Source: a virus
Taxonomy: Duplodnaviria > Heunggongvirae > Uroviricota > Caudoviricetes
Virus record (IMG/VR): IMGVR_UViG_2574180238_000002
Length of the DNA stretch: 25,422 bases
Reading direction: 5' to 3' (one strand)
In this document: piece by piece, positions 1-25,422 of the stretch
How the letters are laid out: the number at the start of each line of letters is the position of its first letter
How positions within the stretch are numbered: position 1 is the stretch's first letter
Made by a program: the position numbers and the translations under genes
Notes under the pieces: model-generated
What the model saw: the letters and a program-made list of their open reading frames with translations, nothing else
Told to the model about the DNA's origin: nothing
Databases searched by the model: none

Positions 1-276
1 GTGGCTTCTGTTTCTATCAGCTGTCCCTCCTGTTCAGCTACTGACGGGGTGGTGCGTAACGGCAAAAGCACCGCCGGACATCAGCGCTATCTCTGCTCTC
101 ACTGCCGTAAAACATGGCAACTGCAGTTCACTTACACCGCTTCTCAACCCGGTACGCACCAGAAAATCATTGATATGGCCATGAATGGCGTTGGATGCCG
201 GGCAACCGCCCGCATTATGGGCGTTGGCCTCAACACGATTTTCCGCCATTTAAAAAACTCAGGCCGCAGTCGGTAA
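1..276 (+). CDS. insA: IS1 InsA (GTG start)
   Basis: 91 aa [37 protein letters not shown]..., the canonical IS1 InsA; zinc-finger CxxC...CxxC. Confidence 0.9.
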
Positions 277-698
277 CCTCGCGCATACAGCCGGGCAGTG
301 ACGTCATCGTCTGCGCGGAAATGGACGAACAGTGGGGATACGTCGGGGCTAAATCGCGCCAGCGCTGGCTGTTTTACGCGTATGACAGGCTCCGGAAGAC
401 GGTTGTTGCGCACGTATTCGGTGAACGCACTATGGCGACGCTGGGGCGTCTTATGAGCCTGCTGTCACCCTTTGACGTGGTGATATGGATGACGGATGGC
501 TGGCCGCTGTATGAATCCCGCCTGAAGGGAAAGCTGCACGTAATCAGCAAGCGATATACGCAGCGAATTGAGCGGCATAACCTGAATCTGAGGCAGCACC
601 TGGCACGGCTGGGACGGAAGTCGCTGTCGTTCTCAAAATCGGTGGAGCTGCATGACAAAGTCATCGGGCATTATCTGAACATAAAACACTATCAATAA
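195..698 (+). CDS. insB: IS1 InsB reading frame (expressed as InsAB' by -1 frameshift)
   Basis: 167-aa ORF ...[36 protein letters not shown]... typical of IS1 InsB; overlaps insA in the -1 frame at the A6C motif. Confidence 0.85.
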
Positions 699-708
699 GT
701 TGGAGTCA

Positions 709-1485
709 TTACCATATCTGGCATGCGGTTTCGTTAAGAGGAACTCCGATCGCATTGCCAGCTTTTGTTTCATCAGGGTGTATCCATGCCATTTTCTTAT
801 CCAGATCGACCTGTGACCACTCAAGGTCTGTAACGTTGGAACGGCGAAGGCCTGTCGTGATTGCAAACATGACCACAGGGAAGAAGTGAGGAGCAATTTC
901 TGCAAACAGGCGCTTCGATTCCTCCTCTGTAAGCCATCTGATGCGTCCATTCTTAACGCGTGGTGTTGATATTTTGGGTGCCCTGTCAAGCCATCCCCAT
1001 TCAACAGCCATATTGAGAATGGCGCGAAGTATTGCCAGATGCCTCGTCTTCGTTCCTTTGCTTGCAAGCTTTGGTTTATACTCCGGCACCGGATTGCCAA
1101 GTCGCAAACACCTGTCCCGGCTCATCTCCCAGTTCAGGCGATGGCGGCGGTTTTCCATCCCATCTACCGCCTCCATTATTTTTTCTGTTGTTATGTCAGA
1201 GAGAATGGCTTCTCTGAAGTGCAACATCCAGAACGATATAATGCTCTTGTCATCATCAATGGACTTCTTATCCGATTTCTCACGCAGCCACCGTATGCAG
1301 GCTTCCTTGAATAGCTTTTTCGGTGATTCCCCGAGATTTTTTACTCTCCACGCTTCTGCTTTCAGACGATCGTGAAGTTCTTGCGCTTGCCTTTTGTCCG
1401 ATGTTTCAAGAGAGCGTCTAACTCTTGATCCATCTGGCGCGACGAAATCGCAGTGCCACGTGCCACCGCGTAGTTTGATTGACAT
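709..1485 (-). pseudogene. int: P22-family tyrosine integrase, C-terminally truncated by IS1
   Basis: 258 aa; N-terminal and core-binding region resemble lambdoid/P22-type Int (DKRQAQELHDRLKAEAWR...TGLRRSN). ORF stops inside the IS1 terminus at 709-713, so the catalytic H-x-x-R and Tyr region is missing. Strong RBS AGGAGG upstream of ATG at 1485. Confidence 0.8.
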
Positions 1486-1709
1486 GCTTTAACCTCCTGC
1501 ACATCAACCGCATTCACCGCGCTATTGTGTCTCACAGACTTAAGCGCCGCAATGCAGTCTGACTTGCAAATGCGATATGGGCTTTTAGGTTTATCTGGAT
1601 TTATCTTTGCGGCCTGAAGTCGTCCACTTCGTATCCACTGCGTGATAGTGCCTTTGTCTACCTTCAGATACGACGCTGCCTCTTCACGAGTGAAGATTTC
1701 TTCTTCCAC
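1362..1709 (-). CDS. xis: excisionase-like DNA-binding protein
   Basis: 115 aa directly upstream of and overlapping int on the same strand; GTG start with GGAG RBS; position and size fit a P22-type Xis. Confidence 0.6.
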   Translation of the reverse strand: MEEEIFTREEAASYLKVDKGTITQWIRSGRLQAAKINPDKPKSPYRICKSDCIAALKSVRHNSAVNAVDVQEVKACQSNYAVARGTAISSRQMDQELDALLKHRTKGKRKNFTIV

Positions 1710-1799
1710 CTGGAATCTCCATTTATTGGATTGGTATTATTGCGGTAGGTCTGGATATCATTGAGCAATGAACAGGCCTCATCGAGTATGAGGCTGTGG

Positions 1800-2144
1800 T
1801 TAGTCCTTGCGTAACTCGCTAATTCTTCTGTAAGTCTCTGGTGCTTTGTTTCCGTGTATCTTCATTTCAGACTTCAACAGATCAACGAGGGAATCCCATT
1901 CGTTGAGGATTCCTTTGAATGCCGGAACGCGCTTTGCAACCTTGTCGAATGAATCTCTGATTTCTGGAATCTGCTCAACAAGTGCAACGCATCGTCGGAA
2001 ATCTGCTGCGTCATGTGGAGCGCCGAAGTGATGACCATAGATATTCTTTTTCAGTCCACATGCGATTGAGGCAAGAGTTGCGCTACTGATGCCGACATCG
2101 CCAGTCGATTGCCATTTCAAAACCTTCATAGCCAAATCTGACAT
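1800..2144 (-). CDS. hypothetical prophage early protein
   Basis: ORF with GGAG RBS 7 nt upstream of ATG at 2144 (internal Met of the 123-aa track ORF). Confidence 0.5.
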   Translation of the reverse strand: MSDLAMKVLKWQSTGDVGISSATLASIACGLKKNIYGHHFGAPHDAADFRRCVALVEQIPEIRDSFDKVAKRVPAFKGILNEWDSLVDLLKSEMKIHGNKAPETYRRISELRKD

Positions 2145-2155
2145 TTCTTGTCTCC

Positions 2156-2180
2156 AATAAAAAACCGCCATCAGGCGGCT
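2156..2180 (-). terminator. rho-independent terminator (minus strand)
   Basis: Stem ccgcc/ggcgg with 5-nt loop followed on the minus strand by a T-run (A-run 2155-2164 on plus strand). Confidence 0.4.
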
Positions 2181-2244
2181 TGGTGTTCTTTCAGTTCTTC
2201 AATTCGAATATTGGTTACATTGTTTTCATATATGAATAAATAAA

Positions 2245-2424
2245 TTAGCTTTTTTCGTTGCCTTCGCGTTCTTTATTAATTTTGACAAAATCGTTTTTAC
2301 CACGCTCTCCAAATGCGTCTTTAGAGTCGTTGTATCCGCAATCGCAGCACACATAATCATCAGACCATCCACGCATTGTTTTTTCTTTTGCAATATTTCC
2401 AGAACCGCATTTTGGACAAGACAT
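2245..2424 (-). CDS. small zinc-ribbon protein
   Basis: 59 aa from ATG at 2424 with GGAGG RBS; MSCPKCGSG...CCDCG has two Cys pairs typical of a zinc ribbon. Confidence 0.5.
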   Translation of the reverse strand: MSCPKCGSGNIAKEKTMRGWSDDYVCCDCGYNDSKDAFGERGKNDFVKINKEREGNEKS

Positions 2425-2520
2425 ATCACTACCTCCAAAGCATGAGAGAGATGACAACGTAACATTGATTGGAGATTAACAATAGATTGCTGATGTAAAA
2501 GATATGTATAAGCTTCGCTT

Positions 2521-3240
2521 TCAAAGTGGAGGCTCTGGTAGCGGCATCCAGTGAGTTACGTCATCCAAGATATTTCCTGATAAATACGTGAAAGCTCTAT
2601 ATTTTTTGTAATCAATTGGATTTACAACCCAGTTCCAATATGCGGCCACGATTTCACCTTGACTAAATGCCAGTAACATTTTGGTGTCTTCCGGCATTCG
2701 ATCACTACAGCTTATCCAACCATCCGGAGTTACCGGAGATTTGCCATTTACATCGAAGTTTGGCTCTGCGTCCTGAACCAGGAGGATGTAACCATTCTTG
2801 GCAGTATCAAGTTCTGACGCCTCGGTGACGGTGCCGAAATAGCGATTACCTAAATCAGCATCACAAGTACTTACATCAATGGAAACTTCCATGCCTTCGA
2901 TTAATTCTGGCAAGTTGTAAGCTTGGCTTACAGGTTCGGCTTCCAGTTCTGCAATGCGCTTTTTTGCTGTTTCCAGCTCGCCCAGCAGCGCCAAGACGGT
3001 AGCCGGATTGGCTGCAGCGATGAATTCAGCATTGGCCTGCTGTTCCATTTGGAAATCTTCATCGAAACCGCTTTCAGAATGCGCTCCTTCAATTCTGCAA
3101 ATGGGAATATATCCAGCAGCCTCGCGATGAATTAGCGCATCATCACCATCAAATCGGCTCTCTCCATATTCGAGCGACCACTCACCACACGTTGCTTTTT
3201 CTGCCGCCTCACGCAGTGCCTGATAGTTAATTTCGCTCAC
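2521..3240 (-). CDS. prophage early protein with DUF551-like C-terminus
   Basis: 239 aa; GTG start with AGGAGG RBS; C-terminal ...WISCSDRMPED...HWMPLPEPP resembles the DUF551 motif common in lambdoid early-left regions. Domain assignment from memory. Confidence 0.55.
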   Translation of the reverse strand: MSEINYQALREAAEKATCGEWSLEYGESRFDGDDALIHREAAGYIPICRIEGAHSESGFDEDFQMEQQANAEFIAAANPATVLALLGELETAKKRIAELEAEPVSQAYNLPELIEGMEVSIDVSTCDADLGNRYFGTVTEASELDTAKNGYILLVQDAEPNFDVNGKSPVTPDGWISCSDRMPEDTKMLLAFSQGEIVAAYWNWVVNPIDYKKYRAFTYLSGNILDDVTHWMPLPEPPL

Positions 3241-3788
3241 TGGTTGCCTCCTTTGCGAAGCTCTGCAGCGAAATATACAGCTGCGGAAACAATAGCTGCA
3301 TGTCGGTATTCACCATCAGAAAATAAAGAATCTCCCTTAAGTGCATTGACGATACTCTGATGATTTTTTGCCAGCATCTCCACGCCCTGCGCCCGTACTT
3401 CAGCCAGAAAAGCATCGGTGGCTGGCATATTTCCTGTTGCCTTCATGGCCTCCAAAATAACCAGAACGCCATCTCGCCCAACCACCTCAGCGATAACCTC
3501 GGTGTTGTCGCCAACAACATCGCAGAATGCCTGAACTGCCTTACGAGCCAGCTCATTCTCCGCCGCAAGCGCCGAAAACTTCTCGTGTGCCAACTTAACA
3601 ACTGCATCAGCCTGCTTAATTGACTCAATCGCTCTCTGCTGGTCTTCGGACAGAGCCGAAATCTTGGCCTCCGCTTCAGCAAATTTACGCACCAGATATT
3701 CAGCGTTTGTTTCGTTAACCTTTAAATCTCGTGGGATGCATTTACCTTTCAGAAATCCATCCATCTCAATTAGTGACATTTGTTTCAT
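3237..3788 (-). CDS. hypothetical prophage protein
   Basis: ORF with GGAG RBS 9 nt upstream of ATG at 3788; GTGA start/stop overlap with the downstream gene suggests translational coupling. Confidence 0.5.
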
Positions 3789-3945
3789 TTCTTCCCACTC
3801 CGCCACATCGCATTCAGATATTTGTTGTCATTAACAGAACCGAAACTCTTTCTCTTAAGCAATTCCTCTCTCGATGGCATTGGCTTTACGCGTTGGCGAA
3901 TAATCATTTCTGCCGGAAGAATGCCGGGATTGTATGCAAGTCCTC

Positions 3946-4236
3946 TCATGATTTACTCTCCACGAACTGGTCAATAGCCATGCTAAGTGACATACCTAAA
4001 GTTTCGATATGCTGCTGAATATCCTGTAGCGTCTGCGCCTGAGATAACAGGATTTCACGGTTACATAACTCTTTAACCAGATGCTCAAACTTGCTGTAAT
4101 AACCGATACGGCTTAGTGTTTCTTTCCCTGCATTCTCACCTTCTTTGATAATTCCTCTTTCGCTAAGAATCAGGTCGTGTTTGGTTCCGGTAATAACGTA
4201 TTTTCCGAGGTCGATGTTCAGCTTCATTGTTTTCAT
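3946..4236 (-). CDS. hypothetical prophage protein
   Basis: 96 aa from ATG at 4236 ([12 protein letters not shown]...) with AGGAA RBS. Confidence 0.45.
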
Positions 4237-4246
4237 TGTTAATTCC

Positions 4247-4540
4247 TCAGTCATTACTGATAGCGCCATAGCGTGAGCGGTAATTACGCAGGCGCGGGTC
4301 AATTTCAGGGAAGTGGGTATATGTGGCTTTGCGGAATGGTCGGATTGATGTCTGGTAAATTCGCTCGCGTTCTTCTTTCTCTGCGAGCCATATACAATGG
4401 CGAAATTCCTTTTCCTCTTTCGTTTCCTGCGGTAGCGACATTATCCGGTCGTAGTTTTTTCTGAATTTATCCAGCACCTCCGATACGGAATTGCCGGAAC
4501 AGCGGCGCGGGTCATCCGCACTATACAGAGGCGCTGGCAT
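4247..4540 (-). CDS. hypothetical protein (uncertain)
   Basis: 97-aa ORF, charged composition, no clear SD; sits at the presumed deletion junction just upstream of the gp20-like gene. Confidence 0.3.
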   Translation of the reverse strand: MPAPLYSADDPRRCSGNSVSEVLDKFRKNYDRIMSLPQETKEEKEFRHCIWLAEKEERERIYQTSIRPFRKATYTHFPEIDPRLRNYRSRYGAISND

Positions 4541-4586
4541 TGGTGCTGGTATCGGATTGCTTGGCTCGTTGTTTTAAGGGGTAATC

Positions 4587-5993
4587 ATGGCTACTTGGCA
4601 AGGAACAAACGGCGGATTGTTGGCTGGTATCGGCGGCGTCAACTCAAACGCTCCGAGCGTAAATGACATCGGCAATACGCTTCAGCTTATCAGGCAGAAC
4701 AATGATATTGAGCGTTCAGGCGCTAACAATGTTGGACTGACGGCCTTGCAAGGTCTTTCAGGTATTGCGGGTGTTTTTCAGCAGGAAAAGCAGGCTCAGC
4801 GGCAGAAAGAATTTCAGCAGGCATACGCTAATGCTTATGCGTCTGGTGATCGCGGTGCTTTGCGTCAGTTGGCTACTCAATATCCAGACCAGATTGAATC
4901 CGTTCGTAAAGGCATGGGATTCATTGATGAAGACCAGCGTAATTCTATCGGTACATTAGCGGCTGGGGGGGGGGGTGGGGCATCGTCTCCAGAAGCAATG
5001 CAATCATGGCTGCAAAATAACGCCAAGGAACTGACTCGCGTCGGTGTTGACCCTAATAACGTTGCTCAGATGTATCAGCAGAATCCTTCAGGATTTGGTG
5101 AGTTTGTTGATCACCTTGGAATGGCTGCTCTTGGTCCGATTGATTACTTCAATGTTCAGGACAAGATGGCTGGTCGTGAGATTGATCGCGGAAAACTTGC
5201 AGAGACAATCCGCAGCAATCAGGCTGGTGAAGCACTTCAGGCGAGAGGGCAAAACCTTTCCTATCAGTCAGCAATGACTGGGCACAATATCGCAGCACAA
5301 CGCTTGGCCCTGGATCAGCAAGAGTTCGGGTTTAAGATGCAGCAAGCGCAGGAAAAGGCTCAGCAGTTGATTAGCGAAGCACCTAAGCTGTCAGTAAACA
5401 TGGAAAAAGGCATCGAGACGGCTGTAAACAATGCCACAGCATCATCAAACTCAGCCAATTCCATGAGTGCGCTTGCTCAACAGTTCAGAGCAGAAAAACC
5501 AACGACAGGTTTGTTCGGTAACGCACAGAACATGTTCGCAAAACTTACCGGAAGCGATACGACATTGCGTGATTTGCGCATTCGCCAAAATGCCCTTGTT
5601 AACAGTCAGGTTCTTAAATTCCTACCTCCCGGCCCAGCAACGGATAAAGACGTTGAGATCGTTCGACAGGGTGCGCCAACTGACATGGATAACCCTGAGA
5701 CGGTCGCAAGATGGCTTGATGCAATGGCAAACCTTGAGCGACGAAACGCGCAGTTTAATGAGTTTAAAGCTGAGTGGATGAGCGCGAATGGCAACCCTGG
5801 ACAATCGCGTAATGGCGGTCAGATATTGGGGTTGGATGTTAAAAAAGGTGAATCATTGGGGAGTGCCGTTAAGCGGTATATGTCATTGAATACTGACGCA
5901 GCGCCAGCACAAGATTCGATACCTTCAGGAGAACCACGGAATCAGGTTGGATCATATACCTCAAAATCAGGCATTCAATTTACGGTGGAATGA
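4587..5993 (+). CDS. P22 gp20-like ejection (DNA transfer) protein
   Basis: 468 aa with AAGGGG RBS. Size and position (before a ~610-aa protein, followed by an Mnt-like gene and tailspike) match the gp20-gp16 pair of P22-like phages. Assigned by synteny and size, not sequence recall. Confidence 0.7.
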
Positions 5994-7837
5994 TGAAAGT
6001 AACTGCAAACGGTAAGACATTTACCTTCCCTGATGGTACGAGCACGGAAGATATTGGATCTGCCATTGATGAGTATTTTGCTGGACAGTCTGTTCAGCAA
6101 CAAACTGTCAGCCAGGATAGCAATGAACCAGCACGTGAAGAACCATCATTGATGCAACAAGCTGGCGATTGGCTCACTGGTGGTCAAAGTGCAGGGCAAA
6201 TTGCTGAACAGGCTGGTCGTGGTCTGGTAAACATACCATTTGACGTATTGCAGGGTGGTGCAAGTCTGATTAATGCAATCAGCCAGGGGCTTGGTGGCCC
6301 AAAGGTTTTGGATGATGTTTATCGTCCAGTAGATCGACCAACAGACCCTTATGCGCAAGCTGGAGAAACAATTGGCGGGTATTTAGTTCCAGGAGCTGGA
6401 ACGGCAGGAAGCATGGCTATTGGATCACTGGCAGAGGCCGCAAATCAGAAAGGCGATTTCGCACAAAATGCAGCCAAAAATGCCGGAGTTAACCTTGCCG
6501 CTCAGGGTGTTCTTTCCGCAGCAGCAAAGGGAATAGAGCGTGGAATAACGGCTATAAAAGGTGATATTGCGCCAGAAGTGGCGAAGAAAATTGCCACATC
6601 AGAATCGATGGGCGTGACACCAATGACATCTGATGTTATCCCGCCGAAAAATGCTTTCACTCGTGGCCTTACTCAGGATGCCGAGGGTGCTTTGCTCGGG
6701 ACAGGCTCAAAGCGAGCGGAGCAATATGCAACGCGTAGTAAACTGGTAAGCAATTATTTTGACCGTTTTGGTGAGTATAACCCTGATGATGTGGTGAAAT
6801 CTCTGACCACCACGTTAAGGGGGAGGAAGGATGCCGCTGGCGCTGTTATCAATGACGTCACCAATAAAATGGGTAATGCCGCAGTTGATACCACAAATAC
6901 CATGAATGCTCTGAATACAGCGATCGCAAGACAGGAACGGCTTGGGACGTCTGCCAATCAAAGCCTGCTTACATCCTTGCGTAACCTACGTGAAGAATTA
7001 GCAAACCCTGCAACTGATTTGGATGTTACGTTTGATCTCTTGCGTCAGCACAGAACAGCATTTAGATCTAATGTTCAGGGAGATGCTATGGTCTTCCCCA
7101 ACCAGGCAAAAGCAGCTACCAATATGGTAGAGAATGCAATGTCAAAAGACCTTCGTAACGCAGTTGCTAAAAACCTCGGTGCATCAGACGCAGCAAAATA
7201 CCTTAAAGCAAATTCCGATTATGCAAACGTTTATAATAAGGTGCTTAATAAAAACATTGCTAACAAGCTCAACAAGGCAAGCAGTGAAGCCAGTCCTGAA
7301 CTTATAAATACCGTTGTATTAAGCAGAAAACCATCTGACGTGAAACGAATCTGGAGCGCACTGGATGATAAAGGGAAAGATGCTATGCGTGCAGCTTACG
7401 TCAGCAAAATAGCGGAAAAGGCCGGTGACTCTCCAGCCAAGTTCATCACTGAAGTTAATAAGCTGAAATCTCAGTCAGGCGGTGAAATTTACAACACTAT
7501 TTTTTCTGGAAAGCACATGAAAGAGCTTGATGCTCTTCATGAAGTTCTACAGCAAACAGCAAGGTCAGACACCGCAAATGTAGTAACTCAGACGGGGCAA
7601 TCGCAAGCCAACAGGATAAGGACGATTGGCGCAACTGCGACCCTTGGCGTATCAATGGGGCTTGAGGCTGGTTTTGGTGCAATGATGCGCTTGTATGAGT
7701 CCAAAGCAGCAAGGAATGCTCTCTTACGCCTGGCAAACACTAAAACTGGAACGCCAGCTTATGAAAGAGCGCTAAATAATGCTGCAAATGCGATACGCCC
7801 TATACTTTCAAGCCAAATTACAGCAGAACAGCAATAA
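5990..7837 (+). CDS. P22 gp16-like ejection (DNA transfer) protein
   Basis: 615 aa; ATGA overlap with the upstream gene; size matches P22 gp16 (~609 aa); synteny with mnt-like gene and tailspike. Confidence 0.7.
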
Positions 7838-7851
7838 AAGATAAGATATAA

Positions 7852-8337
7852 CTACCTGATATTACTGCTACTGTTGCATGTTACCGTGTTTCCAAATCCT
7901 GAATTGCAGTTTGTATATGTGTCAACGCGTGTTGGGTAAGGTTGAGTTATAACAGGCTGGCGCGCTTTTTGCTCGATCGCTTGCATTGTGTTTACAGCCT
8001 GATAATTCAATAAAGCCTGCTGGAATGCTTGGCTTTGCGCTATTTGTTGGGCTTGCTCTTGGCTTTGTAATTGAACATAAAGATTTTGAAGCTCAAGTCT
8101 TGCCTGTGCGTCACTTATCTTACCTTCATCAACACCTTGCCCGAGCATCTTTGCGGCAAGGACATACAGCTTAGGTGTTGGTGCAGACGCCATGCGTGAG
8201 TCGTTCTTCACACTGGCATCAAGGCAATTAGCCATATCGCTAAGCTTTTGATAGCGTTGTTCGCAACTTGCTTGATAGTCACTTACTTTTGCGCATCCAA
8301 CCAGAAGAAGCGGGATAATTAACAGTGATTTTTTCAT
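7852..8337 (-). CDS. lipoprotein in the sieA-equivalent position
   Basis: ATG at 8337 with AAGGAG RBS; MKKSLLIIPLLLVGC is a signal peptide with lipobox; Gln-rich C-terminal half. Confidence 0.6.
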   Translation of the reverse strand: MKKSLLIIPLLLVGCAKVSDYQASCEQRYQKLSDMANCLDASVKNDSRMASAPTPKLYVLAAKMLGQGVDEGKISDAQARLELQNLYVQLQSQEQAQQIAQSQAFQQALLNYQAVNTMQAIEQKARQPVITQPYPTRVDTYTNCNSGFGNTVTCNSSSNIR

Positions 8338-8407
8338 ATGGTTAACTCTCCTTAGTTTTTCACAGGATATCATGAAGGCAATGCCATTTTAGCCGGAAAC
8401 TAGATTT

Positions 8408-8674
8408 CTATGTTTCCTTTTTATTATTGCTATACATGGTCTTAAGCGTTTCAAAAACCATTTTCTTAACCATATCAGATTGTTGTTCTGCCATACGCTC
8501 TGCATCGTCAATGTAAACTGATGCAGAGCTTTGTTTAGCCAATGATTCTTCAATCGCTGCAATTATCTCTGAGTTCAGCGACCTGTTATTCATCTTCGCG
8601 CGCTGTTTAATTTTCGCGTGGAGTTCATGCGGAAGTCTCAAGTGAAACTGCGCCTCGTCGTATTTGCTGTACAT
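8408..8674 (-). CDS. mnt: Mnt-like ribbon-helix-helix repressor
   Basis: 88 aa from ATG at 8674; aligns by eye with remembered P22 Mnt (..NGRS.NSE...DAER.A..QS..VKKMVF.TLK..Y). Confidence 0.7.
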   Translation of the reverse strand: MYSKYDEAQFHLRLPHELHAKIKQRAKMNNRSLNSEIIAAIEESLAKQSSASVYIDDAERMAEQQSDMVKKMVFETLKTMYSNNKKET

Positions 8675-8795
8675 CCTTGATGCCTCACCAGTTGGGTGGA
8701 ATGGCATCGTAACCTACTGGATAAATACTCAATAGTACCATTTCTGTATGCAATCACATCATGGTTGCATCATATCATTCGTCTGGAGCAATGAA

Positions 8796-10613
8796 ATGTC
8801 AGATATCACCGCAAATGTTGTGGTAAGCATGCCTTCTCAACTCTTCACTATGGCTCGTTCTTTTAAAGCTGTAGCCAATGGCAAAATTTATATCGGTAAA
8901 ATTGACACTGACCCGGTAAATCCTGAAAACCAGATTCAGGTTTATGTGGAGAACGAAGACGGCTCTCACGTTCCTGTATCGCAGCCAATCATCATTAACG
9001 CTGCCGGATATCCTGTATATAACGGACAGATTGCCAAATTCGTAACTGTGCAAGGCCATTCTATGGCTGTTTATGATGCATATGGGGCGCAGCAGTTCTA
9101 TTTTCCTAATGCGTTGAAGTGTTCCCCTGACCAGGGAATTATCAGGTTAAAAGAAGAAATTGCGAAAGATGATGGAGAGAAATATATCGGAATATGCCCT
9201 GACGTTTCTACACTCAGAACAATTGAGCCATCATTCGTCGGGCAAAATATAACTGTTCGTGGATACTACTCTGACACACCCGGGCTTGGGGGAGGAACGT
9301 TTATAGCCTTTTCCAGTTCTGAAGCTGACGATGGTGTGAATATTTTTGTTACCCCTGGCGGTAAGCGATGGAAGAGAGCAGGAAGCCACATCGATATTCC
9401 GGTAGAGAACGGTGGCATGATGACATCATGTACGGCTGAGCAAAACAGTGAAGCCTTTGAACGCCTGACTGCATGCCTTCCATATGAAGGAGGTACGCTC
9501 AGACTCAATGGATTTTACGGTATTAAGTATGGCGCTATCGTGCCTCCACGTGTCACGCTGGAGGGGTGCGGTATGGATTCCTGTGGATTAATTAAAACAG
9601 GTAACGATATTAAAACCGTTCCGGATCGCATGTGGCAGGGTGTACCACACAGCTTCTCCAAAGACTTTATTGTTGCGGTAGATATGGATAGTGACACATC
9701 AGGTGATTTAAGCGGGACACAAACAAGAAGCACCAGAATAATTGGATTGAGTATTCTAAATACTGCGCCCAATCCTTGTGATTACGGGATATATAGCGCT
9801 ATCAGTTACAATGTGCGCCTTCAGGACCTGTATATTCATAGGGTGAAAACCGGTTATCGCACTAGTGATAGTTGGTTGCAGACATGGGAAAACATTACTA
9901 TTCAGGATGTCGTTACTGGAGTTAAAATCGAAGCAGGTGGAACCACATATAATTTAAACAATATTTATGTGAAAACATGTTCAGGTGTTGCATATGATTT
10001 TAATAACATTACATATAGCAGCCTGACTTGTTTGGCTGCTGACTTCGTTAATGGTACTGGCTATAAATTTAAAGATTGTACTGGAGTGAATCTATCTGGA
10101 TGCGGAAGCGAAGAAGGCACTGGTAAAATATTTGATATAAATGGTAGTCGAATTAACGTAACTGCATTTAGAGGGGTTAATCATCATGATGGAGGAGTTG
10201 AAGCTGTATCTCTGGAATCGTGTTTCATCTCATTGGTTTCATCTCATTTTTCTAGTTACTCTGGAGTCTCATCTAGCAAATACATATATCTTAATAATGC
10301 AACTGCAAATTTTAATGGTACGGTAATTCCCGACAACACCACTGATTCTATTAGATGGGGTAGTGCGCAGAGCAGGATCAACAAGGTTGATTCAGGCGGC
10401 ACCTATAGTATAACCGGAAACTCATCATGGACTGCATTATGCAGACTTGAGTCAGGATATATAACGGTTCTATCAGTATCACCACCCACGGGAGATACAA
10501 CTAATTTCCCGTTTGGCACCAAGTGGGAATTGCTTGGTCAGGTTTATACCGGACCGTGGAAGTGGACATACGTATCAACTGGTGAATGGAAGGTATCCGC
10601 AACTACCACGTAA
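8796..10613 (+). CDS. tailspike with P22-type head-binding N-terminus and divergent receptor-binding domain
   Basis: [11 protein letters not shown]...[35 protein letters not shown]...[11 protein letters not shown] matches the remembered P22 gp9 N-terminal ~110 aa; the rest does not resemble P22 gp9. GGAG RBS. Confidence 0.85.
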
Positions 10614-10640
10614 AAAAAAGGGGCTTTCAGCCCCTTTTTA
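10612..10640. terminator. bidirectional rho-independent terminator
   Basis: aaaaaaaa-ggggct-ttc-agcccc-ttttta: perfect 6-bp GC-rich stem flanked by A-run and T-run, between convergent tailspike and acyltransferase genes. Confidence 0.65.
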
Positions 10641-10641
10641 T

Positions 10642-11685
10642 CTAATATCTGAATTTGTTTGATATCTTTTTCCCAATATCCATTGCTGGTTTTTCTATCG
10701 CAATAAATGATATCAGTCCAGCAATAAGTGATAGTGCTATGCATAAAACTTGATTTAAGTACAGGTTTATATCAGGTAATAACCTGAATGTTATCTGCTG
10801 TATTAAAAAGCCCCACAAGTAAACGCCATATGACACATCATGTTTTATTCTTACTGATTTTATTATTTTTGTTGTTGATAAATACACGAAAAATGTACAT
10901 GCGCAAAAGTAAAAAAGCATATGCTTGAGTGTTGGGTCTGACACAAAATTATATAATATTGCAAATCCTATTGGTGCATGTGGTGAAATGTATATTTTGT
11001 CCTTGTTTATAGCATACAATGCGCCAAGAGCAAAGCATGGAGCCATTAAAAACACATCTGCATTATCGTTATTTATAAAAATTAATTTGTTCCATCCCAA
11101 TACTGGAAGCGCTATTATTGATAAGCATATGATGCTAGGTATTATTCTTCCTCTGCTCTGAGTTATCATGTAGCATGCTAGGAGCACGACATAAGATGCA
11201 ACTTCATATGGTATTGTCCATAAGGAACCATTAACTGATCTTTTATATATATTTTCCTCAAAAACACCAGGAAGAAAAAATTGCATATCCAAATATGAGC
11301 TTTTAAATAGATAGCTGTACGTCAGTGTATCTTTTAAATAAGATGTCATTGAGTGCGTTGTAAGTAATGGTCCAACAATGAATGTCGCGAATAATAAAAC
11401 AAAAATGAATGCGGGGAATATTCTAAAAAATCTAGATGAAATAAAGTGTGGTATGTTGCGCGTTGTTAATAAACTATTAGTTACAAGCATTCCACTAATA
11501 AAGAAAAATATTTTTACAGCAATGGAACCAGTATATGTAAATGTGAAAACAGACTGAACCGGCTCCTGGGCTCCATCAGAATTTGCAAGATAATATGAAT
11601 GGGCAAATATTACAGAAATTGCACAAAAAATACGTATTAAGTCAAGGTTATTGTTATCCCTTTTTAGCGCATCTTTGACCAACAT
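10642..11685 (-). CDS. integral-membrane acyltransferase family 3 protein (O-antigen acetyltransferase-like)
   Basis: 347 aa from first ATG; multiple hydrophobic segments; N-terminal motif ...LDLIRIFCAISVIFAHS typical of acyltransferase-3/Oac-type enzymes; visibly AT-rich; sits where P22-like phages carry O-antigen conversion genes. Confidence 0.7.
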   Translation of the reverse strand: MLVKDALKRDNNNLDLIRIFCAISVIFAHSYYLANSDGAQEPVQSVFTFTYTGSIAVKIFFFISGMLVTNSLLTTRNIPHFISSRFFRIFPAFIFVLLFATFIVGPLLTTHSMTSYLKDTLTYSYLFKSSYLDMQFFLPGVFEENIYKRSVNGSLWTIPYEVASYVVLLACYMITQSRGRIIPSIICLSIIALPVLGWNKLIFINNDNADVFLMAPCFALGALYAINKDKIYISPHAPIGFAILYNFVSDPTLKHMLFYFCACTFFVYLSTTKIIKSVRIKHDVSYGVYLWGFLIQQITFRLLPDINLYLNQVLCIALSLIAGLISFIAIEKPAMDIGKKISNKFRY

Positions 11686-12075
11686 AAAAATCACCTAACT
11701 GTTTATTTTGAAGAGCATTGTATCATCAGATAGCCGCACTTTCACTCCCATCAGATCACCGTCAGAAATTATCATAAGCGCCAGTTCATCATGTGCAATT
11801 GCGTGCAAACAAAATATTCACTGCAGAGAGATTAAGTAGATTGATTCTACTGGGTTGGCATGAGACAAAACTGAGACACAGAAAGCTTTGCACTGGATTG
11901 CAAGGCTTTGTGCTCTCCTGTGGATGTGTGTCTACATGTTTGAAGATTGTTGTGCCGTATTTGTGACATACGCATGACAACATCATGCATCAACTTTCTG
12001 TTTGTGCCATCAACTATAGCTTAGTGAATGCGGTTAATGCTTGCTAAAACAGATAGTTATGATTGGTGCTACAGA

Positions 12076-12121
12076 TTCGTAATGCGAAGGTCGTAGGTTC
12101 GACTCCTATTATCGGCACCAT
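12076..12121 (+). other. partial tRNA-Thr 3' segment (anticodon loop to CCA): central att site of the tandem array
   Basis: ATTCGTAATGCGAAGGTCGTAGGTTCGACTCCTATTATCGGCACCA matches the 3' 46 nt of tRNA-Thr(CGU) as remembered; upstream bases do not form the tRNA 5' half, so this is not an intact gene. Confidence 0.7.
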
Positions 12122-12726
12122 CAAGAAAATCAATAACTTAGCTTAACTTCTCTAAGAAATTGTATCTTCTGTTATCACTTACAAACGCCTATACGTTGTT
12201 ATGGGCTTTGGTAGTGTAACACGTATGGGCGAGTAGTTCCCAGGCTCAACCTCGTAACAAGTTCCTTTGAAGCTGGAAGACGTGCCACCGTCTCTAAACC
12301 TTCTACCAAAACTCTTAGCAAGATGTTCCACACCTGGCGCGGTGTCCAATGATGCTACACGTCGTGAGACGTTGCAGAGGATAAACAGGCTAAATGATGG
12401 GAAGAGTTTTAAGTGCAATAGTGGATCAAAGCCCACCTCTTCAAAACCTAACTTGATCGGGAAAGAATCAAGCTCTAGCACGGTTTCGTCCACCGGAGTA
12501 CAACGGGTGCCTGATAAGAGAAGAACTGCTAAGACTTCATAGCTTTTGTGAAAAAGCCCTTTTTAGTGGATACGCCTACGGCGCTTATTTTTTGGTATAA
12601 CCATCAAAGGCGCTTTATGGCTCCTATTGTCTTGAAAATGTATCTTTACTTGTATTGTGTTTTATGCGTAGTCTCCCTGTGTAGTATGTAACTTGTTAAT
12701 TTTCATATGAATACAGAGGCAACACG

Positions 12727-12879
12727 ATGAAAAACATTGCAGCTATAAAACGTAATAACCGCAAGATTCACGCTCGTAAGTTCCTGTCTACGCCAGAAGG
12801 AAAAGCCTGGCTAGAGCGTAAACAGAGAGAGAACGAAGAAAGAAAACTCCTTAGTGAGTTGAAATGGCTTAAGGATTGA
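12727..12879 (+). CDS. small basic protein (50 aa), uncertain
   Basis: MKNIAAIKRNNRKIHARKFLSTPEGKAWLERKQRENEERKLLSELKWLKD; not in the ORF track (below its length cutoff); followed by a long hairpin. Confidence 0.3.
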   Translation: MKNIAAIKRNNRKIHARKFLSTPEGKAWLERKQRENEERKLLSELKWLKD

Positions 12880-13429
12880 ATCACCAGTAGGCGCATAACA
12901 CATCCAGCGATCAAAGATGTGTTTATGCGCCTGATAGTGAAATTATTAAAGTTTTTTAGTTAATGTAGCCATTGCATGAACGATGATCGCTAGTGAATCG
13001 ATTTTATCTCGAGGGGTAAAATAGATGAGGTATATGATGGTAACAATTACAGCTAAAGTAATTGTGGTTCTGCAGGTTTTTAAAATGGATAAGATAAAGC
13101 GCATAGATACCCCCTATTGATTTAACAACAATAAGGTATCATTTATTTTTTATTGCATGCAATGTGCAAATTTTCACATATAATAGCTTACTATTCACTT
13201 TGCATGGTGTCAACAAGATGATGTGTTGTTTTGTTTGATTTGTTCAAGATAATATTTCATTTTCTCATCTATATAACTTGTGTTTTAGATAATTTCACTA
13301 ATTGTAAAAGTTACGTATTGCTTAATAGCTGCCTTTTTATCTGAAATCGGCGCAAACGTGATCAATGTTTAACGCGAAGATCAGCGGCGTCAGGTCCACG
13401 CAGCGACAATTCTCAAATATCAGGAGGCA

Positions 13430-13981
13430 TTACGCTTCCTGCTCTTTCTTGATACGTTGCACCGTCTGTGTGCTGACACTGAAATCTTTTGCTACGCTCC
13501 GAATTGATCCACCATTCGCGAGAGCGGCAACAATTCCCGCTCGATCAATTGCTTTTCCATTACCACGTTTTGCTATACGTCCAGCGGCCTTAGCTGCGGC
13601 GATCCCCTCACGTTGCCGCTCAAGCATCATTTCACGTTCCATTTGTGCCACTGCTGCAAGCACTGTGAGCATCATATTCCCTGCGGGAGAGTTCTTCCCT
13701 GTCTTAAAGTCTTCTTTATGGAAATGCACAGACACGCCGCGCTCTGTTAATTGCTCAACCGTTGCCAGAAGGTCGGCTGTATTACGGCAAAGGCGATCAA
13801 TACTGTGAACATGCACAACATCACCTTCCCGCACATAGTTCATCATTGCCTCAAACTGTGGGCGCTGAGTGTTCTTGCCTGACGCTTTATCTTCAAAGAC
13901 TTTATCAAGAGTTACTCCAGCTAATTGACGGTCTGTGTTTTGTTGCACAGTCGATACCCTAATGTATCCAATATTAGCCAT
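13430..13981 (-). CDS. serine recombinase (resolvase/invertase family)
   Basis: MANIGYIRVSTVQQ... with the catalytic Ser context, DRL.R motif and C-terminal HTH (GGSIRSVAKDFSVSTQTVQRIKK); ~183 aa, typical of small resolvases/invertases; RBS 9 nt upstream of ATG at 13981. Confidence 0.8.
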   Translation of the reverse strand: MANIGYIRVSTVQQNTDRQLAGVTLDKVFEDKASGKNTQRPQFEAMMNYVREGDVVHVHSIDRLCRNTADLLATVEQLTERGVSVHFHKEDFKTGKNSPAGNMMLTVLAAVAQMEREMMLERQREGIAAAKAAGRIAKRGNGKAIDRAGIVAALANGGSIRSVAKDFSVSTQTVQRIKKEQEA

Positions 13982-14507
13982 TTTCATTTTCCTTCTGTGT
14001 TGATTTGTGTGTAGTGATTATTGATCGTGTTGATTAGGTGTGTAAAGGACTTTTTTCACTACGAAATTCGAAGGTTTTTAGTGTGGTGATTTAGCCTGCT
14101 TTATCACTACACGTCTTGCATGAGAATCATGTAGTTACATTTTGGTAAAATTAGCAAGCTATTAAATAGTGTGTTTATTTTGAAAAAATAATTTTTTGTT
14201 GCATTAAAGGAAACTTGTTCGACAAATAATAGATTGATTTTTAATCAACAATTTCTGATAGTGCTCTGTAAGCCGTATTACACAAGGCTTTGCGAAAGTG
14301 ATGTAAAAGTGAAGAAAGCTAACATTGCACTTTTTAAGCTACTTTTCATTGGATTTTTACGTAGGAATTACACAGGGATTAATCATCAATTACATTGAAT
14401 TTAAGCCTGTTTTAGATGTTTAATTTTGGTAGCAAGAAACACTTTTAGAAGATCATTGCACAGATGTTATGTGATAAATGGATGTAACGGTAGGTCACTG
14501 TGAACTA

Positions 14508-14644
14508 CCCCCACAGAATTCTGTTATCCTTAACTTTTAAAGAAATATGCACCCTAACAGAAAACTGTTACCCCAACCCTAACAGAATTATGTTAGATAC
14601 CCCCACAGAAAACTGTTAGCCACCCCTACAGAATTTTGTTACCT
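14508..14644. repeat. array of five ~23-bp iterons, each a TAACAG-N4-CTGTTA palindrome preceded by a C-run
   Basis: Cores at 14513-14526, 14557-14570, 14582-14595, 14605-14618, 14628-14641; four of the five start 23 bp apart. Confidence 0.65.
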
Positions 14645-14756
14645 ATTAGATCAACTATCAAACTACAATTAAATTATCTTTTATAAATTCTTTTATCTTT
14701 AAAGAATAATTAAGTGATACCCGTTAGGGAGTCTTCGACTATCCCTTAATCTATTG

Positions 14757-15033
14757 GCATTCGCCAGAACCTTGCACAAGTTAGAGTGTTAGTCGTTAGA
14801 CTGCTTGTCATAACACATAGTTTTTGTTTGTTGATGTTAGTTAGTAGATCTATGTTCGCTAATGCCGCTCACAACGAATATGTAATCTACTATGTGCAAA
14901 TAGCCTACGGCTTGCGTAAGGCTAAATAGTCTATGCGCTGTGCGCTTCAATAGTTCCATTGATGAGGCTTACGCCAATCTAACGATCATCAATCATCTAA
15001 AATAAATTTCTTGTGCAATGTTCTGGCGAATGC
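14757..15033. repeat. 24-bp inverted-repeat pair flanking a 229-bp segment
   Basis: gcattcgccagaaccttgcacaag (14757-14780) versus reverse complement of cttgtgcaatgttctggcgaatgc (15010-15033): 23/24 identity. Confidence 0.55.
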
Positions 15034-15339
15034 AATTAGAGTAGCGTTACCCCTTTGGGGATGCTAACGCATAACTATAGATCAACCATCAAACAGACAA
15101 AAAAGAAAAATATGGTTTAAAGATGTTAGGTAGTAGATGAGATTCTACCGCTTAAATCAAGCCGTAGGCGAGCTAAACAGCCTCTACATAAGGGAATGTA
15201 TTGTATTTATCAAAACCTCGTCAGAGGGCGTTTTAGAGCGTTTTAGAGAATAAGGAAGAATAGGAGCACTCTTAAGAGCACGAATTGCTAAGAAAAATTA
15301 TAACACACTGAAAATGATCAATATTTTTATGGCTAGGGG

Positions 15340-15368
15340 TTGACAAAAGCTTTTAGTCGTGGTAAAGT
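15340..15368 (+). promoter_or_regulatory. candidate sigma70 promoter for the 15492-17800 operon
   Basis: TTGACA (15340-15345), 17-bp spacer, TAAAGT (15363-15368). Confidence 0.4.
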
Positions 15369-15491
15369 AATATTAGGGACAGAAAACATTCTTATCCTCT
15401 AAGTAATTAAACCAATGCACCGCACTTTGAAGCCCAACAAGGCTTGCAAGGTGTTTTTTCTTTTAACCAAATAGAATAAGGAGGCTAATTA

Positions 15492-15668
15492 ATGAAATAT
15501 TTTACTCCACAGGATGTAGTTGAAGCCTGGAAACGTGGTGAGATTAATCGTTTTAAAGTAAGGATGAACAGGAACACAGCGCGACGCTGTGGTTATCCAG
15601 AGCGTGAAAAATGCTTTGACGATGCACTAAAAATTATTGATGAACTGCGTAAGGCAGAGAAAGAATAA
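15492..15668 (+). CDS. small protein (58 aa), unknown function
   Basis: Strong SD AAGGAGG upstream of ATG; MKYFTPQDVVEAWKRGEINRFKV...; first gene of a co-directional operon. Confidence 0.5.
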   Translation: MKYFTPQDVVEAWKRGEINRFKVRMNRNTARRCGYPEREKCFDDALKIIDELRKAEKE

Positions 15669-15689
15669 TAACAGGAGAAGGAGAAAACT

Positions 15690-15860
15690 ATGAGCGAAAC
15701 TACAGAAAAGAAAAGACAACCACGCACTTGCTTTCATATTCCTGATGAAGTATTTCAGGTGTTGTTTAAAGAAGCCAGAAGTAAACGTATCACTGTTACA
15801 GATTACATTCTTGATATGTTGAAAAGAGAGGCTGAAACACTCTCAAACAAAAGCAAGTGA
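15690..15860 (+). CDS. small ribbon-helix-helix-like DNA-binding protein (56 aa)
   Basis: SD AGGAGAAGGAG; sequence RTCFHIPDEVFQVLFKEARSKRITVTDYILDMLKRE fits a beta-strand then two helices as in CopG/Arc/ParG-type RHH proteins (by-eye secondary-structure pattern). Confidence 0.5.
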   Translation: MSETTEKKRQPRTCFHIPDEVFQVLFKEARSKRITVTDYILDMLKREAETLSNKSK

Positions 15861-15913
15861 TTTTTATCACCATAGTAGCGCCGTAGAGCGTGATTACATC
15901 AAGGAGATTTTTA

Positions 15914-16483
15914 ATGATTAATGAAGAACAATTTGTAAAAGTTCCTATGTGGATTCTAAAAATAAGCCAAGTAAACGGACATAAATTTACAGATAGTGCT
16001 AAAAACCTTTACTGCTATCTGAGAGGGTTTGATCGTGCATTTCCCTCTTACGCTAAGATAGGCGATGTTTTTGGCATAACACCAAGAGCAGCAGAAGAAA
16101 GGGTTAAGAAATTGCTCGAAATGGGATTAATTATAAAAGATGCACGACCAGGAAGCTCTAACCTTTATCGAGTGCTTGATATTCCAAAAGGAGAATCATC
16201 ACTACCTGATCCTTCTGAGAAAGAAGACGAATCTAATGAAATATTGAATGTTTCCGAAATCATCGTTGAAGAAGAAACACAAGAGCCAGAGTTCCCTGAG
16301 CGGCCCGAAATTTTTACTTGGCTTCTTTCCCTTGATAAGAAGAAACCACCGCACGAAGAAACAGAAGATTTTGTAAAACGAGCATTAGATTCAAAGAATA
16401 TCTATCTTTGTGAAAATGATTTTGACTCTTTGATAATTGATCTCAAAAGTGAGAGCACAATATATGATTCACTACCCTTCTAA
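15914..16483 (+). CDS. predicted winged-helix DNA-binding protein with acidic C-terminal tail
   Basis: ATG at 15914 with AAGGAG RBS; N-terminal ~90 aa has a wHTH-like pattern (..AKIGDVFGITPRAAEERVKKLLEMGLI..); C-terminal half highly acidic. Confidence 0.55.
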   Translation: MINEEQFVKVPMWILKISQVNGHKFTDSAKNLYCYLRGFDRAFPSYAKIGDVFGITPRAAEERVKKLLEMGLIIKDARPGSSNLYRVLDIPKGESSLPDPSEKEDESNEILNVSEIIVEEETQEPEFPERPEIFTWLLSLDKKKPPHEETEDFVKRALDSKNIYLCENDFDSLIIDLKSESTIYDSLPF

Positions 16484-16492
16484 GGAGAATAA

Positions 16493-16750
16493 ATGACTTA
16501 TAACATCACTATAGGAAACAAAACTATTGAAATAACTGAAAGCGGATACAACATTTTAAAAGCTATTTTGGACATAGAGTTTTCACCACCGACAGTGGTT
16601 AGCTTTTGTAGTTTAGGCGGCTACAGCGCACAACACGTAAATCATTTTACATCGTTCGGTGTGCTGGATTATGAAGGGATTAACAGCACTACATTTCGTC
16701 TTTTGAAATTAAACAAAGATTTTGAATTGTTTCTCACAAACAATCAATAA
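16493..16750 (+). CDS. hypothetical protein (85 aa)
   Basis: AAGGAG RBS; same-strand operon context. Confidence 0.5.
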   Translation: MTYNITIGNKTIEITESGYNILKAILDIEFSPPTVVSFCSLGGYSAQHVNHFTSFGVLDYEGINSTTFRLLKLNKDFELFLTNNQ

Positions 16751-16847
16751 CAACAGATCGGGCAATACATATGGCAAATGCATTTATGGCGATATTCATC
16801 GTAACAATGGCGTCCAGTTTTTATAATCCACATAAAAAGAGGGAAAA

Positions 16848-17231
16848 ATGGGAAGAAAGAAAAAGAACAACTTAAAACGTATTGAAAAAAACAGTAATTT
16901 CAATTCAAAAAGACAACGTCCACCGACACACACCAATAACGAAATTCCAGGGGAAGAGATAATCTTTATTCTTGAAACAGAATCCCCTGAATTAAGTGAT
17001 GAAGAATTAGAAATAATCCAATCAATGCCAGGCGTTTACTTTCGCCCAAGAACAAGAAAACAAACTATCATTTCTGATGGCACTCTGAAACGTTGGCAGC
17101 TTTTAGGGTTTAGCTCCTATCATCATTTTTTGGGATTTAACGCTTTCAATAATTGTGTAGGTGGTGCATCGGAAGTCGATCTGATGGCTCATTTAGAAGA
17201 TACATTAGCTTCTAACAAACGTTCTAACTAA
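16848..17231 (+). CDS. hypothetical protein with basic N-terminus and acidic middle (127 aa)
   Basis: RBS AGAGGG; N-terminal Lys/Arg-rich stretch followed by an acidic segment. Confidence 0.5.
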   Translation: MGRKKKNNLKRIEKNSNFNSKRQRPPTHTNNEIPGEEIIFILETESPELSDEELEIIQSMPGVYFRPRTRKQTIISDGTLKRWQLLGFSSYHHFLGFNAFNNCVGGASEVDLMAHLEDTLASNKRSN

Positions 17232-17246
17232 TAAAATGATGGGTGT

Positions 17247-17492
17247 ATGTATAAGCGCCCAATGAAAATATTCAAAAAAGGAAAAATAATGATTGGCTAT
17301 ATTCAAGAAACACAATTATTTCAGATGATCCTGTCTGATGCAAAAAACTATGCAGAGTTAATTCGGCTGGCAAAAGAAACAGAAGACTACGAAGCATTAG
17401 AGCGTTACCGTGATGAAGTGCTGACGCTCAAGACACCTTTTAACATCGTATTGAATATGATTAATGATGCATTACAAGGAGAATACGCATAA
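17247..17492 (+). CDS. hypothetical protein (81 aa; alternative start at 17289)
   Basis: ORF with better RBS (AAGGA) before the internal Met at 17289; stop overlaps the next start (ATAATG). Confidence 0.45.
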   Translation: MYKRPMKIFKKGKIMIGYIQETQLFQMILSDAKNYAELIRLAKETEDYEALERYRDEVLTLKTPFNIVLNMINDALQGEYA

Positions 17493-17800
17493 TGGAAGAA
17501 GATATTAGCAATGCAATGGAACAACTTTTAGAACTGACTATCTCACTACAAACAAGAATAAATCAAGCCTATTCAGATTTATGCGATTACACGCTCTCTC
17601 AATGCGTTATTAGCTTAATGAAGGTGAATGTAAGCCTTGACGATTTTATCTCTCTTGGGAGCGATTTAGAGCTATCAGAGGACGATGCAAAACAGTGTAA
17701 TCAAATCATCACAGACATCGCCACCACGTTAAAGGTTGCAAGTGAAGAGATTCAGCAATTAGTAGATGATTTAGCAAAAAGTGCTATTTTCTCTAAATGA
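17492..17800 (+). CDS. strongly acidic small protein (102 aa)
   Basis: AAGGAG RBS; about 19 Asp/Glu versus about 6 Lys/Arg by count. Confidence 0.5.
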   Translation: MEEDISNAMEQLLELTISLQTRINQAYSDLCDYTLSQCVISLMKVNVSLDDFISLGSDLELSEDDAKQCNQIITDIATTLKVASEEIQQLVDDLAKSAIFSK

Positions 17801-18642
17801 TAATGAAAATTATTTGCATTTATAATGATTTTGTTATATAATAATTTTAGGGGTAGATAAAAAGATTTTAGTTGGTGTTAATCCTTCTACTGTCATAAAT
17901 CCCTGCATATGGAAGGTGATAGCCTCAAAGGTTGAGTGGCATTAACCTCTAACAAATATTACCTTCCATCTCTCAAGAAGTTTTAGAATAATCATAACTC
18001 CCTCTTTGATTGTTGATTGTTTCTACGTTGTGTTGATGAATGTTGTTAGGCATTGTGCTTAATTTTGATAAAAGCGGGTAGGTGTTATCTCCTTGCCCTT
18101 CCCGCTCTTATTTTTCATCTATGCTTATCCTAAAGCTCCTTATTTTGTCAGAAAACATTAAAGAGCCTTACACTGATAGTTATATTTTATAACTATTTAC
18201 TAACATCATTAAACTATTATTTAATGACAGAAGTTAGTAACAGAATAATCTATTAAGTTGTTGTCAAAAACAATCATCTGCATAGCGTTAGCCGCAAGCA
18301 GAGAGAGTTTAGCTAAGAATGGTGCAATAAACTTTGGAAATATTGATAGCAAAACGGGTTTTATAGAATGCGGATCTATAAGCTTTGGTTGTAAAAACGA
18401 TTTTCTGAAACGGTAGATTACTGTTGGTGTAGTTAATCATTATTAAAAATTTAATCTGTGAGTAGATTGGAATAGTGATTCCTTAAAATCTGACTGGTGC
18501 ATCCACACCATGAAAGATAGCGGTTGGCCACCGCGCCCCGAATAGATATTCCTGATTGATTCCGCATGTTTTCCTAAGAGCATGTTTTCAGGAGTATCTA
18601 TTCACCCTTTAAGCATATCATCAAGTATATTTAAAAAGTGTA

Positions 18643-18671
18643 TTTGCTGATATGTTTAATCCTCTTATAGT
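18643..18671 (+). promoter_or_regulatory. candidate sigma70 promoter for the 18785-23366 operon
   Basis: TTTGCT (18643-18648), 17-bp spacer, TATAGT (18666-18671); weak -35, good -10. Confidence 0.3.
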
Positions 18672-18784
18672 TTAACTTATCAATTATGTAATTGCCCGCA
18701 CGTTAAAGCCCCTTTGCTGGTCAGAATTAACCTCTTACGGCATTGGGGCTTTTTATTTGTCTGGCACTAACAGGAACATTATTT

Positions 18785-18982
18785 ATGAAACAAGAAATGA
18801 TTATCAGCAAAGACGGGGAAACGATGATTGTTAGTGATGAAAACCTCATTAAGGTTGCCGCACTGTTGGGAGTTACTCCCGAAAGTCTTCGTTCTACCAC
18901 TGCTCAATTATTTAAATCGGCTGATGCGGTTAGTCTTGCTGATGCCCTTAAATCTAAAATTAAACAACTGAAAGGAAAATAA
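18785..18982 (+). CDS. hypothetical protein (65 aa)
   Basis: AGGA RBS before ATG at 18785; first gene of the second operon. Confidence 0.45.
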   Translation: MKQEMIISKDGETMIVSDENLIKVAALLGVTPESLRSTTAQLFKSADAVSLADALKSKIKQLKGK

Positions 18983-18986
18983 TCTT

Positions 18987-19370
18987 ATGGCTAACCCATA
19001 TGGAAAATTAAAAGCAGTGAATGCGGATAACTCCCGTTCACGCTGTAAGGTAGTAGCTTACGCTGCTGATCCAGTGCTGCAAGATCGCCTCGTCAAACTG
19101 GCTTCACCTCTCACTGACGATCTTATTGTCGGGGCTTTGCTGAAAGCCGATGGCACCAAAGCAACAACCGCATCTGATATTGCTCACGTAGTAGTTGAAC
19201 CGGCTTATGAAGGACAGGAAAGCGTAGTGGTTGCACATCCTACTTTCGTTATTCTGGCTGAAGATGGGATTGAATTTAACAGCATGGAAAAGGCAAGTGT
19301 TATTGCAAAACTGCAATCTCTCGGCTTTGTAATTGCTGGTTATGAAGAACTTGCGATCCCTACGACTTAA
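18987..19370 (+). CDS. hypothetical protein (127 aa)
   Basis: AAGGA RBS; tightly spaced with neighbours (4-14 nt intergenic). Confidence 0.55.
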   Translation: MANPYGKLKAVNADNSRSRCKVVAYAADPVLQDRLVKLASPLTDDLIVGALLKADGTKATTASDIAHVVVEPAYEGQESVVVAHPTFVILAEDGIEFNSMEKASVIAKLQSLGFVIAGYEELAIPTT

Positions 19371-19384
19371 CAAGGAAAATAATA

Positions 19385-20416
19385 ATGAATGATTTATCAA
19401 CATATTTTGGCGTTAATACTGCGGTAGTAACTCCATTTGCTTATGAGAATGCACTTAATACCCTGATTACTAATCTCGATCTGTTCGATGTGCAATATCA
19501 TACAGAAAACAGCATTCTTCTTACCGACCTGATTGATCAGTTTGTGCAGGTAGCTGGGGAAACCTCGCCTTACGCTCAAAGCGACTGGAACGCCTCTAAA
19601 CGTCAGGAATGGTCAAACAAACTTTTCCAGATGAAACACGTCGGCAGTATTAACGCTGTTACTTCTCGTGACCTGGAACAATACAGCCGCCAATATCCAA
19701 ACCGTTCTGATGCTATGCTGGTAGCGGTTAATGATTTCTCTGAGGCTCATTACCGTTCACACGCAAACCGTGTTGAAGTGGATCTGATTACCGCGCTGCT
19801 GGGCCTGAAAGTTGAATCTGAATATGCCGGACAAGGTGATCTCGACTTCCTCGACGGTCAGGCTAAAACCACGGTACCCGCTATCGACTTTGCATCGACT
19901 ACTGTTAACCCGTTCCTTGCTATTCGTAAAGCGGTGCGCTTACAGAGTGAAAAGCTGGGGTCTGGTCTTGCTGCAAAGCGAACTGGTGTAATTATCTTTG
20001 CTGCTGGCACTGCTGCTGATGGTTTGTCATCTAACCCGCTGATCAGTGACATGGTGAAATATGCAGGCGATGCGAGTGCTACGGCCCTGTTTACCCGTAT
20101 GGTTGATTCTAACCCAGCCTATGACTCTTTCCAGATTGGTGGGATCACTGTTATTGATGTGTCAATGTTTCCTGAGATTGTTGCTCACATCGGAGAGAAC
20201 GGTTTCGCAATTGTTCCGGTAATGGATAAAGCGGCACAGTGTTACCAGCTTCATAGCGGCGTTGGTGTGCGTCATGCTGAGTTAGGTCAAGATGCCGTGT
20301 TGCATCACCAATATCTAATCAAGGATGAATTCCAATTCCCATCTGTGGTTACTGAGACATCTTATCTGCCAGTAAACAACATTCCGCAAGCTATCATCTT
20401 CGGATCTGCTGCGTAA
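19385..20416 (+). CDS. hypothetical protein (343 aa), function unknown
   Basis: AAGGA RBS; no signal peptide or recognisable catalytic motif by eye. Confidence 0.55.
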   Translation: MNDLSTYFGVNTAVVTPFAYENALNTLITNLDLFDVQYHTENSILLTDLIDQFVQVAGETSPYAQSDWNASKRQEWSNKLFQMKHVGSINAVTSRDLEQYSRQYPNRSDAMLVAVNDFSEAHYRSHANRVEVDLITALLGLKVESEYAGQGDLDFLDGQAKTTVPAIDFASTTVNPFLAIRKAVRLQSEKLGSGLAAKRTGVIIFAAGTAADGLSSNPLISDMVKYAGDASATALFTRMVDSNPAYDSFQIGGITVIDVSMFPEIVAHIGENGFAIVPVMDKAAQCYQLHSGVGVRHAELGQDAVLHHQYLIKDEFQFPSVVTETSYLPVNNIPQAIIFGSAA

Positions 20417-20567
20417 TAAAGCGTTAATAGACGATTCCCCATCGGGGCAATAAGGGTAAAGGGATTAACTAACCTGTAGGCGCAAATACAGTAACGAATC
20501 TCTTTGCCCTTTTTGTTTTTCTACTGTCTACAAACCCAAATAAAAATATATATGTGAGAGAAAACCA

Positions 20568-20765
20568 ATGAATACAGAAAACCCACAATCCTTTATTCTT
20601 AAAGCTGTAAAAGAACTGGCAGCTATTAGCGAGGAATCAGTTATAAACACATCGGCGCTTTGCCGCCTTTTAGAAATTGATGCAAATAATGTGCGCCAGC
20701 GTGTCTTTCAGACTGGGTGCAGCACTTTCGAAGCAATTCAATACTATTGCTCTAAAAAACAATAA
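20568..20765 (+). CDS. hypothetical small protein (65 aa)
   Basis: ORF in operon context; weak RBS. Confidence 0.4.
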   Translation: MNTENPQSFILKAVKELAAISEESVINTSALCRLLEIDANNVRQRVFQTGCSTFEAIQYYCSKKQ

Positions 20766-20799
20766 TAAACAACAATCATAATACAGGGAAACAATTAGC

Positions 20800-22641
20800 A
20801 TGTTAGAACTTAACGTCAGCCGCTTATCAAACGTTGTCACCTTCCAGGTTGATCGACCATCATTAGAGAAAGCAAAAGCAGAAGTAGAAAAACTTCGTAA
20901 ACAAATGGCGGCGGTGAAAGATATAGAATTGCGTGTTAAGACACATAAACAATCAACTTCTAAAGCAAAAAAAGACGTAGACGATATTGCTAAAAAGCAA
21001 GCACAGGCAGATAAAGCCAATGCTAAAGCACAATTAGCCGCTCAACGTGTAGTTGCAAGAGAACAAAAAGCCCTGGCAGCACGCAAAGAGAAGGCAGACT
21101 TAAAACTGTTAGACGTTGGATCAAGCATTAGTGCATTGCACCGCCTTTCTGTAGCGGAACAATATAAAGCTATTGCACAGGCTAGAGAAATTGCCCTCCA
21201 ATATGAAAGAGGAGCTATTAGTCTGGCACGTATGAATAGCCAAATGAAACGCCTACAACAGCAACAACGTAAGATTAATGGCAATCGTAACGCTCACGCT
21301 AAAGCCTATGCACCTGTTAAGGGTAGCGGGAGTATTGGCGGCGGTGCTGCGGCTGTTATGCTGGGTGGCTTAGGCGCTGGCGCTACGTATATGGCTATGA
21401 GCAAAGCCTCTGAATTTGTTACTAACAGCTTTGCGAATGCTGAAACGCTGGGTGAATTGTATAGCCGTGCGAAGCTGGGCGGTGTAGACGTTAACCAGAT
21501 GAACAATATTGAGCAATGGGCCTACAAAAACGGCGTTGATTCAATGATGGGGGATCAAGGTAAACGTAAGTATCTCGATCAGATGAAAGATGTGCGTGAG
21601 CGTGCAACCAAAAGCTATGATGAGGCTGAATATGTAGTCGATAAAAAAACAGGCAAAGGTGAATGGAAGGGCGGCGATAGCGGCATCAATACTTTAATGA
21701 ATGAAGGATTCTTAACTAAAAAGGATCTAAAAGACTTTGCTGATAATCCGGCTGGTCTGGTTAGTAAAGCAGTTCAGGGAATGGTGAAGAAAGGCTATTC
21801 AGATGCACAAATCGGTAGTCGTCTGGAAGATCTGGCTGATGATTTGATGCTCACCTCTAAATACTGGACACGCTCCGCTAAAGAAGTGGAACAATCAGCA
21901 CGAGAACAACTAGAATCAGGGCGCTGGGTAACACAGGCACAACAGGAAAGCGTTATTAAATTCCGTGAACTGAATAATGCACTTAGTGGGCTTTCTGACT
22001 CACAAGGGATCGCCTTTGTTGATGGCTTTATGAAATCTCTTGATCCGAAAGTGATTGAAGAGTTTAAAAAGAGCATGGTTGCAATGCTGCCAATGTTTAC
22101 CAAATTAGGCGAGGCTATCGGCGGATTGGTTAACGCCGTAATGAAAACAATCAACTGGCTGATGAAAAACGACGAGAAGACGGAAGCTATTCAGAAGAAT
22201 TTAGGGGATGCACCGCCACTATCTAACGAAGGAATGAAGCAGAATCTTTCTAATCTCACTCCTGATCAATATAAAGGCGCTGGCACCGGAACAACTAAGC
22301 CAGATAACAGCAATTCCCTGGTTAACACTATTAAAAGCTGGTTTATGCCAGAAGAAACGGTAGGTGGGGCGCAGGCTGTAAATCAATACAGTCTCGAAGG
22401 ACAAAACATTGCAAATCTGAAACAGAGTGCAGCACAACAAGCTTTCAAGGCTCCTTCTTACACCTTTGCACCTGTTATTAACTTCAATCCAGAATTACAA
22501 GTAAATGCAGAAGTGCCGCTAACTATCGAATCAGACACCGGACGATTGAGCGAATTTATCGACTTCAAATCAAAGGCATCCTCCGCTGAGTTTAGCAAGC
22601 TATTAACGCTGGGTGTTATGTCAGGCGGGTCAACCTATTAA
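20800..22641 (+). CDS. large coiled-coil protein with Gly-rich hydrophobic segment (613 aa)
   Basis: AGGGA RBS; N-terminal ~170 aa Lys/Ala/Gln-rich heptad-like sequence; GSGSIGGGAAAVMLGGLGAGATYMAM resembles a glycine-zipper membrane segment. Confidence 0.6.
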   Translation: MLELNVSRLSNVVTFQVDRPSLEKAKAEVEKLRKQMAAVKDIELRVKTHKQSTSKAKKDVDDIAKKQAQADKANAKAQLAAQRVVAREQKALAARKEKADLKLLDVGSSISALHRLSVAEQYKAIAQAREIALQYERGAISLARMNSQMKRLQQQQRKINGNRNAHAKAYAPVKGSGSIGGGAAAVMLGGLGAGATYMAMSKASEFVTNSFANAETLGELYSRAKLGGVDVNQMNNIEQWAYKNGVDSMMGDQGKRKYLDQMKDVRERATKSYDEAEYVVDKKTGKGEWKGGDSGINTLMNEGFLTKKDLKDFADNPAGLVSKAVQGMVKKGYSDAQIGSRLEDLADDLMLTSKYWTRSAKEVEQSAREQLESGRWVTQAQQESVIKFRELNNALSGLSDSQGIAFVDGFMKSLDPKVIEEFKKSMVAMLPMFTKLGEAIGGLVNAVMKTINWLMKNDEKTEAIQKNLGDAPPLSNEGMKQNLSNLTPDQYKGAGTGTTKPDNSNSLVNTIKSWFMPEETVGGAQAVNQYSLEGQNIANLKQSAAQQAFKAPSYTFAPVINFNPELQVNAEVPLTIESDTGRLSEFIDFKSKASSAEFSKLLTLGVMSGGSTY

Positions 22642-22688
22642 TCATCACTGTGGGGCTGTTTAGCCCCCTTAAATAAGGATTACAAATT

Positions 22689-23366
22689 ATGGCAATGGGT
22701 CCGTTAACCATTGGTCGCCCGACTGAGGCGAAAATCAACAGCACAAGCAACGATAGCAACGGTAGAACAACCAAAGGGGGTAACGGCTTTGCGATCATTA
22801 CCTCTAATCTCGGCAGTGGTGCAAATGCTGCTTACAATGACTACCAGGCATTATCATTTGATAGCGTGGAATCGACGAAAGTTAGCAGAAATGCGGACGT
22901 TACAAGCTATGCCGTCGAATCAGGATCAGAAGTTAGTGATCATGTTCAAATACGGAATAACAAGTTCACATTACAAGGGCGTATCTCTGAAACCGTATTG
23001 AAGCTCAATCCTGATATGATTAAGAATGCTGGAATTAACGGCAATCGACGTATGCTTATGCTTGAATACCTAAATCAGTTGATGGACAGTCGCCAACCTT
23101 TCCTACTTGTCACTGAGTTAAAAAATTATGACAACGTTGTGTTAGTTGGCATGTCTTACGAAGAAGAAGCAAGCGAAAGCCTATTGTTTACTCTTGATTT
23201 TGAGCAAATCCGTCTTGTCTCTAAAGCAACTACAAGCGCAATTGCGGTAAAAACAGCACCAAATAAATCTGTAGGAGGCCAGGTTAAAATGCAGGTAAAT
23301 ACAACAGAACAGAAAAATCAAAAAAGCCCAGGGCAAGACGTTGTAACGCCAGTATTTAAACAATAG
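22689..23366 (+). CDS. hypothetical protein (225 aa)
   Basis: AAGGA RBS; preceded by a ggggct-gttt-agcccc hairpin. Confidence 0.55.
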   Translation: MAMGPLTIGRPTEAKINSTSNDSNGRTTKGGNGFAIITSNLGSGANAAYNDYQALSFDSVESTKVSRNADVTSYAVESGSEVSDHVQIRNNKFTLQGRISETVLKLNPDMIKNAGINGNRRMLMLEYLNQLMDSRQPFLLVTELKNYDNVVLVGMSYEEEASESLLFTLDFEQIRLVSKATTSAIAVKTAPNKSVGGQVKMQVNTTEQKNQKSPGQDVVTPVFKQ

Positions 23367-23446
23367 CCTTAAACGCCTATGAAACGCTCTGTAACGAGAT
23401 AATCATAAAAGAGGCATCAGCCTATATTGAAGCCTCTTTATTACGT

Positions 23447-24724
23447 CTATAGCGTTGTTTTACGCCTTAAATTTGATTTTTTATTGATTGATAAGCCTTT
23501 CTCTATTTCAGGGTAGCGTAAAAGCTCAATATATTTTTTAAGCTCTATTGGAGAAGCTGCATTTTTGCTATATGTGCGGAATGTTTCTGTATTGCCGCGT
23601 GTATGGCCCAGGAGAAGGGCGATCCTGTCTTCTGGAATTTGATTTCGATCAAGAAGCTGTGCTACTCCGTGTCTCAGAGAATGAAACACTTTCCTTTCTG
23701 TTCCCTTTTCCCCTAAAGCCTTTCGTTTAGCTCTTGTAAATCGTTGTGTATGCCACGTAGAGCGTTTACCGTCAGCACGTTCTGTAATGCTGGCGTGATA
23801 GAACAAAAAGCCATTGTGAGGCTTTTCACGCAGCGACAACACCAACGGAGTGATAAGGTTATGCACAGGCACAACACGTGCCGCAGCTTTCGTCTTTCCC
23901 TGTGTGATTTCAAAACACAGCACACCTTCGATCTCTTTCACATCGTCTATTGTGAGACTTGCTATCTCATTGATCCGCATACCTGTATATAAACCGATAA
24001 GACACAAAGCCGTCATTTCTTTGTTTTCTGCTGAATTACCGGAAAATACTTGCAACACCTGCAATAGCTCTTTGTTAGAAAATGCCTCGTAGCTCTCTCT
24101 ACTTTGTGCCACATCAAGCCTATGCCCTCGCCAGGGGGAGAGCGCCCTTTCTGGCGCATCGTGGTAACGTGATGAAGCTAATTCCCATAGCTGGGCCATT
24201 GGACTGATATAATTTGCAATTGATTGTTGTGAAAGAGTTTTTTGCATGTGTTCAATCCAGCCTGTAACAGTGGTGCGGCTTACATCTTGCAATGCAATAT
24301 CAGGCTTTTTACGGTAGGAGAGAAACATCTCTACCGCTTTTCTTGCCTTAGCTAAAGTGGCTGGCTTCTTCTTCGTGCTGTTAATTGTCAGGTAGATTTC
24401 AAGAATTTTAAGCAATGACGGACACGAAGACGCTGTATCTTGCACTCTGGTAGCTGTTTTGGCGTATTTAGCCTTACTGCGTAACAGTTCCAGCGTGTTT
24501 TCTATTGTGCTGTTTACAGGGGCAACACTCTCCCGTAAGCAATGGTATTCATCTGCAATCTGATCACGCTTTCTACGTGCAACACGAAGATTACTTGTGT
24601 GTAGACTTCTGACAAACGTCCTTTTTCCTTCAAAAAAGGGCTGCATATACACAGGCAGCGTGATCCTTAAATAGTAGTTACCGTAAGAATCACAGATTAA
24701 GTATTGGTTAGGCTTGTATCTCAT
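23447..24724 (-). CDS. tyrosine integrase of the second element (P4-type size, about 425 aa)
   Basis: C-terminal catalytic-domain pattern (..HSLRHG..LLGHT..TFRTYSK.. consistent with the R/H-x-x-R/Y region); GGAG RBS before ATG at 24724 (track ORF extends to a TTG at 24811); adjacent to the tRNA-derived repeat. Context resembles thrW-associated integrases such as IntF of E. coli K-12. Confidence 0.8.
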   Translation of the reverse strand: MRYKPNQYLICDSYGNYYLRITLPVYMQPFFEGKRTFVRSLHTSNLRVARRKRDQIADEYHCLRESVAPVNSTIENTLELLRSKAKYAKTATRVQDTASSCPSLLKILEIYLTINSTKKKPATLAKARKAVEMFLSYRKKPDIALQDVSRTTVTGWIEHMQKTLSQQSIANYISPMAQLWELASSRYHDAPERALSPWRGHRLDVAQSRESYEAFSNKELLQVLQVFSGNSAENKEMTALCLIGLYTGMRINEIASLTIDDVKEIEGVLCFEITQGKTKAAARVVPVHNLITPLVLSLREKPHNGFLFYHASITERADGKRSTWHTQRFTRAKRKALGEKGTERKVFHSLRHGVAQLLDRNQIPEDRIALLLGHTRGNTETFRTYSKNAASPIELKKYIELLRYPEIEKGLSINKKSNLRRKTTL

Positions 24725-24823
24725 AAAATCTCCGGCTAAAGTGTCGGAGCGTTTGTAATGTGAAAATTGATTGTGACGCATAGAAAATGATGATTTTTCT
24801 ATAAGATTCAATCAATTAGTAAT

Positions 24824-24885
24824 GGTCGTAGGTGATGGCATTAACACGAGATTAATCGAGTGTTTTACTCCTATTATCGGCACCA
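24824..24885 (+). other. degenerate pseudo-tRNA / right att of the second element
   Basis: 19-nt exact match to the tRNA-Thr 3' end (ACTCCTATTATCGGCACCA, 24867-24885), plus an upstream 10-nt tRNA-like piece (GGTCGTAGGT, 24824-24833) separated by non-tRNA sequence. Confidence 0.6.
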
Positions 24886-25011
24886 TTAAAATCAAAGAGT
24901 TACCCCATATTTAAATACACCACGTTTCCTCCTGTGCCGTATTTGTGCCATTGTAACCTTGGCAATTCATCAAAATACTGTTCTGACATCAGGCAGTGCA
25001 GGTGCAGACAT

Positions 25012-25422
25012 TTAAGCCAATTGCTGCCGCCATTCTTTGACGTAGTCAATCAGGGCGCGGAGCTTTGGTGCAATATTGCGACGCTGTGGGAAATACAGAT
25101 AGAAGCCCGGAAATTGTGGAAGAAAGTCATCAAGCAGCGATACAAGCTTACCGCTTTCAATATATGGCCTGAAAGTTTCCTGAGTGGCAATTGTTATTCC
25201 TCCGCCGGCAAGAGCCAGCCTCAACATCAGACGCAGATCATTAGTCGTAATCTGCGGTTCAATCGCAAGGTCGAAAGTTCTCCCGTTTTCTTCAAATGGC
25301 CAGCGATAAGGCGCAACCTCCGGGGACTGACGCCAGCCGATACACTTATGGGTATTTCCCCCGGAGGCGAGAAAGCGCTCTCCACGCCCGGCCGCAAGGA
25401 TCAGGACGACGGGGGCAGGCAT
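25012..25422 (-). CDS. LysR-family regulator, C-terminal substrate-binding portion only (possible gene fragment)
   Basis: 136 aa fit the C-terminal half of a LysR-type regulator; no N-terminal HTH region; ORF start coincides with the window edge. Position and size recall yagP of E. coli K-12, but I cannot confirm that from sequence. Confidence 0.6.
   Translation of the reverse strand: MPAPVVLILAAGRGERFLASGGNTHKCIGWRQSPEVAPYRWPFEENGRTFDLAIEPQITTNDLRLMLRLALAGGGITIATQETFRPYIESGKLVSLLDDFLPQFPGFYLYFPQRRNIAPKLRALIDYVKEWRQQLA

Follow-up and report, generated by a model that had tools for sequence, protein, structure and literature searches.

A P22-like prophage remnant at thrW in Escherichia coli, reduced to its two arms by a central deletion

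Genes and features of the retained arms

The window, by which we mean the whole 25,422-nucleotide stretch of DNA analysed here, contains an ordinary dead P22-like prophage, located at thrW in an E. coli chromosome (Table 1). An earlier note on this DNA had described a P22-like prophage at 714-12121 cut down to its two arms, and every element that it listed is present at the coordinates given there. The left arm comprises int, xis, the ea genes and abc2; gp20, gp16, a lipoprotein gene, mnt, the tailspike gene, an acyltransferase gene and attR make up the right arm. Together they follow the tRNA-bounded order of P22-like prophages, int-xis-ea-abc2 ... gp7-gp20-gp16-immI-tailspike-conversion gene-attR.

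Table 1. Features of the remnant (positions in the window)
Feature	Position	Strand	Description and basis
IS1	1..713	+	DDE_Tnp_IS1 gene call; right end abuts the int interior
Truncated thrW-type (SfX/CP4-6-type) integrase	714..1485	-	codons 1-256 of 386 left
Excisionase (xis)	1362..1709	-	115 aa, full length; Pfam HTH_17; 115/115 aa aligned to mEp213 excisionase
Early-left 'ea' accessory genes	1800..4236	-	Pfam, PHROGs, gene calls
ea: 114-aa protein	1800-2144		
ea: Lar-like zinc ribbon	2245-2424		
ea: Ead/Ea22+DUF551	2521-3240		
ea: 183-aa protein	3237-3788		
ea: DUF2737	3785-3949		
ea: DUF5405	3946-4236		
abc2 (anti-RecBCD protein 2)	4247..4540	-	Pfam Anti-RecBCD_p2, 1-97 of 97, E=4.6e-63
Deletion junction, 11-bp microhomology GGCGCTGGCAT	4530..4540	.	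common to abc2 start region and gp7 3' end
gp7 remnant	4541..4577	+	last 12 codons and stop; alignment to the gp7/gp20 region of the O26 prophage
gp20-type ejection protein	4587..5993	+	468 aa, full length; PF16928 Inj_translocase; 468/468 aa aligned to O26
gp16-type ejection protein	5993..7837	+	614 aa, full length (615 aa from ATG 5990); PF26808 Phage_P22_gp16
Predicted lipoprotein, MKKSLLIIPLLLVGC...	7852..8337	-	161 aa; in the sieA position of P22; phrog_6067 full length
Mnt/Arc-family repressor	8408..8674	-	88 aa; Pfam Arc and Repressor_Mnt
Tailspike	8796..10613	+	605 aa; P22-type head-binding domain and divergent receptor-binding domain
Acyl_transf_3 membrane acyltransferase	10642..11685	-	347 aa; PF01757, residues 15-327; phrog_3333 'O-acetyltransferase'
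attR core	12075..12121	+	3' 46-47 nt of thrW; aligned to EC195 thrW and mEp213 attP

Position 714, previously taken as the left end of the prophage, is instead the junction of IS1 with the interior of int. The source contig, starting exactly at the left inverted repeat of IS1, reaches 55 bp further left than the window and contains the whole 768-bp element; the contig opens GGTGATGCTGCCAACTTACTGAT and the element terminates ...GTTGGAGTCATTACC at 713. Thousands of matches to E. coli chromosomes and plasmids are explained by this IS1 stretch. Insertion after int codon 256 cost the gene most of its catalytic domain: the int frame reads a few bases into IS1 and stops at 709, Pfam Phage_integrase matches only at profile positions 2-77 of 172, and 256 of 386 aa align with mEp213 int. 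The sister lineage (L028) carries the gene intact, at 386 aa. The remnant is therefore predicted not to be excisable by its own integrase, and the window contains neither attL nor thrW, ARAGORN finding no complete tRNA in it. PADLOC detected no defence system in the ea region. The coding sequence of abc2 is complete, and all DNA upstream of its ATG is deleted.

In the right arm, gp20- and gp16-family genes lie adjacent and in that order, as expected of a P22-like element. A GGGGG/poly-G patch within gp20, at window bases 4967-4978, which replaces the GARLAA-coding sequence, is a draft consensus artefact. The gp16 product matches phrog_770 ('DNA transfer protein', E=4e-279), and an identical protein is encoded by intact-looking prophages. 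The lipobox of the lipoprotein can be read straight off its translation; all 161 of its 161 aa align with the O26 counterpart, from which it departs by one nonsynonymous difference, and Pfam and PADLOC searches with it gave no match. Mnt is the sole immI regulator in the element, without arc or ant.

The P22-like character of the tailspike resides in its N-terminus, where Pfam Head_binding (PF09008) is matched over positions 1-113 of 113 (E=7.8e-65) and to whose ~148 residues the PDB matches to the Sf6 (gp14) and P22 tailspikes are confined. Over its full length (605/605 aa) the protein aligns with that of the E. coli remnant VE-T9. The acyltransferase gene, with ~34% G+C, stands between the tailspike end (10613) and attR (12075) in the manner of a lysogenic-conversion gene. 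It has the same layout in VE-T9 and in the intact-looking prophage of GCA_024753645.1 (L026), and takes the place held by oac or gtrABC in other P22-like phages. Its product aligns along 94% of its length with Sf6 Oac at 27% identity (E=2e-15 to 6e-15), finds its best phage matches in Burkholderia and Halomonas phage acyltransferases, and is matched by none of the NCBIfam models. Family and position suggest that it probably acylates the O-antigen and thereby blocks adsorption of phages that use that receptor. The attR core that follows is flanked on the left by the phage P arm (11863-12074) and on the right by DNA that lies downstream of thrW in other strains; only the sister lineage shows attL, with thrW intact. 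Gene calls, Pfam and PHROGs all bear out the earlier observation that the 468-, 615- and 605-aa ORFs and the acyltransferase gene are uninterrupted in the window.

The deletion junction and the missing centre

Alignment to P22-like relatives, the route proposed earlier for locating the breakpoints, placed the join at an 11-bp repeat at 4530-4540. When the window is aligned together with mEp213 and the O26 prophage, this microhomology is exactly where homology to the abc2 side gives way to homology to the gp7 side, and the 11-mer occurs once per reference, at the expected place. The match to the intact-looking prophage of GCA_024753645.1 likewise begins exactly at 4530. The junction fuses the abc2 start codon to the last 12 codons of gp7, leaving the abc2 ATG (4540) and the gp20 ATG (4587) 46 bp apart, in agreement with the abutment of about 50 bp (4540-4587) first described.

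On the map of the complete P22-like phage Huey the missing arc measures ~27.3 kb and holds the recombination, immunity, replication, nin, Q, lysis and head genes. A tblastn search of the whole 25.4-kb window with 39 Huey proteins matched only gp20, gp16, the tailspike N-terminus, ea genes, DUF2737 and abc2. It gave no match in the window for terminase, portal, scaffold, coat, gp4, gp10, gp26 or gp14, none for Erf, Kil, N, repressor, Cro, cII, replication, nin or Q proteins, and none for holin, endolysin or Rz. The element thus lacks the replication, lysis and morphogenesis functions needed for lytic growth, as a defective prophage does. These searches uphold the reported absence of head, lysis, replication and immC genes from the remnant, and the morphogenesis genes, whose discovery elsewhere in the same contig had been named as the finding that would overturn this picture, are found nowhere in the window; gp7, also reported absent, persists as its last 12 codons and stop.

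The abc2/gp20 join could in principle be a mis-assembly, or the missing genes could lie elsewhere after an IS-mediated rearrangement of an intact prophage; the source, a draft built from short reads, has a contig break at IS1 and the demonstrable consensus artefact at 4967-4978. The search for the missing genes covered the window, beyond which the source contig extends by about 36 kb in a genome that has further contigs. The junction is, however, no assembly chimera, since three GenBank assemblies, deriving from at least two projects, span it, as does a Logan assembly made independently from SRR1186755; JJMA, DADILZ and the Logan assembly all reproduce it. In GCA_017054835.1 a single contig runs continuously from crl-phoE-proBA-thrW through int, abc2, gp20 and gp16 into the tailspike gene. 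An 11-bp repeat is probably too short to cause an assembler to mis-join, no IS element lies at the junction, and the window, which holds no central phage gene, ends in chromosomal DNA, a LysR fragment that other strains have ahead of their pao genes. Artefact or rearrangement is accordingly very improbable.

Carriers, relatives and recency of the deletion

Three near-identical GenBank assemblies carry the junction and one SRA run crosses it. It does not occur in any of 5,426 complete E. coli genomes, nor among the GTDB representatives or in JGI metagenomes. Conservation across strains, which the earlier note had suggested checking, therefore extends to this one narrow clade and not to a broad or old host clade. 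GCA_017054835.1 has the same deletion together with an intact proA-thrW-int region, and its arrangement, proA-thrW-intact int-...-abc2|gp20, matches the window except for the 8 artefact bases; its tailspike gene is interrupted by IS5. This assembly shows the ancestral state of the remnant. The sister isolates differ by two single bases in 21 kb, one causing a nonsense change in the tailspike (K24*) and the other a missense change in gp16 (Y130D) in the sister isolate JJMA. The JJMA differences could be draft-assembly errors, the JJLY draft itself having an artefact.

The closest relative of the right arm is the prophage of GCA_024753645.1, in which head and packaging genes are present upstream of a near-identical right arm. 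Its match to 4530-11916 is gapless, with 99.7% identity by BLAST (99.8% without the 8 artefact bases). Along the 4,582 bp of 4530-9111 there are no real differences, and 14 fall within 9112-11916. A search for an intact parent joining exactly this left arm and this right arm found none, so the genome before the deletion is reconstructed from mosaic relatives. The clean microhomology join, the lack of real differences over 4.6 kb and the restriction to one very narrow clade bear out the earlier suggestion of a recent deletion, and the ORFs are uninterrupted because the remnant is recent. The intactness of the surviving genes thus reflects recent damage and does not demonstrate that the host needs them.

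The second half of that suggestion, selective retention of functions acting on the cell envelope, is not supported for the tailspike, which is inactivated in two of the three assemblies that carry the deletion (by IS5 and by K24*). We nevertheless weighed domestication, of the sort proposed for tailocins, GTAs and further elements under host selection, in which the host keeps gp20, gp16, the lipoprotein, the tailspike and the acyltransferase as a useful envelope-acting block, for O-antigen remodelling, for exclusion of related phages or as a recombination reservoir for incoming phages. In several independent E. coli remnants with differing breakpoints the arm from gp20/gp16 to the tailspike has survived, with an O-antigen-modification gene where present, and Scholl et al. 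remarked on the acetylase kept in the O104:H4 remnant (PMC3303846). All carriers have an identical, intact acyltransferase, and dN/dS against relatives is low (0.03-0.37). These dN/dS values, which the earlier note had proposed computing, are uninformative about retention since the divergence from relatives built up while the genes were in live phages. With no substitution over 4.6 kb relative to the intact-looking prophage, post-deletion dN/dS is unmeasurable and there has been no time for measurable selection; the two tailspike knockouts and gp16 Y130D do not fit purifying selection after the deletion.

Furthermore, both ends remain after any single internal deletion, which makes selection unnecessary to account for the architecture, and three of the comparison remnants came from queries that favour this architecture (junction-spanning for E100341, whole-remnant for PSS-11). 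The loss of the late promoter and antiterminator and the confinement of the remnant to one narrow clade also argue against retention as a block, which we regard as improbable. Selective retention of the acyltransferase by itself is possible. Relative to GCA_024753645.1 and VE-T9, every change that the remnant lineage shows in the tailspike receptor domain or the acyltransferase is nonsynonymous, which could reflect adaptive change rather than phage-population variation. A related proposal is that host selection keeps the gp16-tailspike block, or at least the acyltransferase and the tailspike next to it, as a module serving receptor editing and phage exclusion, or as a recombination reservoir for incoming P22-like phages, and that this remnant is a very young case. 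If so, the repeated survival of the block, in some cases beside an O-antigen-modification gene, in independently gutted P22-like prophages would be more than geometry, and selection would not yet be visible in this remnant; we rate this as distinctly unlikely.

Decay of the prophage and comparison with known systems

The history that we consider highly probable is a single microhomology deletion of a P22-like prophage at thrW, followed by lineage-specific decay. A temperate P22-like (Lederbergvirus-type) phage whose int/att module is specific for thrW would have inserted itself there, upstream of a 13-kb thrW island already in residence. One RecA-independent deletion between two 11-bp direct repeats, which lie at the start codon of abc2 and 37 nt short of the gp7 end, would then have removed ~27 kb, with the recombination, kil, immunity (immC), replication, nin, Q, lysis, terminase and head genes and most tail-accessory genes. 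The survivor would be unable to replicate, to lyse the cell or to make particles. Later damage appears to have been lineage-specific: IS1 in int here, IS5 in the tailspike gene of the sister lineage and the tailspike nonsense change in the sister isolate. Since the P22-type head and packaging genes are missing, the element is derived from a P22-like phage and no longer is one.

The uninterrupted state of gp20, gp16 and the tailspike in this strain would mean that there has been too little time for decay. Expression of these three genes normally depends on a late promoter and the Q/gp23 antiterminator, both of which are lost, so they are probably silent passengers; a consensus promoter scan performed no better than on shuffled sequence. 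The acyltransferase, the lipoprotein in the sieA position and Mnt are of the kinds normally self-expressed by a repressed prophage. Judging from family and position, these three are likely to be the only genes still active.

A mobilisable, satellite-like derivative, in which a ~12-kb int-xis-att element with a tailspike gene is excised and packaged by a helper P22-like phage, would accord with the ancestral form, which has intact int, xis, attL and attR. The neighbouring island has iteron-like repeats and resembles an integrative element, so the locus attracts mobile DNA. Against this, the element has no replication genes or origin, no small terminase gene (in which the pac site of P22 is located) and no capsid-resizing or helper-sensing genes; int is destroyed in this strain, and the element occurs only at thrW in one narrow clade. 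Such a derivative is extremely unlikely.

A single deletion in a P22-like prophage thus offers a dated example of prophage decay, in which one microhomology event is followed by different IS insertions in sister lineages and a near-identical, intact-looking relative sets the time scale. It also carries a caution for annotation, as uninterrupted ORFs in a young remnant are weak evidence of selection. The intact pair of tailspike and acyltransferase marks an O-antigen type and could serve, like the O104 remnant tailspike in the hands of Scholl et al. (PMC3303846), for retargeted pyocins or for typing. Comparable P22-like remnants are already published and recur independently in other E. coli, and no new biological question is opened.

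Complete P22-like phages and prophages (P22, Sf6, HK620, Sf101, Huey and that of GCA_024753645.1) have Pfam families and gene order in common with the window, namely gp7-gp20-gp16-(sieA position)-mnt-tailspike-conversion gene-attP-int-xis-ea-abc2. The window differs in that the ~27 kb between abc2 and the gp7 end are gone and in having neither arc nor ant. Its int/att module is of the thrW type, whereas the nearest relative of its right arm adjoins ybhB and bioA.

Central deletion is an ordinary decay route of P22-like prophages, with published precedents (PMC3303846, PMC3741392) and with independent remnants at other breakpoints in PSS-11, E100341, ETEC4073, Res13 and VE-T9. The PSS-11, E100341-lineage, ETEC4073, Res13-Lact-PEA06-10 and VE-T9 remnants have lost the replication, lysis and head core and kept gp16, with or without gp20, through to the tailspike; all except VE-T9 also kept int and early-left genes. 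PSS-11, VE-T9 and ETEC4073 have gtr or acyltransferase genes nearby, and VE-T9 carries the same tailspike and acyltransferase module as the window (99.4% identity). These remnants differ from that in the window in their att sites (sbcB, argW and the ybhC-bio region) and in breakpoints and mechanisms (IS3, IS30, cII|gp16 and cro|gp20 joins), and two of them kept the immunity repressor that is lost here.

The P22-like remnant of E. coli O104:H4 from the 2011 German outbreak has an intact tailspike gene with, after it, the gene of a presumed O-antigen acetylase (Scholl et al. 2012, PMC3303846), and strain 55989, a close relative, has a seemingly complete version of that prophage (PMC3303846). Like the present remnant, it lost much of its genome and kept the tailspike and an acylation gene. 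The two differ in tailspike receptor domain and acetylase, and for the present remnant the analysis traces the junction to an 11-bp microhomology and documents the IS1 and IS5 insertions that came later. A small P22 remnant of O157:H7 (EC4113-1 type) is found in >100 E. coli genomes (Leavitt et al. 2013, PMC3741392) and was met in our survey as O157 needle-gp14-gp7-gp20 matches. It too is a fragment of several P22-like virion genes fixed in a lineage, but its genes are the needle-proximal ones, and within a large clone it is widespread, whereas the window remnant has both arms and is carried by few near-identical isolates. Finally, an IS1-flanked defective prophage of Shigella flexneri retains the O-acetyltransferase gene oac1b (PMC3630932). 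It resembles the window as an IS-flanked defective prophage with an O-antigen modification-type gene; it is not P22-like, kept many virion genes and lies at torT-ycmA, and the acetyltransferase activity of oac1b is linked to serotype, whereas that of the enzyme in the window is predicted from its sequence.

Gene content and boundaries of the remnant at thrW

The window corresponds to the first 25.4 kb of contig JJLY01000008.1 of the draft assembly GCA_000627945.1, read from base 56, and its phage-derived DNA occupies positions 714-12121 (see the table of features). The contig begins exactly at the left inverted repeat of an IS1 element, and it is this stretch (1-713) that accounts for thousands of matches of the window to chromosomes and plasmids. 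The prophage does not end at position 714; of the 386 codons of int only the first 256 precede the IS1 insertion, and the Pfam catalytic-domain profile is matched over positions 2-77 of 172, which means that the remnant cannot be excised by its own integrase. The other side is an attR proper, with a phage P arm to the left of the thrW core and, to the right, the thrW-downstream DNA of other E. coli. All retained genes but int have the lengths of their homologues in the nearest relatives. ARAGORN found no complete tRNA in the window, and an Rfam scan of it returned zero matches.

Coordinates of the annotated features in the window
Feature	Position	Strand	Remarks
IS1	1-713		right end ...GTTGGAGTCATTACC stops at 713
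int, truncated	714-1485	minus	
xis	1362-1709	minus	
six small ea genes	1800-4236	minus	
abc2	4247-4540	minus	
gp20	4587-5993		right arm
gp16	5993-7837		right arm
lipoprotein gene	7852-8337	minus	161 aa, sieA position
Mnt/Arc repressor gene	8408-8674	minus	
tailspike gene	8796-10613		605 aa, P22 head-binding domain
Acyl_transf_3 protein gene	10642-11685	minus	347 aa
attR core	12075-12121		3' 46-47 nt of thrW
integrative island	12122-24889		separate from the prophage, about 12.8 kb
island serine resolvase gene	13430-13987		
island Dit_like 'baseplate' protein gene	22689-23366		
island tyrosine integrase gene	23447-24724		

The left arm comprises int, xis, the ea genes and abc2, and the right arm everything from gp20 to the acyltransferase gene. 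Two overlapping frames at 2226-2465 are annotated in different records, namely a 79-aa ORF from the annotation of the complete P22-like phage Huey, with 96% identity by tblastn, and a Lar-like zinc-ribbon ORF of 59 aa (2245-2424) called in GenBank drafts, which alone has Pfam and PHROG support. PADLOC returned nothing informative for the ea genes, the lipoprotein, abc2 or the acyltransferase. The acyltransferase shares only 27% identity with Sf6 Oac and is matched by no NCBIfam model, and the O-antigen-modifying role that the earlier note gave it is suggested by its family and position.

Several further features were seen in and around the tailspike gene. The short mnt-tailspike intergenic region holds an inverted repeat, ATGCAATCA-N5-TGGTTGCAT (8748-8770), which, because arc and ant are absent from the remnant, may represent a candidate Mnt-type operator over a promoter reading into the tailspike gene. 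Five substitutions within 13 bp (9112-9124; codons 106-110) fall at the joint of the head-binding and receptor-binding parts and separate the remnant lineage from the L026 prophage of GCA_024753645.1, from L030 and from E. coli VE-T9; this cluster looks like a recombination scar at a known module boundary rather than point mutation. The start of the receptor-binding region (9184-9692) has approximately 73% DNA identity to a tail protein gene of the roughly 157-kb Salmonella phage STML-13-1 and related phages, a match that indicates exchange of receptor-binding modules between types of phage.

Directly after attR lies a separate integrative island, flanked on each side by an imperfect copy of the 3' end of thrW (12097-12124 and 24862-24889), which also codes for a run of unannotated proteins. 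The same island adjoins intact thrW in many E. coli, O104:H4 strains among them, and the assembly collection lists the island integrase in 2,209 blocks. Prophage and island are thus arranged in tandem at thrW. Within the island, a 23-nt direct repeat resembling an iteron, ACCCnnACAGAAnnnTGTTAnCC, is present five times (14507-14644), which suggests an origin of replication or an array of binding sites for a regulator. The right end of the window falls in a gene for a LysR fragment, which in other strains stands ahead of the pao genes.

The abc2-gp20 junction

The early-left genes had been described from the sequence as abutting the gp20-like gene, and only 46 bp do separate the ATG of abc2 (4540) from that of gp20 (4587). 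Searching the entire window by tblastn with 39 Huey proteins recovered gp20, gp16, the tailspike N-terminus, the ea genes, DUF2737 and abc2 only. No match in the window was found for terminase, portal, scaffold, coat, gp4, gp10, gp26 or gp14, nor for Erf, Kil, N, repressor, Cro, cII, replication, nin, Q or lysis proteins, so that the absence of head, lysis, replication and immunity-C genes claimed in the earlier note holds for the whole window. Its statement that gp7 is absent needs amendment: most of the gene is gone, but its last 12 codons and stop codon survive.

Comparison of the window with mEp213 on the abc2 side and the O26:H11 prophage on the gp7/gp20 side located the switch in homology within an 11-bp sequence common to both parents, GGCGCTGGCAT (4530-4540); each reference locus contains a single copy of it, at the position expected. 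The next 37 nt are the surviving end of gp7, and the spacer and ribosome-binding site that belong to gp20 are retained. The lost arc, as placed on the Huey map, measures approximately 27.3 kb; it starts a short way upstream of abc2, takes in the early, immunity, replication, nin, Q, lysis and head genes and stops at the end of gp7. The junction has the hallmarks of one illegitimate deletion mediated by microhomology. Recombination between two tandem prophages, one contributing the left arm and the other the right, is not needed, since the int side and the attR P arm both match one thrW-type module and the join has the form of a microhomology deletion.

The junction is crossed by an independent Logan assembly of the run SRR1186755, and it is also present, together with an identical truncated int, in the sister assembly GCA_000627905.1. 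It is real and older than the IS1 insertion. A poly-G patch in gp20, GGGGGGGGGGGTGGGG (4967-4978), stands base for base in place of GARLAA-coding sequence; the Logan assembly of SRR1186755, GCA_000627905.1, GCA_017054835.1 and all relatives encode GARLAA or GARLAS at this site, and the patch is a consensus artefact of the draft rather than biology.

Age of the deletion, later damage and retention

An exact look-up of the gp16 protein revealed an intact-looking P22-like prophage in GCA_024753645.1, which adjoins ybhB and bioA and carries terminase, portal, scaffold, coat, gp4, gp10, needle, gp14 and gp7 as well as gp20, gp16, lipoprotein, Mnt, tailspike and acyltransferase genes. Window positions 4530-11916 align to it without a gap: the homology starts exactly at the microhomology and stops at 11916, beyond which the remnant has its thrW-type P arm. 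There are zero real differences over 4530-9111 (4,582 bp), and gp20, gp16, the lipoprotein gene and mnt are thus base for base those of a prophage that bears the virion genes. This supports the proposal of a recent deletion, and the intactness of these four genes reflects the youth of the remnant. Over 9112-11916 there are 14 differences, and each of them falls in the receptor domain of the tailspike, in the acyltransferase or in the spacer that follows it; so uneven a distribution points to a mosaic phage history or to tailspike-specific evolution in phages rather than to clock-like change after the deletion.

The same look-up identified GCA_017054835.1, in which the contig order is crl-phoE-proB-proA-thrW-int-ea-abc2, then gp20-gp16-lipoprotein-mnt and into the tailspike gene. 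This contig equals window positions 714-10250 at every base save 8 artefact positions, and its int is intact (386 aa), with no IS1. It ends at window position 10250, inside the tailspike gene, and in a Logan contig of SRR11347957 an IS5 terminus, checked against annotated IS5, adjoins the CTAG at 10250-10253, thus indicating that IS5 interrupts the tailspike gene in GCA_017054835.1. Over 21 kb, GCA_000627905.1 departs from the window by two single-base differences, both derived: tailspike K24* (AAA to TAA; 8865) and gp16 Y130D (6380), which may be the first signs of decay in the remnant or errors in the draft sequence. An intact int beside the shared junction in GCA_017054835.1 places the deletion before the lineage-specific damage. 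Integration was therefore followed by the 27-kb deletion and then by damage particular to each lineage, with IS1 entering int in the window's strain, IS5 entering the tailspike gene in GCA_017054835.1, and K24* and Y130D arising in GCA_000627905.1.

The earlier note had offered selective retention of cell-envelope-acting functions as another possibility, with dN/dS as a check. The values against the nearest relatives are indeed low (0.03-0.37, at dS of 0.01-0.13), but the divergence that they measure is older than the deletion; with dS of up to 0.13 they describe evolution as a live phage and have no bearing on retention, and dN/dS was rejected as a test of it. Members of the clade show two separate inactivations of the tailspike and one missense change in gp16. 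The acyltransferase is identical in all carriers. Selective retention of the tailspike is not supported by this record. Selection on the acyltransferase, or on the lipoprotein in the sieA position, is possible; both would normally be expressed from a repressed prophage.

Any single internal deletion necessarily leaves both ends behind. We infer from lambdoid biology that a deletion removing the repressor is survivable only if the kil, replication and lysis functions go with it. In P22-like phages a late promoter and a Q-type antiterminator drive gp20, gp16 and the tailspike gene, and the remnant's copies have lost both. In a scan for consensus promoters and terminators, sites were no more numerous than in shuffled sequence, and the scan is uninformative on expression of these three genes.

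Distribution and related remnants

Conservation across strains, which the earlier note had asked about, turned out to be restricted. The junction is not in 5,426 complete E. coli genomes, and exact junction-specific searches gave no match in GTDB species representatives or JGI metagenome contigs. In a protein look-up, Ead from the left arm had exact matches in the three remnant assemblies only, and no intact parent with this left arm was found. Together, these results indicate that the remnant belongs to one narrow clade.

P22-like virion-gene DNA occurs, in many states of completeness, in 1,495 of the 5,426 complete genomes, a count for qualitative use, as clones dominate the survey and coverage is confounded by mosaic divergence; many remnant types were seen. 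Five other E. coli lineages in this collection carry independent central-deletion remnants at other att sites and with other breakpoints. In all five the core of replication, lysis and head genes is gone and the stretch from gp16 to the tailspike is kept, in some together with gp20; IS3 or IS30 stands at three of the joins, and two keep the repressor. IS3 lies between abc2 and the needle gene in PSS-11, and IS30 adjoins gp20 in VE-T9, which shares its tailspike and acyltransferase module with the window remnant at 99.4% identity. The E100341 lineage has abc2, a partial exonuclease gene and then partial gp7, cII is joined to gp16 in ETEC4073, and cro is joined to partial gp20 in Res13-Lact-PEA06-10. 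A P22-like remnant with a tailspike and an adjacent acetylase has been described in the O104:H4 outbreak strain, a relative of which has the full prophage (Scholl et al., PMC3303846), and a small P22 remnant has been reported in more than 100 E. coli genomes (Leavitt et al., PMC3741392). Beside these published cases and the five other E. coli remnants, the window remnant is a further example of a familiar kind.

Follow-up and report, generated by a model that had tools for sequence, protein, structure and literature searches.

A G11-T-G4 tract in the gp20-like gene of a decayed P22/Sf6-like prophage is very probably a base-calling or consensus error

The window, the whole stretch of 25,422 nt that was analysed, is taken from contig JJLY01000008.1 of the 2014 draft assembly GCA_000627945.1. 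It includes a prophage remnant in which IS1 is followed by a 258-aa integrase fragment, xis and the early-left genes as far as abc2, and the last 57 nt of gene 7. Beyond the gene 7 stub lie gene 20, gene 16, a 161-aa gene, mnt, the tailspike gene, and an acyltransferase gene. The principal features of the remnant are:

195-698: IS1, abutting the integrase fragment
709-1485, minus strand: integrase fragment of 258 aa (385 aa in intact relatives), cut by IS1
4247-4540, minus strand: abc2 (anti-RecBCD), full length, abutting the deletion junction
4530-4540, strand not applicable: deletion junction with an 11-nt microhomology, GGCGCTGGCAT (direct repeats)
4587-5993, plus strand: gene for a P22 gp20/Sf6 gp12-like DNA-ejection protein of 468 aa, WP_032228300.1 as deposited (Pfam PF16928, homologues)
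5990-7837, plus strand: gene for a P22 gp16-like ejection protein, downstream of gene 20 (PF26808, Phage_P22_gp16)

The deletion junction joins the start of abc2, on its left, to the last 57 nt of gene 7 and a short spacer before gene 20, on its right. Everything from abc1 through most of gene 7 is missing, including all immunity, replication, lysis, terminase, portal, coat, and tail genes. The same junction is present in two other assemblies, Logan SRR1186755 and JJMA, and has no full-length match among 5,426 complete E. coli genomes. The Abc2 protein was considered as a marker of the deletion and rejected, as it is a normal full-length protein of many intact prophages. Two other E. coli contigs (L028 and L033) carry different P22-like remnants, with abc2 beside inverted gp16 or gp10-like gene fragments, which suggests that deletions or rearrangements around abc2 recur.

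The open reading frame at 4587-5993 has a precomputed Pfam match to PF16928 (Inj_translocase), and homologous entries carry the annotation Sf6 gene 12, “similar to phage P22 gene 20 protein.” Its length falls within the range of about 430-470 aa, a gp16 homologue lies downstream, and the last 57 nt of gene 7 lie upstream. The protein shares 99% identity with hundreds of E. coli prophage proteins, including annotated phage DNA ejection proteins. It differs from the P22 gp20/Sf6 gp12 family in two respects: the deposited protein reads GGGG at residues 128-131, its sole difference in sequence, and the gene 7 partner is deleted from this remnant. No relative was found in the PDB by sequence, which leaves residues 128-131 without a structural placement. 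The gene is an ordinary gp20-family member in an ordinary decayed P22/Sf6-like prophage.

The GGGG residues are encoded by a G-rich tract that is unique in the window:

4965-4980, plus strand: G11-T-G4 tract, GGGGGGGGGGGTGGGG, in the deposited sequence; the inferred true sequence is GGCGCTCGTCTTGCGG

The deposited letters at the tract are gcggctGGGGGGGGGGGTGGGGcatcg, with G11 at 4965-4975, T at 4976, and G4 at 4977-4980. In the frame of the gene, the tract reads GGG GGG GGG GGT GGG GCA, spans residues 127-132, and encodes Gly5. It is the only G or C homopolymer of at least 6 nt and contains the only 16-mer with more than 10 G in the window, where G runs of at least 11 nt are expected by chance about 0.001 times given the base composition. 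A sequence-only reading of this DNA had described the tract as a G11-T-G4 run inside a gp20-like gene that codes for a Gly stretch, and the coordinates, the in-frame translation, and the Pfam match bear this out for the deposited record. The doubt concerns the correctness of the deposited sequence, not the accuracy of that description of it.

Comparison with near-identical alleles indicates how the tract differs from its relatives. Seven unrelated contigs encode the next-best protein match (P0002), which is the window protein with ARLA in place of GGGG at residues 128-131 and is otherwise identical. Their alleles match the deposited gene at 1399 of 1407 nt. All eight differences are changes of C or T to G, they fall within 12 nt, and they are accompanied by no insertion or deletion:

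4967-4978, plus strand: eight assembly-private substitutions, 4967 C>G, 4969 C>G, 4970 T>G, 4971 C>G, 4973 T>G, 4974 C>G, 4975 T>G, and 4978 C>G (relative to the identical alleles and the same-clone assemblies)

Their net effect is to convert GGCGCTCGTCTTGCGG, encoding G-A-R-L-A-A, into GGGGGGGGGGGTGGGG; T4976, the lone non-G base left in the tract, is the ancestral base. In one relative (L013), the 4,582 nt corresponding to 4530-9111 are identical to the window except at the eight tract positions. The computed chance that eight independent substitutions would fall in one 12-nt span of these 4,582 nt is about 1e-17, and the requirement that all eight go to G contributes a further factor of about 1.5e-4. 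Eight clustered substitutions with no indel thus point to one event that altered letters and not length. The tract originated by substitution, the opposite of slipped-strand expansion.

The ancestral sequence is strongly conserved. In an alignment, GCTGGCGCACGCCTTGCG occupies the tract site at equal length in Sf6, VSe13, HF4s, IME10, and three E. coli prophages. The pattern GGCGC(A/T)CG(C/T)CTTGCG, encoding ARLA, is found at the site in 15 of 15 DNA relatives, and ARLA is present in all 119 other top protein matches. Homologues vary synonymously at codon 128 (GCA or GCT) and codon 129 (CGC or CGT) while Ala-Arg is kept, and this variation around invariant amino acids argues that the replaced residues are under purifying selection. 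The GGGG protein (WP_032228300.1, UniRef100_UPI00050A4B95) is a singleton from one contig among 5.8 to about 15 billion proteins. Searches of viral, genome, and metagenome contig collections with the exact tract or a length-tolerant pattern gave no match. The region occurs in 794 complete E. coli genomes; the closest of them reaches 97.4% identity over 351 nt, and none therefore has the tract.

Two further assemblies allow the deposited sequence to be compared within a single clone. One is the sister draft JJMA01000010.1 (GCA_000627905.1), which has an adjacent accession; the other is a set of Logan contigs, assembled independently from the raw reads of run SRR1186755. An exact look-up of the tailspike allele returned only JJLY itself and two Logan contigs. 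Logan contig SRR1186755_128 aligns to window positions 4452-12104 (7.7 kb) with no gaps and exactly eight mismatches, which are the tract positions, where the Logan contig has the ancestral bases. This contig also has the clone’s private deletion junction and private tailspike allele, and SRR1186755 appears to come from the same strain or clone as JJLY. JJMA01000010.1, which likewise has the private prophage deletion junction, aligns to window positions 642-21685 (21 kb) with no gaps and 10 mismatches. Eight of these are the tract positions, at which JJMA is ancestral; at the remaining two, 6380 and 8865, JJMA is the odd one out. These are three assemblies of one clone, and the tract is in JJLY only. 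A literature search found no papers citing JJLY or GCA_000627945.

Most of the few other differences between the assemblies share the character of those in the tract. The regions compared were window positions 642-21685 plus coordinates 10800-32641 for JJMA, and 4452-12104 plus 12092-31772 for Logan, covering about 31 kb of the clone. Where the JJLY sequence was followed beyond the window (contig L037) and compared with Logan SRR1186755_235 and JJMA, four more differences appeared, at 25330, 26551, 26584, and 26591. The last three lie beyond the window (L037 positions 15752, 15785, and 15792), and 25330 lies inside it, as do 6380 and 8865. At all four positions, A is the base in Logan and in three outgroups, and C is the base in one or both drafts. 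On the minus strand, each corresponds to a T>G change directly after GGCTGGCG, GGAGG, GAGG, and GGCGGGG, respectively. The JJMA-specific change at 6380 is a T>G after GGCGGG. At 6380, 8865, and 25330, the deviating draft is JJMA, and the window keeps the ancestral base. Five of the six differences outside the tract (6380, 25330, 26551, 26584, and 26591) are therefore T>G after at least two G. Across the roughly 31 kb, all 14 inter-assembly differences are specific to a draft and deviate from the state in Logan, the outgroups, or the majority; 13 are changes to G directly after at least two G on one strand. No ordinary SNP separates JJLY, JJMA, and Logan in the compared regions. The recurrence of this error type at five of the six further draft-specific differences suggests a systematic, genome-wide over-calling of G in the 2014 submission batch. 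No second substitution cluster like that of the tract occurs elsewhere in the window.

The sequence immediately before the tract contains a candidate trigger:

4961-4968, plus strand: true-sequence motif GGCTGGCG, with two GGC triplets, at or just before the first miscall; the window reads GGCTGGGG there

In the true sequence, GCGGCTGGCG, the two GGC triplets occupy 4961-4963 and 4965-4967, the latter ending at the first changed base, 4967. The 8-mer GGCTGGCG is also the one that precedes the T>G error at 25330 in the sister draft, on the minus strand. In published Illumina data, runs of consecutive miscalls begin at most 10 nt after GGC, are favoured when the triplet is preceded by T or C and followed by G or T, and copy the preceding bases, about 50-60% of them the base one back and about 20% the base two back (Nakamura et al., 2011; PMC3141275). 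At the tract, GGC lies within those 10 nt upstream of the first miscall, and six of the eight changes copy a G one or two bases back; the other two need a G three back. The tract resembles the GGC-triggered errors, and the systematic GGT>GGG miscall, in being length-preserving, in starting at or just after GGC in a T-GGC-G context, and in running consecutively over about 12 nt while mostly copying a preceding G. Changes of the T>G-after-GG type also occur at five other sites in the two sister drafts. However, with eight changes fixed in a consensus, the tract is far more extreme than the usual single-base error. The pattern fits Illumina-type G over-calling after GGC motifs.

A second published artefact shares one feature with the tract. 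In two-colour chemistry, a fading signal makes T and C read as G (the fastp paper, PMC6129281), and only C and T have become G here, as would be the case for a dark cluster called G. The two-colour artefact arises at the tails of reads, but this tract sits within a contig and is flanked by correct sequence. Four-colour data are also more likely than two-colour data for a draft of 2014. An inverted repeat as the trigger is unsupported because no hairpin stood out beyond shuffled controls at the tract region on either strand, in the ancestral or the deposited sequence (z-scores of -0.34 to 0.74), which leaves GGC as the remaining candidate.

Since two other same-clone assemblies and every homologue show ordinary, repeat-free DNA of equal length at this site, the G11-T-G4 tract is very probably an error of base calling or consensus building that became fixed in a single 2014 draft (GCA_000627945.1, JJLY01000008.1). 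In the strain itself, the site almost certainly reads GGCGCTCGTCTTGCGG, encoding the conserved G-A-R-L-A-A. In the proposed course of events, the tandem GGC in GCGGCTGGCG would cause dephasing or signal loss in cycle-based (Illumina-type) sequencing, so that C and T after GGC would be called G for about 12 cycles, changing letters but not length. Reads with these miscalls would then have won the consensus at the tract. The physical cause, dephasing after GGC or signal loss, is proposed from the pattern of miscalls and may be either. The gene is annotated as intact, with Gly5, because the error keeps the reading frame. Several points count against an artefact. Eight miscalls in one region winning a consensus would be an unusually severe error, and reads from the opposite direction should normally rescue the consensus because GGC-type errors affect one read direction only. 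The two changes that need a G three bases back and the lack of a second such cluster in the window also weigh on this side.

These points leave some room for a tract that is real and private to the JJLY isolate. Such a tract would have arisen as a one-step complex mutation, with eight transversions in 12 nt, that is functionless in a decaying prophage without selection. A remnant that has lost the genes from abc1 to gene 7 would tolerate a damaging ARLA>GGGG replacement, and the Logan run and JJMA, being the same clone as JJLY, are possibly sister isolates and not the same one. Such a mutation is nonetheless improbable. To our knowledge, no mutational process in E. coli turns C and T into G over 12 nt without a change in length. 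Template switching was rejected as a mechanism, there being no poly-C or poly-G donor in the window. Diversity-generating retroelements were rejected as well, since they are specific to adenine and it is C and T that have changed here. Moreover, only differences of the G-over-call type part JJLY from JJMA and Logan, and the tract would have to be the sole real difference among them, yet one with the signature of an error. If the tract were nevertheless real in JJLY alone, a single event would have made a hypermutable G11 and G-quadruplex motif in a prophage gene, offering a direct view of the birth of a contingency tract by a non-templated or damage-driven process.

The sequence-only reading had proposed that the tract is a slipped-strand site for phase-variable expression of the ejection protein, or else an assembly artefact. 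Its premise holds for the deposited sequence: the G11 run, in frame within 4587-5993, is longer than the length at which homopolymers slip frequently, and the computed effect of losing or gaining one G is a frameshift with a stop after aa 148 (-1) or aa 144 (+1), truncating the protein at about residue 144-148. In this, the tract resembles the homopolymer contingency loci of bacteria and some phages, in which a G run of at least 9 nt in an open reading frame changes length by 1 nt and truncates the product. It differs from them in its substitution origin, in its defective host element, and in having neither conservation nor length polymorphism. No relative has a repeat at the orthologous site, where the 15 DNA relatives and the 119 closest proteins are non-homopolymeric and of the same length; no tract-length variant was found in the viral, genome, and metagenome contigs or in the 794 complete E. 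coli genomes with the region; and the same-clone assemblies have no repeat at all. The element also lacks the means to use a switch. Judged from its gene content, with abc1 to gene 7 deleted (late-regulation genes among the losses) and the integrase cut by IS1, the prophage is predicted to be unable to make a virion, and the native late promoter region is presumably deleted too. Switching of gp20, even with a real tract, would have no virion to act on because the structural genes are deleted. A genuine contingency locus that turns the ejection protein on and off is therefore extremely improbable, while the artefact option raised alongside it is strongly supported by the two other assemblies of the clone that lack the tract. 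Hardly more can be said for a functional G-quadruplex motif or a selected flexible poly-Gly linker in gp20, which has next to no likelihood. The 16-mer formally fits the G4 consensus (G3-N1-G3-N1-G3-N1-G3) when read directly, and it encodes Gly5; against this, the tract is in one assembly only and missing from the same clone elsewhere, displaces the invariant ARLA motif, and lies in DNA whose folding is unremarkable by the z-scores given above. An engineered Gly linker was also rejected in view of the wild isolate, the defective prophage, and the odd codon choice.

With the tract read as a sequencing error, its relevance lies mainly in database quality, and it offers no new biology. The singleton WP_032228300.1 (UniRef100_UPI00050A4B95) most probably owes its existence to that error, and the two sister 2014 drafts hold further G over-call errors after GG and GGC contexts. 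Scans for phase variation that rely on homopolymers should compare each candidate with near-identical alleles first. Length-preserving changes that all go to one base relative to close relatives are the signature of a base-calling error and not of slippage.

Downstream of the gp16-like gene, 8748-11694 holds the gene for a tailspike called as 605 aa, with a P22-type head-binding domain and a beta-helix. Next to it, on the opposite strand, comes a gene for a 347-aa Acyl_transf_3 protein. A tailspike with an O-antigen acetyltransferase is an Sf6-like arrangement. The tailspike allele is nearly private: it carries private substitutions and is found in this clone only. At 9112-9124, around codon 124 of the tailspike gene, five of 13 nt are substituted compared with the four closest relatives, four of them in a row (ACGA>GTTC). 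These substitutions are real because JJLY, JJMA, and Logan all have them. Recombination between the head-binding and receptor-binding domains usually has its boundary at about this codon, and the cluster is probably the trace of a mosaic junction.

Beside the prophage, 12075-25000 is occupied by a second mobile island. Many E. coli share it at 97-99% identity, and their records place a tRNA-Thr nearby; ARAGORN found no tRNA inside the window. Its features include:

13430-13987, minus strand: resolvase
343-aa protein whose homologues match Phage_cap_E
20800-22641: 613-aa protein
22689-23366: Dit-like “baseplate” protein, too widespread to serve for extending the contig (a search with it did not recover JJLY)
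about 23447-24724, minus strand: integrase, 425 aa

The second island resembles a capsid-forming, PICI-type phage satellite.

Follow-up and report, generated by a model that had tools for sequence, protein, structure and literature searches.

A predicted lipoprotein at the sieA position of P22-like prophages, a candidate for envelope-level phage exclusion

SieA of phage P22, encoded at the locus between gp16 and the tailspike, blocks DNA injection (PMC10883804). It is a multi-pass inner-membrane protein of a group with three types (A–C) and an FxRYPxEAxxFNK motif (PMC10883804). Since sieA occurs in only 22 of 66 P22-like phages, other occupants of its slot are to be expected; the lipoprotein described below is absent from the text of that study (PMC10883804). 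Lipoproteins have also been linked to exclusion elsewhere. Ltp of the Streptococcus phage TP-J34 is an exclusion lipoprotein that binds the tape measure protein and blocks DNA injection (cited in PMC10883804), and T5 Llp and T1/phi80 Cor are mentioned as lytic-conversion lipoproteins (PMC11990801).

The annotated P22 record has the order 16(+), sieA(−), orf59a(−), mnt(−), arc(+), ant(+), 9(+), confirming the starting point of the original prediction, namely that the gp16–tailspike interval of P22 holds sieA and the immI genes. We compared this arrangement with that of a P22-like prophage of E. coli, contained in a stretch of 25,422 nucleotides referred to here as the window. The order in the corresponding region is gp20(+), gp16(+), a minus-strand lipoprotein ORF, a minus-strand Mnt-like ORF, tailspike(+), and acyltransferase(−) (Table 1). 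The gp16 of the window is 74% identical to that of P22, and its gene is convergent with the lipoprotein gene, 14 nt away. In P22, a gap of 22 nt separates gene 16 from sieA, which codes for 164 aa and has the same orientation as the lipoprotein gene with its 161 aa. In the tailspike, the head-binding domain is the only part common to relatives, and similarity to related prophages stops at 9110. Together with the acyltransferase, it looks like a serotype-specific receptor and O-antigen-modification module.

Table 1. Features of the window around the gp16–tailspike slot
Feature	Position	Strand	Remarks
IS1	1 to ~700		truncates integrase
Integrase, truncated	709–1485	−	
abc2	4247–4540	−	abuts gp20 (4587, +)
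gp20	4587–5993	+	
gp16, ejection protein	5990–7837	+	slot flank; phrog_770 DNA transfer protein, E 1e-279
Lipoprotein ORF, longest form	7852–8373	−	
Lipoprotein gene, functional start	7852–8337	−	161 aa; full-length match to phrog_6067
Leader and Shine-Dalgarno sequence, common to P22 sieA	8348–8376	−	TTCATGATATCCTGTGAAAAACTAAGGAG; P22, TTCATGGTATCCTGCACAAAACTAAGGAG
mnt–lipoprotein spacer	8338–8407	−	70 nt; terminator-free
mnt, ribbon-helix-helix repressor	8408–8674	−	88 aa; Pfam Arc and Repressor_Mnt
mnt–tailspike control region	8675–8795		single Mnt operator half-site ATAGTACCA at 8732–8740
Tailspike	8796–10613	+	slot flank; Pfam Head_binding, 8e-65; P22-type head-binding domain, then divergent receptor-binding domain
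Acyltransferase (Acyl_transf_3, O-acetyltransferase-like)	10642–11694	−	3' of tailspike

The prophage in the window is a defective, internal-deletion remnant. Its truncated integrase gene is followed by xis-like, DUF551, and Ea22-type early-left genes, and it has lost gp7 together with the entire set of head, lysis, immunity, and replication genes. Similarity to intact prophages begins only at ~4530–4558, and the junction of abc2 and gp20 is found in no complete E. coli genome of the collection. Outside the P22-like element, positions 12075–25000 form a separate island that is ~98% identical in many E. coli genomes and carries annotations for an integrase, a recombinase, a 'phage baseplate protein', a LexA-family regulator, a flotillin, and a tRNA-Thr.

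Occupancy of the sieA position

The claim that the lipoprotein sits in the slot used by P22 for superinfection exclusion was borne out, for position as well as orientation, in every informative relative in a search of other P22-like genomes. In all 88 lipoprotein-bearing loci with scorable flanks, the gene is located in the gp16–tailspike slot, with the order tailspike, (ant/arc), mnt, (orf59a or an ORF similar to Sf6 gene 15), lipoprotein, gp16, gp20. Relatives with 25–60% identity, from Tatumella, Providencia, Serratia, and metagenomes, occupy the same slot.

At the lipoprotein-bearing loci with scorable flanks, there is no match to P22 SieA (type A, compared by sequence) and no SieA-like multi-TM ORF on the mnt/tailspike side, the feature by whose absence types B and C were judged. 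As a control, P22 SieA itself scored four hydrophobic segments in the hydropathy analysis. The slot is also found empty, as in Sf101. At two loci (L037 and L040), a small ORF of 81 aa (MEQQQGSPLSLIIMVIFFVFIFF...) with a pair of hydrophobic segments follows mnt, directly upstream of the lipoprotein gene; it may represent another small membrane moron in the slot.

The correspondence with sieA extends to the upstream region. At least 16 prophages (e.g., L063, L055, L081, L073, L026, and L070) have ~90 nt upstream of the lipoprotein ATG that are near-identical to the sequence upstream of P22 sieA. This common stretch takes in the annotated promoter of P22 sieA together with its leader and reaches as far as the Shine-Dalgarno sequence AAGGAG, where the similarity is lost. 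Of the sieA leader, the window has just the proximal 29 nt left (8376–8348), the distal promoter part being lost, and upstream of this remnant the mnt stop codon is reached after ~30 nt. As judged from these sequence comparisons, the lipoprotein gene is an allelic replacement of sieA, an alternative cassette, in P22-like phages.

The two proteins share locus, orientation, size (161 and 164 aa), and expression with or next to mnt, and in many relatives also promoter, leader, and Shine-Dalgarno sequence. In contrast, their sequences give no BLASTP alignment at E ≤ 100, and the FxRYPxEAxxFNK motif is absent from the lipoprotein. Whereas SieA has three to four TM helices, the lipoprotein has a soluble helical domain on a lipid anchor and is predicted to be on the outer-membrane side.

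The lipoprotein and its family

The functional start of the lipoprotein gene is the ATG at 8337, with AAGGAG (8353–8348) 10 nt upstream of it; the same start is used by the RefSeq annotators and by all homologues. The gene product had been described as a lipoprotein of 162 aa with a Gln-rich C-terminus. Its nature as a lipoprotein stands, but its length is 161 aa, the stop codon having been counted before. It is also Gln-rich, with 13 Gln in residues 88–125, but this stretch belongs to a long central helix, and the extreme C-terminus is a Cys–Cys β-hairpin.

Residues 1–14 (MKKSLLIIPLLLVG) constitute the signal peptide and are followed by Cys15, the predicted site of lipid modification, in the lipobox LVGC. 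The positively charged n-region, hydrophobic h-region, and lipobox ([LVI][ASTVI][GAS]C) expected of a signal peptidase II substrate are all present, and Cys15 is invariant in the close family. The mature protein has no transmembrane segment (maximum 19-mer hydropathy of 0.47). According to the Lol sorting rule, Asp at position +2 leads to retention in the inner membrane, and other residues direct the protein to the outer membrane. Residue +2 of the window lipoprotein is Ala, and the absence of Asp points to outer-membrane sorting.

An AF2 model based on a deep alignment (pLDDT of 86) predicts helices at residues 18–28, 32–45, and 53–71, a 50-residue helix at 76–125, and a hairpin at 139–159. 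These elements would form a helical bundle (~18–100), from which the Gln-rich helix extends to ~125, and a Cys144–Cys154 hairpin. Four conserved cysteines suggest two disulfides, which would pair Cys25 with Cys38 and Cys144 with Cys154. We infer that the lipid anchor probably lies in the inner leaflet of the outer membrane and that the protein faces the periplasm and is disulfide-bonded.

In the close family, the C-terminal 30 residues occur as two alternative tails, ...VITQPYPTRVDTYTNCNSGFGNTVTCNSSSNIR and ...TYIPPVQLQNNNVTTNCTTYGNQTRCQSY, on the same N-terminal domain, a pattern that suggests module exchange at the putative interaction end. A further E. coli protein of 167 aa, annotated as 'recombinase' (P0093), is a chimeric ORF in which the lipoprotein N-terminus is joined to the C-terminal part of an Erf recombinase (PF04404). 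Its lipoprotein portion comprises ~43 residues from the start of the extended ORF, upstream extension MISCEKLRRVNH included. The chimera is probably a further remnant of internal deletion, by which the slot became fused with the early-left operon.

The lipoprotein matches phrog_6067 over its entire length (E 1.6e-110, residues 1–161 against profile positions 1–161), as do all 40 of the distant homologues tested against this family. Since phrog_6067 is without annotation, membership tells nothing about function. Searches of the lipoprotein against Pfam and NCBIfam gave no usable match; an NCBIfam match to GspK, scoring 19 bits where the cut-off is 130, was rejected as compositional. Ten distant homologues were likewise without a Pfam match, and no family in the PADLOC models of known anti-phage defence proteins was hit at E ≤ 1. 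The sequence profile search of the PDB returned coiled-coil noise only, Foldseek searches of the model against BFVD and PDB gave no match at E < 0.3, and one family alignment (A7) found no match in viral contigs. No paper describing this lipoprotein was found in a full-text literature search.

An exhaustive HMM search defined a superfamily of ~246 representative clusters with one common architecture. A lipobox precedes a helical domain with a YQxxCE...C motif, followed by a conserved core (KLYxLxA...G.ISD..AR.ELQ.LY), a variable linker, and a C-terminal hairpin (TxCxxxGxxxxCxx[Y/R]). A lipobox-like motif is present in 115 of 124 superfamily members, none of these 115 having Asp at +2, and 92 of the 115 contain exactly four further cysteines.

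Some distant members lie outside phage genomes: one is located among the chromosomal genes uvrC/udg/bioADFHC and another near gltX/thiolase, with no conserved synteny. Because these members stand among ordinary chromosomal genes, the superfamily fold is neither phage-exclusive nor intrinsically an anti-phage device. Homology to a housekeeping lipoprotein had been named beforehand as evidence against an exclusion role. Distant homologues do exist in chromosomal contexts, but these copies are not demonstrably housekeeping, since conserved synteny is absent. One homologue is found on a small element composed of an integrase and AAA_25. In Serratia plymuthica (CP012096; L091, 334–4163), a CBASS-like cluster with DUF3892, a SMODS/DncV-like nucleotidyltransferase, E2-CBASS, and a SAVED-2TM effector lies beside the integrase of a P22-like prophage with a distant lipoprotein homologue.

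In comparison with three phage isolates (VSe13, vB_EcoP-720R6, and Gally), the lipoprotein shows 88–93% DNA identity and 96–98% protein identity, with a dN/dS of ~0.03. This low ratio indicates a gene under selection, and on such sequence grounds the lipoprotein gene is real and under purifying selection. The identity of 96–98% holds even in phages with a gp16 that is only 34% identical to the reference (compared to 74%). Among 5426 complete E. coli genomes, 186 (~3%) carry the gene, O26:H11 and O104:H4 included, and always on the chromosome. Relatives are encoded by 128 IMG/VR contigs, and a profile search of genome contigs returned five loci. Clustering at 90% identity gives 94 clusters, from Escherichia, Citrobacter, Cronobacter, Klebsiella, Serratia, Yersinia, Pectobacterium, Morganella, Providencia, and Tatumella.

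Mnt and the expression context

The Mnt-like protein of the window contains an N-terminal Arc domain (PF03869, 1.1e-14) and a C-terminal tetramerisation domain (PF11423, Repressor_Mnt, 3.9e-12), and shares 47% identity over 76 aa with Mnt of P22. Started from a further in-frame ATG upstream, at 8707, the protein would have 99 aa; RefSeq calls the 88-aa form. The distance from mnt to the tailspike start at 8796 is only ~90–120 nt, and tblastn with P22 Arc and Ant reveals neither gene at the window locus. The description of this repressor as an orphan is accurate as to the missing arc and ant, but the arrangement is common and unremarkable. Among relatives, mnt without arc/ant is the commonest arrangement (38 of ~89 related loci), and it is also seen in Sf101 and IME10.

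The Mnt operator palindrome is whole in P22 (ATAGGTCCACGGTGGACCT) and in 720R6/Gally (ATAAGACCACAGTGGTCT). In the window and in VSe13, a 10-nt gap at the second operator half-site leaves ATAGTACCA (8732–8740) alone. We searched positions 8700–8790 for an alternative Mnt operator palindrome and found a weak 9-nt inverted repeat only. The combination of mnt, arc, ant, and paired Mnt/Arc operators that defines P22 immI is not present in the window. Mnt of the window perhaps controls its own operon. A Pant-like promoter remnant in 8700–8795 would read into the tailspike gene.

No terminator-like site was found between mnt and the lipoprotein gene in the window, and the same short spacer recurs in ~40 loci, intact prophages included. 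Among diverged relatives, the two genes are ~17 nt apart in L120 and L121, and in L118 the stop codon of mnt and the start codon of the lipoprotein gene overlap as ATGA, so that the two are translationally coupled. Leader match, spacer, and overlaps thus indicate that the gene is either driven by a sieA-type promoter or read as the second gene of an operon headed by mnt. Both types of signal are lysogenic in P22.

A comparable context exists in an unrelated temperate phage (L104, IMG/VR contig 3300024940_000010), which encodes a 123-aa homologue with a lipobox and four cysteines. Its gene overlaps the end of a CI-type HTH repressor gene by 4 nt, and the repressor gene diverges in turn from a gene of the Cro/YdaS type and from replication genes. 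The cI-repressor operon is a classic place for prophage-expressed exclusion genes.

Candidate roles of the lipoprotein

The exact coincidence of the gene with the P22 sieA position makes a block of incoming phages at the envelope a probable function. We assign a probability of roughly 0.5 to the reading that the lipoprotein is expressed from the prophage and protects the lysogen from incoming phages at the envelope, doing the job of SieA by other means. Expression would occur through the sieA-type or mnt-operon signals, and the protein would be anchored in the inner leaflet of the outer membrane with its domain facing the periplasm. From there it may interfere with the trans-envelope DNA conduit that P22-like phages build from gp7, gp20, and gp16, or with an outer-membrane component that they need. 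The protruding Gln-rich helix and the C-terminal hairpin would be the interacting end. The proposed block, at the receptor or at DNA entry, is suggested by gene context.

Such a mode of action would be similar to that of Ltp, also a prophage-expressed lipoprotein directed against the DNA-delivery machinery and not against adsorption. Ltp differs in its Gram-positive host, its fold, and its siphovirus targets, and has no sequence or fold match to the window lipoprotein. Cor (phi80, N15, HK022, and T1) and Llp (T5) are likewise small phage lipoproteins, encoded at a moron position by host-recognition or DNA-delivery genes, and act in envelope-level exclusion, the role proposed here for the lipoprotein. 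They inactivate the FhuA receptor, and their carriers are FhuA-dependent siphoviruses, whereas the lipoprotein is carried by O-antigen-specific podoviruses and has a different fold, with a helical bundle, a long helix, and a hairpin. No PHROG match to Cor or Llp was obtained for the window lipoprotein; Cor phrog_1119 is weakly matched (E 5.6e-4) by only one of the 40 distant members. A relationship to Cor was rejected after hhalign of the family alignments A2 and A4 against HK022 Cor aligned only residues 1–25, the signal peptide.

Some observations count against an exclusion role: the searches revealed no homology to any characterised exclusion or defence protein, distant superfamily members stand among ordinary chromosomal genes, and the window copy is without the distal sieA promoter. 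In addition, strong purifying selection and near-identity across divergent gp16 proteins are not what a tight arms race with ejection proteins predicts. SieA is likewise indifferent to the type of ejection protein (PMC10883804).

The same selection would fit a host-directed function, and the lipoprotein could be a lysogenic-conversion (moron) product with a benefit unrelated to phage exclusion, such as serum or complement resistance, envelope-stress tolerance, or colonisation. Lambda Bor provides serum or complement resistance. The lysogeny-type expression contexts are compatible with any moron, the gene is found in pathogenic lineages including O26:H11 and O104:H4, and the chromosomal non-phage homologues suggest a general periplasmic role. 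We nevertheless consider this explanation, the main rival, rather unlikely, given that the gene stands, at the same promoter, in place of one with proven exclusion activity, was never found with sieA at the loci examined, and has no similarity to Bor/Iss or another named family. Moreover, its P22-like carriers span at least eight genera of varied lifestyles, including the plant-associated Pectobacterium and Tatumella, which disfavours a host-specific virulence role. Transcription opposite to the late operon, with lysogenic signals of the mnt, cI, and sieA type, speaks against a function in the lytic cycle. Here the lipoprotein would either mask the receptor and prevent the loss of progeny on debris or vesicles, as T5 Llp and T1/phi80 Cor do, or modulate lysis. 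The gene does adjoin virion and ejection genes, but it lies outside the lysis cassette, and the primary receptor is the O-antigen, which a periplasm-facing lipoprotein would be unable to mask. We regard such a function as improbable; a role as spanin or in lysis was rejected on account of wrong location and orientation.

It is very improbable that the window copy is a silent relic of a decaying prophage, despite the internal deletion of gp7 and of the head, lysis, immunity, and replication genes, the missing distal sieA promoter, and the half-deleted Mnt operator. The lipoprotein ORF is uninterrupted and matches that of an intact prophage (strain 2014C-4587, H81) with 100% identity, and the short spacer to mnt is the one that intact prophages also have. 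Furthermore, gp20, gp16, and the tailspike are still intact, which indicates that the deletion is recent.

Beyond the envelope-level exclusion proposed for this locus, we tentatively suggest a wider possibility. The protein may represent a widespread, previously unrecognised family of periplasmic lipoproteins with an outer-membrane anchor, the functional counterpart of SieA. By binding an outer-membrane partner or the ejected gp7/gp20 conduit, its members would halt DNA delivery by podoviruses from the outer-membrane side. Such proteins would have entered the mnt, sieA, and cI operons of unrelated temperate phages through repeated recruitment from a stock of chromosomal lipoproteins.

Should expression of the protein give no exclusion phenotype, the family would be one more conserved moron lipoprotein. 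If exclusion is its role, the locus and promoter of SieA would also serve a protein of unrelated structure that acts from the other membrane, and the function of the ejection proteins could be approached independently through it. Two thirds of P22-like phages are without sieA, and the lipoprotein would account for some of the exclusion 'missing' from such prophages. As ~3% of complete E. coli genomes carry the gene, O26:H11 and O104:H4 among them, such exclusion could affect phage typing, phage therapy, and the acquisition of prophages in these lineages.

Follow-up and report, generated by a model that had tools for sequence, protein, structure and literature searches.

Which surface polysaccharide is recognized by the tailspike encoded in this stretch of viral DNA, and is the same polysaccharide modified by the product of the acyltransferase gene lying behind it? 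The preliminary description of the locus regarded the two genes as a possible serotype-conversion pair and expected for the tailspike an O-antigen specificity different from that of phage P22. Both suggestions are considered here, from the prophage that carries the genes to the hosts in which their relatives reside. The term "window" refers to the whole stretch of DNA analysed, which is 25,422 nucleotides long.

An intact tailspike gene in a deleted prophage

The position of the tailspike gene is of P22 type: it comes after homologues of genes 20 and 16 and the immI region (mnt), and before a gene of O-antigen conversion type and the att site. The elements that define this frame are as follows.

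4530–4586, no strand: deletion joint, abc2 start (minus strand) fused to the final ~45 nt of gene 7 (blastn, translation, Pfam)
4587–7837, plus strand: genes of ejection proteins, homologous to genes 20 and 16 of P22 (PF16928; phrog_770)
8408–8707, minus strand: Mnt/Arc-type repressor gene of the immI region (PF03869, PF11423)
8796–10613, plus strand: tailspike gene, 605 aa plus stop (open reading frame with a Shine-Dalgarno site)
12075–12120, no strand: attR core, right end of the prophage (blastn to P22 21293–21338)

On the left, an IS1 element (1–698) truncates the integrase gene (709–1485), after which xis, the ea genes and abc2 follow. At the joint the fusion point of abc2 and gene 7 falls at ~4530–4540, translation gives the gp7 C-terminus ...GIGLLGSLF followed by a stop, and the two flanks match P22 positions 26685–26923 and 10011–10280 (blastn). 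Approximately 25 kb of a P22-type genome, comprising recombination, immunity, replication, lysis, head and tail genes, are missing. The genes left to the right of the joint are 20 and 16 (with a match to the phrog_770 DNA transfer protein, E 1e-279), a lipoprotein gene, mnt, which is divergent from the tailspike gene as in P22, the tailspike and the acyltransferase. The attR segment is 100% identical to the attP core region of P22 (annotated core 21300–21322) and reads as a tRNA 3′ end (GGTTCGACTCC...GGCACCA), although no complete tRNA was found in the window; past it begins a distinct island of low GC that has an integrase of its own. The prophage is an ~11-kb E. coli deletion remnant at a P22-type att site, and it cannot make virions. 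Since the head and tail genes are deleted, the tailspike is not assembled into virions here and is an intact relic, so that of the two genes the acyltransferase alone could still be of use to the host.

The tailspike frame, closed by the stop codon at 10611–10613, is also open from an ATG at 8748. The downstream ATG at 8796 is the better start, because a GGAG Shine-Dalgarno is placed at the right distance from it (8 nt upstream) and because translation from this codon produces the N-terminus common to the tailspikes of P22 and Sf6. A promoter scan yielded 12 candidates versus 13.9 expected in shuffled sequence, and no promoter is claimed. Exact-sequence look-up found the identical protein in NCBI (EZK10717.1 / WP_050439503.1, E. 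coli 1-176-05_S1_C3), under the name "phage head-binding domain-containing protein". Among 5,426 complete genomes of E. coli, VE-T9 is the single one with the whole gene, whereas the DNA coding for the anchor occurs in 1,108 of them.

The P22-type anchor and its border

8796–9134, plus strand: module 1, residues 1–113, P22-type head-binding (virion anchor) domain (PF09008)
9135–9185, plus strand: linker, residues 114–130, predicted helical, junction of the anchor and the receptor domain (ends of similarities and model)

The first ~110 residues had been described as close to P22 gp9 and the rest as different, and alignment bears this out. The Pfam Head_binding profile PF09008 spans residues 1–113 over its full length (E 7.8e-65); 83 of these 113 residues (73%) are identical to P22 gp9 (NC_002371) and 101 of 113 (89%) to Sf6 gp14, and sequence matches in the PDB (7sg7, 2xc1, 1lkt) are confined to the same anchor. 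Past residue ~113, BLASTP against P22 gp9 gave nothing significant, the best extra segment having an E value of 0.42, and found no homology to gp9 residues ~125–667, that is to the endorhamnosidase domain with its Salmonella O:4/O:9/O:1 specificity. Full-length identity to gp9, named beforehand as the observation that would speak against a modular protein, is absent; a forced global alignment reaches 18%. In domain-wise comparison the receptor domain aligns instead with a tail protein of Kuttervirus STML-13-1. At the DNA level, 27 phage records (HK620, Sf6, IME10, CUS-3, epsilon34 and others) match nucleotides 1–340 of the gene and nothing further. Similarity to P22 stops at residue 113 and that to STML-13-1 begins at residue 127, while in the structural model a helix occupies residues 111–123, where its confidence is low. 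The fusion of head-binding and receptor domains is far beyond chance.

A conserved core and a divergent distal third

9186–9935, plus strand: module 2, residues 131–380, small N-proximal beta domain and first two-thirds of the beta-helix (conservation, model)
10056–10610, plus strand: module 3, residues 421–605, distal beta-helix rungs and C-terminal beta-sandwich (identity bins, model)

No family of the local Pfam copy matched in residues 114–605, and the PF27114 ("Phage_tail_beta") assignment of the N-proximal beta domain in module 2 comes from precomputed labels only. Beyond the anchor, the PDB sequence search found nothing except a small domain at residues 116–198, which matches residues 8–91 of CBA120 TSP2. 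Megablast against 50,697 phage records detected no DNA homologue of the receptor domain, and tblastn of residues 114–605 against phage genomes revealed one strong relative, a Kuttervirus tail protein of the TSP1 slot. In a large protein database 47 full-length relatives of the receptor domain were registered (45–99% identity, about 96–100% coverage), and an alignment of 30 sequences of this family contains 87 invariant columns. The family-invariant acidic residues of the core, E144, D178, E204, D290, D296, D298, D344 and D358, are candidates for catalytic residues. Three types of N-terminus carry the family: PF09008, PF18668, which is found in Ackermannviridae TSPs and in ~45 kb contigs with a tape-measure gene, and a ~200-aa anchor of phiV10 type, which in the Uetakevirus-type relatives is 89% identical to that of phiV10. 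The tailspike described here stands apart from the Ackermannviridae TSPs, having PF09008 and not PF18668 at the N-terminus and belonging to a P22-like prophage and not to the four-TSP cluster of a ~157-kb myovirus.

Structure prediction had been proposed as a check on the beta-helix, and in the AF2 model the receptor domain is indeed folded as a right-handed parallel beta-helix, with pLDDT of about 85–95 in module 2. The model is that of a monomer, and its N-terminal domain (pLDDT below 50), poorly modelled because the alignment is shallow there, was excluded from inference. Among solved structures the nearest are the beta-helix depolymerases gp86 of Acinetobacter phage Belisarius (24qi), AS12 gp42 (6eu4) and CBA120 TSP2 (5w6p).

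The receptor domain itself is a mosaic of a conserved core and a divergent distal third. Core residues 131–380 are 93–100% identical to the tailspikes of sister P22-like prophages (P0003, P0005, P0008, P0010) and 70–82% identical to the Uetakevirus and Kuttervirus forms. Distal residues 421–605 are 97–99% identical within their own cluster, and 33–47% identical to every other family member. The DNA similarity to sister genes ends abruptly at window positions 10054–10180, and these breakpoints together with the drop in identity point to recombination rather than to gradual drift. The family members fall into the following distal types.

Type I: this window, VE-T9 and P0001 (common only to the VE-T9 / WP_050488506 cluster)
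Type II: P0008 and P0010
Type III: P0003 and P0007
Type IV: P0005
Type V: P0013, the APEC-O117H42 remnant, P0016, P0028, P0021 and STML-13-1

It is possible, albeit rather doubtful, that the distal third (residues 421–605) is a freely drifting module of trimerisation or folding, and that the five distal types share one specificity. Such a role would fit the location of the family-invariant acidic residues in the conserved core and the presence of O107/O117 clusters in the hosts of both type I and type V; moreover, the C-terminal part of P22 gp9 serves mainly to stabilise the trimer. However, the variable region starts inside the beta-helix (about residues 381–480 in the model), where substrate grooves usually extend, and the modification gene differs from one distal type to the next. 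Besides, exactly three residues distinguish the glycosyltransferase GT4 of VE-T9 (type I) from that of APEC-O117H42 (type V), which is a difference of the O107/O117 type (PMC7685785).

The acyltransferase and the mobile cassette

8442–11916, no strand: mobile cassette from within mnt through the tailspike, the terminator and the acyltransferase to ~230 bp past the latter (blastn)
10614–10640, no strand: bidirectional intrinsic terminator (AAAAAAAAGGGGCTTTCAGCCCCTTTTT), read from the sequence between two convergent stop codons
10642–11685, minus strand: AT3-only membrane acyltransferase, predicted Oac-type O-antigen O-acetyltransferase (PF01757, phrog_3333, Sf6 Oac)

The neighbouring gene had been taken for an acyltransferase, and this identification is confirmed by PF01757 (E 1e-24), which covers residues 15–327 of 350 with no fused SGNH domain. 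The protein also matches the O-acetyltransferase family phrog_3333 (E 9e-37) and is 27% identical to Sf6 Oac over 93% (E 2e-23). It has 347 residues if started from an ATG with an AGGTGA Shine-Dalgarno, or 350 from an upstream GTG, and contains multiple hydrophobic segments. Three motifs essential in Oac, OafA and OafB, namely R/K-X10-H in TMH1, FFXISG and RXXR (PMC7448272), appear in it as R18-X10-H29, F60-F-F-I-S-G65 and R85-F-F-R88, and their residues R, H, F, G and R are invariant in an alignment of eight acyltransferases. The hairpin separating this gene from the tailspike was not listed by a consensus terminator scan, but is perfect by direct reading, and in Sf6 a terminator is annotated at the same place between the tailspike and oac.

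The tailspike and the acyltransferase move together between prophages as a ~3.1–3.5 kb cassette. Window positions 8442–11916 are 98.7–98.8% identical to two other contigs (L013 and L014), and the block shared with VE-T9 extends over 8844–11916, while the flanking prophage genes differ in both cases (blastn). The only one of the 5,426 E. coli genomes with this acyltransferase is VE-T9, which also has this tailspike. For distal type III, 2,431 bp at 97.2% identity are common to a P22-like and a phiV10-like prophage, and this block starts at tailspike residue ~160 and ends 50 bp beyond the AT3 gene. In temperate-phage members of the family a gene for O-antigen-type modification was found directly downstream of the tailspike at 8 of 8 loci, and in several family loci the slot is closed by a conserved ~60-bp segment (window 11853–11917). 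Its content is variable: type II is accompanied by an AT3 gene whose product is 49% identical to the acyltransferase of the window, types III and IV by unrelated, co-directional AT3 genes, and type V by gtrABC or a third AT3. At least five other modification modules accompany related receptor domains, and the pairing is therefore one of slot and linkage, not of one fixed partner. A single tailspike–acyltransferase pair throughout the family is rejected on the same ground, since next to sister receptor domains one finds gtrABC or AT3 genes that are unrelated.

Based on this variability one can assume that the pairing may reflect only physical linkage in a recombination-prone slot. In the extreme case the acyltransferase would be an unrelated moron by att, inactive or directed to another substrate, and co-transferred from adjacency only. 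Receptor domains that are 71–77% identical overall and 96–99% identical in their cores do have differing genes downstream (the 49%-identical AT3, unrelated AT3 genes of opposite orientation, or gtrABC), the GC content of 32.5% in the acyltransferase versus 42.5% in the receptor domain suggests separate origins, and AT3 proteins modify many different glycans (PMC9558356). We nevertheless consider a moron of this kind unlikely, given the modification gene present at every temperate-phage locus examined, the homology to Sf6 Oac with essential motifs intact, the occupation of the same slot by proven conversion genes in P22 and Sf6, and the correspondence of distinct distal tailspike types to distinct modification genes. 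That the tailspike and the acyltransferase are a pair, as the preliminary description proposed, is thus favored by homology to Oac, by the slot and orientation of Sf6 oac, by the motifs and by the co-moving cassette, and the two genes probably belong together functionally.

One may go further and suppose that the true variable unit is the distal third together with the adjacent modifying gene or genes, and that at least five cassettes (type I with AT3-A, II with AT3-A′, III with AT3-B, IV with AT3-B′, and V with gtrABC or AT3-C) are set on one O107/O117 backbone in P22-like and phiV10-like prophages. This appears improbable to us. If it were true, the cassettes would testify to a phage-against-phage arms race within one serogroup, in which the modification introduced by each lineage shuts out its rivals and the distal variant is tuned to the backbone (Glc vs GlcNAc) or to its modification state, and O107/O117 would comprise several hidden sub-serotypes.

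Likely target of the receptor domain

The O-antigen specificity different from that of P22, which had been expected for this tailspike, is supported by the exclusive association of its receptor domain with O107/O117 hosts. VE-T9 carries wzx and wzy genes of the "O107/O117 family", which occur in 20 of 5,426 complete E. coli genomes (0.37%). DNA of the receptor domain was detected by sensitive blastn in four of the 5,426 (VE-T9, PSS-08-1, GZ2408P and APEC-O117H42), and all four are among these 20. This association has a hypergeometric probability of 1.3e-10; with no more than two independent events the value becomes 1.3e-5. The argW remnant is the same in PSS-08-1, GZ2408P and APEC-O117H42, contains another distal variant, and could go back to a single event. 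Because all four carriers possess O107/O117 wzx/wzy, the O107/O117 O-antigen is the likely target of the receptor domain. Agreement between a prophage tailspike and the O-antigen of its host underlies a pipeline developed for Lederberg- and Uetakeviruses (PMC10408124) and was demonstrated experimentally for a prophage remnant of O104:H4 (PMC3303846). O107/O117 is absent from the serogroups assigned in the abstract of PMC10408124, and our literature search found no assignment of a tailspike to O117.

The antigens O107 and O117 differ only in GlcNAc versus Glc, which is conditioned by three substitutions in one glycosyltransferase (PMC7685785). The O-antigen regions of VE-T9 and APEC-O117H42 show six nucleotide differences in 13.4 kb, and the three-residue difference in GT4 mentioned above matches the reported one and may be the O107/O117 switch, with the reservation that the GT4 allele of VE-T9 comes from a new accession and could contain assembly errors. 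APEC-O117H42 has two members of the tailspike family, one in the argW remnant with gtrABC and another in a phiV10-like prophage with an AT3 gene. It speaks against acetylation of this antigen that the published repeat units of O107/O117 are not known to carry an O-acetyl group, and a literature search returned no report of seroconversion by O-acetylation for this serogroup.

The best PHROG of the tailspike is phrog_8280, "tail spike protein with colanic acid degradation activity". Degradation of colanic acid was rejected as the function, since this label comes from annotation and not from a test, and the anchor domain contributes most of the score. It is quite unlikely in general that the receptor domain targets another polymer (colanic acid, capsule or another O-antigen) and that the link to O107/O117 is a sampling accident: this label, the capsule depolymerases of Acinetobacter phages among the closest solved folds, the Kuttervirus relatives isolated on Salmonella and an association drawn from four genomes, perhaps with only two independent events, are outweighed by four of four carriers falling into a serogroup of 0.37% of genomes, by the family members in two different prophages of APEC-O117H42 and by the binding of O-antigens by the P22-like tailspikes characterised so far (PMC3303846, PMC2629481).

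Comparison with known systems

With P22 the locus shares the order of genes 20/16, mnt, tailspike, O-antigen conversion genes and att, an anchor of 73% identity, the identical att core and the overall plan of a beta-helix tailspike. It differs from P22 in the unrelated sequence of the receptor domain, in an acyltransferase in place of gtrABC as the conversion module, in having no ant/arc pair, and in the prophage being a remnant. Sf6 is the closest characterised architecture: its anchor is 89% identical, and a convergent AT3-only acetyltransferase follows directly downstream, with the terminator in between. Its receptor domain, however, is unrelated in sequence (17% in forced alignment), the identity with Oac is only 27%, and the integration site of Sf6 is argW, with int beside oac, in contrast to the P22-type att site of the remnant described here.

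A similar remnant is known in the O104:H4 outbreak strain, where the first 113 residues of the tailspike are ~79% identical to P22, the C-terminal domain is novel and was shown to confer O-antigen specificity, and a putative O-antigen acetylase just downstream is retained (Scholl et al. 2012, PMC3303846). Both cases present a P22-like tailspike in a deleted prophage with the same two genes kept. They differ in the receptor domain and in the antigen (O104 versus the predicted O107/O117).

The tail protein in the TSP1 slot of Kuttervirus STML-13-1 (AFU64267, 630 aa; also in BRM 13313 and pSC20) is 56% identical over residues 127–603 and 70% identical in the core, but its anchor is the Ackermannviridae PF18668, its distal third is 37% identical, and it belongs, like its relatives, to lytic myoviruses without a conversion gene. 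The host-prediction passages of PMC8432352 give no receptor for this TSP1. In the Uetakevirus (phiV10-like) prophages P0007, P0016 and P0028 the receptor domain is 61–73% identical and is likewise followed by an AT3 acyltransferase, while their anchors are of the ~200-aa phiV10 type and their distal types and AT3 genes are different. The depolymerases 24qi, 6eu4 and 5w6p are more distant, with 15–18% identity, other substrates (capsules, O157 O-antigen) and other anchors. The exchange of receptor domains while the anchor is conserved and the placing of conversion genes after the tailspike are both textbook knowledge for P22-like phages. The locus is a new example of this known phage design, and not a new kind of system. 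The logic leading from a prophage to a serogroup has also been proposed already in a systematic study (PMC10408124).

Proposed function and its significance

Most of the above is best reconciled, in our opinion with good probability, by a P22-like tailspike of three modules directed against O107/O117, which was exchanged as one cassette with an Oac-like seroconversion partner and is now kept in a remnant prophage. Residues 1–113 would plug the tailspike, presumably a trimer, into a P22-type tail hub, and residues ~131–380 would form the beginning of the beta-helix, the presumed core for polysaccharide binding and cleavage. The receptor domain was probably gained by recombination from a pool to which phages of Uetakevirus, Kuttervirus and ~45-kb siphovirus types also have access. 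The tailspike most likely recognizes and, as a putative glycosidase, probably hydrolyses the O107/O117 O-antigen of E. coli, and this hydrolysis would allow the phage to reach the outer membrane. In the lysogen the acyltransferase most likely O-acetylates the same O-antigen. Such seroconversion, which we propose because of the Sf6 and P22 paradigm, would block re-adsorption and superinfection by phages with cognate tailspikes, as oac does in Sf6 and gtrABC in P22.

What this analysis adds is a link, concrete and open to testing, between a tailspike family and E. coli O107/O117, a serogroup in which O117 strains include avian-pathogenic isolates such as APEC-O117H42. The receptor domain could serve directly as the binding part of typing reagents or of retargeted pyocins. 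By the same assignment, TSP1 of Kuttervirus STML-13-1 is predicted to target an antigen related to O107/O117. A receptor domain and the modification gene behind it can travel together across phage genera.

Extent of the prophage remnant

At its left end the P22-like remnant carries an insertion sequence, which adjoins and truncates the phage integrase gene, and at its right end an attachment site. The relevant features of the window are as follows:

1-698, IS1 copy with transposase ORF at 195-698
709-1485, minus strand, truncated phage integrase gene, its catalytic domain detected for the C-terminal portion alone
4530-4586, deletion joint inside the prophage
7852-8373, minus strand, predicted lipoprotein of 173 aa with lipobox LLVGC and a Gln-rich middle
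12075-12120, attR core, 46 bp

At the joint the beginning of abc2 runs into the final ~45 nt of gene 7, and therefore ~25 kb of the P22-type genome is absent; genes for recombination, immunity, replication, lysis, head and tail are missing from the remnant. The slot that belongs to sieA in P22 is held here by the lipoprotein gene, which matches phrog_6067, a family without functional label (E 2e-110); a Pfam search of the 173-aa product gave no match. This gene is a candidate for superinfection exclusion. Over its 46 bp the right-end element has 100% identity with the core region of P22 attP, and its sequence has the form of a tRNA 3' end (GGTTCGACTCC...GGCACCA). No complete tRNA was found within the window. 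The element marks attR of the remnant.

The att site is adjoined by an island of low GC content:

12121-24811, low-GC island (33-37% GC)
13430-13987, resolvase
20800-22641, 613-aa ORF
22689-23366, Dit-like protein
23447-24811, tyrosine integrase

A Pfam search of this island left many ORFs without a match, including the 613-aa one. Many E. coli genomes contain copies with 97-99% identity. In strain 19451123 the same island again stands behind a P22-like prophage, whose tailspike is a different one and which also carries gtrABC.

Carrier strains and their O-antigen clusters

Two prophage tailspikes of APEC-O117H42 have a receptor domain of the same family as that of the window tailspike:

L015 6241-12948, argW remnant with truncated dsdC, tailspike, gtrABC and intS
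L016 7001-10351, phiV10-like prophage with a 699-aa tailspike and a 322-aa AT3

Compared across 13.4 kb, the O-antigen clusters of VE-T9 (L019) and APEC-O117H42 (L020) differ by 6 nt, 3 of which change amino acids (L194R, S285P, A339T), all in the GT4 gene, given here together with wzzB:

L019 9344-10405 and L020 13254-14315, GT4 glycosyltransferase
L019 15326-16303, wzzB of VE-T9 (O-antigen chain-length regulator), annotated pseudogene with an internal stop

The number of GT4 changes equals that reported for O107 versus O117, which reportedly differ by three substitutions in one glycosyltransferase (PMC7685785). The wzzB pseudogene occurs in the one complete genome with the full tailspike-acyltransferase cassette; its internal stop could mean an altered O-antigen length, or else an assembly error.

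Boundaries of the cassette

Two features lie at the sides of the cassette:

L001 11430-11888 (VE-T9 prophage), HNH endonuclease gene, flanked by the Arc-family gene on one side and the tailspike on the other
11853-11943, conserved segment (~60-90 bp) immediately beyond the acyltransferase

Because homology with the window restarts exactly at the position of the HNH gene (window 8844), the alignment suggests an insertion at the left boundary of the cassette in VE-T9. The segment on the right is 86-100% conserved in three other prophages (L006, L008 and L015), where it stands behind unrelated conversion modules, and ~1,470 E. coli genomes have it as well. Exchange of the cassette may use this segment as its homology arm on the right.

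What the first reader, a model, noticed from the sequence alone, without database searches (positions are those of the whole stretch)
10642..11685. AT-rich membrane acyltransferase next to att: likely O-antigen modifying cargo
Composition differs visibly from the neighbouring phage genes, the protein is polytopic with acyltransferase-3 type N-terminal motifs, and it occupies the tailspike-to-att slot where P22-like phages carry gtr or oac genes.
Basis: partly seen in the sequence, partly recalled or inferred. Interest (0 to 1): 0.4.

Follow-up and report, generated by a model that had tools for sequence, protein, structure and literature searches.

The report
Prophage O-antigen acetyltransferase gene beside thrW
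This is an intact gene for a ten-helix membrane acyltransferase, paired with a phage tailspike gene at the end of a decayed P22-like prophage in E. coli; it most likely acetylates the surface sugar that the tailspike recognises, which is a well-known phage trick and makes this an ordinary, untested new example.

Summary
Window 10642-11685 (- strand) is an intact 347-codon ORF with a good ribosome-binding site. Its GC is 32.5% (GC3 27.9%), against 42.7% in the adjacent tailspike gene. It matches Pfam Acyl_transf_3 (E 1e-24), keeps the family's core motifs, and folds as a 10-helix TmAT protein.

It lies tail-to-tail with a P22-type tailspike gene, separated only by a bidirectional terminator. 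It is 389 bp from a 46-nt 3' fragment of tRNA-Thr thrW, which is attR.

New findings:
- The prophage is a dead remnant of about 11.4 kb. IS1 truncates int, and the immunity, replication, lysis and head genes are gone.
- The tailspike, the acyltransferase and 230 bp upstream form a cassette that is 98.5-99.6% identical in Sf6-like prophages at argW, and at least its tailspike 3' part, acyltransferase and upstream stretch recur in a phiV10-like prophage. There it fills the slot of the experimentally proven phiV10 Oac.
- The protein is only 27% identical to Sf6 Oac.

Best explanation: a stand-alone AT3 O-acetyltransferase that masks the tailspike's glycan receptor, probably the O-antigen. The acceptor and the activity are untested.

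Verdict: a new member of a known kind, of low to moderate interest.

The parts
10642..11685 (-). Stand-alone AT3 (Acyl_transf_3) membrane acyltransferase gene, 347 aa. The protein is identical to WP_032227730.1.
11686..11916 (-). 5' untranslated and promoter region that travels with the gene. It has a Shine-Dalgarno AGGTGA at 11696-11691 and two sigma-70-like candidates at 11745-11717 and 11797-11768.
   Evidence: The cassette's identity with other prophages ends at 11916, or 11896 in L022. SD. The promoter-like sites are not more numerous than in shuffles, so they are candidates only.
10615..10639 (.). Bidirectional rho-independent terminator hairpin. It fills the 28-bp gap between the convergent tailspike and acyltransferase genes.
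   Evidence: Folds at -15.7 kcal/mol on both strands, z -4.8 and -3.9, with U-runs on both sides. Sequence.
8796..10613 (+). P22-type tailspike, 605 aa from M17 of the listed ORF: an N-terminal head-binding domain plus a beta-helix receptor-binding domain. It is the cassette partner of the acyltransferase.
   Evidence: Head_binding E 8e-65. Tailspike PHROGs. Called as 605 aa in other assemblies. The receptor-binding domain is 56% identical to a tailspike of Salmonella phage STML-13-1.
11917..12074 (.). Phage arm of the attachment site. It belongs to the integration module, not to the tailspike-acyltransferase cassette.
   Evidence: Window 11863-12143 is 94.7% identical to the attP region upstream of int in phage HK75. 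Argument from position.
12075..12120 (+). attR core: the 46-nt 3' end of tRNA-Thr (thrW), not a complete tRNA gene.
   Evidence: Prophage-free E. coli chromosomes match from 12075 on, inside their annotated tRNA-Thr next to proA. ARAGORN finds no whole tRNA. Sequence.
709..1485 (-). Truncated P22-type integrase, cut by IS1 (transposase ORF 195-698). This is the left end of the remnant as far as it is visible in the window.
   Evidence: Only positions 2-77 of the 172-position Phage_integrase catalytic profile are present. IS1 transposase E 2e-78.
4247..7837 (.). Deletion junction of the remnant. The early-left gene abc2 (4247-4540, -) directly abuts the late ejection genes gp20 (4587-5993) and gp16 (5990-7837).
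   Evidence: Pfam Anti-RecBCD_p2 and Inj_translocase. PHROGs 917 and 770. ORF list.

Best explanation
The gene encodes a stand-alone ('AT3-only') transmembrane acyltransferase of the Acyl_transf_3 / TmAT type.

Inferred mechanism, taken from the family:
- Cytoplasmic acyl-CoA, most probably acetyl-CoA, enters a pore formed by the 10-helix bundle. The pore is lined by R18, H29 and R85/R88.
- The acyl group is presented at the periplasmic face and transferred to a hydroxyl of a glycan during its periplasmic maturation.

The acceptor is most likely the O-antigen repeat that the neighbouring tailspike binds. In that case a lysogen carries an O-acetylated, antigenically altered O-antigen that this tailspike, and phages with the same receptor-binding domain, can no longer use. 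That amounts to seroconversion plus superinfection exclusion, as with Sf6 Oac and phiV10 Oac.

The gene is a moron-type transcription unit. It runs opposite to the late operon, has its own upstream region and shares a bidirectional terminator.

It moves together with the tailspike gene as a cassette among Lederbergvirus-like (P22/Sf6) and Uetakevirus-like (phiV10) prophages. In this window the cassette sits at the attR (thrW) end of a prophage that has lost int function and all lytic genes, so it is now a fixed chromosomal trait.

Shown: family, fold, motifs, topology, position, cassette mobility. Inferred: acetyl as the acyl group, O-antigen as the acceptor, expression, and the exclusion phenotype.
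For: Family and architecture:
- PF01757 scores 87.6 bits with no second domain.
- phrog_3333 'O-acetyltransferase', E 9e-37.
- 27% identity to Sf6 Oac over the full length, E 1e-23.

Catalytic signature, kept and invariant across 72 homologues:
- R18-x10-H29, FFFISG 60-65 and R85xxR88.
- These correspond to the R/K-X10-H, FFXISG and RXXR motifs shown to be essential in OafA, OafB and Oac (PMC7448272, PMC3467182).
- NGSLWT 152-157 and SYG 285-287 match the Oac critical motifs GS138-139, WT141-142 and SYG274-276.

Fold and topology:
- AF2 pLDDT 94.9.
- 10 TM helices, N-in and C-in, with K/R 17 inside and 5 outside.

Context:
- The gene is convergent with a P22-type tailspike, with a hairpin terminator between them.
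- It is 389 bp from the thrW att core.

Coupling to the tailspike:
- Tailspike + acyltransferase + 230 bp upstream is 98.5-99.6% identical in argW Sf6-like prophages; L022 holds the tailspike 3' part (from window 9693), the acyltransferase and the upstream stretch before the contig ends. The genes flanking the cassette are different or much more diverged.
- In L022 the cassette fills the tailspike-oac-lysis slot of phiV10, whose Oac is annotated as acetylating the host O-antigen and giving superinfection immunity (PMC9558356).
- The 50-55% homologues P0004, P0005 and P0006 are likewise placed beside the tailspike position in three prophage types: convergent with a called tailspike for P0004 and P0006, next to an uncalled gap there for P0005.
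- A 41% Klebsiella homologue sits in the tail-fibre region of a Mu-like prophage.

Against: - No biochemical or genetic data exist for this protein or for any homologue above 30% identity.
- AT3 enzymes also acylate ECA (WecH), osmoregulated periplasmic glucans (MdoC, succinyl), PNAG and capsules (PMC9558356), so the family alone does not fix the acceptor or the acyl group.
- Some residues critical in Sf6 Oac are not conserved: R75 is F87 here, GR269-270 is KH, and P283 is L.
- The promoter candidates are no better than chance, and expression from the remnant is unknown.
- More distant homologues in Serratia and E. fergusonii are not in prophages.
- The tailspike's receptor is not identified. 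Its best PHROG is labelled 'colanic acid degradation', so the receptor could be a non-O-antigen polysaccharide.
Confidence: 0.7

Rival explanations
1. It is a functional AT3 acyltransferase, but its acceptor is another Wzy-dependent or periplasmic glycan rather than the LPS O-antigen. Candidates are a group 1/4 capsule, colanic acid, ECA, the LPS core or osmoregulated glucans. The acyl group might also not be acetyl.
For: The AT3 family covers ECA (WecH), OPG succinylation (MdoC), PNAG and capsules (PMC9558356). The tailspike's top PHROG is annotated 'colanic acid degradation activity' (phrog_8280, E 1e-106). P22-like phages can target capsules, and CUS-3 at argW carries the K1 capsule acetyltransferase neuO in an analogous place (own knowledge; neuO is cited in PMC9558356).
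Against: All characterised phage-borne AT3-only enzymes sitting next to podovirus tailspikes (Sf6 Oac, phiV10 Oac) act on the O-antigen (PMC9558356). The PHROG label belongs to a broad beta-helix family. E. coli already has chromosomal enzymes for ECA and colanic acid acetylation (WecH; wcaB and wcaF are seen).
Confidence: 0.15
2. The gene is an intact but idle relic in this strain. It is not transcribed (for example, H-NS-silenced AT-rich DNA in a dead prophage), or the present host O-antigen is not its acceptor, so it has no phenotype here.
For: The prophage is defunct: IS1 cuts int and most genes are deleted. There is no promoter signal above chance. At 32.5% GC the DNA is typical of xenogeneically silenced DNA (the silencing itself is inference). 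The window allele differs from the common allele (seen on 107 contigs) by S149R.
Against: The ORF is full length and stop-free, as in every other copy examined. Position 149 is variable among homologues. The SD sequence, the terminator and the whole 230-bp upstream region are retained. The tailspike and acyltransferase survived a decay process that removed about 30 kb of other phage genes.
Confidence: 0.12
3. The low GC is only the amino-acid bias of a hydrophobic protein, and the gene is an ordinary phage gene rather than horizontally acquired cargo.
For: Membrane proteins rich in F, I, L, Y, N and K are encoded by AT-rich codons, and GRAVY is +0.63.
Against: GC3, which is largely free of amino-acid constraint, is 27.9% here. 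It is 36.5% in the tailspike and 37-53% in the other prophage genes. The gene is absent from most P22-like prophages and present in only 1 of 5426 complete E. coli genomes. It recurs in unrelated backbones.
Confidence: 0.03

Closest known systems
Oac (OacA) of Shigella flexneri phage Sf6, the AT3-only O-antigen O-acetyltransferase
   Same: Both are stand-alone AT3 proteins of about 340 aa with 10 TM helices. The two align over their full length (27% identity, E 1e-23). Shared residues: R-x10-H, FFxISG, R73/R76 (here R85/R88), FP, NGSLWT and SYG. In both cases the gene is convergent with the tailspike of a P22-like phage and followed by a terminator. In the argW copies of this cassette the order int-AT-tailspike is exactly that of Sf6.
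   Different: Identity is only 27%, so this is not an orthologue. Oac R75, G269-R270 and P283 are replaced. In the window the integration module is P22/HK75-like at thrW, with attP between the acyltransferase and int, whereas Sf6 at argW has attP beyond int. The acceptor sugar is unknown.
Oac of E. coli O157:H7 phage phiV10 (Uetakevirus)
   Same: A copy of this cassette (L022: tailspike 3' part, acyltransferase, upstream stretch) and a 50% homologue (L006) occupy the very slot of phiV10 oac (tailspike, then oac convergent, then the lysis cassette) in prophages 89-98% identical to phiV10 elsewhere. phiV10 Oac is experimentally linked to O157 O-antigen acetylation and superinfection immunity (annotation; PMC9558356).
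   Different: Sequence similarity is marginal and limited to the N-terminal motif (31% over 65 aa, E 0.001). It is a different AT3 lineage with a different tailspike receptor-binding domain.
OafA / OafB (GtrC family II) of Salmonella, the AT3-SGNH O-antigen acetyltransferases
   Same: They share the AT3 domain and its motifs, and the same proposed pore mechanism for acetyl-CoA (PMC7448272, PMC9833829). OafB of prophage BTP1 protects against the BTP1 tailspike (PMC4413052, PMC9558356).
   Different: Those proteins carry an 11th helix and a periplasmic SGNH domain that performs the final transfer. The window protein has neither: it is 347 aa with a single Pfam domain.
gtrABC glucosylation operon of phage P22
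   Same: It occupies the same genomic slot (tailspike to attP at thrW) and has the same biological logic, namely modifying the O-antigen receptor in the lysogen (own knowledge; PMC7685785 for gtr in E. coli prophages).
   Different: The chemistry differs completely: three genes transfer glucose through Und-P-Glc, and the operon is phase-variable through Dam/OxyR. Here there is one gene, and only one GATC in the upstream region.
HGSNAT and GWT1, solved TmAT-superfamily structures
   Different: Sequence identity is about 10%. They are eukaryotic proteins with different acceptors and no detectable sequence match.

Membership tests
Acyltransferase-3 (Pfam PF01757 / InterPro IPR002656) | Profile match above the curated gathering score across the whole domain. 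| tested here: met
   87.6 bits against a cut-off of 31, residues 12-324 on profile positions 2-318 of 326.
Acyltransferase-3 (Pfam PF01757 / InterPro IPR002656) | R/K-X10-H motif in TMH1. The His is invariant in all 31 characterised enzymes (PMC7448272). | tested here: met
   R18 and H29. R18 is invariant and H29 is present in at least 90% of 72 homologues.
Acyltransferase-3 (Pfam PF01757 / InterPro IPR002656) | FFXISG motif and RXXR motif. | tested here: met
   F60-F61-F62-I63-S64-G65 and R85-F-F-R88, all invariant among the homologues.
Acyltransferase-3 (Pfam PF01757 / InterPro IPR002656) | [quoted passage not shown] | tested here: met
   The AF2 model has 10 long helices and a 44-residue loop at 109-152. 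K/R count is 17 inside and 5 outside. This is prediction only; no experimental topology exists.
TmAT superfamily fold | Structural similarity to HGSNAT and GWT1 around the acyl-CoA pore. | tested here: met
AT3-only (stand-alone) architecture, as opposed to AT3-SGNH | No 11th helix and no periplasmic SGNH domain. | tested here: met
   347 aa, with a single Pfam family reported. The model ends after helix 10.
Oac-type O-antigen O-acetyltransferase (function) | Adds O-acetyl to a defined O-antigen sugar and changes serotype or phage sensitivity. | not testable with these tools
   This needs LPS NMR/MS, serology or adsorption assays. Only context supports it.
Oac-type O-antigen O-acetyltransferase (function) | Conservation of the residues shown to be critical in Sf6 Oac (R73, R75, R76, SG52-53, FP78-79, GS138-139, WT141-142, GR269-270, SYG274-276, FPV282-284; PMC3467182). 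| tested here: inconclusive
   Conserved: R73, R76, SG, FP, GS, WT, SYG and F282. Not conserved: R75 (F87 here), G269-R270 (K-H here), P283 and V284 (L and I here).
Orthologue of a named Oac (Sf6 Oac, phiV10 Oac) | High full-length sequence identity. | tested here: not met
   27% to Sf6 Oac. Only a 65-aa N-terminal match to phiV10 Oac. No NCBIfam equivalog.
Lysogenic-conversion moron at the tailspike/att end of P22-like prophages | Lies between the tailspike and the attachment site, is transcribed against the late operon, and has atypical composition and its own terminator. | tested here: met
   Positions. GC3 27.9%. Terminator. A separate promoter was not demonstrated.

The most novel reading that the evidence does not exclude
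The tailspike receptor-binding domain and this AT3 gene form one portable 'recognise-and-mask' cassette of about 3.1 kb. It crosses phage genera (P22/Sf6-like Lederbergviruses at thrW and argW, phiV10-like Uetakeviruses) at about 99% identity. In this strain it has been kept by selection after the rest of the prophage decayed, so the host has domesticated it as a fixed O-antigen variant and phage-defence determinant. It may create an unrecognised O-acetylated subtype of a known serogroup; the only complete genome carrying it has an O107/O117-family cluster.
Probability: 0.3. Interest if true: 0.45.

Novelty: new member of a known kind. Interest (0 to 1): 0.22.

Why it matters
If it is active, the gene adds an O-acyl decoration that genotype-based O-typing from wzx/wzy cannot see. 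Such a decoration can change antibody recognition and block phages that use this tailspike type, which matters for serotyping, glycoconjugate vaccines and the choice of therapeutic phages.

The cassette behaviour is also useful practically. A tailspike receptor-binding domain and its masking enzyme that move together give a paired reagent for identifying the glycan concerned.

The principle has been established since Sf6 Oac and phiV10 Oac, and the gene is already annotated in public databases as 'acyltransferase family protein'. The gain would therefore be one more enzyme and acceptor pair, not a new concept.

Tried and rejected
- NCBIfam scan of the protein: no family, so no curated name.
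- BFVD viral structures: one unnamed 637-aa hit only.
- The afdb50 library was unavailable.
- ARAGORN found no complete tRNA in the window. The att site had to be found by comparison with prophage-free chromosomes.
- Rfam at a permissive threshold over 10000-13500: only sub-threshold hits on the terminator hairpin.
- The promoter scan found fewer sites than in shuffles (4 against 7.5), so no promoter claim is made.
- Phase-variation signals: a single GATC upstream and no repeat tract were seen, so a gtr-like Dam/OxyR switch or a neuO-like repeat switch is not supported (sequence).
- Identifying the acceptor through the host O-serogroup: only one complete genome (VE-T9) carries the cassette, and it has an O107/O117-family cluster. 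The matching Wzy allele is on at least 1000 contigs, so the look-up tools could not show whether the more than 200 draft assemblies with the cassette share that O-type. The association remains untested.
- phiV10 Oac as a possible orthologue: rejected.
- Kapi1, an E. coli argW phage that modifies the O-antigen: no AT3 homologue was found among the phage records, and its modifying gene is unidentified (PMC8787464).
- The Casjens and Grose 2016 paper on P22-like prophages could not be read.
- dN/dS across cassette copies: there are too few differences, 1-4 codons.

Full report
**1. The observation**

The ORF list shows one long ORF on the minus strand at 10642..11694 (350 aa from a GTG). It is preceded by AGGTGA at a spacing of 5 nt, and the upstream GTG lies inside that Shine-Dalgarno sequence. 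The 347-aa model at 10642-11685 is therefore the right one, and it is the length annotated in public assemblies.

The composition contrast is real. The gene has GC 32.5% and GC3 27.9%. The tailspike has 42.7% and 36.5%, and the remaining prophage genes are 42-50% GC. Because third-position GC is also depressed, the amino-acid bias of a membrane protein cannot be the whole cause.

**2. What the protein is**

- Pfam gives a single family, Acyl_transf_3 (PF01757). The score is 87.6 bits against a cut-off of 31, E 1.1e-24, covering residues 12-324.
- PHROGs gives phrog_3333 'O-acetyltransferase' (E 9e-37). NCBIfam has no model for it.
- An alignment with Sf6 Oac and 11 homologues, and a second with 72 homologues, show the family signature to be invariant or nearly so: R18-x10-H29, F60-F-F-I-S-G65, R85-x-x-R88, N152-G-S-L-W-T157, S285-Y-G287 and E331.
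- These are the motifs shown by mutagenesis to be required in OafA/OafB (R/K-X10-H, RXXR; PMC7448272) and in Sf6 Oac (R73/R76, SG52-53, FP78-79, GS138-139, WT141-142, SYG274-276; PMC3467182).
- Three Oac-critical positions are not kept: R75 is F here, G269-R270 is K-H, and P283 is L.
- AlphaFold2 with the 72-sequence alignment gives a confident model (pLDDT 94.9, pTM 0.92) with ten long helices and a 44-residue loop between helices 3 and 4.
- With N and C termini placed inside, the loops carry 17 K/R on the cytoplasmic side and 5 on the periplasmic side. This matches the experimentally mapped topology of Oac cited in PMC9833829.
- No solved structure matches by sequence.
- There is no SGNH domain or eleventh helix, so this is an 'AT3-only' enzyme like Oac and unlike OafA, OafB or OatA.

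**3. Where it sits**

- Immediately upstream on the plus strand are P22-type ejection proteins gp20 and gp16 (4587-7837).
- Next come a small lipoprotein gene (7852-8373, minus strand), an Mnt/Arc repressor (8408-8707, minus strand) and a tailspike with the P22 head-binding domain (8796-10613; Head_binding E 8e-65).
- The tailspike and the acyltransferase converge. The 28-bp gap between them is a GC-rich hairpin flanked by A- and T-runs. It folds at -15.7 kcal/mol on both strands (z -4.8 and -3.9), which makes it a bidirectional terminator.
- On the other side, E. coli chromosomes without a prophage match the window from 12075 onward, and that point lies inside their tRNA-Thr gene next to proA.
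- The window holds only the last 46 nt of thrW (12075-12120), and ARAGORN finds no complete tRNA. This is attR of a thrW-integrating, P22-type element, 389 bp from the acyltransferase start.
- The stretch 11863-12143 is 94.7% identical to the attP region in front of int in siphovirus HK75. The att arm therefore belongs to the integration module, not to the acyltransferase.

**4. The prophage is a wreck**

- At the left end, an IS1 transposase (195-698) abuts an integrase ORF (709-1485) that retains only the first 77 of the 172 positions of the catalytic-domain profile.
- After xis, ead and abc2 (the last ending at 4247 on the minus strand), the sequence jumps straight to gp20 at 4587.
- Immunity, replication, lysis, packaging, head and tail-hub genes are all missing.
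- The element is thus an immobile remnant of about 11.4 kb whose right third (tailspike, acyltransferase, attR) is intact.
- The window is identical to a contig from E. coli 1-176-05_S1_C3-type assemblies (GCA_000627945.1; L012, 100% over 9 kb). The protein is WP_032227730.1, annotated only as 'acyltransferase family protein'.

**5. Comparative evidence for what it does**

The gene is rare. Only 1 of 5426 complete E. coli genomes has it (VE-T9, 99.7% identity). A one-residue variant (S149 in place of R149) is indexed in 217 blocks of the assembly collection.

In most of those assemblies it lies in Sf6-like prophages at argW, in the order argW-int-AT-tailspike. That is exactly the Sf6 order int-oac-tailspike, because Sf6's attP lies beyond int. 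Some of these prophages are complete, with coat, portal and tail genes (L018).

Nucleotide identity to the window is 98.5-99.6% from the start of the tailspike to window position 11916. It then stops abruptly, 230 bp upstream of the acyltransferase start. Neighbouring genes are only 67-94% identical or are different genes.

A copy of the cassette, visible from window 9693 to 11896 before the contig ends, also occurs in a prophage whose lysis cassette is 89% identical to phiV10 (L022). There it sits in the phiV10 arrangement: tailspike, convergent oac, then holin, endolysin and spanin. phiV10's own oac is annotated as acetylating the host O-antigen and functioning in superinfection immunity (PMC9558356). 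A sister prophage (L006) keeps the phiV10 tailspike N-terminus but carries another receptor-binding domain paired with a 50%-identical acyltransferase.

More distant relatives show the same pattern:
- The 55% (P0004) and 53% (P0005, Salmonella Veneziana) homologues lie between int and the tailspike position (a called tailspike for P0004, an uncalled gap for P0005) in two other argW prophage types.
- A 41% Klebsiella homologue lies among the tail-fibre genes of a Mu-like prophage.
- Only the Serratia and E. fergusonii relatives examined are outside prophages.

An acyltransferase that is swapped together with a receptor-binding domain, repeatedly and across phage genera, is best explained if it acts on the glycan that domain recognises. 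[quoted passage not shown]

**6. Mechanism**

The following is inferred from the family and not shown here.
- Acyl-CoA from the cytoplasm enters a transient pore in the helix bundle. Its 3'-phosphate is held by the TMH1 and RXXR arginines (here R18 and R85/R88).
- The thioester is presented near the TMH1 histidine (H29) at the periplasmic face.
- The acyl group is transferred to the acceptor. In AT3-only enzymes this happens without an SGNH partner (PMC9833829, PMC7448272, PMC12423673).
- The likely acceptor is the O-antigen, and the likely result is an O-acetylated O-antigen that the cognate tailspike cannot bind or cleave, as for Sf6 and BTP1 (PMC9558356, PMC4413052).

Confidence by claim:
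- An AT3/TmAT acyltransferase: about 0.97.
- Acts on the tailspike's receptor glycan: about 0.8.
- That glycan is the O-antigen and the group is acetyl: about 0.7.

**7. What stays open**

- The acceptor is unidentified. The receptor-binding domain's nearest relative is a tailspike of Salmonella phage STML-13-1 (56% identity). Its best PHROG is labelled colanic-acid degrading. Neither fixes a receptor.
- The single complete genome with the cassette, VE-T9, has an O107/O117-family O-antigen cluster. This is one data point, and I could not test the association in the draft assemblies.
- No promoter stands out above chance. No phase-variation signature is visible, with one GATC and no repeat tract.
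- Whether the gene is expressed from the remnant is unknown.

**8. Comparison and verdict**

The gene works like Sf6 Oac and phiV10 Oac and shares their genomic logic. It is not an orthologue of either: 27% identity to Sf6 Oac and marginal similarity to phiV10 Oac. It meets every testable defining feature of the AT3 family and of the AT3-only architecture.

It is therefore a new, uncharacterised member of a well-known kind, already present in public databases under a generic name.

Interest is low to moderate. The most useful by-product is the clear cassette behaviour of the tailspike and acyltransferase across phage genera.

Noticed in passing
window 1-1485: An IS1 transposase ORF (195-698, +) abuts and truncates the P22-type integrase (709-1485, -). 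Only the first 77 of 172 catalytic-domain profile positions remain, so the element cannot excise.
   Followed up: partly
window 4247-4587: The early-left gene abc2 (anti-RecBCD) is followed directly by the late ejection gene gp20. About 30 kb of a normal P22-like genome (immunity, replication, lysis, head, tail hub) is deleted. The same junction is present in the sister assemblies L011 and L012.
   Followed up: partly
window 7852-8373 (-): This ORF matches phrog_6067 (unknown function, E 2e-110). It probably starts at M13 with a lipoprotein signal (MKKSLLIIPLLLVGC). It lies between gp16 and mnt, where P22 carries sieA, so it may be another moron or exclusion gene.
   Followed up: no
window 12121-24885: A second integrative island sits in tandem at thrW. 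A second partial thrW repeat (24861-24885, with the last 19 nt exact) lies just beyond a 454-aa tyrosine integrase (23447-24811, -). The island is low in GC (0.30-0.37) and mostly hypothetical genes, plus a serine recombinase (13430-13987) and a Dit-like protein (22689-23366). It resembles the K-12 CP4-6 layout (own knowledge).
   Followed up: partly
window 11863-12143: The att arm and core are 94.7% identical to the attP region of siphovirus HK75, and 90-95% identical to mEpX2, HK446, HK542 and mEp043. The thrW integration module is therefore shared between P22-like podoviruses and lambdoid siphoviruses. About 1460 of 5426 complete E. coli genomes contain this stretch.
   Followed up: partly
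L001 and L029 (E. coli VE-T9, NZ_AP027963.1): The only complete E. coli genome with the cassette also carries it in a decayed prophage (IS30 and IS3 fragments upstream of the ejection genes) at argW. That strain has an O107/O117-family O-antigen cluster and a wzzB pseudogene.
   Followed up: partly
L006, L007 and L022, compared with L030 (phiV10): In phiV10-like prophages the tailspike N-terminus and lysis genes are conserved (88-98%). The receptor-binding domain plus the convergent AT3 gene is replaced as one block, by three different pairs in phiV10, L006 and L022.
   Followed up: yes
L026 (Serratia plymuthica 4Rx13): Two paralogous AT3 genes (353 and 356 aa) alternate with convergent genes of about 290-307 aa of unknown function in a non-prophage chromosomal locus. 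This may be a different, host-owned use of this AT3 lineage.
   Followed up: no
window 8748-8795: The mechanical ORF for the tailspike starts at 8748, but the head-binding domain begins at residue 17 and other assemblies aa. The real start is the ATG at 8796.
   Followed up: yes

Follow-up and report, generated by a model that had tools for sequence, protein, structure and literature searches.

A tandem array at thrW and a possible satellite-like parasite of large lytic phages within it

Tandem occupancy of thrW is already known, and an array at this site is therefore in itself ordinary. In the E. coli O157:H7 strain Sakai, two unrelated elements, Sp1 and Sp2, follow each other head to tail at the same site (proA-thrW ... 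yagP). A decayed lambdoid remnant with a pseudogene integrase forms the proximal member, similar to element 1 of the locus described here, while the distal one is P4-like (psu, capsid-size determinant, primase) and has its integrase at the proximal end; the 12.8-kb distal element of our locus (element 2) is unrelated to it and has its integrase at the distal end. In Shigella flexneri, SfI entered a thrW already occupied by SfX experimentally, and the resulting tandem array has an att copy between the elements, the incomer having entered at attL (PMC3306764). SfX and SfI are phages that both convert serotype, and their integrases are related and act on one and the same core; here, unrelated integrases act on different portions of the tRNA (46 nt in one case, 20 nt in the other). 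Finally, the cryptic prophage CP4-6 of E. coli K-12 (intF, ptwF) occupies the same site with its integrase distal, adjoining yagP and a partial thrW copy of ~49 nt, compared with 19 nt in element 2. An identity of element 2 with CP4-6 was rejected, as IntF is 24% identical over 152 aa and the gene content is unrelated.

The window, meaning the whole stretch of 25,422 nt that was analysed, very probably holds two unrelated integrative elements in tandem at a single thrW (tRNA-Thr CGU) attachment site. Its features outside the body of element 2 are as follows:

1..713, plus strand: IS1 copy (insA, insB; ORFs 1-276 and 195-698; PF03400 DDE_Tnp_IS1)
712..1485, minus strand: P22-like integrase, truncated by IS1 (PHROG integrase families)
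1362..4540, minus strand: excisionase and early-left (ea, anti-RecBCD) genes (phrog_2907; Pfam Ead_Ea22, Anti-RecBCD_p2)
4587..7837, plus strand: two ejection (DNA transfer) genes, gp20-like and gp16-like (phrog_917, phrog_770; PF16928, PF26808)
8748..10613, plus strand: tailspike with a P22-type head-binding domain (tail spike PHROGs; PF09008 Head_binding)
10642..11694, minus strand: O-antigen O-acetyltransferase (phrog_3333; PF01757 Acyl_transf_3)
12075..12120, plus strand: attR of the P22-like element, an exact copy of the final 46 nt of thrW
12102..12120 and the following T: left att copy of element 2, within the 46-nt copy
24867..24886, plus strand: element 2 att copy on the right, made up of the final 19 nt of thrW and a T
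24886..24953, plus strand: native thrW-downstream flank, 100% identical to unoccupied sites
25012..25422, minus strand: chromosomal yagP-like LysR fragment, so annotated in EC195, K-12 and Sakai, outside both elements

PHROG and Pfam families mark element 1 (714-12120) as the remnant of a P22-like prophage. The terminal inverted repeat of IS1 ends at 713, the left edge of the window falls within IS1, and the source contig JJLY01000008.1 (GCA_000627945.1) stops within the same IS1, ~52 nt further left. The truncated integrase keeps residues 1-255 of 384, with the catalytic C-terminal third gone, and is identical at 254/255 positions to its intact counterpart of 384 aa, encoded next to thrW in strain 19451123. 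The ejection genes directly abut the early-left genes, so that ~29 kb has been deleted relative to a complete prophage, and the O-acetyltransferase is a serotype-conversion gene adjoining attR. Element 1 would now be locked in place.

The attachment sites were compared with the 76-nt thrW of E. coli EC195 (anticodon CGT). Of the 3' suffixes of this gene, the longest one present in the window measures an exact 46 nt (12075-12120), and the longest one occurring twice is the 19-mer ACTCCTATTATCGGCACCA, at 12102-12120 and 24867-24885. A T follows both 19-nt copies, making the shared block 20 nt, and the repeat with its flanks is 25/28 identical. Searched with up to two mismatches, the 19-mer matched the window only at these two places, and none of 100 dinucleotide-preserving shuffles of the window held a match. 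The 46-nt attR junction is also present at 7 other loci. Neither ARAGORN nor Rfam detected an intact tRNA within the window. To the right of 24885, the sequence is the thrW-downstream sequence of unoccupied E. coli sites such as that of ATCC 8739 (100% identity). This flank (24886-24953) also resembles the attL and integrase 3' end of P22-type prophages, is ~86% similar to attL of strain 19451123, and terminates in TGTGCCGTATTTGTG, a second copy of which lies at 11951.

An earlier, sequence-only reading had proposed that the P22-like remnant ends in a 46-nt copy of a tRNA-Thr 3' end, and that a second element runs from directly after it to a 19-nt copy next to the integrase of that element. 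It expected the intact tRNA gene left of the window, which would place the gene beyond the end of the source contig in IS1. The exact suffixes identify both repeats as thrW; the 46-nt copy terminates the remnant as proposed, one base to the left of the 12076-12121 given for it, and the 19-nt copy lies precisely where it had been placed. Element 2 accordingly spans 12121-24885, and its integrase (23447-24724, minus strand) adjoins the right copy, 56 nt away. The same reading had invoked sequential integration at the tRNA gene and suggested comparison with strains carrying one element, and such strains exist. Element 2 lies alone between an intact thrW and the same flank in many genomes, as in EC195 (proA-thrW-element-int-yagP'-paoD); in five complete genomes without element 2 at this site, the flank directly follows a prophage that shares the attR arm of element 1. 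Empty thrW sites were found in other E. coli (for example, ATCC 8739), as were arrays of up to four elements. Strain 19451123 is the complete analogue closest to our locus; its order is thrW-int...attR(46 nt)-element 2-further elements, its integrase is 99% identical, and 14 nt separate the stop codon of that integrase from thrW. Sequential integration is thus supported by the thrW suffixes, the native right flank, the single-element genomes and the SfX/SfI precedent.

Mechanistically, each integrase would recombine a tRNA-identical attP core with the 3' half of the tRNA gene, the P22-type enzyme over a 46-nt identity beginning at the anticodon loop and that of element 2 over a 20-nt identity beginning in the T-loop. 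Every integration would restore an intact tRNA proximally and leave a partial copy distally, so that a second element could enter and an array could form. Given its matching 20-nt repeats and intact integrase, element 2 is predicted to be capable of excision.

Either order of arrival yields the same structure, and the order cannot be read from the sequence alone. We nevertheless lean towards element 2 as the first resident, with the P22-like phage later entering the regenerated thrW. Element 2 is distal in every array of prophage and element 2 examined, with at least two unrelated phage arms (two different attR arms abut the same end of element 2, in different genomes), and this fits phages repeatedly entering a site that element 2 already occupied. 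Strain 503025 also counts towards this order: its copy of element 2 is 99.9% identical over the right half, and the match begins at the tRNA copy and covers an annotated tRNA-Thr. It is conceivable, at clearly lower probability, that the P22-like phage came first and that element 2 then entered the 46-nt partial tRNA at the prophage attR. That copy holds the whole T-arm and the 20-nt core used by element 2, and the remnant, heavily decayed by IS1 and a large deletion beside an intact element 2, could be the older of the two. However, the intact tRNA at attL would have been just as available to a second arrival, giving thrW-element 2-prophage, and the SfX/SfI incomer did use attL, the regenerated tRNA (PMC3306764). 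A rearrangement through IS1, in which inversion or deletion took the tRNA-proximal end away so that the array no longer sits at thrW in the source genome, is improbable: IS1 does interrupt the integrase exactly at the contig end and recombination between IS1 copies is frequent, but a simple insertion is more economical, the array still borders the native yagP/pao flank on its right, and thrW adjoins the integrase in the complete analogue.

Element 2 itself, 12.8 kb in length and bounded by the thrW 3' copies, contains the following:

13344..13422, plus strand: stretch resembling the Mt1B1_P17 genome terminus (junction of unique sequence and direct terminal repeat)
13430..13987, minus strand: serine recombinase of the resolvase/invertase family (PF00239, E 9e-39; phrog_125 DNA invertase)
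14507..14644, plus strand: five iterons of 20-23 nt sharing a near-palindromic core, ACAGAAnnnTGT; candidate replication origin
15914..16483, plus strand: Rep-like protein, 189 aa (PHROG replication-initiation families; Pfam)
18987..19370, plus strand: 127-aa protein, weakly homologous to a cement (head decoration) protein and in the corresponding position
19385..20416, plus strand: major capsid protein (HK97 / lambda gpE type)
20800..22641, plus strand: tape-measure-like protein, 613 aa (PDB phi92 gp134, E 6e-22)
22689..23366, plus strand: Dit-like or tube-initiator protein, 225 aa (PF21821, E 1e-27)
23447..24724, minus strand: integrase, 425 aa, apparently intact (DUF6538, SAM-like and catalytic domains)

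The integrase is of the tyrosine type and is annotated at the same length in EC195. The Rep-like protein combines an N-terminal winged-helix domain (HTH_36, lambda-O-like) with a variable C-terminus, and both this N-terminus and the iterons are kept in the diverged variant L010. The 127-aa protein matched a 130-aa phiWec188 protein encoded just upstream of the capsid gene (phmmer E 5e-5 in a 32-protein set), and its cement role was assigned via phi92 gp123. The capsid protein has relatives at 42-49% identity that are named major capsid protein (PF03864), is 21% identical over its full length to that of phiWec188, and weakly matches phi92 gp124 and phrog_29. The tape measure is 26% identical over its full length to its phiWec188 counterpart (E 1e-42) and matched 134 phage records, with 20 of the 20 matches listed being myophage genomes of 131-152 kb. 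The tube initiator shares 49-53% identity with the proteins encoded directly after the tape measure in phiWec188 and Mt1B1_P17. Cement, capsid, tape measure and tube initiator are collinear with their homologues in the ~150-kb lytic Phapecoctavirus/phi92-like phages, and for each the best phage match is the Phapecoctavirus gene in the corresponding position. Pfam, PHROG and other homology searches detected no portal, terminase, sheath, tube or lysis genes in element 2 and left most of its proteins without a family.

A further connection with these phages involves gp053 of the Phapecoctavirus Mt1B1_P17, the N-terminus of which is identical to the N-terminal domain of the element 2 Rep at 104/105 aa (99%). 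This domain is followed by a second HTH and a T5orf172/MUG113-like, homing-endonuclease-like C-terminus, the nuclease-domain matches falling below Pfam cut-offs. By analogy, the layout matches that of the ICP1 anti-satellite nuclease Odn, a chimera of the PLE initiator DNA-binding domain and a T5orf172-type nuclease domain (PMC8263062). The shared domain is 42% identical between Odn and RepA, as opposed to 99% for gp053 and the element 2 Rep. The iteron core occurs five times in the window and not at all in the 151-kb phage genome. The terminus-like stretch is 81% identical over 81 nt to phage positions 150846-150926 and matches phage bases 1-52 at 45/52 (core 34/35); several independent phage records begin or finish at the terminus base, with the sequence present twice. 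The stretch is absent from other variants of element 2.

Of 5426 complete E. coli genomes, 600 carry relatives of element 2, in some cases with another integrase and site, and the same compact synteny is found in Klebsiella. All relatives in IMG/VR are integrated, and neither IMG/VR nor the JGI metagenome contigs yielded an excised (attP) form.

Three kinds of satellite invite comparison. Like PLE of Vibrio cholerae, element 2 is small and integrated, combines an integrase with an initiator of its own and a putative iteron-type origin, and is apparently associated with a large, strictly lytic myophage. No sequence relationship between the two elements was seen, and no capsid or tape-measure protein has been reported for PLE. 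The cf-PICIs are likewise integrated elements of 10-15 kb with their own HK97-type capsid protein. They are defined by portal, protease, head-tail connectors and small terminase, none of which was detected in element 2; conversely, element 2 has tail-side proteins (tape measure and tube initiator) that cf-PICIs lack. P4-like satellites share integration at tRNA genes, and element 2 may similarly carry a copy of a helper packaging signal. No homologues of psu, sid, delta or alpha-primase were found in element 2, and its presumed helper is lytic, in contrast to the temperate P2-like helper of P4-like satellites.

It is possible, though we consider it the lesser prospect, that element 2 is no satellite. 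It would then be a genomic island, either inert or self-contained, or a fragment of a decayed prophage, and would simply have exchanged DNA with phages infecting its host. Recombination between phages and resident DNA does occur, and the lack of a circular or packaged form in IMG/VR or the JGI metagenome contigs, the many unassigned proteins and the restriction of the terminus-like stretch to one variant would all be compatible with this. Against it, the phage relatives are strictly lytic viruses of ~150 kb, without lysogeny, and the compact gene order kept across E. coli variants and Klebsiella includes an integrase, Rep and iterons that those phages lack. Moreover, cement and capsid, along with tape measure (and tube initiator), are retained at 21-53% identity, which suggests long independent evolution rather than recent decay, and the Odn-like chimera is hard to account for unless the phage gains by targeting the element. 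A defence island, unpackaged and with capsid and tail homologues acting as decoys that poison Phapecoctavirus assembly, seems unlikely: the structural homologues are divergent versions of helper proteins, the phage has an apparent countermeasure in gp053, and known satellites such as PLE also shield their hosts, but no element 2 protein matched a known defence family, the integrase, Rep, iterons and phage terminus copy suggest mobility beyond defence, and the idea overlaps, and is compatible with, a satellite.

The point of interest is the second element rather than the array. A literature search, incomplete in its coverage, found no paper on it. With roughly even confidence, we propose that element 2 is a putative satellite-like parasite of large lytic Stephanstirmvirinae phages (Phapecoctavirus and phi92-like), probably of a new family. 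Such an element would replicate from its own iteron origin by means of its small Rep protein and would supply its own capsid, cement, tape-measure and tube-initiator proteins, while the remaining parts of the virion would come from the helper phage.

The array formed by the two elements at thrW is real, was correctly read from the sequence and is ordinary, and the main interest of the locus lies instead in the identity of the distal element. When the 76-nt thrW gene of E. coli EC195 (anticodon CGT) is used as the reference, the longest thrW 3′ suffix in the window is an exact 46-nt copy at 12075-12120; the sequence-only reading, which had placed this copy at 12076-12121, therefore had its length right and its position one base off. 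The longest suffix found twice is the 19-nt ACTCCTATTATCGGCACCA, located at 12102-12120 and, precisely as had been proposed, at 24867-24885, with a T coming next after both copies. These are the only two occurrences in the whole window with up to two mismatches allowed, shuffled windows gave zero matches to the 19-mer, and a repeat finder independently paired 12097-12124 with 24862-24889 (25 of 28 positions identical). Exact alignment thus ties the repeats to tRNA-Thr. Direct repeats identical to the tRNA 3′ end bound element 2, the 12.8-kb integrative element at 12121-24885, and for element 1, the P22-like remnant at 714-12120, only the right end is visible in the window. Each element has a recombinase near one end, namely a truncated P22-type integrase at 712-1485 and an intact integrase at 23447-24724, the latter ending 56 nt before the 19-nt copy that starts at 24867. 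No intact tRNA was found in the window by ARAGORN or by Rfam at gathering scores.

Other genomes supply the remaining states of the site. A synthetic empty site, made by joining thrW to the window from 24886 onward, was found with 100% identity along 330 nt in E. coli ATCC 8739 and other genomes, where the matched segment covers an annotated tRNA-Thr and a LysR fragment; this indicates that the DNA right of 24885 is the native thrW flank. Only full-length 100% matches were used, and a count at coverage of at least 80% was discarded because the flank and the 19-nt core alone make up 83% of the query. Strains with a single element, whose comparison had been suggested, occur in both forms. Element 2 lies alone between an intact thrW and the native flank in many genomes, with the match always starting at window position 12075 (the order in EC195 is proA-thrW-element-int-yagP′-paoD), and prophages with the same attR arm lie alone in others: five genomes contain the complete junction of this arm, the 46-nt copy and the native flank. 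One of these prophages, that of 13C1065T, is a myovirus-type lambdoid, and the int/att module is therefore common to different phage types. GPEC1186 carries thrW, element 2 and then a Vat autotransporter island with a truncated integrase (19975-25528 of its locus, L014), demonstrating that element 2 can be a proximal as well as a distal member of an array. In strain 19451123, thrW is followed by a complete P22-like prophage and the 46-nt copy, then by element 2, a third island and a P4-like element, with yagP′ beyond them. This amounts to four elements on one tRNA site, two of them beyond element 2 at 25549-49600 of the strain's thrW locus (L002); of these two, the first (the third island) has genes for a TIGR04141 protein, a reverse transcriptase and an integrase of 645 aa, and the P4-like element encodes another RNA-directed DNA polymerase.

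Stacked elements at thrW are already known. Sp1 and Sp2 are annotated in tandem there in O157 Sakai, and a tandem of SfI and SfX at thrW was made experimentally by Sun et al., with the incoming phage entering at attL (PMC3306764). The proposal of sequential integration into a regenerated tRNA end is supported by the exact thrW suffixes, the native flank, the empty and single states and these known tandems. The array itself adds little, as integration at thrW is well known to be frequent and the stacking of elements at this gene is textbook knowledge. The native flank has its own peculiarity: 24886-24953 shows ~86% similarity to P22-type prophages at their attL and the 3′ end of their integrase gene, and every "empty" thrW site may carry the scar of an old prophage. 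This stretch ends in TGTGCCGTATTTGTG, which is found again in the attR arm at 11951 (11951-11969), and the copies are possibly arm-type sites of the integrase.

The features of element 1 and of the left edge of the window are as follows.

1-713: IS1, with its inverted repeat ending at 713
712-1485, minus strand: IS1-interrupted integrase, 254 of 255 residues identical to residues 1-255 of the 384-aa integrase of strain 19451123
after the integrase: excisionase, ea and anti-RecBCD genes, then directly gp20- and gp16-type ejection protein genes
beyond the ejection genes: tailspike with a P22 head-binding domain, then an O-acetyltransferase (Pfam families from the source contig)

Ejection proteins, a head-binding tailspike, int/xis and the thrW core are all of the P22-like (Lederbergvirus) type, and the label of a P22-like remnant is upheld by this gene content and by comparison with the complete prophage of 19451123, relative to which ~29 kb is absent, including immunity, replication, lysis, packaging and head genes. 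Residues 256-384 of the integrase are also absent, and the catalytic third of the enzyme is therefore missing. The truncated integrase and the ~29-kb loss together rule out a complete, potentially inducible genome. In this otherwise gutted remnant, the O-antigen O-acetyltransferase (10642-11694) is an uninterrupted ORF of 350 aa, whose product may still modify the host O antigen.

The window is an IMG/VR prophage prediction cut from the draft contig JJLY01000008.1, which stops ~52 nt past the left edge, still inside IS1. As window edge and contig end both lie within IS1, the left cut of the prediction is an assembly break and not a biological boundary. The IS1/int junction was absent from species-representative genomes, and leftward extension via the exact truncated integrase stopped within IS1 on each of the three contigs that it reached, two of them draft contigs and one from Logan. 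By analogy with 19451123, where thrW lies 14 nt from the stop of a 99%-identical integrase, an intact thrW is expected to the left of the window; a rearrangement by IS1 at this end of the array is a possible alternative.

We infer from the two suffix lengths that the integrases target different sub-sites of one tRNA gene. The element 1 integrase would use an identity of 46 nt starting at the anticodon loop, and the element 2 integrase would use one of 20 nt starting in the T-loop, with a predicted attP of ...GTGTTTT-ACTCCTATTATCGGCACCAT-CAAGAAAA... and with the integrase on the side that would become distal upon integration, like IntF in K-12. Exact junction patterns of this excised attP form were unmatched in IMG/VR and JGI metagenome contigs. 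The IMG/VR relatives consist of integrated predictions made in isolate genomes and a single metagenome contig of 46 kb, and neither an excised nor a packaged form came to light in these collections. Element 1 would no longer be able to excise. Element 2, with an intact integrase and matching repeats, could presumably do so, and its excision would restore the junction of attR arm, 46-nt copy and native flank; the predicted junction is the one found in full in five genomes. As to the order of events, the balance tips toward element 2 having integrated first. A P22-type core, which we take to require the anticodon-loop part of the tRNA, would be offered only by the intact gene or the 46-nt copy, and this assumption, combined with the measured suffix lengths, favors such an order. 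It is also favored by the presence of two unrelated phage attR arms adjoining the same element 2 end in different genomes and by strain 503025, in which the right half of element 2 is 99.9% identical and the match to the element begins at the tRNA copy and covers an annotated tRNA-Thr. Finally, the SfX/SfI experiment points the same way by showing entry at the regenerated tRNA (PMC3306764).

The gene content of element 2 is shown below.

13430-13987: serine recombinase
14507-14644: five iterons
15914-16483: Rep-like winged-helix protein of 189 aa, matching phage replication-initiator families
18987-23366: block of structural genes
small genes: several, with products that could not be assigned
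23447-24724, minus strand: tyrosine integrase of 425 aa

The iterons have a spacing of 23-25 nt, with one gap of 44 nt, and share the near-palindromic core ACAGAAnnnTGT; they are conserved even in a variant in which the identity of the adjacent DNA drops to 77-81%. Profile searches of element 2 with Pfam, PHROGs and NCBIfam detected no portal, terminase, protease, sheath, tube, baseplate or lysis genes, and its small ORFs gave only sub-threshold noise against Pfam and NCBIfam. Known RNA families were absent from the whole window at Rfam gathering scores and from 12050-24950 at E <= 0.1, and promoter and terminator scans showed no excess over shuffles. In the middle of the element, a stretch of ~940 nt (17800-18743) has no ORF of at least 60 aa, no RefSeq-relative gene and no Rfam match. 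Among 50,697 deposited phages, nucleotide relatives of element 2 were limited to a few short stretches.

At the protein level, the structural block leads to a single group of lytic phages. When element proteins were compared with the structural region of the Phapecoctavirus phage phiWec188 (a 32-protein set), four neighboring element genes each matched their positional counterpart. The 127-aa protein pairs with the 130-aa protein encoded upstream of the phiWec188 capsid gene (E 5e-5 in the 32-protein set). Full-length similarity links the 343-aa protein to the capsid protein itself (21% identity, E 7e-7) and the 613-aa protein to the tape measure (26% identity, E 1e-42), and the 225-aa protein is 49% identical (E 1e-58) to the product of the gene that follows the tape measure. 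The tape measure, and likewise the Dit-like protein at 53% identity, find their counterparts in phage Mt1B1_P17 too. In phi92 the counterparts are the cement protein gp123, the capsid gp124, the tape measure gp134 and the tube initiator gp135 (PMC13450770), and the 613-aa protein matched gp134 at E 6e-22. The same protein matched 134 phage records, of which 20 spread evenly down the ranking were all myophage genomes of 131-152 kb. In the phage searches, the structural homologues match Stephanstirmvirinae only, the basis for the tape measure being these 20 of 134 records. In Klebsiella, Citrobacter, Cronobacter and Enterobacter, proteins with 42-49% identity to the 343-aa protein belong to PF03864 and bear the name major capsid protein.

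A second connection to these phages runs through the replication gene. A stretch of 355 nt in element 2 (15873-16227) is 98.6% identical to Mt1B1_P17, where it forms the first 105 codons of gp053 (NC_052662.1 20722-21708; 5042-6028 in L015, our excerpt of that genome), and 104 of the 105 amino acids are identical to the Rep-like N-terminus. Beyond residue 105, gp053 has a second HTH_36 domain and then a nuclease-like C-terminus, which matches MUG113 at E 4e-4 and T5orf172 at E 0.04, both below the Pfam cut-offs, and is 44% identical to annotated homing endonucleases of T5-like phages. Full-length relatives of gp053 occur in only a few phages (BI-EHEC, 90%; muut, 76%; inny, 66%), whereas the Rep N-terminal domain and the iterons persist in diverged variants of the element. 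It is therefore simpler to suppose that the N-terminal domain moved from element to phage. All five copies of the iteron core ACAGAAnn[A/C/T]TGT in the window belong to the iteron array, and the 151-kb Mt1B1_P17 genome has none. A comparable protein is Odn of the Vibrio phage ICP1, a nuclease that cleaves the iteron origin of the PLE satellite; its N-terminal domain is homologous to the DNA-binding domain of the PLE RepA, and its nuclease domain is of the T5orf172 type (PMC8263062). The architecture of gp053 is the same, with an initiator-type N-terminus and a nuclease-like C-terminus, and the logic of its putative action would be too.

A third connection is suggestive only. Just 3′ of the serine-recombinase gene, 13344-13422 is 81% identical, over a stretch of ~81 nt, to the junction of unique sequence and the 328-nt direct terminal repeat of Mt1B1_P17, and its similarity to the left end of the phage genome begins at phage base 1. 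Several independently deposited Phapecoctavirus genomes start or end at the same base, with the sequence present twice, and this base is therefore probably the physical genome terminus. It is conceivable, from this resemblance, that 13344-13422 is a borrowed packaging signal. The stretch is given little weight because it is tied to the recombinase module, occurring only in element variants with the same module; it is not a family-wide feature, being absent from the variants L002/L013 and L010 and from the Klebsiella loci. A weak 34-nt match of the distal phage terminal repeat to 17547-17580 (82%, E ~2e-4 in a small search) is possibly due to chance.

The family to which element 2 belongs spans genera and integration sites. 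A search of 5426 complete E. coli genomes for the 18987-24885 block found relatives in 600, including 139 with a coverage of at least 80%, and some have a different integrase and lie at another site; variants exchange the recombinase module and the Rep C-terminus. A Klebsiella locus keeps the compact gene order of element 2, from a small recombinase and a Rep-sized gene through small genes to a 125-aa protein, the capsid, a 62-aa protein, a tape-measure-like protein of 618 aa and a DUF6538 integrase, but lacks the Dit-like gene. On Klebsiella pneumoniae contigs (L022-L024), relatives with this order are inserted between a LysM/peptidase gene and an MFS transporter gene.

Element 2 is none of the named thrW elements that could be identified. 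It is not CP4-6 of K-12, as its integrase is only 24% identical to IntF over 152 aa and the partial tRNA copy at ptwF is ~49 nt compared to 19-20 nt here; nor is it the P4-like Sp2 of Sakai, whose gene content differs. A P4-like satellite is likewise rejected, with no psu, sid, delta or alpha primase-helicase found by Pfam, PHROGs or NCBIfam, and the genuine P4-like neighbors in 19451123 and Sakai look quite different. The cf-PICIs are defined by a capsid module of their own, comprising portal, protease, connectors and small terminase; in element 2, only capsid and cement homologues were detected, and it is rejected as a member. It has the general traits of a satellite in its 12.8-kb size, integrase, Rep-like protein with iterons and only four structural homologues. 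A conserved, compact, integrase-bearing element with a few divergent virion genes common to strictly lytic phages is also unlike a decayed prophage.

The best explanation, which we put at even odds, makes element 2 a member of a new satellite-like family linked to lytic Stephanstirmvirinae, some of which would have an Odn-like countermeasure. With the same evenly divided confidence, the family would consist of undescribed satellites of E. coli and other Enterobacteriaceae that parasitize the strictly lytic, ~150-kb Stephanstirmvirinae (Phapecoctavirus and phi92-like phages). Such a satellite would replicate from its iteron origin and, in an unusual combination, would itself encode not only capsid and cement proteins but also a tape measure and a tube initiator. 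Some of its helpers (Mt1B1_P17, BI-EHEC, muut and inny) would have turned the initiator domain of the satellite against it by making this domain part of an Odn-like chimeric nuclease. Alternatively, element 2 could be an inert island that has exchanged DNA with phages. It could also be a pure defense island, and PADLOC found nothing credible among known defense systems. In the literature searched, nothing was found on element 2 itself, on a Stephanstirmvirinae satellite or on DUF6538 integrases.

If the satellite reading is true, element 2 would be the first satellite of lytic Phapecoctavirus/phi92-like phages in E. coli, as far as found, and a gene set with capsid and tape measure but neither portal nor terminase would represent a novel way of hijacking a phage. 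Phages of this group are widely isolated for the treatment of E. coli and Klebsiella infections, and with a relative in about one in nine complete E. coli genomes, the element could shape both host range and the outcomes of phage therapy. Origin-directed nucleases would then be a recurrent counter-defense and not a Vibrio curiosity, and the locus would offer a second, independent arms race of the PLE-ICP1-Odn type in a tractable model host.

Follow-up and report, generated by a model that had tools for sequence, protein, structure and literature searches.

The closest described systems to the element studied here are the ~13-kb, att-flanked putative E. coli satellites beside tRNAs that Barth, Dunham and Seed described bioinformatically in 2023 (PMC10055350). 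Besides a modular RepA, these encode Dec, a major capsid protein (MCP), a tape measure protein (TMP) and a baseplate component, and they are predicted targets of Odn-like phage nucleases (PMC10055350). A further point of comparison is offered by the PLEs, whose helper is ICP1: all of them encode TAC/TMP/baseplate-hub homologues, 19-41% identical to those of ICP1, which are built into the satellite virions (PMC11838301).

The window analysed here, a 25,422-nt stretch of viral DNA (IMG/VR record IMGVR_UViG_2574180238_000002), contains an element that belongs to the E. coli satellite family predicted by Barth, Dunham and Seed 2023. Like the satellites in their Fig. 8 (PMC10055350 / PMC10448857), it is ~13 kb in size and att-flanked, with a tyrosine integrase beside a tRNA; its virion genes are limited to Dec, MCP, TMP and a baseplate component; and the N-terminal domain of its RepA is matched by the RepA_N-T5orf172 nuclease of phage Mt1B1_P17. 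These traits were re-derived independently here and nothing contradicts membership. As the family was predicted from sequence in 2023, the element is known in kind. The range reported then was E. coli and close relatives only; here, relatives of 12-14 kb were found in seven other enterobacterial genera. With the PLEs it shares a predicted virulent myovirus helper, an iteron origin (a candidate one in the element), a modular RepA-type initiator and a probable helper counter-attack by a chimeric origin-directed nuclease, Odn in the PLE system. PLEs differ in that they integrate by means of a large serine integrase, use TcaP as an external scaffold on the helper coat protein and encode no MCP, whereas the element, set beside them by description, encodes an MCP as well as a tyrosine integrase. 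We consider it likely that the element is a satellite whose helpers are virulent myoviruses of the phAPEC8/Phi92 type (Stephanstirmvirinae, chiefly Phapecoctavirus).

The island at the tRNA-Thr gene is a 12,765-bp unit between exact 20-bp repeats of the thrW 3' end (ACTCCTATTATCGGCACCAT; 12102-12121 and 24867-24886, spacing 12,765); by our own arithmetic chance alone would give ~3e-4 repeats of this kind in 25 kb. Its ends are:

12075-12121, + strand: 3' fragment of tRNA-Thr (thrW; 46 nt, 12075-12120), ending in the left att core (compared with full thrW in other loci)
24867-24886, + strand: right att core copy (attR), 20 bp (repeat analysis)

The upstream DNA is a P22-like prophage remnant with an injection protein (PF16928), a tailspike head-binding domain (PF09008), Ead/Ea22 and a truncated integrase; the thrW fragment serves both as attL of the element and as attR of this remnant, and no complete tRNA is found in the window by ARAGORN or Rfam. 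In NZ_CM142789 the element lies directly behind an intact thrW and ahead of a different island, such that two differing flanking contexts hold one and the same unit. At least 80% of the element is covered in 144 of 5,426 complete E. coli genomes, with partial matches in 762; the RefSeq-annotated copy is 98.7% identical and all ORFs are intact in RefSeq copies. The metagenomic copies examined are all integrated, and neither IMG/VR nor 200 fetched loci contain an attP junction.

The recombinases, repeats and first operon comprise the following features:

23447-24811, - strand: tyrosine integrase with DUF6538 N-terminal region (PF00589 1.5e-17, PF20172, PF13102; phrog_1)
13430-13987, - strand: small serine recombinase of resolvase/invertase type, 185 aa (PF00239 8.9e-39; phrog_125 4.5e-62)
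14507-14720, no strand: candidate replication origin, five iterons followed by an A+T-rich stretch (repeat analysis; relatives' arrays)
14747-14780 / 15010-15043, no strand: 34-nt inverted-repeat pair around 229 nt, 88% complementary (repeat search)
15340-15368, + strand: best sigma-70-like promoter match, TTGACA-17-TAAAGT, before the first operon (consensus match only)
15492-15860, + strand: g3 (58 aa) and g4 (56 aa, weakly Arc/RHH-like), small conserved proteins (dN/dS about 0.2)
15890-16483, + strand: g5, winged-helix replication initiator, RepA/O-like (phrog_270 1.2e-8; RefSeq start 15914)
16493-17800, + strand: g6 (85 aa), g7 (127 aa), g8 (81 aa) and g9 (102 aa) (ORFs)
17801-18784, no strand: ~1-kb non-coding spacer separating the two operons (ORFs)

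The longest ORF of the tyrosine integrase has 454 aa versus 425 aa in the RefSeq copy. The 23-nt iterons number five at 14507-14644, with the motif CCNNACAGAANNNTGTTA at 14509-14641 in five copies versus 0.01 expected, and relatives display analogous arrays in the equivalent position accompanied by non-orthologous initiators; g5 itself matches replication-initiator PHROGs. The segment between the 34-nt inverted repeats is in native orientation in 247 genomes and flipped in none. Within the first operon g3 and g4 are presumed regulators and g7 is kept across genera, while the spacer behind it has no phage similarity. The preliminary description had posited a separate integrative element that is inserted at the 3' end of the tRNA-Thr gene and follows a prophage remnant, which the att repeat and the P22-like remnant bear out; the exact direct repeat that it gave as 19 bp is real, with a measured length of 20 bp. 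Its tyrosine integrase and serine recombinase, its iteron array and inverted-repeat pair, and its two same-strand operons are likewise recovered, the last from ORFs together with the annotation of the RefSeq copy.

The left end is occupied by a candidate RNA and a small gene:

12181-12637, + strand: candidate ~450-nt structured non-coding RNA beside attL, oriented as the tRNA (conservation and covariation)
12727-12879, + strand: g1, basic protein, 50 aa (tblastn; third-position changes in the alignment)

DNA of the candidate RNA region is 75-80% conserved between genera. Its predicted helices pair 12207-12212/12305-12310, 12230-12233/12251-12254, 12278-12282/12289-12293, 12360-12363/12368-12371 and 12395-12401/12600-12606, and a hairpin at 12452-12472 also displays covariation. 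Across 31 non-redundant homologues 98% of cells are paired versus 32-46% in slid controls, with double changes in 17 pairs (0/500 shuffles); Rfam has no match to it. The most conserved protein of the family is g1, with 73-79% amino acid identity across genera and a pN of 0.18 versus a pS of 0.95.

The second operon provides a link to a particular group of phages:

18785-19370, + strand: g10 (65 aa) and g11 (127 aa) (synteny with phage gp146-gp145)
19385-20416, + strand: g12, major capsid protein of lambda gpE / HK97 fold type, 343 aa (PF03864, AF2 model)
20568-20765, + strand: g13, conserved 65-aa protein ahead of the TMP, in place of phage gp136 (ORFs, synteny)
20800-22641, + strand: g14, tape measure protein homologue, 613 aa (phrog_16051 1e-33; Phi92_gp134 6e-22)
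22689-23366, + strand: g15, tail-tube initiator / Dit-like baseplate core protein, 225 aa (PF21821 1.2e-27)

g15 matches Phi92_gp135 (7e-54), the PhiTE tube initiator (3.5e-10) and Phapecoctavirus gp134 (53% identity); the Phi92 matches of g14 and g15, gp134 and gp135, are adjacent phage genes. g14 is 28-30% identical to Stephanstirmvirinae TMPs, rising to 53% over the initial 34 aa. The RefSeq label of g14 as 'flotillin family' is wrong. PF03864 is matched in 9/14 family members, and the AF2 model of g12, of only moderate confidence (pLDDT 58.5), resembles capsid proteins from PhiTE, ICP1 and Bas63 (E 1e-9 to 1e-6). g12 is 24% identical to Mt1B1_P17 gp145. Members of a second MCP clade have matches to the capsid protein gp124 of Phi92 and, over the full length, to phAPEC8 major head proteins. 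By position and size g11 is decoration-like, its similarity to Phi92 gp123 being faint (phrog_2680 E 0.068; Phi92_gp123 E 0.98); its orthologues in other genera are 42-46% identical. Judged from these comparisons the virion-gene homologues number only four (decoration-like, major capsid, tape measure and tube initiator), and their order is that in Phi92/phAPEC8-like (Stephanstirmvirinae) myoviruses: Dec-MCP ... small protein-TMP-tube initiator corresponds to Mt1B1_P17 gp146-145 ... gp136-135-134. An excisionase, scaffold, protease, portal and small terminase were not identified in the element.

Several other satellites share parts of this gene set. The cfPICIs likewise encode their own HK97-fold capsid protein, but they lack a TMP and carry a protease, portal, head-tail adaptors, terminase small subunit, AlpA and Pri-Rep, all undetected in the element. 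The closest mechanistic analogue for g12 is Ccm of SaPIbov5, a capsid-protein homologue redirecting head size (PMC8569155), though SaPIbov5 is a Gram-positive SaPI of the cos type, its helper is a siphovirus, and it has neither a TMP nor a tube initiator. The EPIPs of Mycolicibacterium are satellites with both MCP and TMP and with altered head and tail dimensions (bioRxiv 10.64898/2025.12.02.691453), but differ in their serine integrase, small terminase, adaptors, scaffold and actinobacterial temperate helper. P4, with its helper P2, is similarly about 12 kb and tRNA-integrated, with a packaging site copied from the helper and a genome sized for a small capsid, as is proposed for the element; however, it has Sid/Psu/Delta and an alpha primase and uses the helper coat protein, and such homologues are absent in the element. 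Relatives of the element occupy different tRNA sites, including leuX, the P4 site.

Elements that retain this architecture, at 30-50% amino acid identity, occur in Klebsiella, Enterobacter, Citrobacter, Kosakonia, Kluyvera and Raoultella, with a distant capsid-protein relative in Yersinia (29% identity). Sizes fall between 12.1 and 13.0 kb, or up to 14.0 kb with extra cargo, and the left end of relatives holds variable cargo, e.g. DUF4145 and HNH proteins. Every conserved gene has pN far below pS, and dN/dS is 0.11-0.29 wherever synonymous sites are unsaturated; by these substitution patterns the shared genes, virion homologues included, are under purifying selection.

A candidate for the site of packaging lies next to the serine recombinase gene:

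13344-13426, + strand: helper-terminus-like segment, 83 nt (homologue of the left edge of the direct terminal repeat in Phapecoctavirus)

In the Stephanstirmvirinae, direct terminal repeats form the genome ends (PMC12695924). The segment is ~81% identical to a non-coding segment in 65 phAPEC8-like (Phapecoctavirus) records, and the homologous block spans the start of the 328/328/309-bp terminal repeats of three independent phage records, placing the equivalent of the phage genome end at about 13371. It is thus a candidate packaging/terminase recognition site. In E. coli variants the segment comes and goes with the serine-recombinase module; it is absent in those without the module and undetected in relatives from other genera; hence it cannot be a universal packaging signal of the family. 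Their joint presence and absence would also suit a target of the adjacent recombinase, used for site-specific recombination with the terminal-repeat region of the helper and resulting in its co-integration or damage, or else a shared regulatory site. We regard this as unlikely, if worth keeping in view: the block extends across the very position given as the genome end in three phage records, where the terminase must act, and the enzyme is of the small resolvase/invertase type rather than a large serine integrase. This reading bears on a single part of the element and can coexist with the satellite model.

For the element as a whole, a defence island that undergoes no virion transfer would explain the capsid, tape-measure and tube-initiator homologues as dominant-negative decoys poisoning heads and tails during helper assembly, with the integrase and Rep serving only maintenance and amplification. 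The divergence of the virion homologues from those of the helper, the failure to see an excised or packaged form in the above collections and the variable left-end cargo, as at defence hotspots, agree with it, and defences interfering with assembly are known (PMC11364771, PMC10884400). Nevertheless, we hold it improbable, given that PADLOC returns no hit and that the narrow 12-14-kb sizes, the copy of the helper terminus and the spread across genera and different tRNA sites better fit packaging and transfer; moreover, since known satellites both interfere and transfer, interference is compatible with satellite behaviour. Far less credible still is a decayed remnant of a temperate Phi92/phAPEC8-like relative, functionless now and retaining a few structural genes by chance. 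Another prophage remnant does adjoin the element, and of some 25 virion genes that such a phage needs (an estimate) no more than 4 are present, but the same reduced set and order are kept in the six other genera, the low pN relative to pS and the intact ORFs speak against decay, and close homologues in known phages are lacking.

The preliminary description had considered the gene content unrecognised, but profile, structure and PDB-sequence comparisons named the replication initiator, MCP, TMP and tail-tube initiator. Nor is its suggestion of an undescribed system supported: homology to a described family, which it had taken as the finding that would overturn its view, is largely provided by Barth, Dunham and Seed 2023. 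We likewise find no terminase, portal, primase or relaxase and no PADLOC defence hit, and concur that the element is not a complete phage, P4-like, PICI or conjugative element, to which cfPICI can be added. Apparently undescribed so far are the iteron origin, the ~450-nt covariation-supported RNA and the packaging candidate that resembles the helper terminus; the main text of PMC10055350 makes no mention of a packaging signal, pac site, terminal repeat, iteron or non-coding RNA.

As a satellite, the element would be excised by Int upon helper infection and replicate from the iteron origin via g5 with replication proteins of the helper or the host. The capsid and decoration proteins of the element would join the helper portal, protease and scaffold to form small heads for about 12-13 kb, and its tape measure and tube initiator would become part of helper baseplates and tails, so that the tails would be chimeric, as those of the Vibrio PLEs are reported to be. 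The helper terminase would then package the element at the terminus-like site, about 13371, with interference with the helper a likely by-product. Given the low identity to helper virion proteins (MCP 24-25%, TMP 28-30%), the actual helper may be a relative that has yet to be sampled. Residues 9-113 of g5 are 99% identical (104/105, BLASTP) to the N-terminus of Mt1B1_P17 gp053, with 355 nt of shared DNA at 98.6% identity, and gp053 additionally bears a second wHTH and a MUG113/T5orf172-like endonuclease region, the same architecture as ICP1 Odn (PMC10055350). A nuclease gene of this one helper phage has captured the DNA-binding domain of g5, and some helpers appear to counter the element with an Odn-like origin-directed nuclease, Mt1B1_P17 gp053.

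We consider the 12.8-kb island between the two thrW repeats a likely satellite of the phAPEC8-like phages (Stephanstirmvirinae, chiefly Phapecoctavirus); its family is already in the literature as a prediction, and the element is known in kind. More tentatively, and with a little less than even weight, we propose that the region 12181-12637 represents a new class of large structured RNA and that the satellite is packaged by copying the terminal-repeat boundary of its helper phage. The features on which both readings draw are listed below, with the ORFs of the element numbered g1 to g16 from left to right.

Features of the element and its left flank, in window coordinates
1-12074: P22/Sf6-like prophage remnant with its central genes missing; injection proteins (PF16928), tailspike head-binding domain (PF09008), O-antigen acyltransferase, Ead/Ea22 and a truncated integrase
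12075-12120: 46-nt 3' fragment of thrW, closed by the left att copy
12102-12121 and 24867-24886: ACTCCTATTATCGGCACCAT, the 20-bp thrW direct repeat, copies spaced 12,765 bp
12181-12637 (+): structured RNA, ~450 nt, unannotated, directly downstream of attL, with no credible ORF
12727-12879: g1, 50 aa, highly basic
13344-13426: terminus-like segment, 83 nt, non-coding
13430-13987 (-): serine recombinase, 185 aa
14509-14641: five iterons, followed by an A+T-rich stretch
14747-14780 and 15010-15043: inverted-repeat pair, 34 nt, enclosing 229 nt
15890-16483: g5, Rep-like initiator
17801-18784: spacer of ~1 kb between the two operons
19385-20416: g12, major capsid protein (MCP)
20800-22641: g14, tape measure protein (TMP)
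22689-23366: g15, Dit-like tail-tube initiator
23447-24811 (-): g16, tyrosine integrase, at the attR end

The preliminary description of an integrative element bounded by a direct repeat of a tRNA 3' end and lying behind a prophage remnant is borne out by the thrW repeats and by the P22-like genes to their left. As neither ARAGORN nor Rfam finds a complete tRNA within the window, the 'tRNA-Thr' is a fragment left between two tandem insertions; the 46 nt of thrW retained in the attR of the P22-like remnant agree with the length of the P22 att core. Megablast searches recover the element at a coverage of at least 80% and 97-99% identity from 144 of 5,426 complete E. coli genomes (~3%) and partial matches from 762 (~14%), O104:H4 outbreak strains being among the carriers. 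In NZ_CM142789 it directly follows an intact thrW and precedes a vat island, with every element ORF annotated as intact; thus, its left and right neighbours vary, as expected for site-specific integration at the tRNA-Thr gene. The attP junction of an excised or packaged form (GAGTGTTTTACTCCTATTATCGGCACCATCAAGAAAATCAA) has no match in IMG/VR or among 200 retrieved loci, and the metagenome contigs of ~12.7 kb are integrated copies with flanks.

The two same-strand operons noted earlier are present, but their gene content is not unrecognised and the system is not undescribed: an initiator, MCP, TMP and tube initiator can be identified, and the family was predicted in 2023. The g5 protein matches phage replication-initiator families, and the RefSeq label 'LexA family transcriptional regulator' for 15914-16483 is misleading for this Rep-like initiator. 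While g12 itself has no Pfam match, its homologues from Citrobacter, Klebsiella, Cronobacter, Pluralibacter and Enterobacter (42-56% identity) belong to PF03864, the phage major capsid protein E family, and its AlphaFold model (pLDDT 58.5) matches solely HK97-fold capsid proteins, the best being those of the large myoviruses PhiTE, ICP1 and Bas63. The g14 product is a TMP by its matches to phrog_16051 (1e-33) and Phi92 gp134 (6e-22), and the RefSeq name 'flotillin family protein' for it is likewise misleading; g15 matches PF21821 (1e-27), Phi92 gp135 (7e-54) and also the PhiTE tube initiator. The g11 gene has the position and a fitting size for a decoration protein (Dec), with merely faint similarity, and the AF2 model of g7 (pLDDT 56, pTM 0.31) is too poor for a fold search. 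Profile searches of the element detect no terminase, portal, protease, sheath, tube, primase or relaxase, and a known defence system finds no support from PADLOC, which returned sub-threshold noise alone; the earlier remark that terminase, portal, primase, relaxase and known defence motifs are missing thus stands.

The virion genes tie the element to a single group of phages. In tblastn searches, the nearest phage relatives of its TMP (28-30% identity) and tube initiator (53%) are almost exclusively found in ~150-kb virulent Stephanstirmvirinae, namely Phapecoctavirus, Justusliebigvirus and the phiWec phages. In phage Mt1B1_P17 the order is Dec gp146, gp145 (333 aa; 24% identical to g12), nine genes, gp136 (72 aa), TMP gp135 and tube initiator gp134, and the virion genes of the element follow this order minus the intervening genes. 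In certain E. coli variants, the Dec/MCP position is taken by a second gene pair whose products match g11 and g12 in size but show no BLAST similarity to them; the MCP of this second clade scores above the Pfam PF03864 threshold and aligns over its full length with major head proteins of the phAPEC8 type as well as with Phi92 gp124, a capsid protein. This pair is found with the same or with different TMP and tube-initiator alleles, the E. coli TMP alleles being as low as 29% identical, and these sequence combinations indicate a modular shuffling of virion genes. Regulatory motifs common to the element and the putative helper were sought by 12-mer comparison and a T4-like late promoter search, both of which gave chance-level matches only.

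Features of relatives and of the phage, in the coordinates of the retrieved loci
L151:9339-10758, L047:8388-9797 and L035:3506-4916: second Dec/MCP pair of variant elements
L004:3835-4395, L007:4213-4773 and L008:4102-4662: 186-aa tyrosine recombinase at the position of the E. coli serine recombinase
L007:2401-3036, L008:2250-3868 and L156:2897-3448: variable left-end cargo
L110, RNA motif at 5205 (RNA orientation), integrase near 14160-14976: island without capsid or tail genes
L003:3042-4028: gp053 of Mt1B1_P17

A further tie lies in the replication gene: a stretch of 355 nt in g5 has 98.6% identity to Mt1B1_P17 DNA, and the N-terminal 105 residues of phage gp053 match the DNA-binding domain of g5 at 104 of 105 positions (99%). 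Beyond this Rep-like N-terminus, gp053, an accessory protein of the phage, continues with another wHTH and ends in an endonuclease region (phrog_681; MUG113 and T5orf172 match weakly, at E 4e-4 and 0.037, respectively). It is predicted to be an anti-satellite nuclease comparable to Odn, the origin-directed nuclease of ICP1, as already proposed by Barth, Dunham & Seed 2023. Within the phage, the 6.3-kb gp053 region does not contain the iteron motif of the element.

That study (PMC10055350) described 'odn-like' RepA_N-T5orf172 genes in coliphages Inny, Muut and Mt1B1_P17 and matched them to 224 putative E. coli satellites of ~13 kb, which are att-flanked with a tyrosine integrase beside a tRNA and code for Dec, MCP, TMP and a baseplate component without the signature genes of the capsid-forming PICIs (cfPICIs). 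The present element shares the thrW repeats 12,765 bp apart and the tRNA-proximal tyrosine integrase, the Dec, MCP, TMP and baseplate genes without terminase, protease, alpA, adaptors or Pri-Rep, and the near-identity of its RepA N-domain to that of the phage protein. On this sequence evidence it is the Mt1B1_P17-matched type of these satellites and so falls within a published family whose description is purely bioinformatic. Searches for satellites of Phapecoctavirus, phAPEC8 or Stephanstirmvirinae, by name or protein accession, returned nothing relevant, and no experimental follow-up was found in the literature searched. The main text of PMC10055350 makes no mention of a packaging signal, pac site, terminal repeat, iteron or noncoding (non-coding) RNA, and the terminus-like segment and the structured RNA appear to be additional to it.

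A parallel is offered by the PLEs, the Vibrio satellites of ICP1: both pair a virulent-myovirus helper, predicted in the present case, with an iteron/RepA replicon and satellite copies of TMP and baseplate-core genes, and in both the phage has a nuclease bearing the DNA-binding domain of the satellite's Rep (the predicted nuclease gp053 here, Odn there). All PLEs encode TAC, TMP and BhuB homologues 19-41% identical to those of ICP1, and Odn cuts the PLE origin (PMC11838301). The PLEs differ in recombinase type, having a large serine integrase along with TcaP and PLE-specific genes in Vibrio, in contrast to the tyrosine integrase and 185-aa serine recombinase seen here. The misfit with P4-like satellites and PICIs that had been suspected from the sequence is real, each lacking agreement on its defining features: Sid, Psu, Delta and the alpha primase-helicase of the former have no Pfam, PHROG or NCBIfam matches in the element, and none of the AlpA, Pri-Rep and TerS/Rpp/Ppi redirection module of the Gram-negative EcCI type was detected. 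The cfPICIs fit no better, as of their head module (MCP, protease, portal, connectors and TerS) the element has only the MCP and a decoration-like protein.

The same architecture recurs in six other genera (Klebsiella, Enterobacter, Citrobacter, Kosakonia, Kluyvera and Raoultella), with integration at thrW, a tRNA-Gly or a tRNA-Leu; Yersinia offers just a distant capsid-protein relative (29% identity). The layout begins with the tRNA att, variable cargo, a small recombinase and a long non-coding region with iterons, and continues with a g3-g4-Rep-g7 operon, a g10-Dec-MCP-g13-TMP operon and the integrase. Element lengths are 12.1-13.0 kb, reaching 14.0 kb with extra cargo, and pN is far below pS in every conserved gene (dN/dS 0.11-0.29 where computable). 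The conserved architecture, narrow size range and purifying pattern argue against a decaying prophage and favour a size-constrained functional element. The left end, between the RNA/g1 and the small recombinase, is where the cargo varies (a DUF4145 protein, an HNH endonuclease, a secreted 183-aa protein); other satellites have similar accessory or defence hotspots. The g1 protein is the most conserved of the family, at 73-79% identity across genera; its gene closely follows the structured RNA and is missing from the tRNA-Leu-integrating variants, which still have the RNA.

The element's own tyrosine integrase, serine recombinase, iteron array and inverted-repeat pair were all recovered as first noted, the five iterons standing against 0.01 expected by chance. 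Rep proteins of the relatives are non-orthologous and paired with different iterons. As small recombinase, E. coli elements have a serine enzyme, whereas those of Klebsiella and Enterobacter have a 186-aa tyrosine recombinase beside the iteron region; that non-orthologous enzymes replace each other here suggests a common function, for instance multimer resolution. The inverted repeat lies next to a 'DNA invertase'-type gene; a Hin/Gin-type invertible promoter switch is unsupported, because a synthetic flipped query found the enclosed segment inverted in none of 247 genomes, all of which have the native orientation. In the L004 relative, 40-nt inverted repeats (73% complementary) surround the whole origin region.

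The region 12181-12637 retains 75-80% DNA identity across genera whose element proteins are ~45% identical, and a motif scan yields ~100 homologues. RNAalifold on 31 non-redundant homologues predicts seven helices, two of them long-range, in which 98% of the cells are paired (32-46% in slid controls), 17 pairs show double changes (2-5 in controls) and the covariation score is 0.43 (at most 0.08 in controls), a value reached by 0 of 500 shuffles. One further hairpin has at least eight distinct complementary stems, the homologues differ by variable hairpin insertions, and G-U pairs favour the plus strand, which is the sense of the tRNA. This compensatory pairing together with a non-coding pattern of indels identifies a structured non-coding RNA. 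It has no Rfam match at the gathering threshold, with noise alone at E <= 10, and as the single-sequence folding energy is not exceptional (z -1.07 on the plus and -0.23 on the minus strand, neither significant), the case is built on covariation.

The RNA occurs in 564 of the 5,426 E. coli genomes (~10%). In the elements at thrW and at a tRNA-Leu, it always comes immediately after the target tRNA and in the same orientation; thus, it could report or control the integrated state, and its expression by read-through from the tRNA promoter is plausible. Its distribution follows integrase relatedness: elements whose integrase shares at least 55% identity with g16 have it, and in the Klebsiella tRNA-Gly type of element it is not recognisable. 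The same tRNA-RNA-integrase chassis is seen in the ~9.5-kb L110 island, which has no capsid or tail genes and instead carries restriction-modification-like cargo: a DNA cytosine methyltransferase-like gene, a 216-aa partner, a serine recombinase and regulators. Hence, the RNA belongs to the integration chassis and not to the virion module.

The terminus-like segment 13344-13426 shows ~81% identity to non-coding sequence in 65 phage records, all phAPEC8-like, and its 36-nt core differs from the phages at one position. Direct terminal repeats are reported for the genome ends of Stephanstirmvirinae (PMC12695924), and we find exact ones in Mt1B1_P17 (328 bp), WPEC1 (328 bp) and KKP 3954 (309 bp). 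The record start of each of these three, i.e. the reported genome end, lies within the stretch that phage and element have in common, equivalent to ~13371 in the window; the segment thus corresponds to the left boundary of the phage terminal repeat. From this positional match we propose 13344-13426 as a candidate for the site that terminase recognises or cleaves, acquired as a copy from the helper, which would explain why the element has no terminase genes. Among E. coli variants, the segment and the neighbouring serine recombinase come and go as a pair, and the enzyme might instead use the segment as its target. It is not detectable in the elements of other genera, and a distant BLAST comparison of the non-coding DNA of the Klebsiella element with phages is dominated by tRNA-Gly matches and uninformative on this point. 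Being absent from these and from some E. coli variants, the candidate packaging site cannot be the universal packaging signal of the family.

Phages of the phAPEC8/Phi92 group are widely isolated and used as therapeutic coliphages. The terminus-like site is a concrete packaging-signal candidate and, if the reading is true, the copied boundary would be the first defined packaging signal for the Stephanstirmvirinae and their satellites, while large structured RNAs that have escaped annotation are rare in E. coli genomes, the covarying RNA being one of them. With E. coli as host, available phages and an Odn-like counter-nuclease, the element offers a tractable system for small heads made from a satellite's own coat protein combined with a tail-core swap. 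If it behaves like the PLEs, it would commonly determine, strain by strain, whether a host resists phAPEC8/Phi92-like phages, and it would offer genes a way to pass between enterobacteria.

Follow-up and report, generated by a model that had tools for sequence, protein, structure and literature searches.

The origin of phage lambda holds four to five dyad iterons at a period of about two helical turns, with an AT-rich tract directly after them, and the lambda O protein sets iteron specificity through an N-terminal winged helix, followed by a flexible linker and a C-terminal recruiting domain. The iteron plasmids pPS10 (RepA), F (RepE) and R6K (pi) carry direct repeats of ~22 bp, winged-helix initiators and an adjacent AT-rich DNA-unwinding element; their iterons usually lack a palindrome, each being bound by a monomer that has two winged-helix domains, and they are typically accompanied by DnaA boxes. 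The origins of PICI/SaPI satellites combine short repeats with an AT-rich region and are matched in specificity to Rep proteins, which in PICIs are helicases, often fused to a primase, with ori lying just 3' of the rep gene. PLE, from Vibrio cholerae, is reported to borrow replication functions. The PLE origin consists of semi-palindromic iterons in a large non-coding region, and the N-domain of its initiator RepA covaries with ori while the C-domain does not (PMC8263062). The phage ICP1 encodes Odn, a RepA_N-like domain joined to a T5orf172 nuclease, which has been established experimentally to cut at the PLE iterons (PMC8263062).

The locus described here lies in an Escherichia coli island. 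As in PLE, semi-palindromic iterons stand in a large non-coding region of a (here putative) satellite of about 13-18 kb, the N-domain of an element-encoded protein covaries with the iterons, the C-domain is separate, and the module is swapped among elements. The host and the phage lineage differ from those of PLE; the DNA-binding domain here is of the HTH_36/O-like kind, with RepA_N undetected by sequence, and five specificities are found as against two.

The island and its repeat array

The window (by which we mean the whole 25,422-bp stretch of DNA analysed) begins at positions 1-12096 with the right end of a P22-like prophage, encoding injection proteins, a tailspike with a head-binding domain and an acyltransferase. 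Next to it, at about 12125-24861, lies a 12.77-kb (~12.8-kb) E. coli island bounded by direct repeats of the tRNA-Thr 3' end. In one related locus (L001), an intact tRNA-Thr occupies the position equivalent to the left attachment repeat. The ends of the island and the gene to the left of the non-coding region are:

12097-12124, + strand: left attachment repeat (tRNA-Thr 3' end, GTTCGACTCCTATTATCGGCACCATCAA), 28 bp, 89% identical to 24862-24889
13430-13987, - strand: serine recombinase of the DNA-invertase type, 185 aa (Pfam Resolvase, 8.9e-39; phrog_125 DNA invertase, 4.5e-62)
23447-24811, - strand: tyrosine integrase, at the right end of the island just inside the right repeat
24862-24889, + strand: right attachment repeat, a direct repeat with 12097-12124

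The structural genes of phages are represented in the island only by homologues, namely a weakly matching MCP-like protein, a tape-measure-like protein (phrog_16051, 1e-33; 30% identity with the Stephanstirmvirinae tape measure) and a Dit-like protein, and no terminase gene was recognised in the island. Pfam and PHROG searches found no recognisable helicase, primase or helicase loader encoded there; this would fit a satellite that borrows such functions, but it is not evidence for borrowing. With its attachment repeats, integrase, incomplete structural set and recent DNA exchange with Stephanstirmvirinae (see below), the island looks like a phage satellite of these virulent phages, a lifestyle that we infer from its gene content and its sequence matches. 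Among 5,426 complete E. coli genomes, 747 (~14%) contain relatives of the non-coding stretch, which lie either downstream of tRNA-Thr, tRNA-Gly or tRNA-Leu or within other loci. When the non-coding region was searched with blastn, phages gave nothing and plasmids only two E. coli records, of which one is a mislabelled chromosome.

Positions 13988-15491 make up 1.5 kb without a credible ORF. The first-pass annotation had remarked that no annotated feature explains the repeats found there, which is true of the RefSeq records, where the region carries no annotation. The region is a mosaic: blocks 14185-14390, 14450-14532 and 15148-15690 are common to the family, and the stretch that starts with iterons 2-5 is swapped wholesale in other family members. 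Its features, with the ORFs that follow, are:

14450-14532, + strand: family-wide conserved block holding a type-D site, a type-E half-site and iteron copy 1
14481-14491, within this block: type-E half-site GGATGTAACGG, from the motif scan
14489-14507, within this block: single type-D site GGTAGGTCACTGTGAACTA, from the motif scan
14551-14644, + strand: iterons 2-5, type A (ACCCTAACAGAAAACTGTTA, ACCCTAACAGAATTATGTTA, ACCCCCACAGAAAACTGTTA, ACCCCTACAGAATTTTGTTA), period 23-25 bp
14645-14715, no strand assigned: AT-rich tract, candidate DNA-unwinding element, containing TCTTTTAT(A/C) twice
14716-15075, no strand assigned: self-complementary conserved block with a long inverted repeat, 14747-14780 / 15010-15043
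15340-15368, + strand: promoter-like site of the rightward operon, TTGACA-17-TAAAGT with an upstream TG, a consensus match only
15492-15668, + strand: first operon ORF (orfA), 58 aa, conserved across the family
15690-15860, + strand: 56-aa ORF (orfB), labelled RHH in the first-pass annotation; family searches gave no match

A repeat search of the window found five 23-nt copies, at 14507-14529, 14551-14573, 14576-14598, 14599-14621 and 14622-14644, with start-to-start spacings of 44, 25, 23 and 23 bp; TRF returned the same period of 23. The five-copy array of the first-pass annotation is thereby borne out, at 14507-14644. The palindrome given for it, TAACAG-N4-CTGTTA, is perfect in copy 2 but not in the other copies, being broken in copies 3 (ATGTTA) and 5 (TTGTTA), two copies that do have it intact in a sister lineage (L006, L029 and L032); of the C-rich flanks, the left one is present as ACCC and the right one is absent. 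Each unit can form a hairpin of 4-6 bp with a 4-nt loop. The core ACAGAA-N3-TGTTA, allowing at most one mismatch, has six matches across all 25,422 bp, with copy 3 counted on both strands, against 0.66 expected, and none of 100 shuffles reached six. All six real matches fall within one 130-bp stretch, so that the proposed search for the motif elsewhere, run across the window, gave no core match outside the array.

Pooling 40 sites from eight distinct homologous arrays gave the consensus A-CCC-Y-N-ACAGAA-WW-C-TGTTA, in which CCC, ACA, AA and TGTTA show no variation at all; the invariant core of the unit can be written ACA-G-AA-WW-(C)-TGTTA. The one-sided ACCC flank, to the left of the palindrome, varies no more than the palindrome does (40/40 sites, eight distinct arrays), and each unit is therefore a directional 20-bp site. 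Copy 1 belongs to block 14450-14532, which is kept even in relatives with other repeat types, and hence the element-type-specific array consists of copies 2-5. The array thus has more than the three directly repeated sites at a roughly helical period that would be asked of iterons; relatives carry two to nine copies at 22-24 bp, and as many as 9-10 tandem copies were counted in one locus (L008).

The tract to the right of the array reaches 78-88% A+T in 40-nt windows, against 65% over the whole non-coding region. Beyond it, the two arms of the long inverted repeat in 14716-15075 (34 nt) are 88% complementary, and the block has folding z-scores of -6.1 (+ strand) and -6.6 (- strand); a structured RNA may lie here, the predicted fold being strong on both strands, but conservation is so high that the compared sequences show no compensatory changes. 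We also considered an invertible switch between the arms and rejected it, since the segment between them was never found in the inverted orientation in 17 loci. The promoter-like site at 15340-15368 lies within block 15148-15690, which is conserved in all loci; the region as a whole has fewer promoter-like sites than its shuffles (4 versus 7.4). No Rfam family was matched in the window or the non-coding region, either at gathering thresholds or at a permissive E-value, and no tRNA was found in them. DnaA boxes are absent from the non-coding region, and searches there for IHF sites and oriC-type 13-mers gave nothing convincing. The array lies 848 bp upstream of the first operon ORF and 1.27 kb upstream of the gene for a 189-aa protein, which we regard as a putative initiator.

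Covariation of array and protein across loci

We scored 40 loci, comprising the window, 15 loci from complete genomes and 24 from IMG/VR; repeat types were scored upstream of the operon and an array was counted if it had at least two copies. The array position is occupied by one of five unrelated palindromic repeat types. The types other than A share its build, with a short palindrome, a C-run or G-run spacer in most types, and a period of 22-24 bp. The putative initiator is modular, with five unrelated N-domains (T1-T5) and two C-domains in many combinations. Repeats and N-domains pair as follows:

Type A, ACAGAA-N3-TGTTA: T1 N-domain, 11 loci
Type B, TATCAA-N3-TGATA (with flank, ACCCC-TATCAA-N3-TGATA): T3 N-domain, 5 loci
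Type C, AGGAANTGNNTTCC (fuller form AGGAAATGAGTTCCT-ACCTACCC): T2 N-domain, 7 loci
Type D, TAGGTCAC-N-GTGACCTA (fuller form TAGGTCACTGTGACCTA-GGGGG): T4 N-domain, 13 loci
Type E, GTAACG-N4-GTTAC (fuller form TGTAACG-N4-GTTACA): T5 N-domain, 3 loci

The type of the array adjacent to the AT-rich tract matches the N-domain type in 39/39 loci with an array. The types and pairings come from the very loci on which this match was tested, and since many of these loci are closely related, the count represents fewer independent events, some 2-4 recombinant backgrounds for each type. The remaining locus, a decayed element, has degenerate type C units. Type A arrays are confined to loci whose initiator has the T1 N-domain (11/11), and motif scans identify the array as the only candidate T1 site within the island. 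The T3 domain was not found in a scan of IMG/VR; E. coli genomes gave four additional T3 loci.

Array types are stacked in 12 loci, and in all 12 the cognate array is the rightmost one, adjoining the AT-rich tract. Such a tract lies to the right of the cognate array in 39/39 loci (83-94% A+T over 70 bp), where mean A+T is 87% on the right versus 64% on the left, and among these loci it is found beside the cognate array only.

Other parts of the locus do not follow the array. The alleles of orfA are independent of array type, orfB (two alleles, or absence) assorts freely with it, and so does the C-domain of the initiator. The serine recombinase, present in 15/36 loci and absent from 21/36, is likewise independent of array type; near-identical recombinases (WP_001273867/8/9 and 871) accompany arrays of type A, of type C and of degenerate sequence, and in L004 a tyrosine recombinase takes its place. 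The serine recombinase is a neighbour and not part of the putative replicon. Since the markers orfA and orfB, which lie between the array and the initiator gene, are shuffled while the two ends are still matched, linkage alone is insufficient, and the pattern is better accounted for by selection that keeps protein and site working together. The specificity of T1 for type A units is thus supported by covariation. Of the two downstream-encoded binders put forward in the first-pass annotation, the winged-helix protein is favoured by the covariation of its N-domain, but the RHH ORF is not, its alleles and its absence being independent of the array. The 56-aa ORF is not the array binder, and a reading of the array as its operator was rejected on the same grounds. 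The expectation that a symmetric protein would bind phased palindromes cooperatively fits these data.

The putative initiator and its phage counterparts

The protein encoded downstream of the array has the following parts:

15914-16483, + strand: putative initiator, 189 aa, with a winged-helix N-domain, a linker and a helical C-domain
15935-16183, + strand (aa 8-90): T1 winged-helix N-domain (Pfam HTH_36, 6.4e-4)
aa 93-127: acidic disordered linker
aa 130-180: helical C-domain, with the C-terminal tip ...IYDSLPF beyond it

In an AF2 model, residues 8-90 fold as a winged helix (pLDDT 75-85) and are joined through a disordered acidic linker to a C-domain that is small and helical. In PHROGs, the protein matches replication-initiation and O-like families only (1e-8 to 4e-3), and each of the five N-domain types matches only PHROG families of replication initiation, O-like or DnaD-like helicase loader proteins (1e-5 to 1e-11; the O-like matches specifically 1e-5 to 1e-10). 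No repressor or terminase PHROG family was matched by any of the five, and none matches a terminase family in Pfam, PHROGs or NCBIfam. The PHROG matches, of moderate strength, are what suggests an initiator. In Pfam, the window protein has no match to Phage_rep_O (PF04492), for which the T2 domain scores best among family members (E 0.014; 16.4 bits, where the cut-off is 28.7), and none to RepA_N. Foldseek against the PDB gave generic winged-helix matches only (E >= 0.05); the RepA_N structures 4pql and 4pta gave the longest alignments (100-101 columns) at weak E-values of 0.08-0.19, among many generic winged-helix proteins. NCBIfam and PDB sequence and profile searches with the initiator returned nothing specific, and RefSeq labels the protein a 'transcriptional regulator'.

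Every intact family member ends in ...YDS(L/I)PF or ...(D/E)DFD(I/L)PF, a tip that we liken to the C-terminal hexapeptide of SSB, DDDIPF. We know of no initiator that recruits a replisome through a C-terminal mimic of the SSB tail. In SSB, this hexapeptide contacts DnaG and other partner proteins (PMC5872125). The tip of the initiator could, speculatively, be a means of recruiting a partner of the kind that binds SSB tails.

We searched about 50,000 phage genomes with the initiator using tblastn. Matches were found only in virulent myophages of ~150 kb belonging to the subfamily Stephanstirmvirinae, in four of which two satellite-initiator DNA-binding domains are joined to a predicted nuclease domain of the T5orf172/GIY-YIG type:

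Mt1B1_P17, QNJ49226.1: T1 (matching residues 1-105 of the window protein at 99% identity) followed by T2
BI-EHEC, unannotated ORF: T1 followed by T2
inny, QHR69854.1: T5 followed by T2
muut, QHR65951.1: T3 followed by T2

One C-terminal domain is common to all four proteins. It matches phrog_681 'endonuclease' (2e-18), reaches Pfam MUG113 at the cut-off (22.3-22.5 bits versus 22.3) and T5orf172 weakly (0.03), and is 35-52% identical to annotated homing or GIY-YIG endonucleases of T5-like and other phages. Homologues of this domain were recovered by tblastn and PHROGs; a protein word-index search with the domain alone found nothing. The phage and island copies of the DNA-binding domains have 95-99% DNA identity, including 40-125 nt upstream of the start codon, which indicates that exchange between phage and island was recent. 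A scan of the first 50 kb of Mt1B1_P17 showed no clustered type A or type C repeats.

The phage proteins resemble ICP1 Odn in that a virulent phage has fused the satellite's DNA-binding domain to a T5orf172-type nuclease. They differ from it in that two DNA-binding domains stand in tandem, of which the first may be T1, T3 or T5, and in their closeness to the satellite copies (the DNA identity given above, versus 42% protein identity between Odn and RepA). By analogy with Odn, the existence of the chimeras suggests that T1 recognises a particular site of importance to the island; virulent phages have copied the DNA-reading domain of the putative initiator onto a predicted nuclease, and the array looks like the target in an arms race.

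Possible functions of the array

We consider it probable that the iterons and the putative DNA-unwinding element form the replication origin of the island, bound by a lambda-O-like initiator. The plasmid-type origin, one of several functions proposed in the first-pass annotation, draws support from the covariation, the AT-rich tract, the initiator-family matches and the phage chimeric nucleases. By composition, the tract beside the iterons is of the kind expected of an unwinding element, and genetic inference from the 39/39 loci points to a cognate initiator encoded by the element itself. The rightward operon, presumably from the promoter-like site at 15340, would express the 189-aa protein, whose T1 winged helix would recognise the 20-bp units ACCC-YN-ACAGAAWWCTGTTA, either as symmetric dimers or as monomers that also touch ACCC. 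Because the units recur every 23-25 bp, roughly two helical turns, the bound proteins would be placed for cooperative contacts. On the anatomy of lambda-type and plasmid iteron origins, the nucleoprotein complex would then open the adjacent 70-bp, ~85% A+T tract at 14645-14715, and the C-domain would bring in a helicase or primosome; more speculatively, host or helper-phage replication machinery might be recruited by the C-domain, which ends in the SSB-like tip ...YDSLPF / ...DFDIPF.

The locus has iteron dyads, their period, the adjoining AT tract and the domain layout of the initiator in common with lambda ori and O. Here, in contrast to lambda, 1.27 kb separate the array from the initiator gene downstream of it, no P/DnaC-like loader gene is present, the Phage_rep_O threshold is not reached, and the C-terminus is an SSB-like tip in place of a P-binding domain. 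As in PICI/SaPI, a satellite origin would be built of short repeats and an AT-rich region with a matched protein; unlike PICI Rep, the protein has 189 aa and no NTPase domain, and ori would lie upstream across two other ORFs. Iteron plasmids are similar in having repeats of ~22-bp period beside an AT-rich element and a winged-helix protein, and different in that the present units are palindromes with an ACCC flank, read by a single winged helix, with no DnaA boxes nearby. Weighing against an origin are the missing Phage_rep_O and RepA_N matches, the generic fold matches, the absence of DnaA boxes, the lack of any recognisable helicase, primase or loader gene in the island and the remoteness of the array from the initiator gene.

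The strongest alternative, which we nevertheless judge unlikely, is that the array is a set of operators and the winged-helix protein an island repressor or activator acting at a promoter in the non-coding region. It retains some weight because covariation shows only that protein and array are matched and is silent on what the complex does; the RefSeq label, the generic winged-helix repressors that top the fold search, and a weak leftward promoter-like match (14661 to 14633, 9/12 positions) that overlaps the right edge of the array are also in keeping with it. The only good match to an operon promoter lies, however, at a distance of 700 bp and within a block that stays the same whatever the array type, and promoter-like sites are depleted relative to shuffles. 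The 9-10 tandem units of L008 are unusual for operators, an AT-rich tract adjoins every cognate array, the PHROG matches are all to replication initiators, and the SSB-like tail and the phage nuclease chimeras suit an origin better. We favour an origin over operators on account of the tract beside the cognate array, the initiator-only PHROG matches, the lambda-O-like layout, the remote promoter and the number of units.

A packaging site of the pac or cos kind, with the winged-helix protein in the role of a small terminase subunit for a helper motor, seems very unlikely. Small terminases such as lambda gpNu1 do bind repeated sites by a winged helix, the island has structural-gene homologues and no terminase, and both covariation and targeting by phage nucleases would also be expected of a pac site; but all five domain types lack a match to any terminase family and consistently match initiators instead, and packaging assigns no role to the AT-rich tract or the SSB-like tip. 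Less probable again is a partition centromere bound by the RHH-like ORF or by a TubR-like winged-helix protein. Arrays of 5-10 phased repeats are typical of parC, parH and tubC centromeres, and the protein profile weakly matches TubR (6tey, E 0.023). The first-pass annotation had offered this function too, but we reject it: no ORF for a partition NTPase of the ParA, ParM or TubZ type is present in the island, the element is integrated between att repeats, and the RHH-like ORF shows no covariation with the array.

We find it scarcely credible that the units act as RNA hairpins after transcription, or that they arose by chance or slippage and are bound by no protein: hairpins of 4-6 bp are possible and all five repeat types are palindromic, but the stem is broken in copies 3 and 5 without compensation, the non-palindromic ACCC is conserved as strongly as the stem, no Rfam family matches, and a perfect match to protein domain type would be unexpected. 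Recombination or accessory sites of the res/hix kind for the adjacent serine recombinase, suggested on first reading and in keeping with a gene that ends 520 bp from the array and with palindromic units, were rejected and have practically no probability left, since the sites neither co-occur nor co-vary with the recombinase (the same enzyme stands at A and C arrays, and 21 of 36 loci have arrays but lack it), the unit palindromes of 12-16 bp are much shorter than the 26-34 bp of invertase or resolvase dimer sites, and no segment of the region was inverted in 17 loci.

Beyond replication itself, we ask whether the array is a contested target in an undescribed E. coli counterpart of the PLE/ICP1 conflict, and here our belief and our doubt are in balance. 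Such a counterpart would consist of satellites parasitising Stephanstirmvirinae, with modular origins, joint swaps of array and N-domain, phage nucleases with two DNA-binding domains, and an SSB-tail mimic. By analogy with ICP1 Odn and PLE, the phages would counter the satellites with endonucleases bearing the same DNA-binding domains, and the satellites would escape by exchanging array and N-domain together, among at least five specificities. The stacked arrays would then be retired ones left behind after swaps, and every phage nuclease would combine a pair of DNA-binding domains derived from satellites.

Iteron origins with matched initiators are known already, and the PLE/Odn conflict is a precedent. 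What appears to be new is the element family itself, a specificity swap among five types in which retired arrays stay stacked next to the one in use, phage nucleases predicted to have two tandem DNA-binding domains, and the SSB-like tip on a putative initiator. Neither the island family nor the phage chimeras turned up in a search of full-text literature, which included protein accessions; its coverage is incomplete and leaves such absence unproven.

If these readings are true, an unannotated 1.5-kb region in hundreds of E. coli genomes would be an origin with a readable specificity code, and its five domain-site pairs would be a natural experiment in how a winged helix changes its target. The arms race built on origin-directed nucleases would extend past Vibrio PLE and ICP1, its one known case, to E. 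coli and the phage genera Phapecoctavirus and Justusliebigvirus. The likely helper phages of an uncharacterised island family would be identified, and predictions would follow on which satellite types each phage can overcome.

Gene content and setting of the island

The 12.8-kb island is bounded by 28-bp tRNA-Thr repeats (window 12125-24861) and lies in tandem with a P22-like prophage, the two sharing one common attachment site. Its structural gene set is partial, comprising only genes like those for a major capsid protein (MCP), a tape measure and a distal tail protein (Dit), and no terminase, portal or replication enzymes were found among the genes of the 12125-24861 interval. The island relatives in strain MS8345 presumably lie inside the vat pathogenicity-island region.

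Genes of the island
13430-13987, minus strand: small serine recombinase of the DNA-invertase family (phrog_125, 4.5e-62)
19385-20416: MCP-like gene
20800-22641: tape-measure-like gene (30% identity with the tape measure of Stephanstirmvirinae)
22689-23366: Dit-like gene

Of 36 related loci, only 15 carry the small serine recombinase; in L004 a 192-aa tyrosine recombinase takes its place. Comparison of the non-coding region across 17 loci found no invertible segment on which the serine enzyme might act.

Repeats and conserved block at the putative origin, and the tip of the putative initiator

Repeats of non-cognate type, that is, of types not matching the N-terminal domain of the putative initiator, are retained to the left of the active array. 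Whole stacks of array types occur in 12 of 40 loci, one example being E, D, B and C followed by a cognate D. Such repeats might have been left behind by successive module swaps, or they might serve as decoys or as sites of cross-talk.

Sequence features around the putative origin
14277-14290 and 14367-14380: conserved copies of ATTACACA(A/G)GG
14450-14532: non-cognate repeats (in relatives, L010:4230-4710, L035 and L042:1320-1640)
14481-14491: type-E half-site
14489-14507: single type-D site
14716-15075: self-complementary conserved block
15228-15248: conserved tandem pair of GCGTTTTAGA
16460-16480: C-terminal tip of the putative initiator (15914-16483)

Two other short repeats were identified in the non-coding region: ATTACACA(A/G)GG, present in two copies in the window and more numerous in relatives (for example, L005), and GCGTTTTAGA, whose two tandem copies lie ∼100 bp upstream of a promoter-like site and were found in all loci examined. 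Both are candidate sites for the products of small ORFs.

The strongly self-complementary block, immediately right of the AT-rich tract, contains a 34-nt inverted repeat (14747-14780 and 15010-15043) that is 88% complementary, and its folding z-score is -6.1 for the plus strand and -6.6 for the minus strand. The sequences are conserved too closely to show compensatory changes, and the block was inverted in none of 17 loci. It could form a structure in single-stranded DNA, function as an RNA or serve as a site for a protein. Family members that have the other version of the variable block carry, where the window has this self-complementary block, at least four copies of 9-bp tandem repeats, ATCTTATTA / ATCTTATCT, ∼500 bp right of the putative origin (L008:5137-5190, L005:4986-5053 and L013:5256-5323, all outside the window).

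Every intact member of the putative initiator family ends in ...YDS(L/I)PF or ...(D/E)DFD(I/L)PF, similar to DDDIPF, the C-terminal peptide by which E. coli SSB binds partner proteins, DnaG among them (PMC5872125). Given this resemblance, the tip may be an SSB-peptide mimic that recruits a replication factor.

Chimeric nucleases of virulent phages

In virulent Stephanstirmvirinae phages, two tandem satellite-initiator DNA-binding domains and a T5orf172/MUG113-type endonuclease are joined in one protein. The paired winged-helix types are T1+T2, T5+T2 or T3+T2, and the chimeras share 95-99% DNA identity with the island genes. A T4 domain was not found in any phage; T4 with array D is the most frequent island type (13 of 40 loci sampled).

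Phage chimeras
L037:4001-4987: QNJ49226.1, phage Mt1B1_P17
L038:3977-4966: ORF of phage BI-EHEC
L039:1528-2631: QHR69854.1, phage inny
L040:1501-2499: QHR65951.1, phage muut

The nuclease domain is 39-52% identical to a domain in Klebsiella and Raoultella myophages of ∼146-150 kb (OM835951, Klebsiella KP12; PQ133625; OY978784; and MG250486, Raoultella Ro1). The myophage nucleases might target satellites of their own hosts.

What the first reader, a model, noticed from the sequence alone, without database searches (positions are those of the whole stretch)
15492..17800. Operon of small DNA-binding and strongly acidic proteins: regulatory or anti-defence module?
Seven co-directional small genes behind a near-consensus -35 include an RHH-like protein, a wHTH protein with a highly acidic tail, and a 102-aa protein with about 19 acidic versus 6 basic residues. 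Strongly acidic small proteins in leading regions of mobile elements are often DNA mimics (Ocr/ArdA-type anti-restriction), but this is inference from composition only.
Basis: inference. Interest (0 to 1): 0.6.

Follow-up and report, generated by a model that had tools for sequence, protein, structure and literature searches.

The report
Replication operon of a phage satellite
The seven small genes are the early, replication-initiating operon of a 12.8-kb E. coli island already catalogued in 2023 as a putative satellite (parasite) of large lytic phages. They are not a set of DNA-mimic anti-restriction proteins.

Summary
The seven co-directional genes are real. All have ribosome-binding sites, an invariant TTGACA lies upstream, and pN/pS is 0-0.52.

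They sit in a 12.8-kb island (window about 12102-24886) in tRNA-Thr (thrW), flanked by 20-nt direct repeats. Near-identical loci are in Table S6 of Barth, Dunham & Seed 2023 (PMC10448857), which lists 224 putative E. coli satellites.

The "wHTH protein with acidic tail" (15914-16483) is that paper's RepA. Its first 100 residues are identical to the N-terminus of a chimeric T5orf172-type nuclease of lytic phage Mt1B1_P17, an analogue of Odn of vibriophage ICP1.

New here:
- Five 23-bp iterons plus an 85% A+T stretch (14507-14709) form the likely origin.
- Across 17 loci, four iteron types co-vary with four RepA N-terminal types. The roughly 1 kb between the two cassettes stays homologous.
- The phage nucleases' second DNA-binding domain also matches a satellite RepA type (93% nt).
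- RepA proteins end in D-x-[I/L]-P-F, like the SSB C-terminal tip.
- A terminator hairpin lies in the operon leader.

The acidic 102-aa protein is a polymorphic three-helix protein found only in Escherichia. Nothing ties it to Ocr or ArdA. The functions of ORF1, 2 and 4-7 remain unassigned.

The parts
12102..12121 (.). Left copy of the 20-nt direct repeat (3' end of tRNA-Thr thrW). It marks the left end of the island. The tRNA 3' part starts at 12075, next to a P22-like prophage remnant.
   Evidence: blastn of the tRNA region of L001 against the window; tRNA-Thr annotated in L001
13430..13987 (-). Small serine recombinase of the resolvase/invertase family, 185 aa.
   Evidence: Pfam Resolvase 8.9e-39; phrog_125 DNA invertase 4.5e-62
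14507..14644 (+). Five 23-nt iterons, ACCCnnACAGAAnnnTGTTA. This is variable cassette 1 and the likely origin-binding sites of ORF3.
   Evidence: repeat family D1; type co-varies with ORF3 N-terminal type; motif occurs nowhere else in the window
14650..14709 (.). Stretch of 15% G+C directly beside the iterons. Candidate DNA-unwinding element.
14747..15043 (.). Two 34-nt inverted repeats (14747-14780 and 15010-15043) around a 229-nt segment. Not seen inverted anywhere; role unknown.
   Evidence: I1; same orientation in 17 loci; 0 of 352 genomes carry the inverted junction
15340..15368 (+). Promoter-like site TTGACA-17-TAAAGT with TG. The -35 hexamer is invariant across variants.
15422..15464 (+). 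Leader hairpin (13 pairs with one bulge, 6-nt loop) followed by UUUUUUCUUUU. Terminator-like element between the promoter and ORF1.
   Evidence: fold; stem conserved, loop varies
15492..15668 (+). ORF1, 58 aa, basic (pI 9.3). The most conserved small protein of the operon. Function unassigned.
   Evidence: (pN/pS 0.04)
15690..15860 (+). ORF2, 56 aa, possibly RHH. It has two alleles (about 44% identity) and is absent from type B islands. Allele 2 is also present in phages inny and muut, directly upstream of their nuclease gene.
15914..16483 (+). ORF3, the RepA-like initiator (189 aa). The N-terminal wHTH (about residues 1-94, variable cassette 2, ending near 16190) is followed by an acidic half (residues 95-189, net charge -17) ending in YDSLPF.
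   Evidence: PMC10448857
16493..16750 (+). ORF4, 85 aa. No family match. Missing from some variants. A 92-aa counterpart (22% identity) sits at the same place in a second island lineage.
16848..17231 (+). ORF5, 127 aa. Lys/Arg-rich N-terminus (10 K+R in 35 residues) and a conserved core (GEEIIFILE...IIQSMPGVYFRPRTRK). Present in both island lineages. Function unassigned.
17289..17492 (+). ORF6, 67 aa, acidic (pI 4.3). No family match.
17492..17800 (+). ORF7, 102 aa, acidic (19 D+E, 6 K+R). Predicted three-helix protein. Mosaic and polymorphic. Found only in Escherichia.
18705..18760 (+). Stable hairpin (AAAGCCCC...GGGGCUUU) followed by a U-rich run, just upstream of the second operon.
   Evidence: z = -3.16
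18785..23366 (+). Second (morphogenesis-like) operon: 65-aa protein, 127-aa decoration-like protein, 343-aa capsid-like protein, 65-aa protein, 613-aa tape-measure-like protein, 225-aa Dit/baseplate-like protein.
   Evidence: phrog_29 5.5e-5, phrog_16051 1e-33, Dit_like 1.2e-27; closest phage relatives in Stephanstirmvirinae; PMC10448857
23447..24724 (-). Tyrosine integrase.
24867..24886 (.). Right copy of the 20-nt direct repeat. It marks the right end of the island.

Best explanation
The seven genes are the early operon of a 12.8-kb integrative island in tRNA-Thr (thrW). The island belongs to the putative E. coli phage satellites described bioinformatically by Barth, Dunham & Seed (2023).

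**Shown or strongly supported**
- ORF3 is the element's RepA-like initiator. Its exchangeable N-terminal winged-helix domain matches, type for type, an exchangeable array of 22-23-bp iterons. The array lies about 0.85 kb upstream of the operon promoter, next to an 85% A+T stretch. This is the likely origin of replication.
- Lytic Stephanstirmvirinae phages (Mt1B1_P17, BI-EHEC, inny, muut) carry nucleases built from two such satellite DNA-binding domains plus a T5orf172/MUG113-type nuclease domain. This is the design of Odn, the nuclease with which vibriophage ICP1 cuts the origin of its satellite PLE.

**Inferred**
- After infection by a helper phage the operon is expressed, possibly by read-through of the leader terminator.
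- ORF3 binds the iterons, opens the A+T-rich stretch and brings in a replisome. Its acidic C-terminal half would do this through a tip (D-x-[I/L]-P-F) that resembles the SSB C-terminal peptide DDDIPF.
- ORF1 and ORF2 are small accessory or regulatory partners.
- ORF4-7, including the acidic ORF6 and ORF7, are most likely proteins that bind helper-phage or host proteins rather than DNA mimics. Their functions are not established.
For: **Island identity**
- The window from 12075 aligns at 98.6% with a stand-alone island beside tRNA-Thr in strain EC195. 20-nt direct repeats flank it.
- The top E. coli hits (LR882978, CP024240, CP023349, CP020545) are the same places listed in Table S6 of PMC10448857. 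That paper describes the Dec/MCP/TMP/baseplate/Int/RepA gene set and the phage odn homologues.

**ORF3 as initiator**
- phrog_270 'replication initiation protein' at 1.2e-8, plus several O-like families.
- HTH_36 at 6e-4.

**Co-variation of iterons and ORF3 N-terminus**
- Four iteron types at the same position pair with four ORF3 N-terminal types that are only 21-36% identical to each other.
- The two variable cassettes (14499-14656 and about 15690-16190) are separated by about 1 kb that stays 84-96% identical.
- The pairing holds in different backgrounds. Type A occurs with another ORF2 allele and another C-terminal domain in L015/L016. Types B and D each occur with both C-terminal variants.
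- Type B islands lack ORF2, so ORF2 is not the iteron-specific partner.

**Origin features**
- 15% G+C at 14650-14709.
- The iteron motif occurs only in the array.

**Phage chimeras**
- Mt1B1_P17 QNJ49226.1 residues 1-100 are 100% identical to ORF3. Its second domain is 83% identical to type B RepA. Its C-terminus matches phrog_681 'endonuclease' at 2.4e-18, MUG113 at 4e-4 and T5orf172 at 0.04.
- inny carries type D (92% aa; 95% nt over 625 nt contiguous with a type D island, including ORF2) plus type B.
- muut carries a fifth type plus type B.
- No phage record contains the type A iteron array.

**Link to the candidate helper phage group**
- The closest phage relatives of the island's Dit-like protein (53% identity) and tape-measure-like protein (about 30%) are in 145-152-kb Stephanstirmvirinae.

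**C-terminal tip**
- 102 of the 120 family members listed end in YDS[LI]PF or DFD[IL]PF. This holds across two unrelated C-terminal domain types.
- SSB-Ct is DDDIPF (PMC5872125).
- The Mt1B1_P17 SSB contains PPMDFDDDIPF.

**Coding evidence**
- pN/pS is 0-0.52 for all seven ORFs.
Against: - No experiment shows replication, excision, packaging or helper dependence of this element. The published description is also purely computational.
- Pfam RepA_N itself is not detected by hmmscan. The HTH_36 match is below the gathering score.
- ORF3 has no recognisable helicase-loading or ATPase domain. Its C-terminal domain occurs only in this family (6 representative clusters).
- No DnaA box lies near the iterons.
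- Co-variation rests on 17 loci, some of which are clonally related. Genome counts for type A iterons (144) and the type A N-terminus (173) are similar but not identical.
- The SSB-tip resemblance is a six-residue motif.
- The functions of ORF1, 2, 4, 5, 6 and 7 remain unassigned. The ORF5 model is poor (pLDDT 58.6).
Confidence: 0.8

Rival explanations
1. ORF6, ORF7 and/or the acidic half of ORF3 are DNA mimics of the Ocr/ArdA kind. They would protect incoming element DNA from restriction or other DNA-targeting defences.
For: - Composition only: ORF7 has net charge -13 and pI 4.05; ORF6 has pI 4.3; ORF3 residues 95-189 have net charge -17.
- ORF7 is polymorphic and mosaic with the highest pN/pS of the operon (0.52), as expected of a protein in an arms race.
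Against: - No match to any Pfam, PHROG, NCBIfam or PADLOC family.
- The ORF7 model is a plain three-helix protein of moderate confidence with no PDB fold match better than E = 0.5. Neither Ocr nor ArdA is among the 50 matches listed.
- The acidic half of ORF3 is attached to an origin-type DNA-binding domain and ends in a conserved protein-binding-type motif.
- The element is a tRNA-integrated satellite-like island, not a conjugative element with a leading region.
Confidence: 0.05
2. ORF3 is a transcription factor, and the 23-bp repeats are an operator or enhancer array rather than an origin. The operon would then be purely regulatory.
For: - HTH_36-type winged helices also occur in regulators. 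RefSeq labels homologues 'transcriptional regulator' or 'LexA family'.
- Each repeat contains a small palindrome (ACAGAAnnnTGT) of the kind dimeric regulators bind.
- No replication assay exists.
Against: - The best family matches are phage replication initiators.
- The repeats lie about 0.7 kb upstream of the promoter's -35 and next to an 85% A+T stretch, a typical iteron-origin layout.
- Phages have fused exactly these domains to a nuclease, as ICP1 did with the PLE RepA domain in order to cut the PLE origin.
- The two roles are not exclusive, since iteron initiators often also autoregulate.
Confidence: 0.12
3. The region is a decaying prophage remnant, and the small ORFs are leftovers without a present function.
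For: - The island has no terminase, portal or complete tail genes.
- Some copies carry IS insertions or deletions: IS1 in the ST131 copy, and an ORF3-ORF6 fusion in L009.
Against: - The same gene order is kept in two lineages that are only 30-67% identical in protein sequence.
- All genes are under purifying selection.
- The att repeats and the integrase are intact.
- The region is present in 683 of 5426 complete E. coli genomes.
- Phages have evolved nucleases that match its RepA types.
Confidence: 0.03

Closest known systems
Putative E. coli satellites targeted by coliphage odn homologues (Barth, Dunham & Seed 2023, NAR Genom Bioinform 5:lqad076; PMC10448857)
   Same: This is the same element family.
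- Near-identical loci are in their Table S6.
- ORF3 is their RepA.
[quoted passage not shown]
   Different: The paper does not map an origin or iterons, and does not discuss the small genes around repA. Its Figure 8 legend says the second DNA-binding domain of the phage nucleases has no detectable satellite counterpart.

Found here:
- That second domain is 83-90% identical in protein (93% nt over 261 nt) to the RepA type of islands L010/L012/L018.
- The iteron cassettes co-vary with RepA type.
- The neighbouring ORF2 gene was also captured by inny and muut.
PLE RepA, its iteron origin, and ICP1 Odn (Vibrio cholerae; PMC8263062)
   Same: - The logic is the same. A satellite initiator has an exchangeable N-terminal DNA-binding domain and cognate iterons.
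- A lytic helper phage fuses that domain to a T5orf172 nuclease to cut the origin.
- Replicon-module exchange serves as escape.
   Different: - Host and phage group differ.
- There is no detectable sequence relation between the small genes here and PLE genes.
- Domain identity between phage and satellite is 83-100% here, against 42% for Odn and PLE1 RepA.
- The coliphage nucleases carry two satellite-type domains in tandem.
Iteron-binding phage and plasmid initiators of the lambda O / HTH_36 / DnaD-N kind
   Same: An N-terminal winged helix binds tandem repeats next to an A+T-rich stretch. PHROG families of this kind are the best matches.
   Different: - ORF3 is short (189 aa).
- Its iterons lie outside and upstream of the gene.
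- Its C-terminal half is an orphan acidic domain found only in this family.
SSB C-terminal peptide (SSB-Ct, DDDIPF), the protein-recruiting tip of bacterial SSB (PMC5872125)
   Same: An acidic stretch ends in [D/S]-[I/L]-P-F at the very C-terminus. One RepA lineage ends in EDFDIPF, against MDFDDDIPF in SSB.
   Different: The motif sits on an origin-binding protein, not on a single-strand-binding protein. Binding to any SSB partner is untested.
Ocr and ArdA DNA-mimic anti-restriction proteins
   Same: Small size and acidic composition of ORF6 and ORF7.
   Different: No sequence or fold similarity was found. The genomic setting is different.

Membership tests
Putative E. coli satellites of Barth et al. 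2023 | A RepA-type protein whose N-terminal domain is homologous to the N-terminus of a coliphage T5orf172 nuclease and which itself lacks the nuclease domain | tested here: met
   ORF3 residues 1-100 are 100% identical to Mt1B1_P17 QNJ49226.1 (98.6% nt). ORF3 has no nuclease domain.
Putative E. coli satellites of Barth et al. 2023 | Gene set of decoration, capsid, tape-measure, baseplate and integrase genes, without terminase, protease or a full tail | tested here: met
   Matches: phrog_29 at 5.5e-5 (weak), phrog_16051 at 1e-33, Dit_like at 1.2e-27, Phage_integrase at 1.5e-17. The decoration-like assignment rests on position only. No terminase or portal was found.
Putative E. coli satellites of Barth et al. 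2023 | Flanking attachment-site repeats, next to a tRNA | tested here: met
   A 20-nt direct repeat of the tRNA-Thr 3' end lies at 12102-12121 and 24867-24886.
Putative E. coli satellites of Barth et al. 2023 | Listed in, or near-identical to, a locus of their Table S6 | tested here: met
   CP023349, CP024240, LR882978 and CP020545 are listed with ranges that contain my 97-98% identical hits.
Phage satellite in the functional sense | Helper-dependent excision, replication and packaging | not testable with these tools
   The only evidence is indirect: the phage nuclease chimeras, and tail-gene relatives in Stephanstirmvirinae.
PLE of Vibrio cholerae | Pfam RepA_N domain in the initiator and homology to PLE genes | tested here: not met
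   hmmscan lists HTH_36, HTH_24 and HTH_AsnC-type but not RepA_N at E <= 0.1. No PLE-type family appeared in PADLOC or PHROGs for the seven proteins. The element works like PLE but is not a member.
Iteron-type replication initiator | A DNA-binding domain related to known initiators, with cognate tandem repeats beside an A+T-rich stretch | tested here: met
   phrog_270 at 1.2e-8. Five 23-nt repeats plus a 15% G+C stretch. Four-way co-variation.
Iteron-type replication initiator | Origin firing that depends on the protein | not testable with these tools
   This needs replication assays.
Ocr/ArdA DNA mimics | Sequence or fold membership in a known DNA-mimic family | tested here: not met
   No Pfam or other family match. 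Foldseek against the PDB gave nothing better than E = 0.5. The model is only moderately confident.
Ocr/ArdA DNA mimics | A surface array of carboxylates that imitates the DNA backbone, and inhibition of restriction enzymes | not testable with these tools
   Net charge is -13. With pTM 0.36 the packing is too uncertain for a surface analysis.
Ribbon-helix-helix regulators (Arc/MetJ/CopG), for ORF2 | A significant match to an RHH family | tested here: inconclusive
   phrog_582 Arc-like at E = 0.011. No Pfam RHH match. The profile of both alleles against PDB sequences gave at best E = 0.55, to a 44-aa chain named only 'Antitoxin'.
SSB-Ct-type recruiting peptide | An acidic C-terminus ending in [I/L]-P-F, conserved across the family | tested here: met
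   102 of the 120 family members listed have it. The rest are fragments, nucleases or frameshifted. Binding to partner proteins was not tested.

The most novel reading that the evidence does not exclude
The satellite initiator is a two-part adaptor. A swappable origin-recognition domain is joined to an orphan acidic domain whose SSB-like tip (D-x-[I/L]-P-F) hijacks SSB-binding replisome proteins of the host or of the helper phage, whose own SSB carries PPMDFDDDIPF. This would let an element with no helicase, primase or polymerase gene start replication. The polymorphic acidic proteins ORF6 and ORF7 would be effectors aimed at helper-phage proteins.
Probability: 0.3. Interest if true: 0.6.

Novelty: already known. 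Interest (0 to 1): 0.35.

Why it matters
These islands occur in about one in eight complete E. coli genomes, including ST131. They appear to parasitise Stephanstirmvirinae, a group of large lytic phages. A satellite that blocks such phages, and phage nucleases that defeat it, would be a second, independent example of the PLE/ICP1 arms race.

The element family and the RepA/nuclease link are already published. This analysis adds concrete, testable targets:
- the origin repeats for each RepA type;
- the finding that both DNA-binding domains of the phage nucleases have satellite counterparts;
- a conserved SSB-like tip on RepA;
- terminator-like hairpins in front of both operons.

For the original question, it replaces a composition-based guess (DNA mimics) with an evidence-based assignment (replication module).

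Tried and rejected
**Invertible switch.** The 34-nt inverted repeats at 14747-15043 lie beside a DNA-invertase-family gene, which suggested a phase-variable promoter. The segment has the same orientation in all 17 loci. None of the 352 E. coli genomes with a match carries the inverted junction. Rejected for lack of evidence.

**DNA mimicry of ORF7.** The AlphaFold2 model is a three-helix protein (pLDDT 70.7, pTM 0.36). Foldseek against the PDB found nothing significant.

**ORF5 structure.** pLDDT is 58.6 and the first 42 residues are disordered. The model is too poor for a fold search, so none was run.

**Family searches for ORF1, 2, 4, 5, 6 and 7.**
- Pfam, PHROGs, NCBIfam and PADLOC gave no significant match.
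- PDB sequence searches gave nothing for ORF2, ORF4 or ORF5, and ORF3's best match was E = 0.18 to a hypothetical transcriptional regulator.
- tblastn of the concatenated small proteins against 50,697 phage records found only ORF2 relatives, in inny and muut.

**Other negative results.**
- HMMER search of the ORF3 C-terminal half against 1.84 billion representatives found only 6 clusters, all of this family.
- No DnaA boxes near the iterons.
- Rfam found no RNA family in the window, and no tRNA gene lies inside the window.
- tblastn of the capsid-like protein against phages gave no match.
- A scan of one genome per species with ORF1 found only Escherichia, plus two metagenome bins labelled Bacillota that are probably mis-binned.
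- ORF2 as the iteron-specific protein is rejected. Type A iterons occur with both ORF2 alleles, and type B islands have no ORF2.


Full report
**1. What is in the sequence**

The interval 15492-17800 holds seven + strand ORFs with short or no gaps between them. Each is preceded by a Shine-Dalgarno-like sequence. Two starts should be moved. RefSeq annotation of a 98%-identical locus and the AAGGAG upstream favour ATG 15914 for ORF3, giving 189 aa. They favour ATG 17289 for ORF6, giving 67 aa.

A promoter-like site, TTGACA-17-TAAAGT with an extended-10 TG, lies at 15340-15368. Its TTGACA is invariant in twelve aligned island variants. The count of promoter-like sites in the region is not above chance.

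The 102-aa protein has 19 acidic and 6 basic residues. Residues 95-189 of ORF3 have 26 acidic and 9 basic. Across island variants pN/pS is 0.00-0.52 for all seven ORFs, so they are real genes.

**2. Genomic setting**

The window is E. coli chromosome at thrW.
- Positions 1 to about 12074 are a P22-like prophage remnant. It contains an integrase fragment, an Ead/Ea22 protein, injection proteins, Mnt, a tailspike and an O-antigen acyltransferase.
- From 12075 onward the window aligns at 98.6% with a stand-alone island that sits directly beside tRNA-Thr in strain EC195.
- A 20-nt repeat of the tRNA 3' end lies at 12102-12121 and 24867-24886. The island is therefore 12.8 kb.

The island's features, in order:
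- a small serine recombinase;
- a 1.5-kb non-coding stretch;
- the seven-gene operon;
- a 0.94-kb gap;
- a second operon with a decoration-like protein, a capsid-like protein (phrog_29, 5.5e-5), a tape-measure-like protein (phrog_16051, 1e-33) and a Dit/baseplate-like protein (Pfam Dit_like, 1.2e-27);
- a tyrosine integrase.

The 5-kb region around the operon is found in 683 of 5426 complete E. coli genomes.

**3. ORF3 is a replication-initiator-type protein, and phages have copied its DNA-binding domain**

The best family matches of ORF3 are phage replication initiators: phrog_270 at 1.2e-8, plus several O-like families. Pfam gives HTH_36 at 6e-4, below its cut-off.

A megablast of the island against 50,697 phage records found one notable match. 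The first roughly 355 nt of ORF3 are 98.6% identical to a gene of the lytic 151-kb phage Mt1B1_P17. That gene, QNJ49226.1, encodes 328 aa in three parts:
- residues 1-100 are identical to ORF3;
- a second HTH_36 winged helix follows;
- the C-terminal domain matches phrog_681 'endonuclease' (2.4e-18), Pfam MUG113 (4e-4) and T5orf172 (0.04). It is related to GIY-YIG-type homing endonucleases of T5-like phages.

This is the architecture of Odn, the ICP1 nuclease. Odn uses a copy of the PLE RepA DNA-binding domain to cut the PLE origin at its iterons (PMC8263062).

**4. Origin repeats and their co-variation with ORF3**

Five 23-nt direct repeats, ACCCnnACAGAAnnnTGTTA, lie at 14507-14644. A 60-nt stretch of 15% G+C follows them directly. 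The motif occurs nowhere else in the window, and no phage record contains the array.

In 17 related loci from IMG/VR and RefSeq the island is a mosaic. The capsid-like gene is 99-100% identical wherever it is present, and it is replaced in some variants. ORF3 ranges from 51 to 100% identity.

ORF3 is modular. One of four unrelated N-terminal winged-helix domains (21-36% identity to each other) is joined to a conserved acidic C-terminal half. Each N-terminal type comes with its own repeat array at the same upstream position:

| RepA N-terminal type | Iteron | Copies |
|---|---|---|
| A (this window) | ACCCnnACAGAAnnnTGTTA | 5 |
| B | ACCTAGGAAATGAGTTCCTA | 4 |
| C | GGTAGGTCACTGTGAGCTAGGG | 3 |
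| D | TGTAACGAnnnGTTACA | 4-6 |

The two non-homologous cassettes (window 14499-14656 and about 15690-16190) are separated by about 1 kb that stays 84-96% identical between types.

The pairing survives changes of background:
- L015/L016 have a type A domain and type A iterons, but the other ORF2 allele and an unrelated C-terminal domain.
- Types B and D each occur with both C-terminal variants.
- Type B islands have no ORF2, so ORF2 is not the iteron-specific partner.

Counts in complete genomes are of similar size: type A array in 144 genomes and type A domain in 173. I conclude that the ORF3 N-terminal domain recognises these repeats and that they are the origin. This is a strong inference, not a demonstration.

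**5. The phage nucleases match several island types**

| Phage | First domain | Second domain |
|---|---|---|
| Mt1B1_P17 | A (100% aa) | B (83% aa) |
| BI-EHEC | A (93% aa) | B (90% aa) |
| inny | D (92% aa) | B (89% aa) |
| muut | a fifth type | B (89% aa) |

At the nucleotide level the B domain of all three phages compared at that level (Mt1B1_P17, inny, muut) is 93% identical over 261 nt to a type B island. Phage inny is 95% identical over 625 contiguous nt to a type D island, a block that includes ORF2. The muut protein upstream of its nuclease is 100% identical to ORF2 allele 2.

Type B RepA is among the most abundant types in public data: cluster P0133 is seen on at least 1000 contigs.

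The island's Dit-like and tape-measure-like proteins also have their closest phage relatives in the same phage subfamily. Identity is 53% for the Dit-like protein and about 30% for the tape-measure-like protein, both in 145-152-kb Phapecoctavirus/Justusliebigvirus phages.

**6. This is already published**

A literature search turned up Barth, Dunham & Seed 2023 (PMC10448857). That paper reports:
- bacterial RepA_N homologues in 224 putative E. coli satellites with Dec, MCP, TMP, baseplate hub and Int genes;
- att sites next to tRNAs;
- modular RepA N-termini mirrored by the phage nucleases.

Their Table S6 lists the same places in CP023349, CP024240, LR882978 and CP020545 that were my top hits. 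The element and the identity of ORF3 are therefore already known, at a computational level. No experimental follow-up was found in the held library.

The paper does not mention iterons, and it mentions an origin of replication only for PLE, not for the E. coli elements. Its Figure 8 legend states that the second RepA_N domain of the phage proteins has no detectable satellite counterpart. Section 5 above shows that it has one.

**7. Further details of the operon**

*C-terminal tip of RepA.* Of the 120 family members listed, 102 end in YDS[LI]PF or DFD[IL]PF. The rest are fragments, nucleases or frameshifted. The two C-terminal domain types are otherwise unalignable. The tip resembles the SSB C-terminal peptide DDDIPF, which recruits many replication and repair proteins (PMC5872125). 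The SSB annotated in Mt1B1_P17 contains PPMDFDDDIPF near its end. The island has no helicase, primase or polymerase gene. I therefore infer that the acidic half of RepA recruits a host or helper replisome through this tip.

*Leader terminator.* Between the promoter and ORF1 there is a 13-pair hairpin followed by UUUUUUCUUUU (15422-15464). Its stem is conserved while the loop varies. The fold of the whole 120-nt leader is not more stable than shuffled sequence (z = -0.72). The element rests on the hairpin and U-run together. A second stable hairpin with a U-rich tail precedes the second operon (18705-18760, z = -3.16). Both suggest control by termination and read-through. This is an inference.

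*ORF7.* It is confined to Escherichia, occurs in at least 135 clusters at 90% identity, and is a mosaic of alternative segments. Its predicted loop holds a variable number of ELS repeats. It has the highest pN/pS of the operon, 0.52. Its model has three helices.

*ORF5.* It has a Lys/Arg-rich, probably disordered N-terminus and a conserved core. A 31%-identical counterpart exists in the second island lineage, which keeps the same gene order.

**8.

The anatomy was read correctly. The function offered, Ocr/ArdA-like DNA mimics, has no support beyond composition. For the acidic-tailed wHTH protein it is replaced by a well-supported assignment as satellite replication initiator. The acidic ORF6 and ORF7 remain unassigned. 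Their polymorphism fits proteins that interact with a fast-evolving partner such as a helper-phage protein. DNA mimicry cannot be excluded without experiments.

**9. Scores**

Novelty is 'already known', because the element family and the RepA/nuclease arms race were published in 2023. Interest is 0.35. The system is attractive, and the added details make it more testable: origin cassettes, the dual match of the nuclease domains, the SSB-like tip and the leader terminators. The central point, however, is not new, and the small acidic proteins that prompted the finding remain uncharacterised.

Noticed in passing
window 1-12074: A P22-like prophage remnant is integrated in tandem at the same tRNA-Thr site. 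It has an integrase fragment (709-1485), an Ead/Ea22 protein, injection proteins (4587-7837), Mnt (8408-8707), a tailspike with a P22 head-binding domain (8748-10613) and an O-antigen acyltransferase (10642-11694). Most early and morphogenesis genes are missing.
   Followed up: partly
window 14747-15043 and 13430-13987: 34-nt inverted repeats (88% complementary) enclose 229 nt, about 0.75 kb from a DNA-invertase-family gene. This looks like a flip switch. It was never found inverted in 17 loci, nor in any of 352 E. coli genomes with a match. Its role is unknown; it could be a resolution site or a structured element.
   Followed up: yes
window 17797-18784: The 0.94-kb gap between the two operons begins with two overlapping promoter-like sites (…-18-TATAAT at 17797-17842). 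It ends with a stable hairpin plus a U-rich run (18705-18760, z = -3.16) just before the second operon. This could be a long leader controlled by termination and read-through. No Rfam family matched.
   Followed up: partly
L037:5862-6794 (phage Mt1B1_P17, QNJ49289.1): The phage's annotated SSB contains the exact E. coli SSB tail PPMDFDDDIPF, followed by 15 more residues (APIGLQYGRNFLHCF). This may be a genuine extension or an annotation or sequencing artefact.
   Followed up: no
L009:10001-10561: In one island variant a deletion fuses ORF3 (to about residue 153) to the C-terminal part of ORF6. It removes ORF4, ORF5 and the ...PF tip of RepA. This copy is probably decayed.
   Followed up: no
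window 17492-17800 and alignment A1: ORF7 homologues carry one to three ELS units (ELS, ELSELS, ELSELSELS) in the predicted loop between helices 2 and 3. They also have two alternative N-terminal segments (MEEDISNAMEQLL and MTDNILEVMDTLS). Many database entries name the protein 'transporter', which nothing here supports.
   Followed up: partly
L007, L008, L014, L018 (about 12890-14670 in L007): Some island variants replace the decoration-like plus capsid-like gene pair by unrelated sequence. Others carry alternative tape-measure-like (26% identity) and Dit-like (54%) alleles. The morphogenesis module is as modular as the replication module.
   Followed up: no
L015 and L016 (L015:2816-11325): A second island lineage uses the same integrase type (98% identity). 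Its gene order matches ORF1-ORF2-RepA-small genes-capsid-like-tape-measure-Dit, but the proteins are only 30-67% identical. Its ORF5 counterpart ends in an acidic tail with a terminal Phe (...DNDDHYGDF).
   Followed up: partly
window 19385-20416: The capsid-like protein has no tblastn match at E <= 1e-3 in 50,697 phage records and only a weak PHROG match (phrog_29, 5.5e-5). It is nevertheless 99-100% conserved among islands that carry it. Its fold was not checked here.
   Followed up: partly
L030 (E. coli ST131, NZ_CP103710.1): The ST131 copy of the island has an IS1 insertion that removes the tape-measure-like gene and truncates the Dit-like gene. It lies at the position that ST131 papers call GI-thrW. 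That it is the same island is my inference from the position only.
   Followed up: partly
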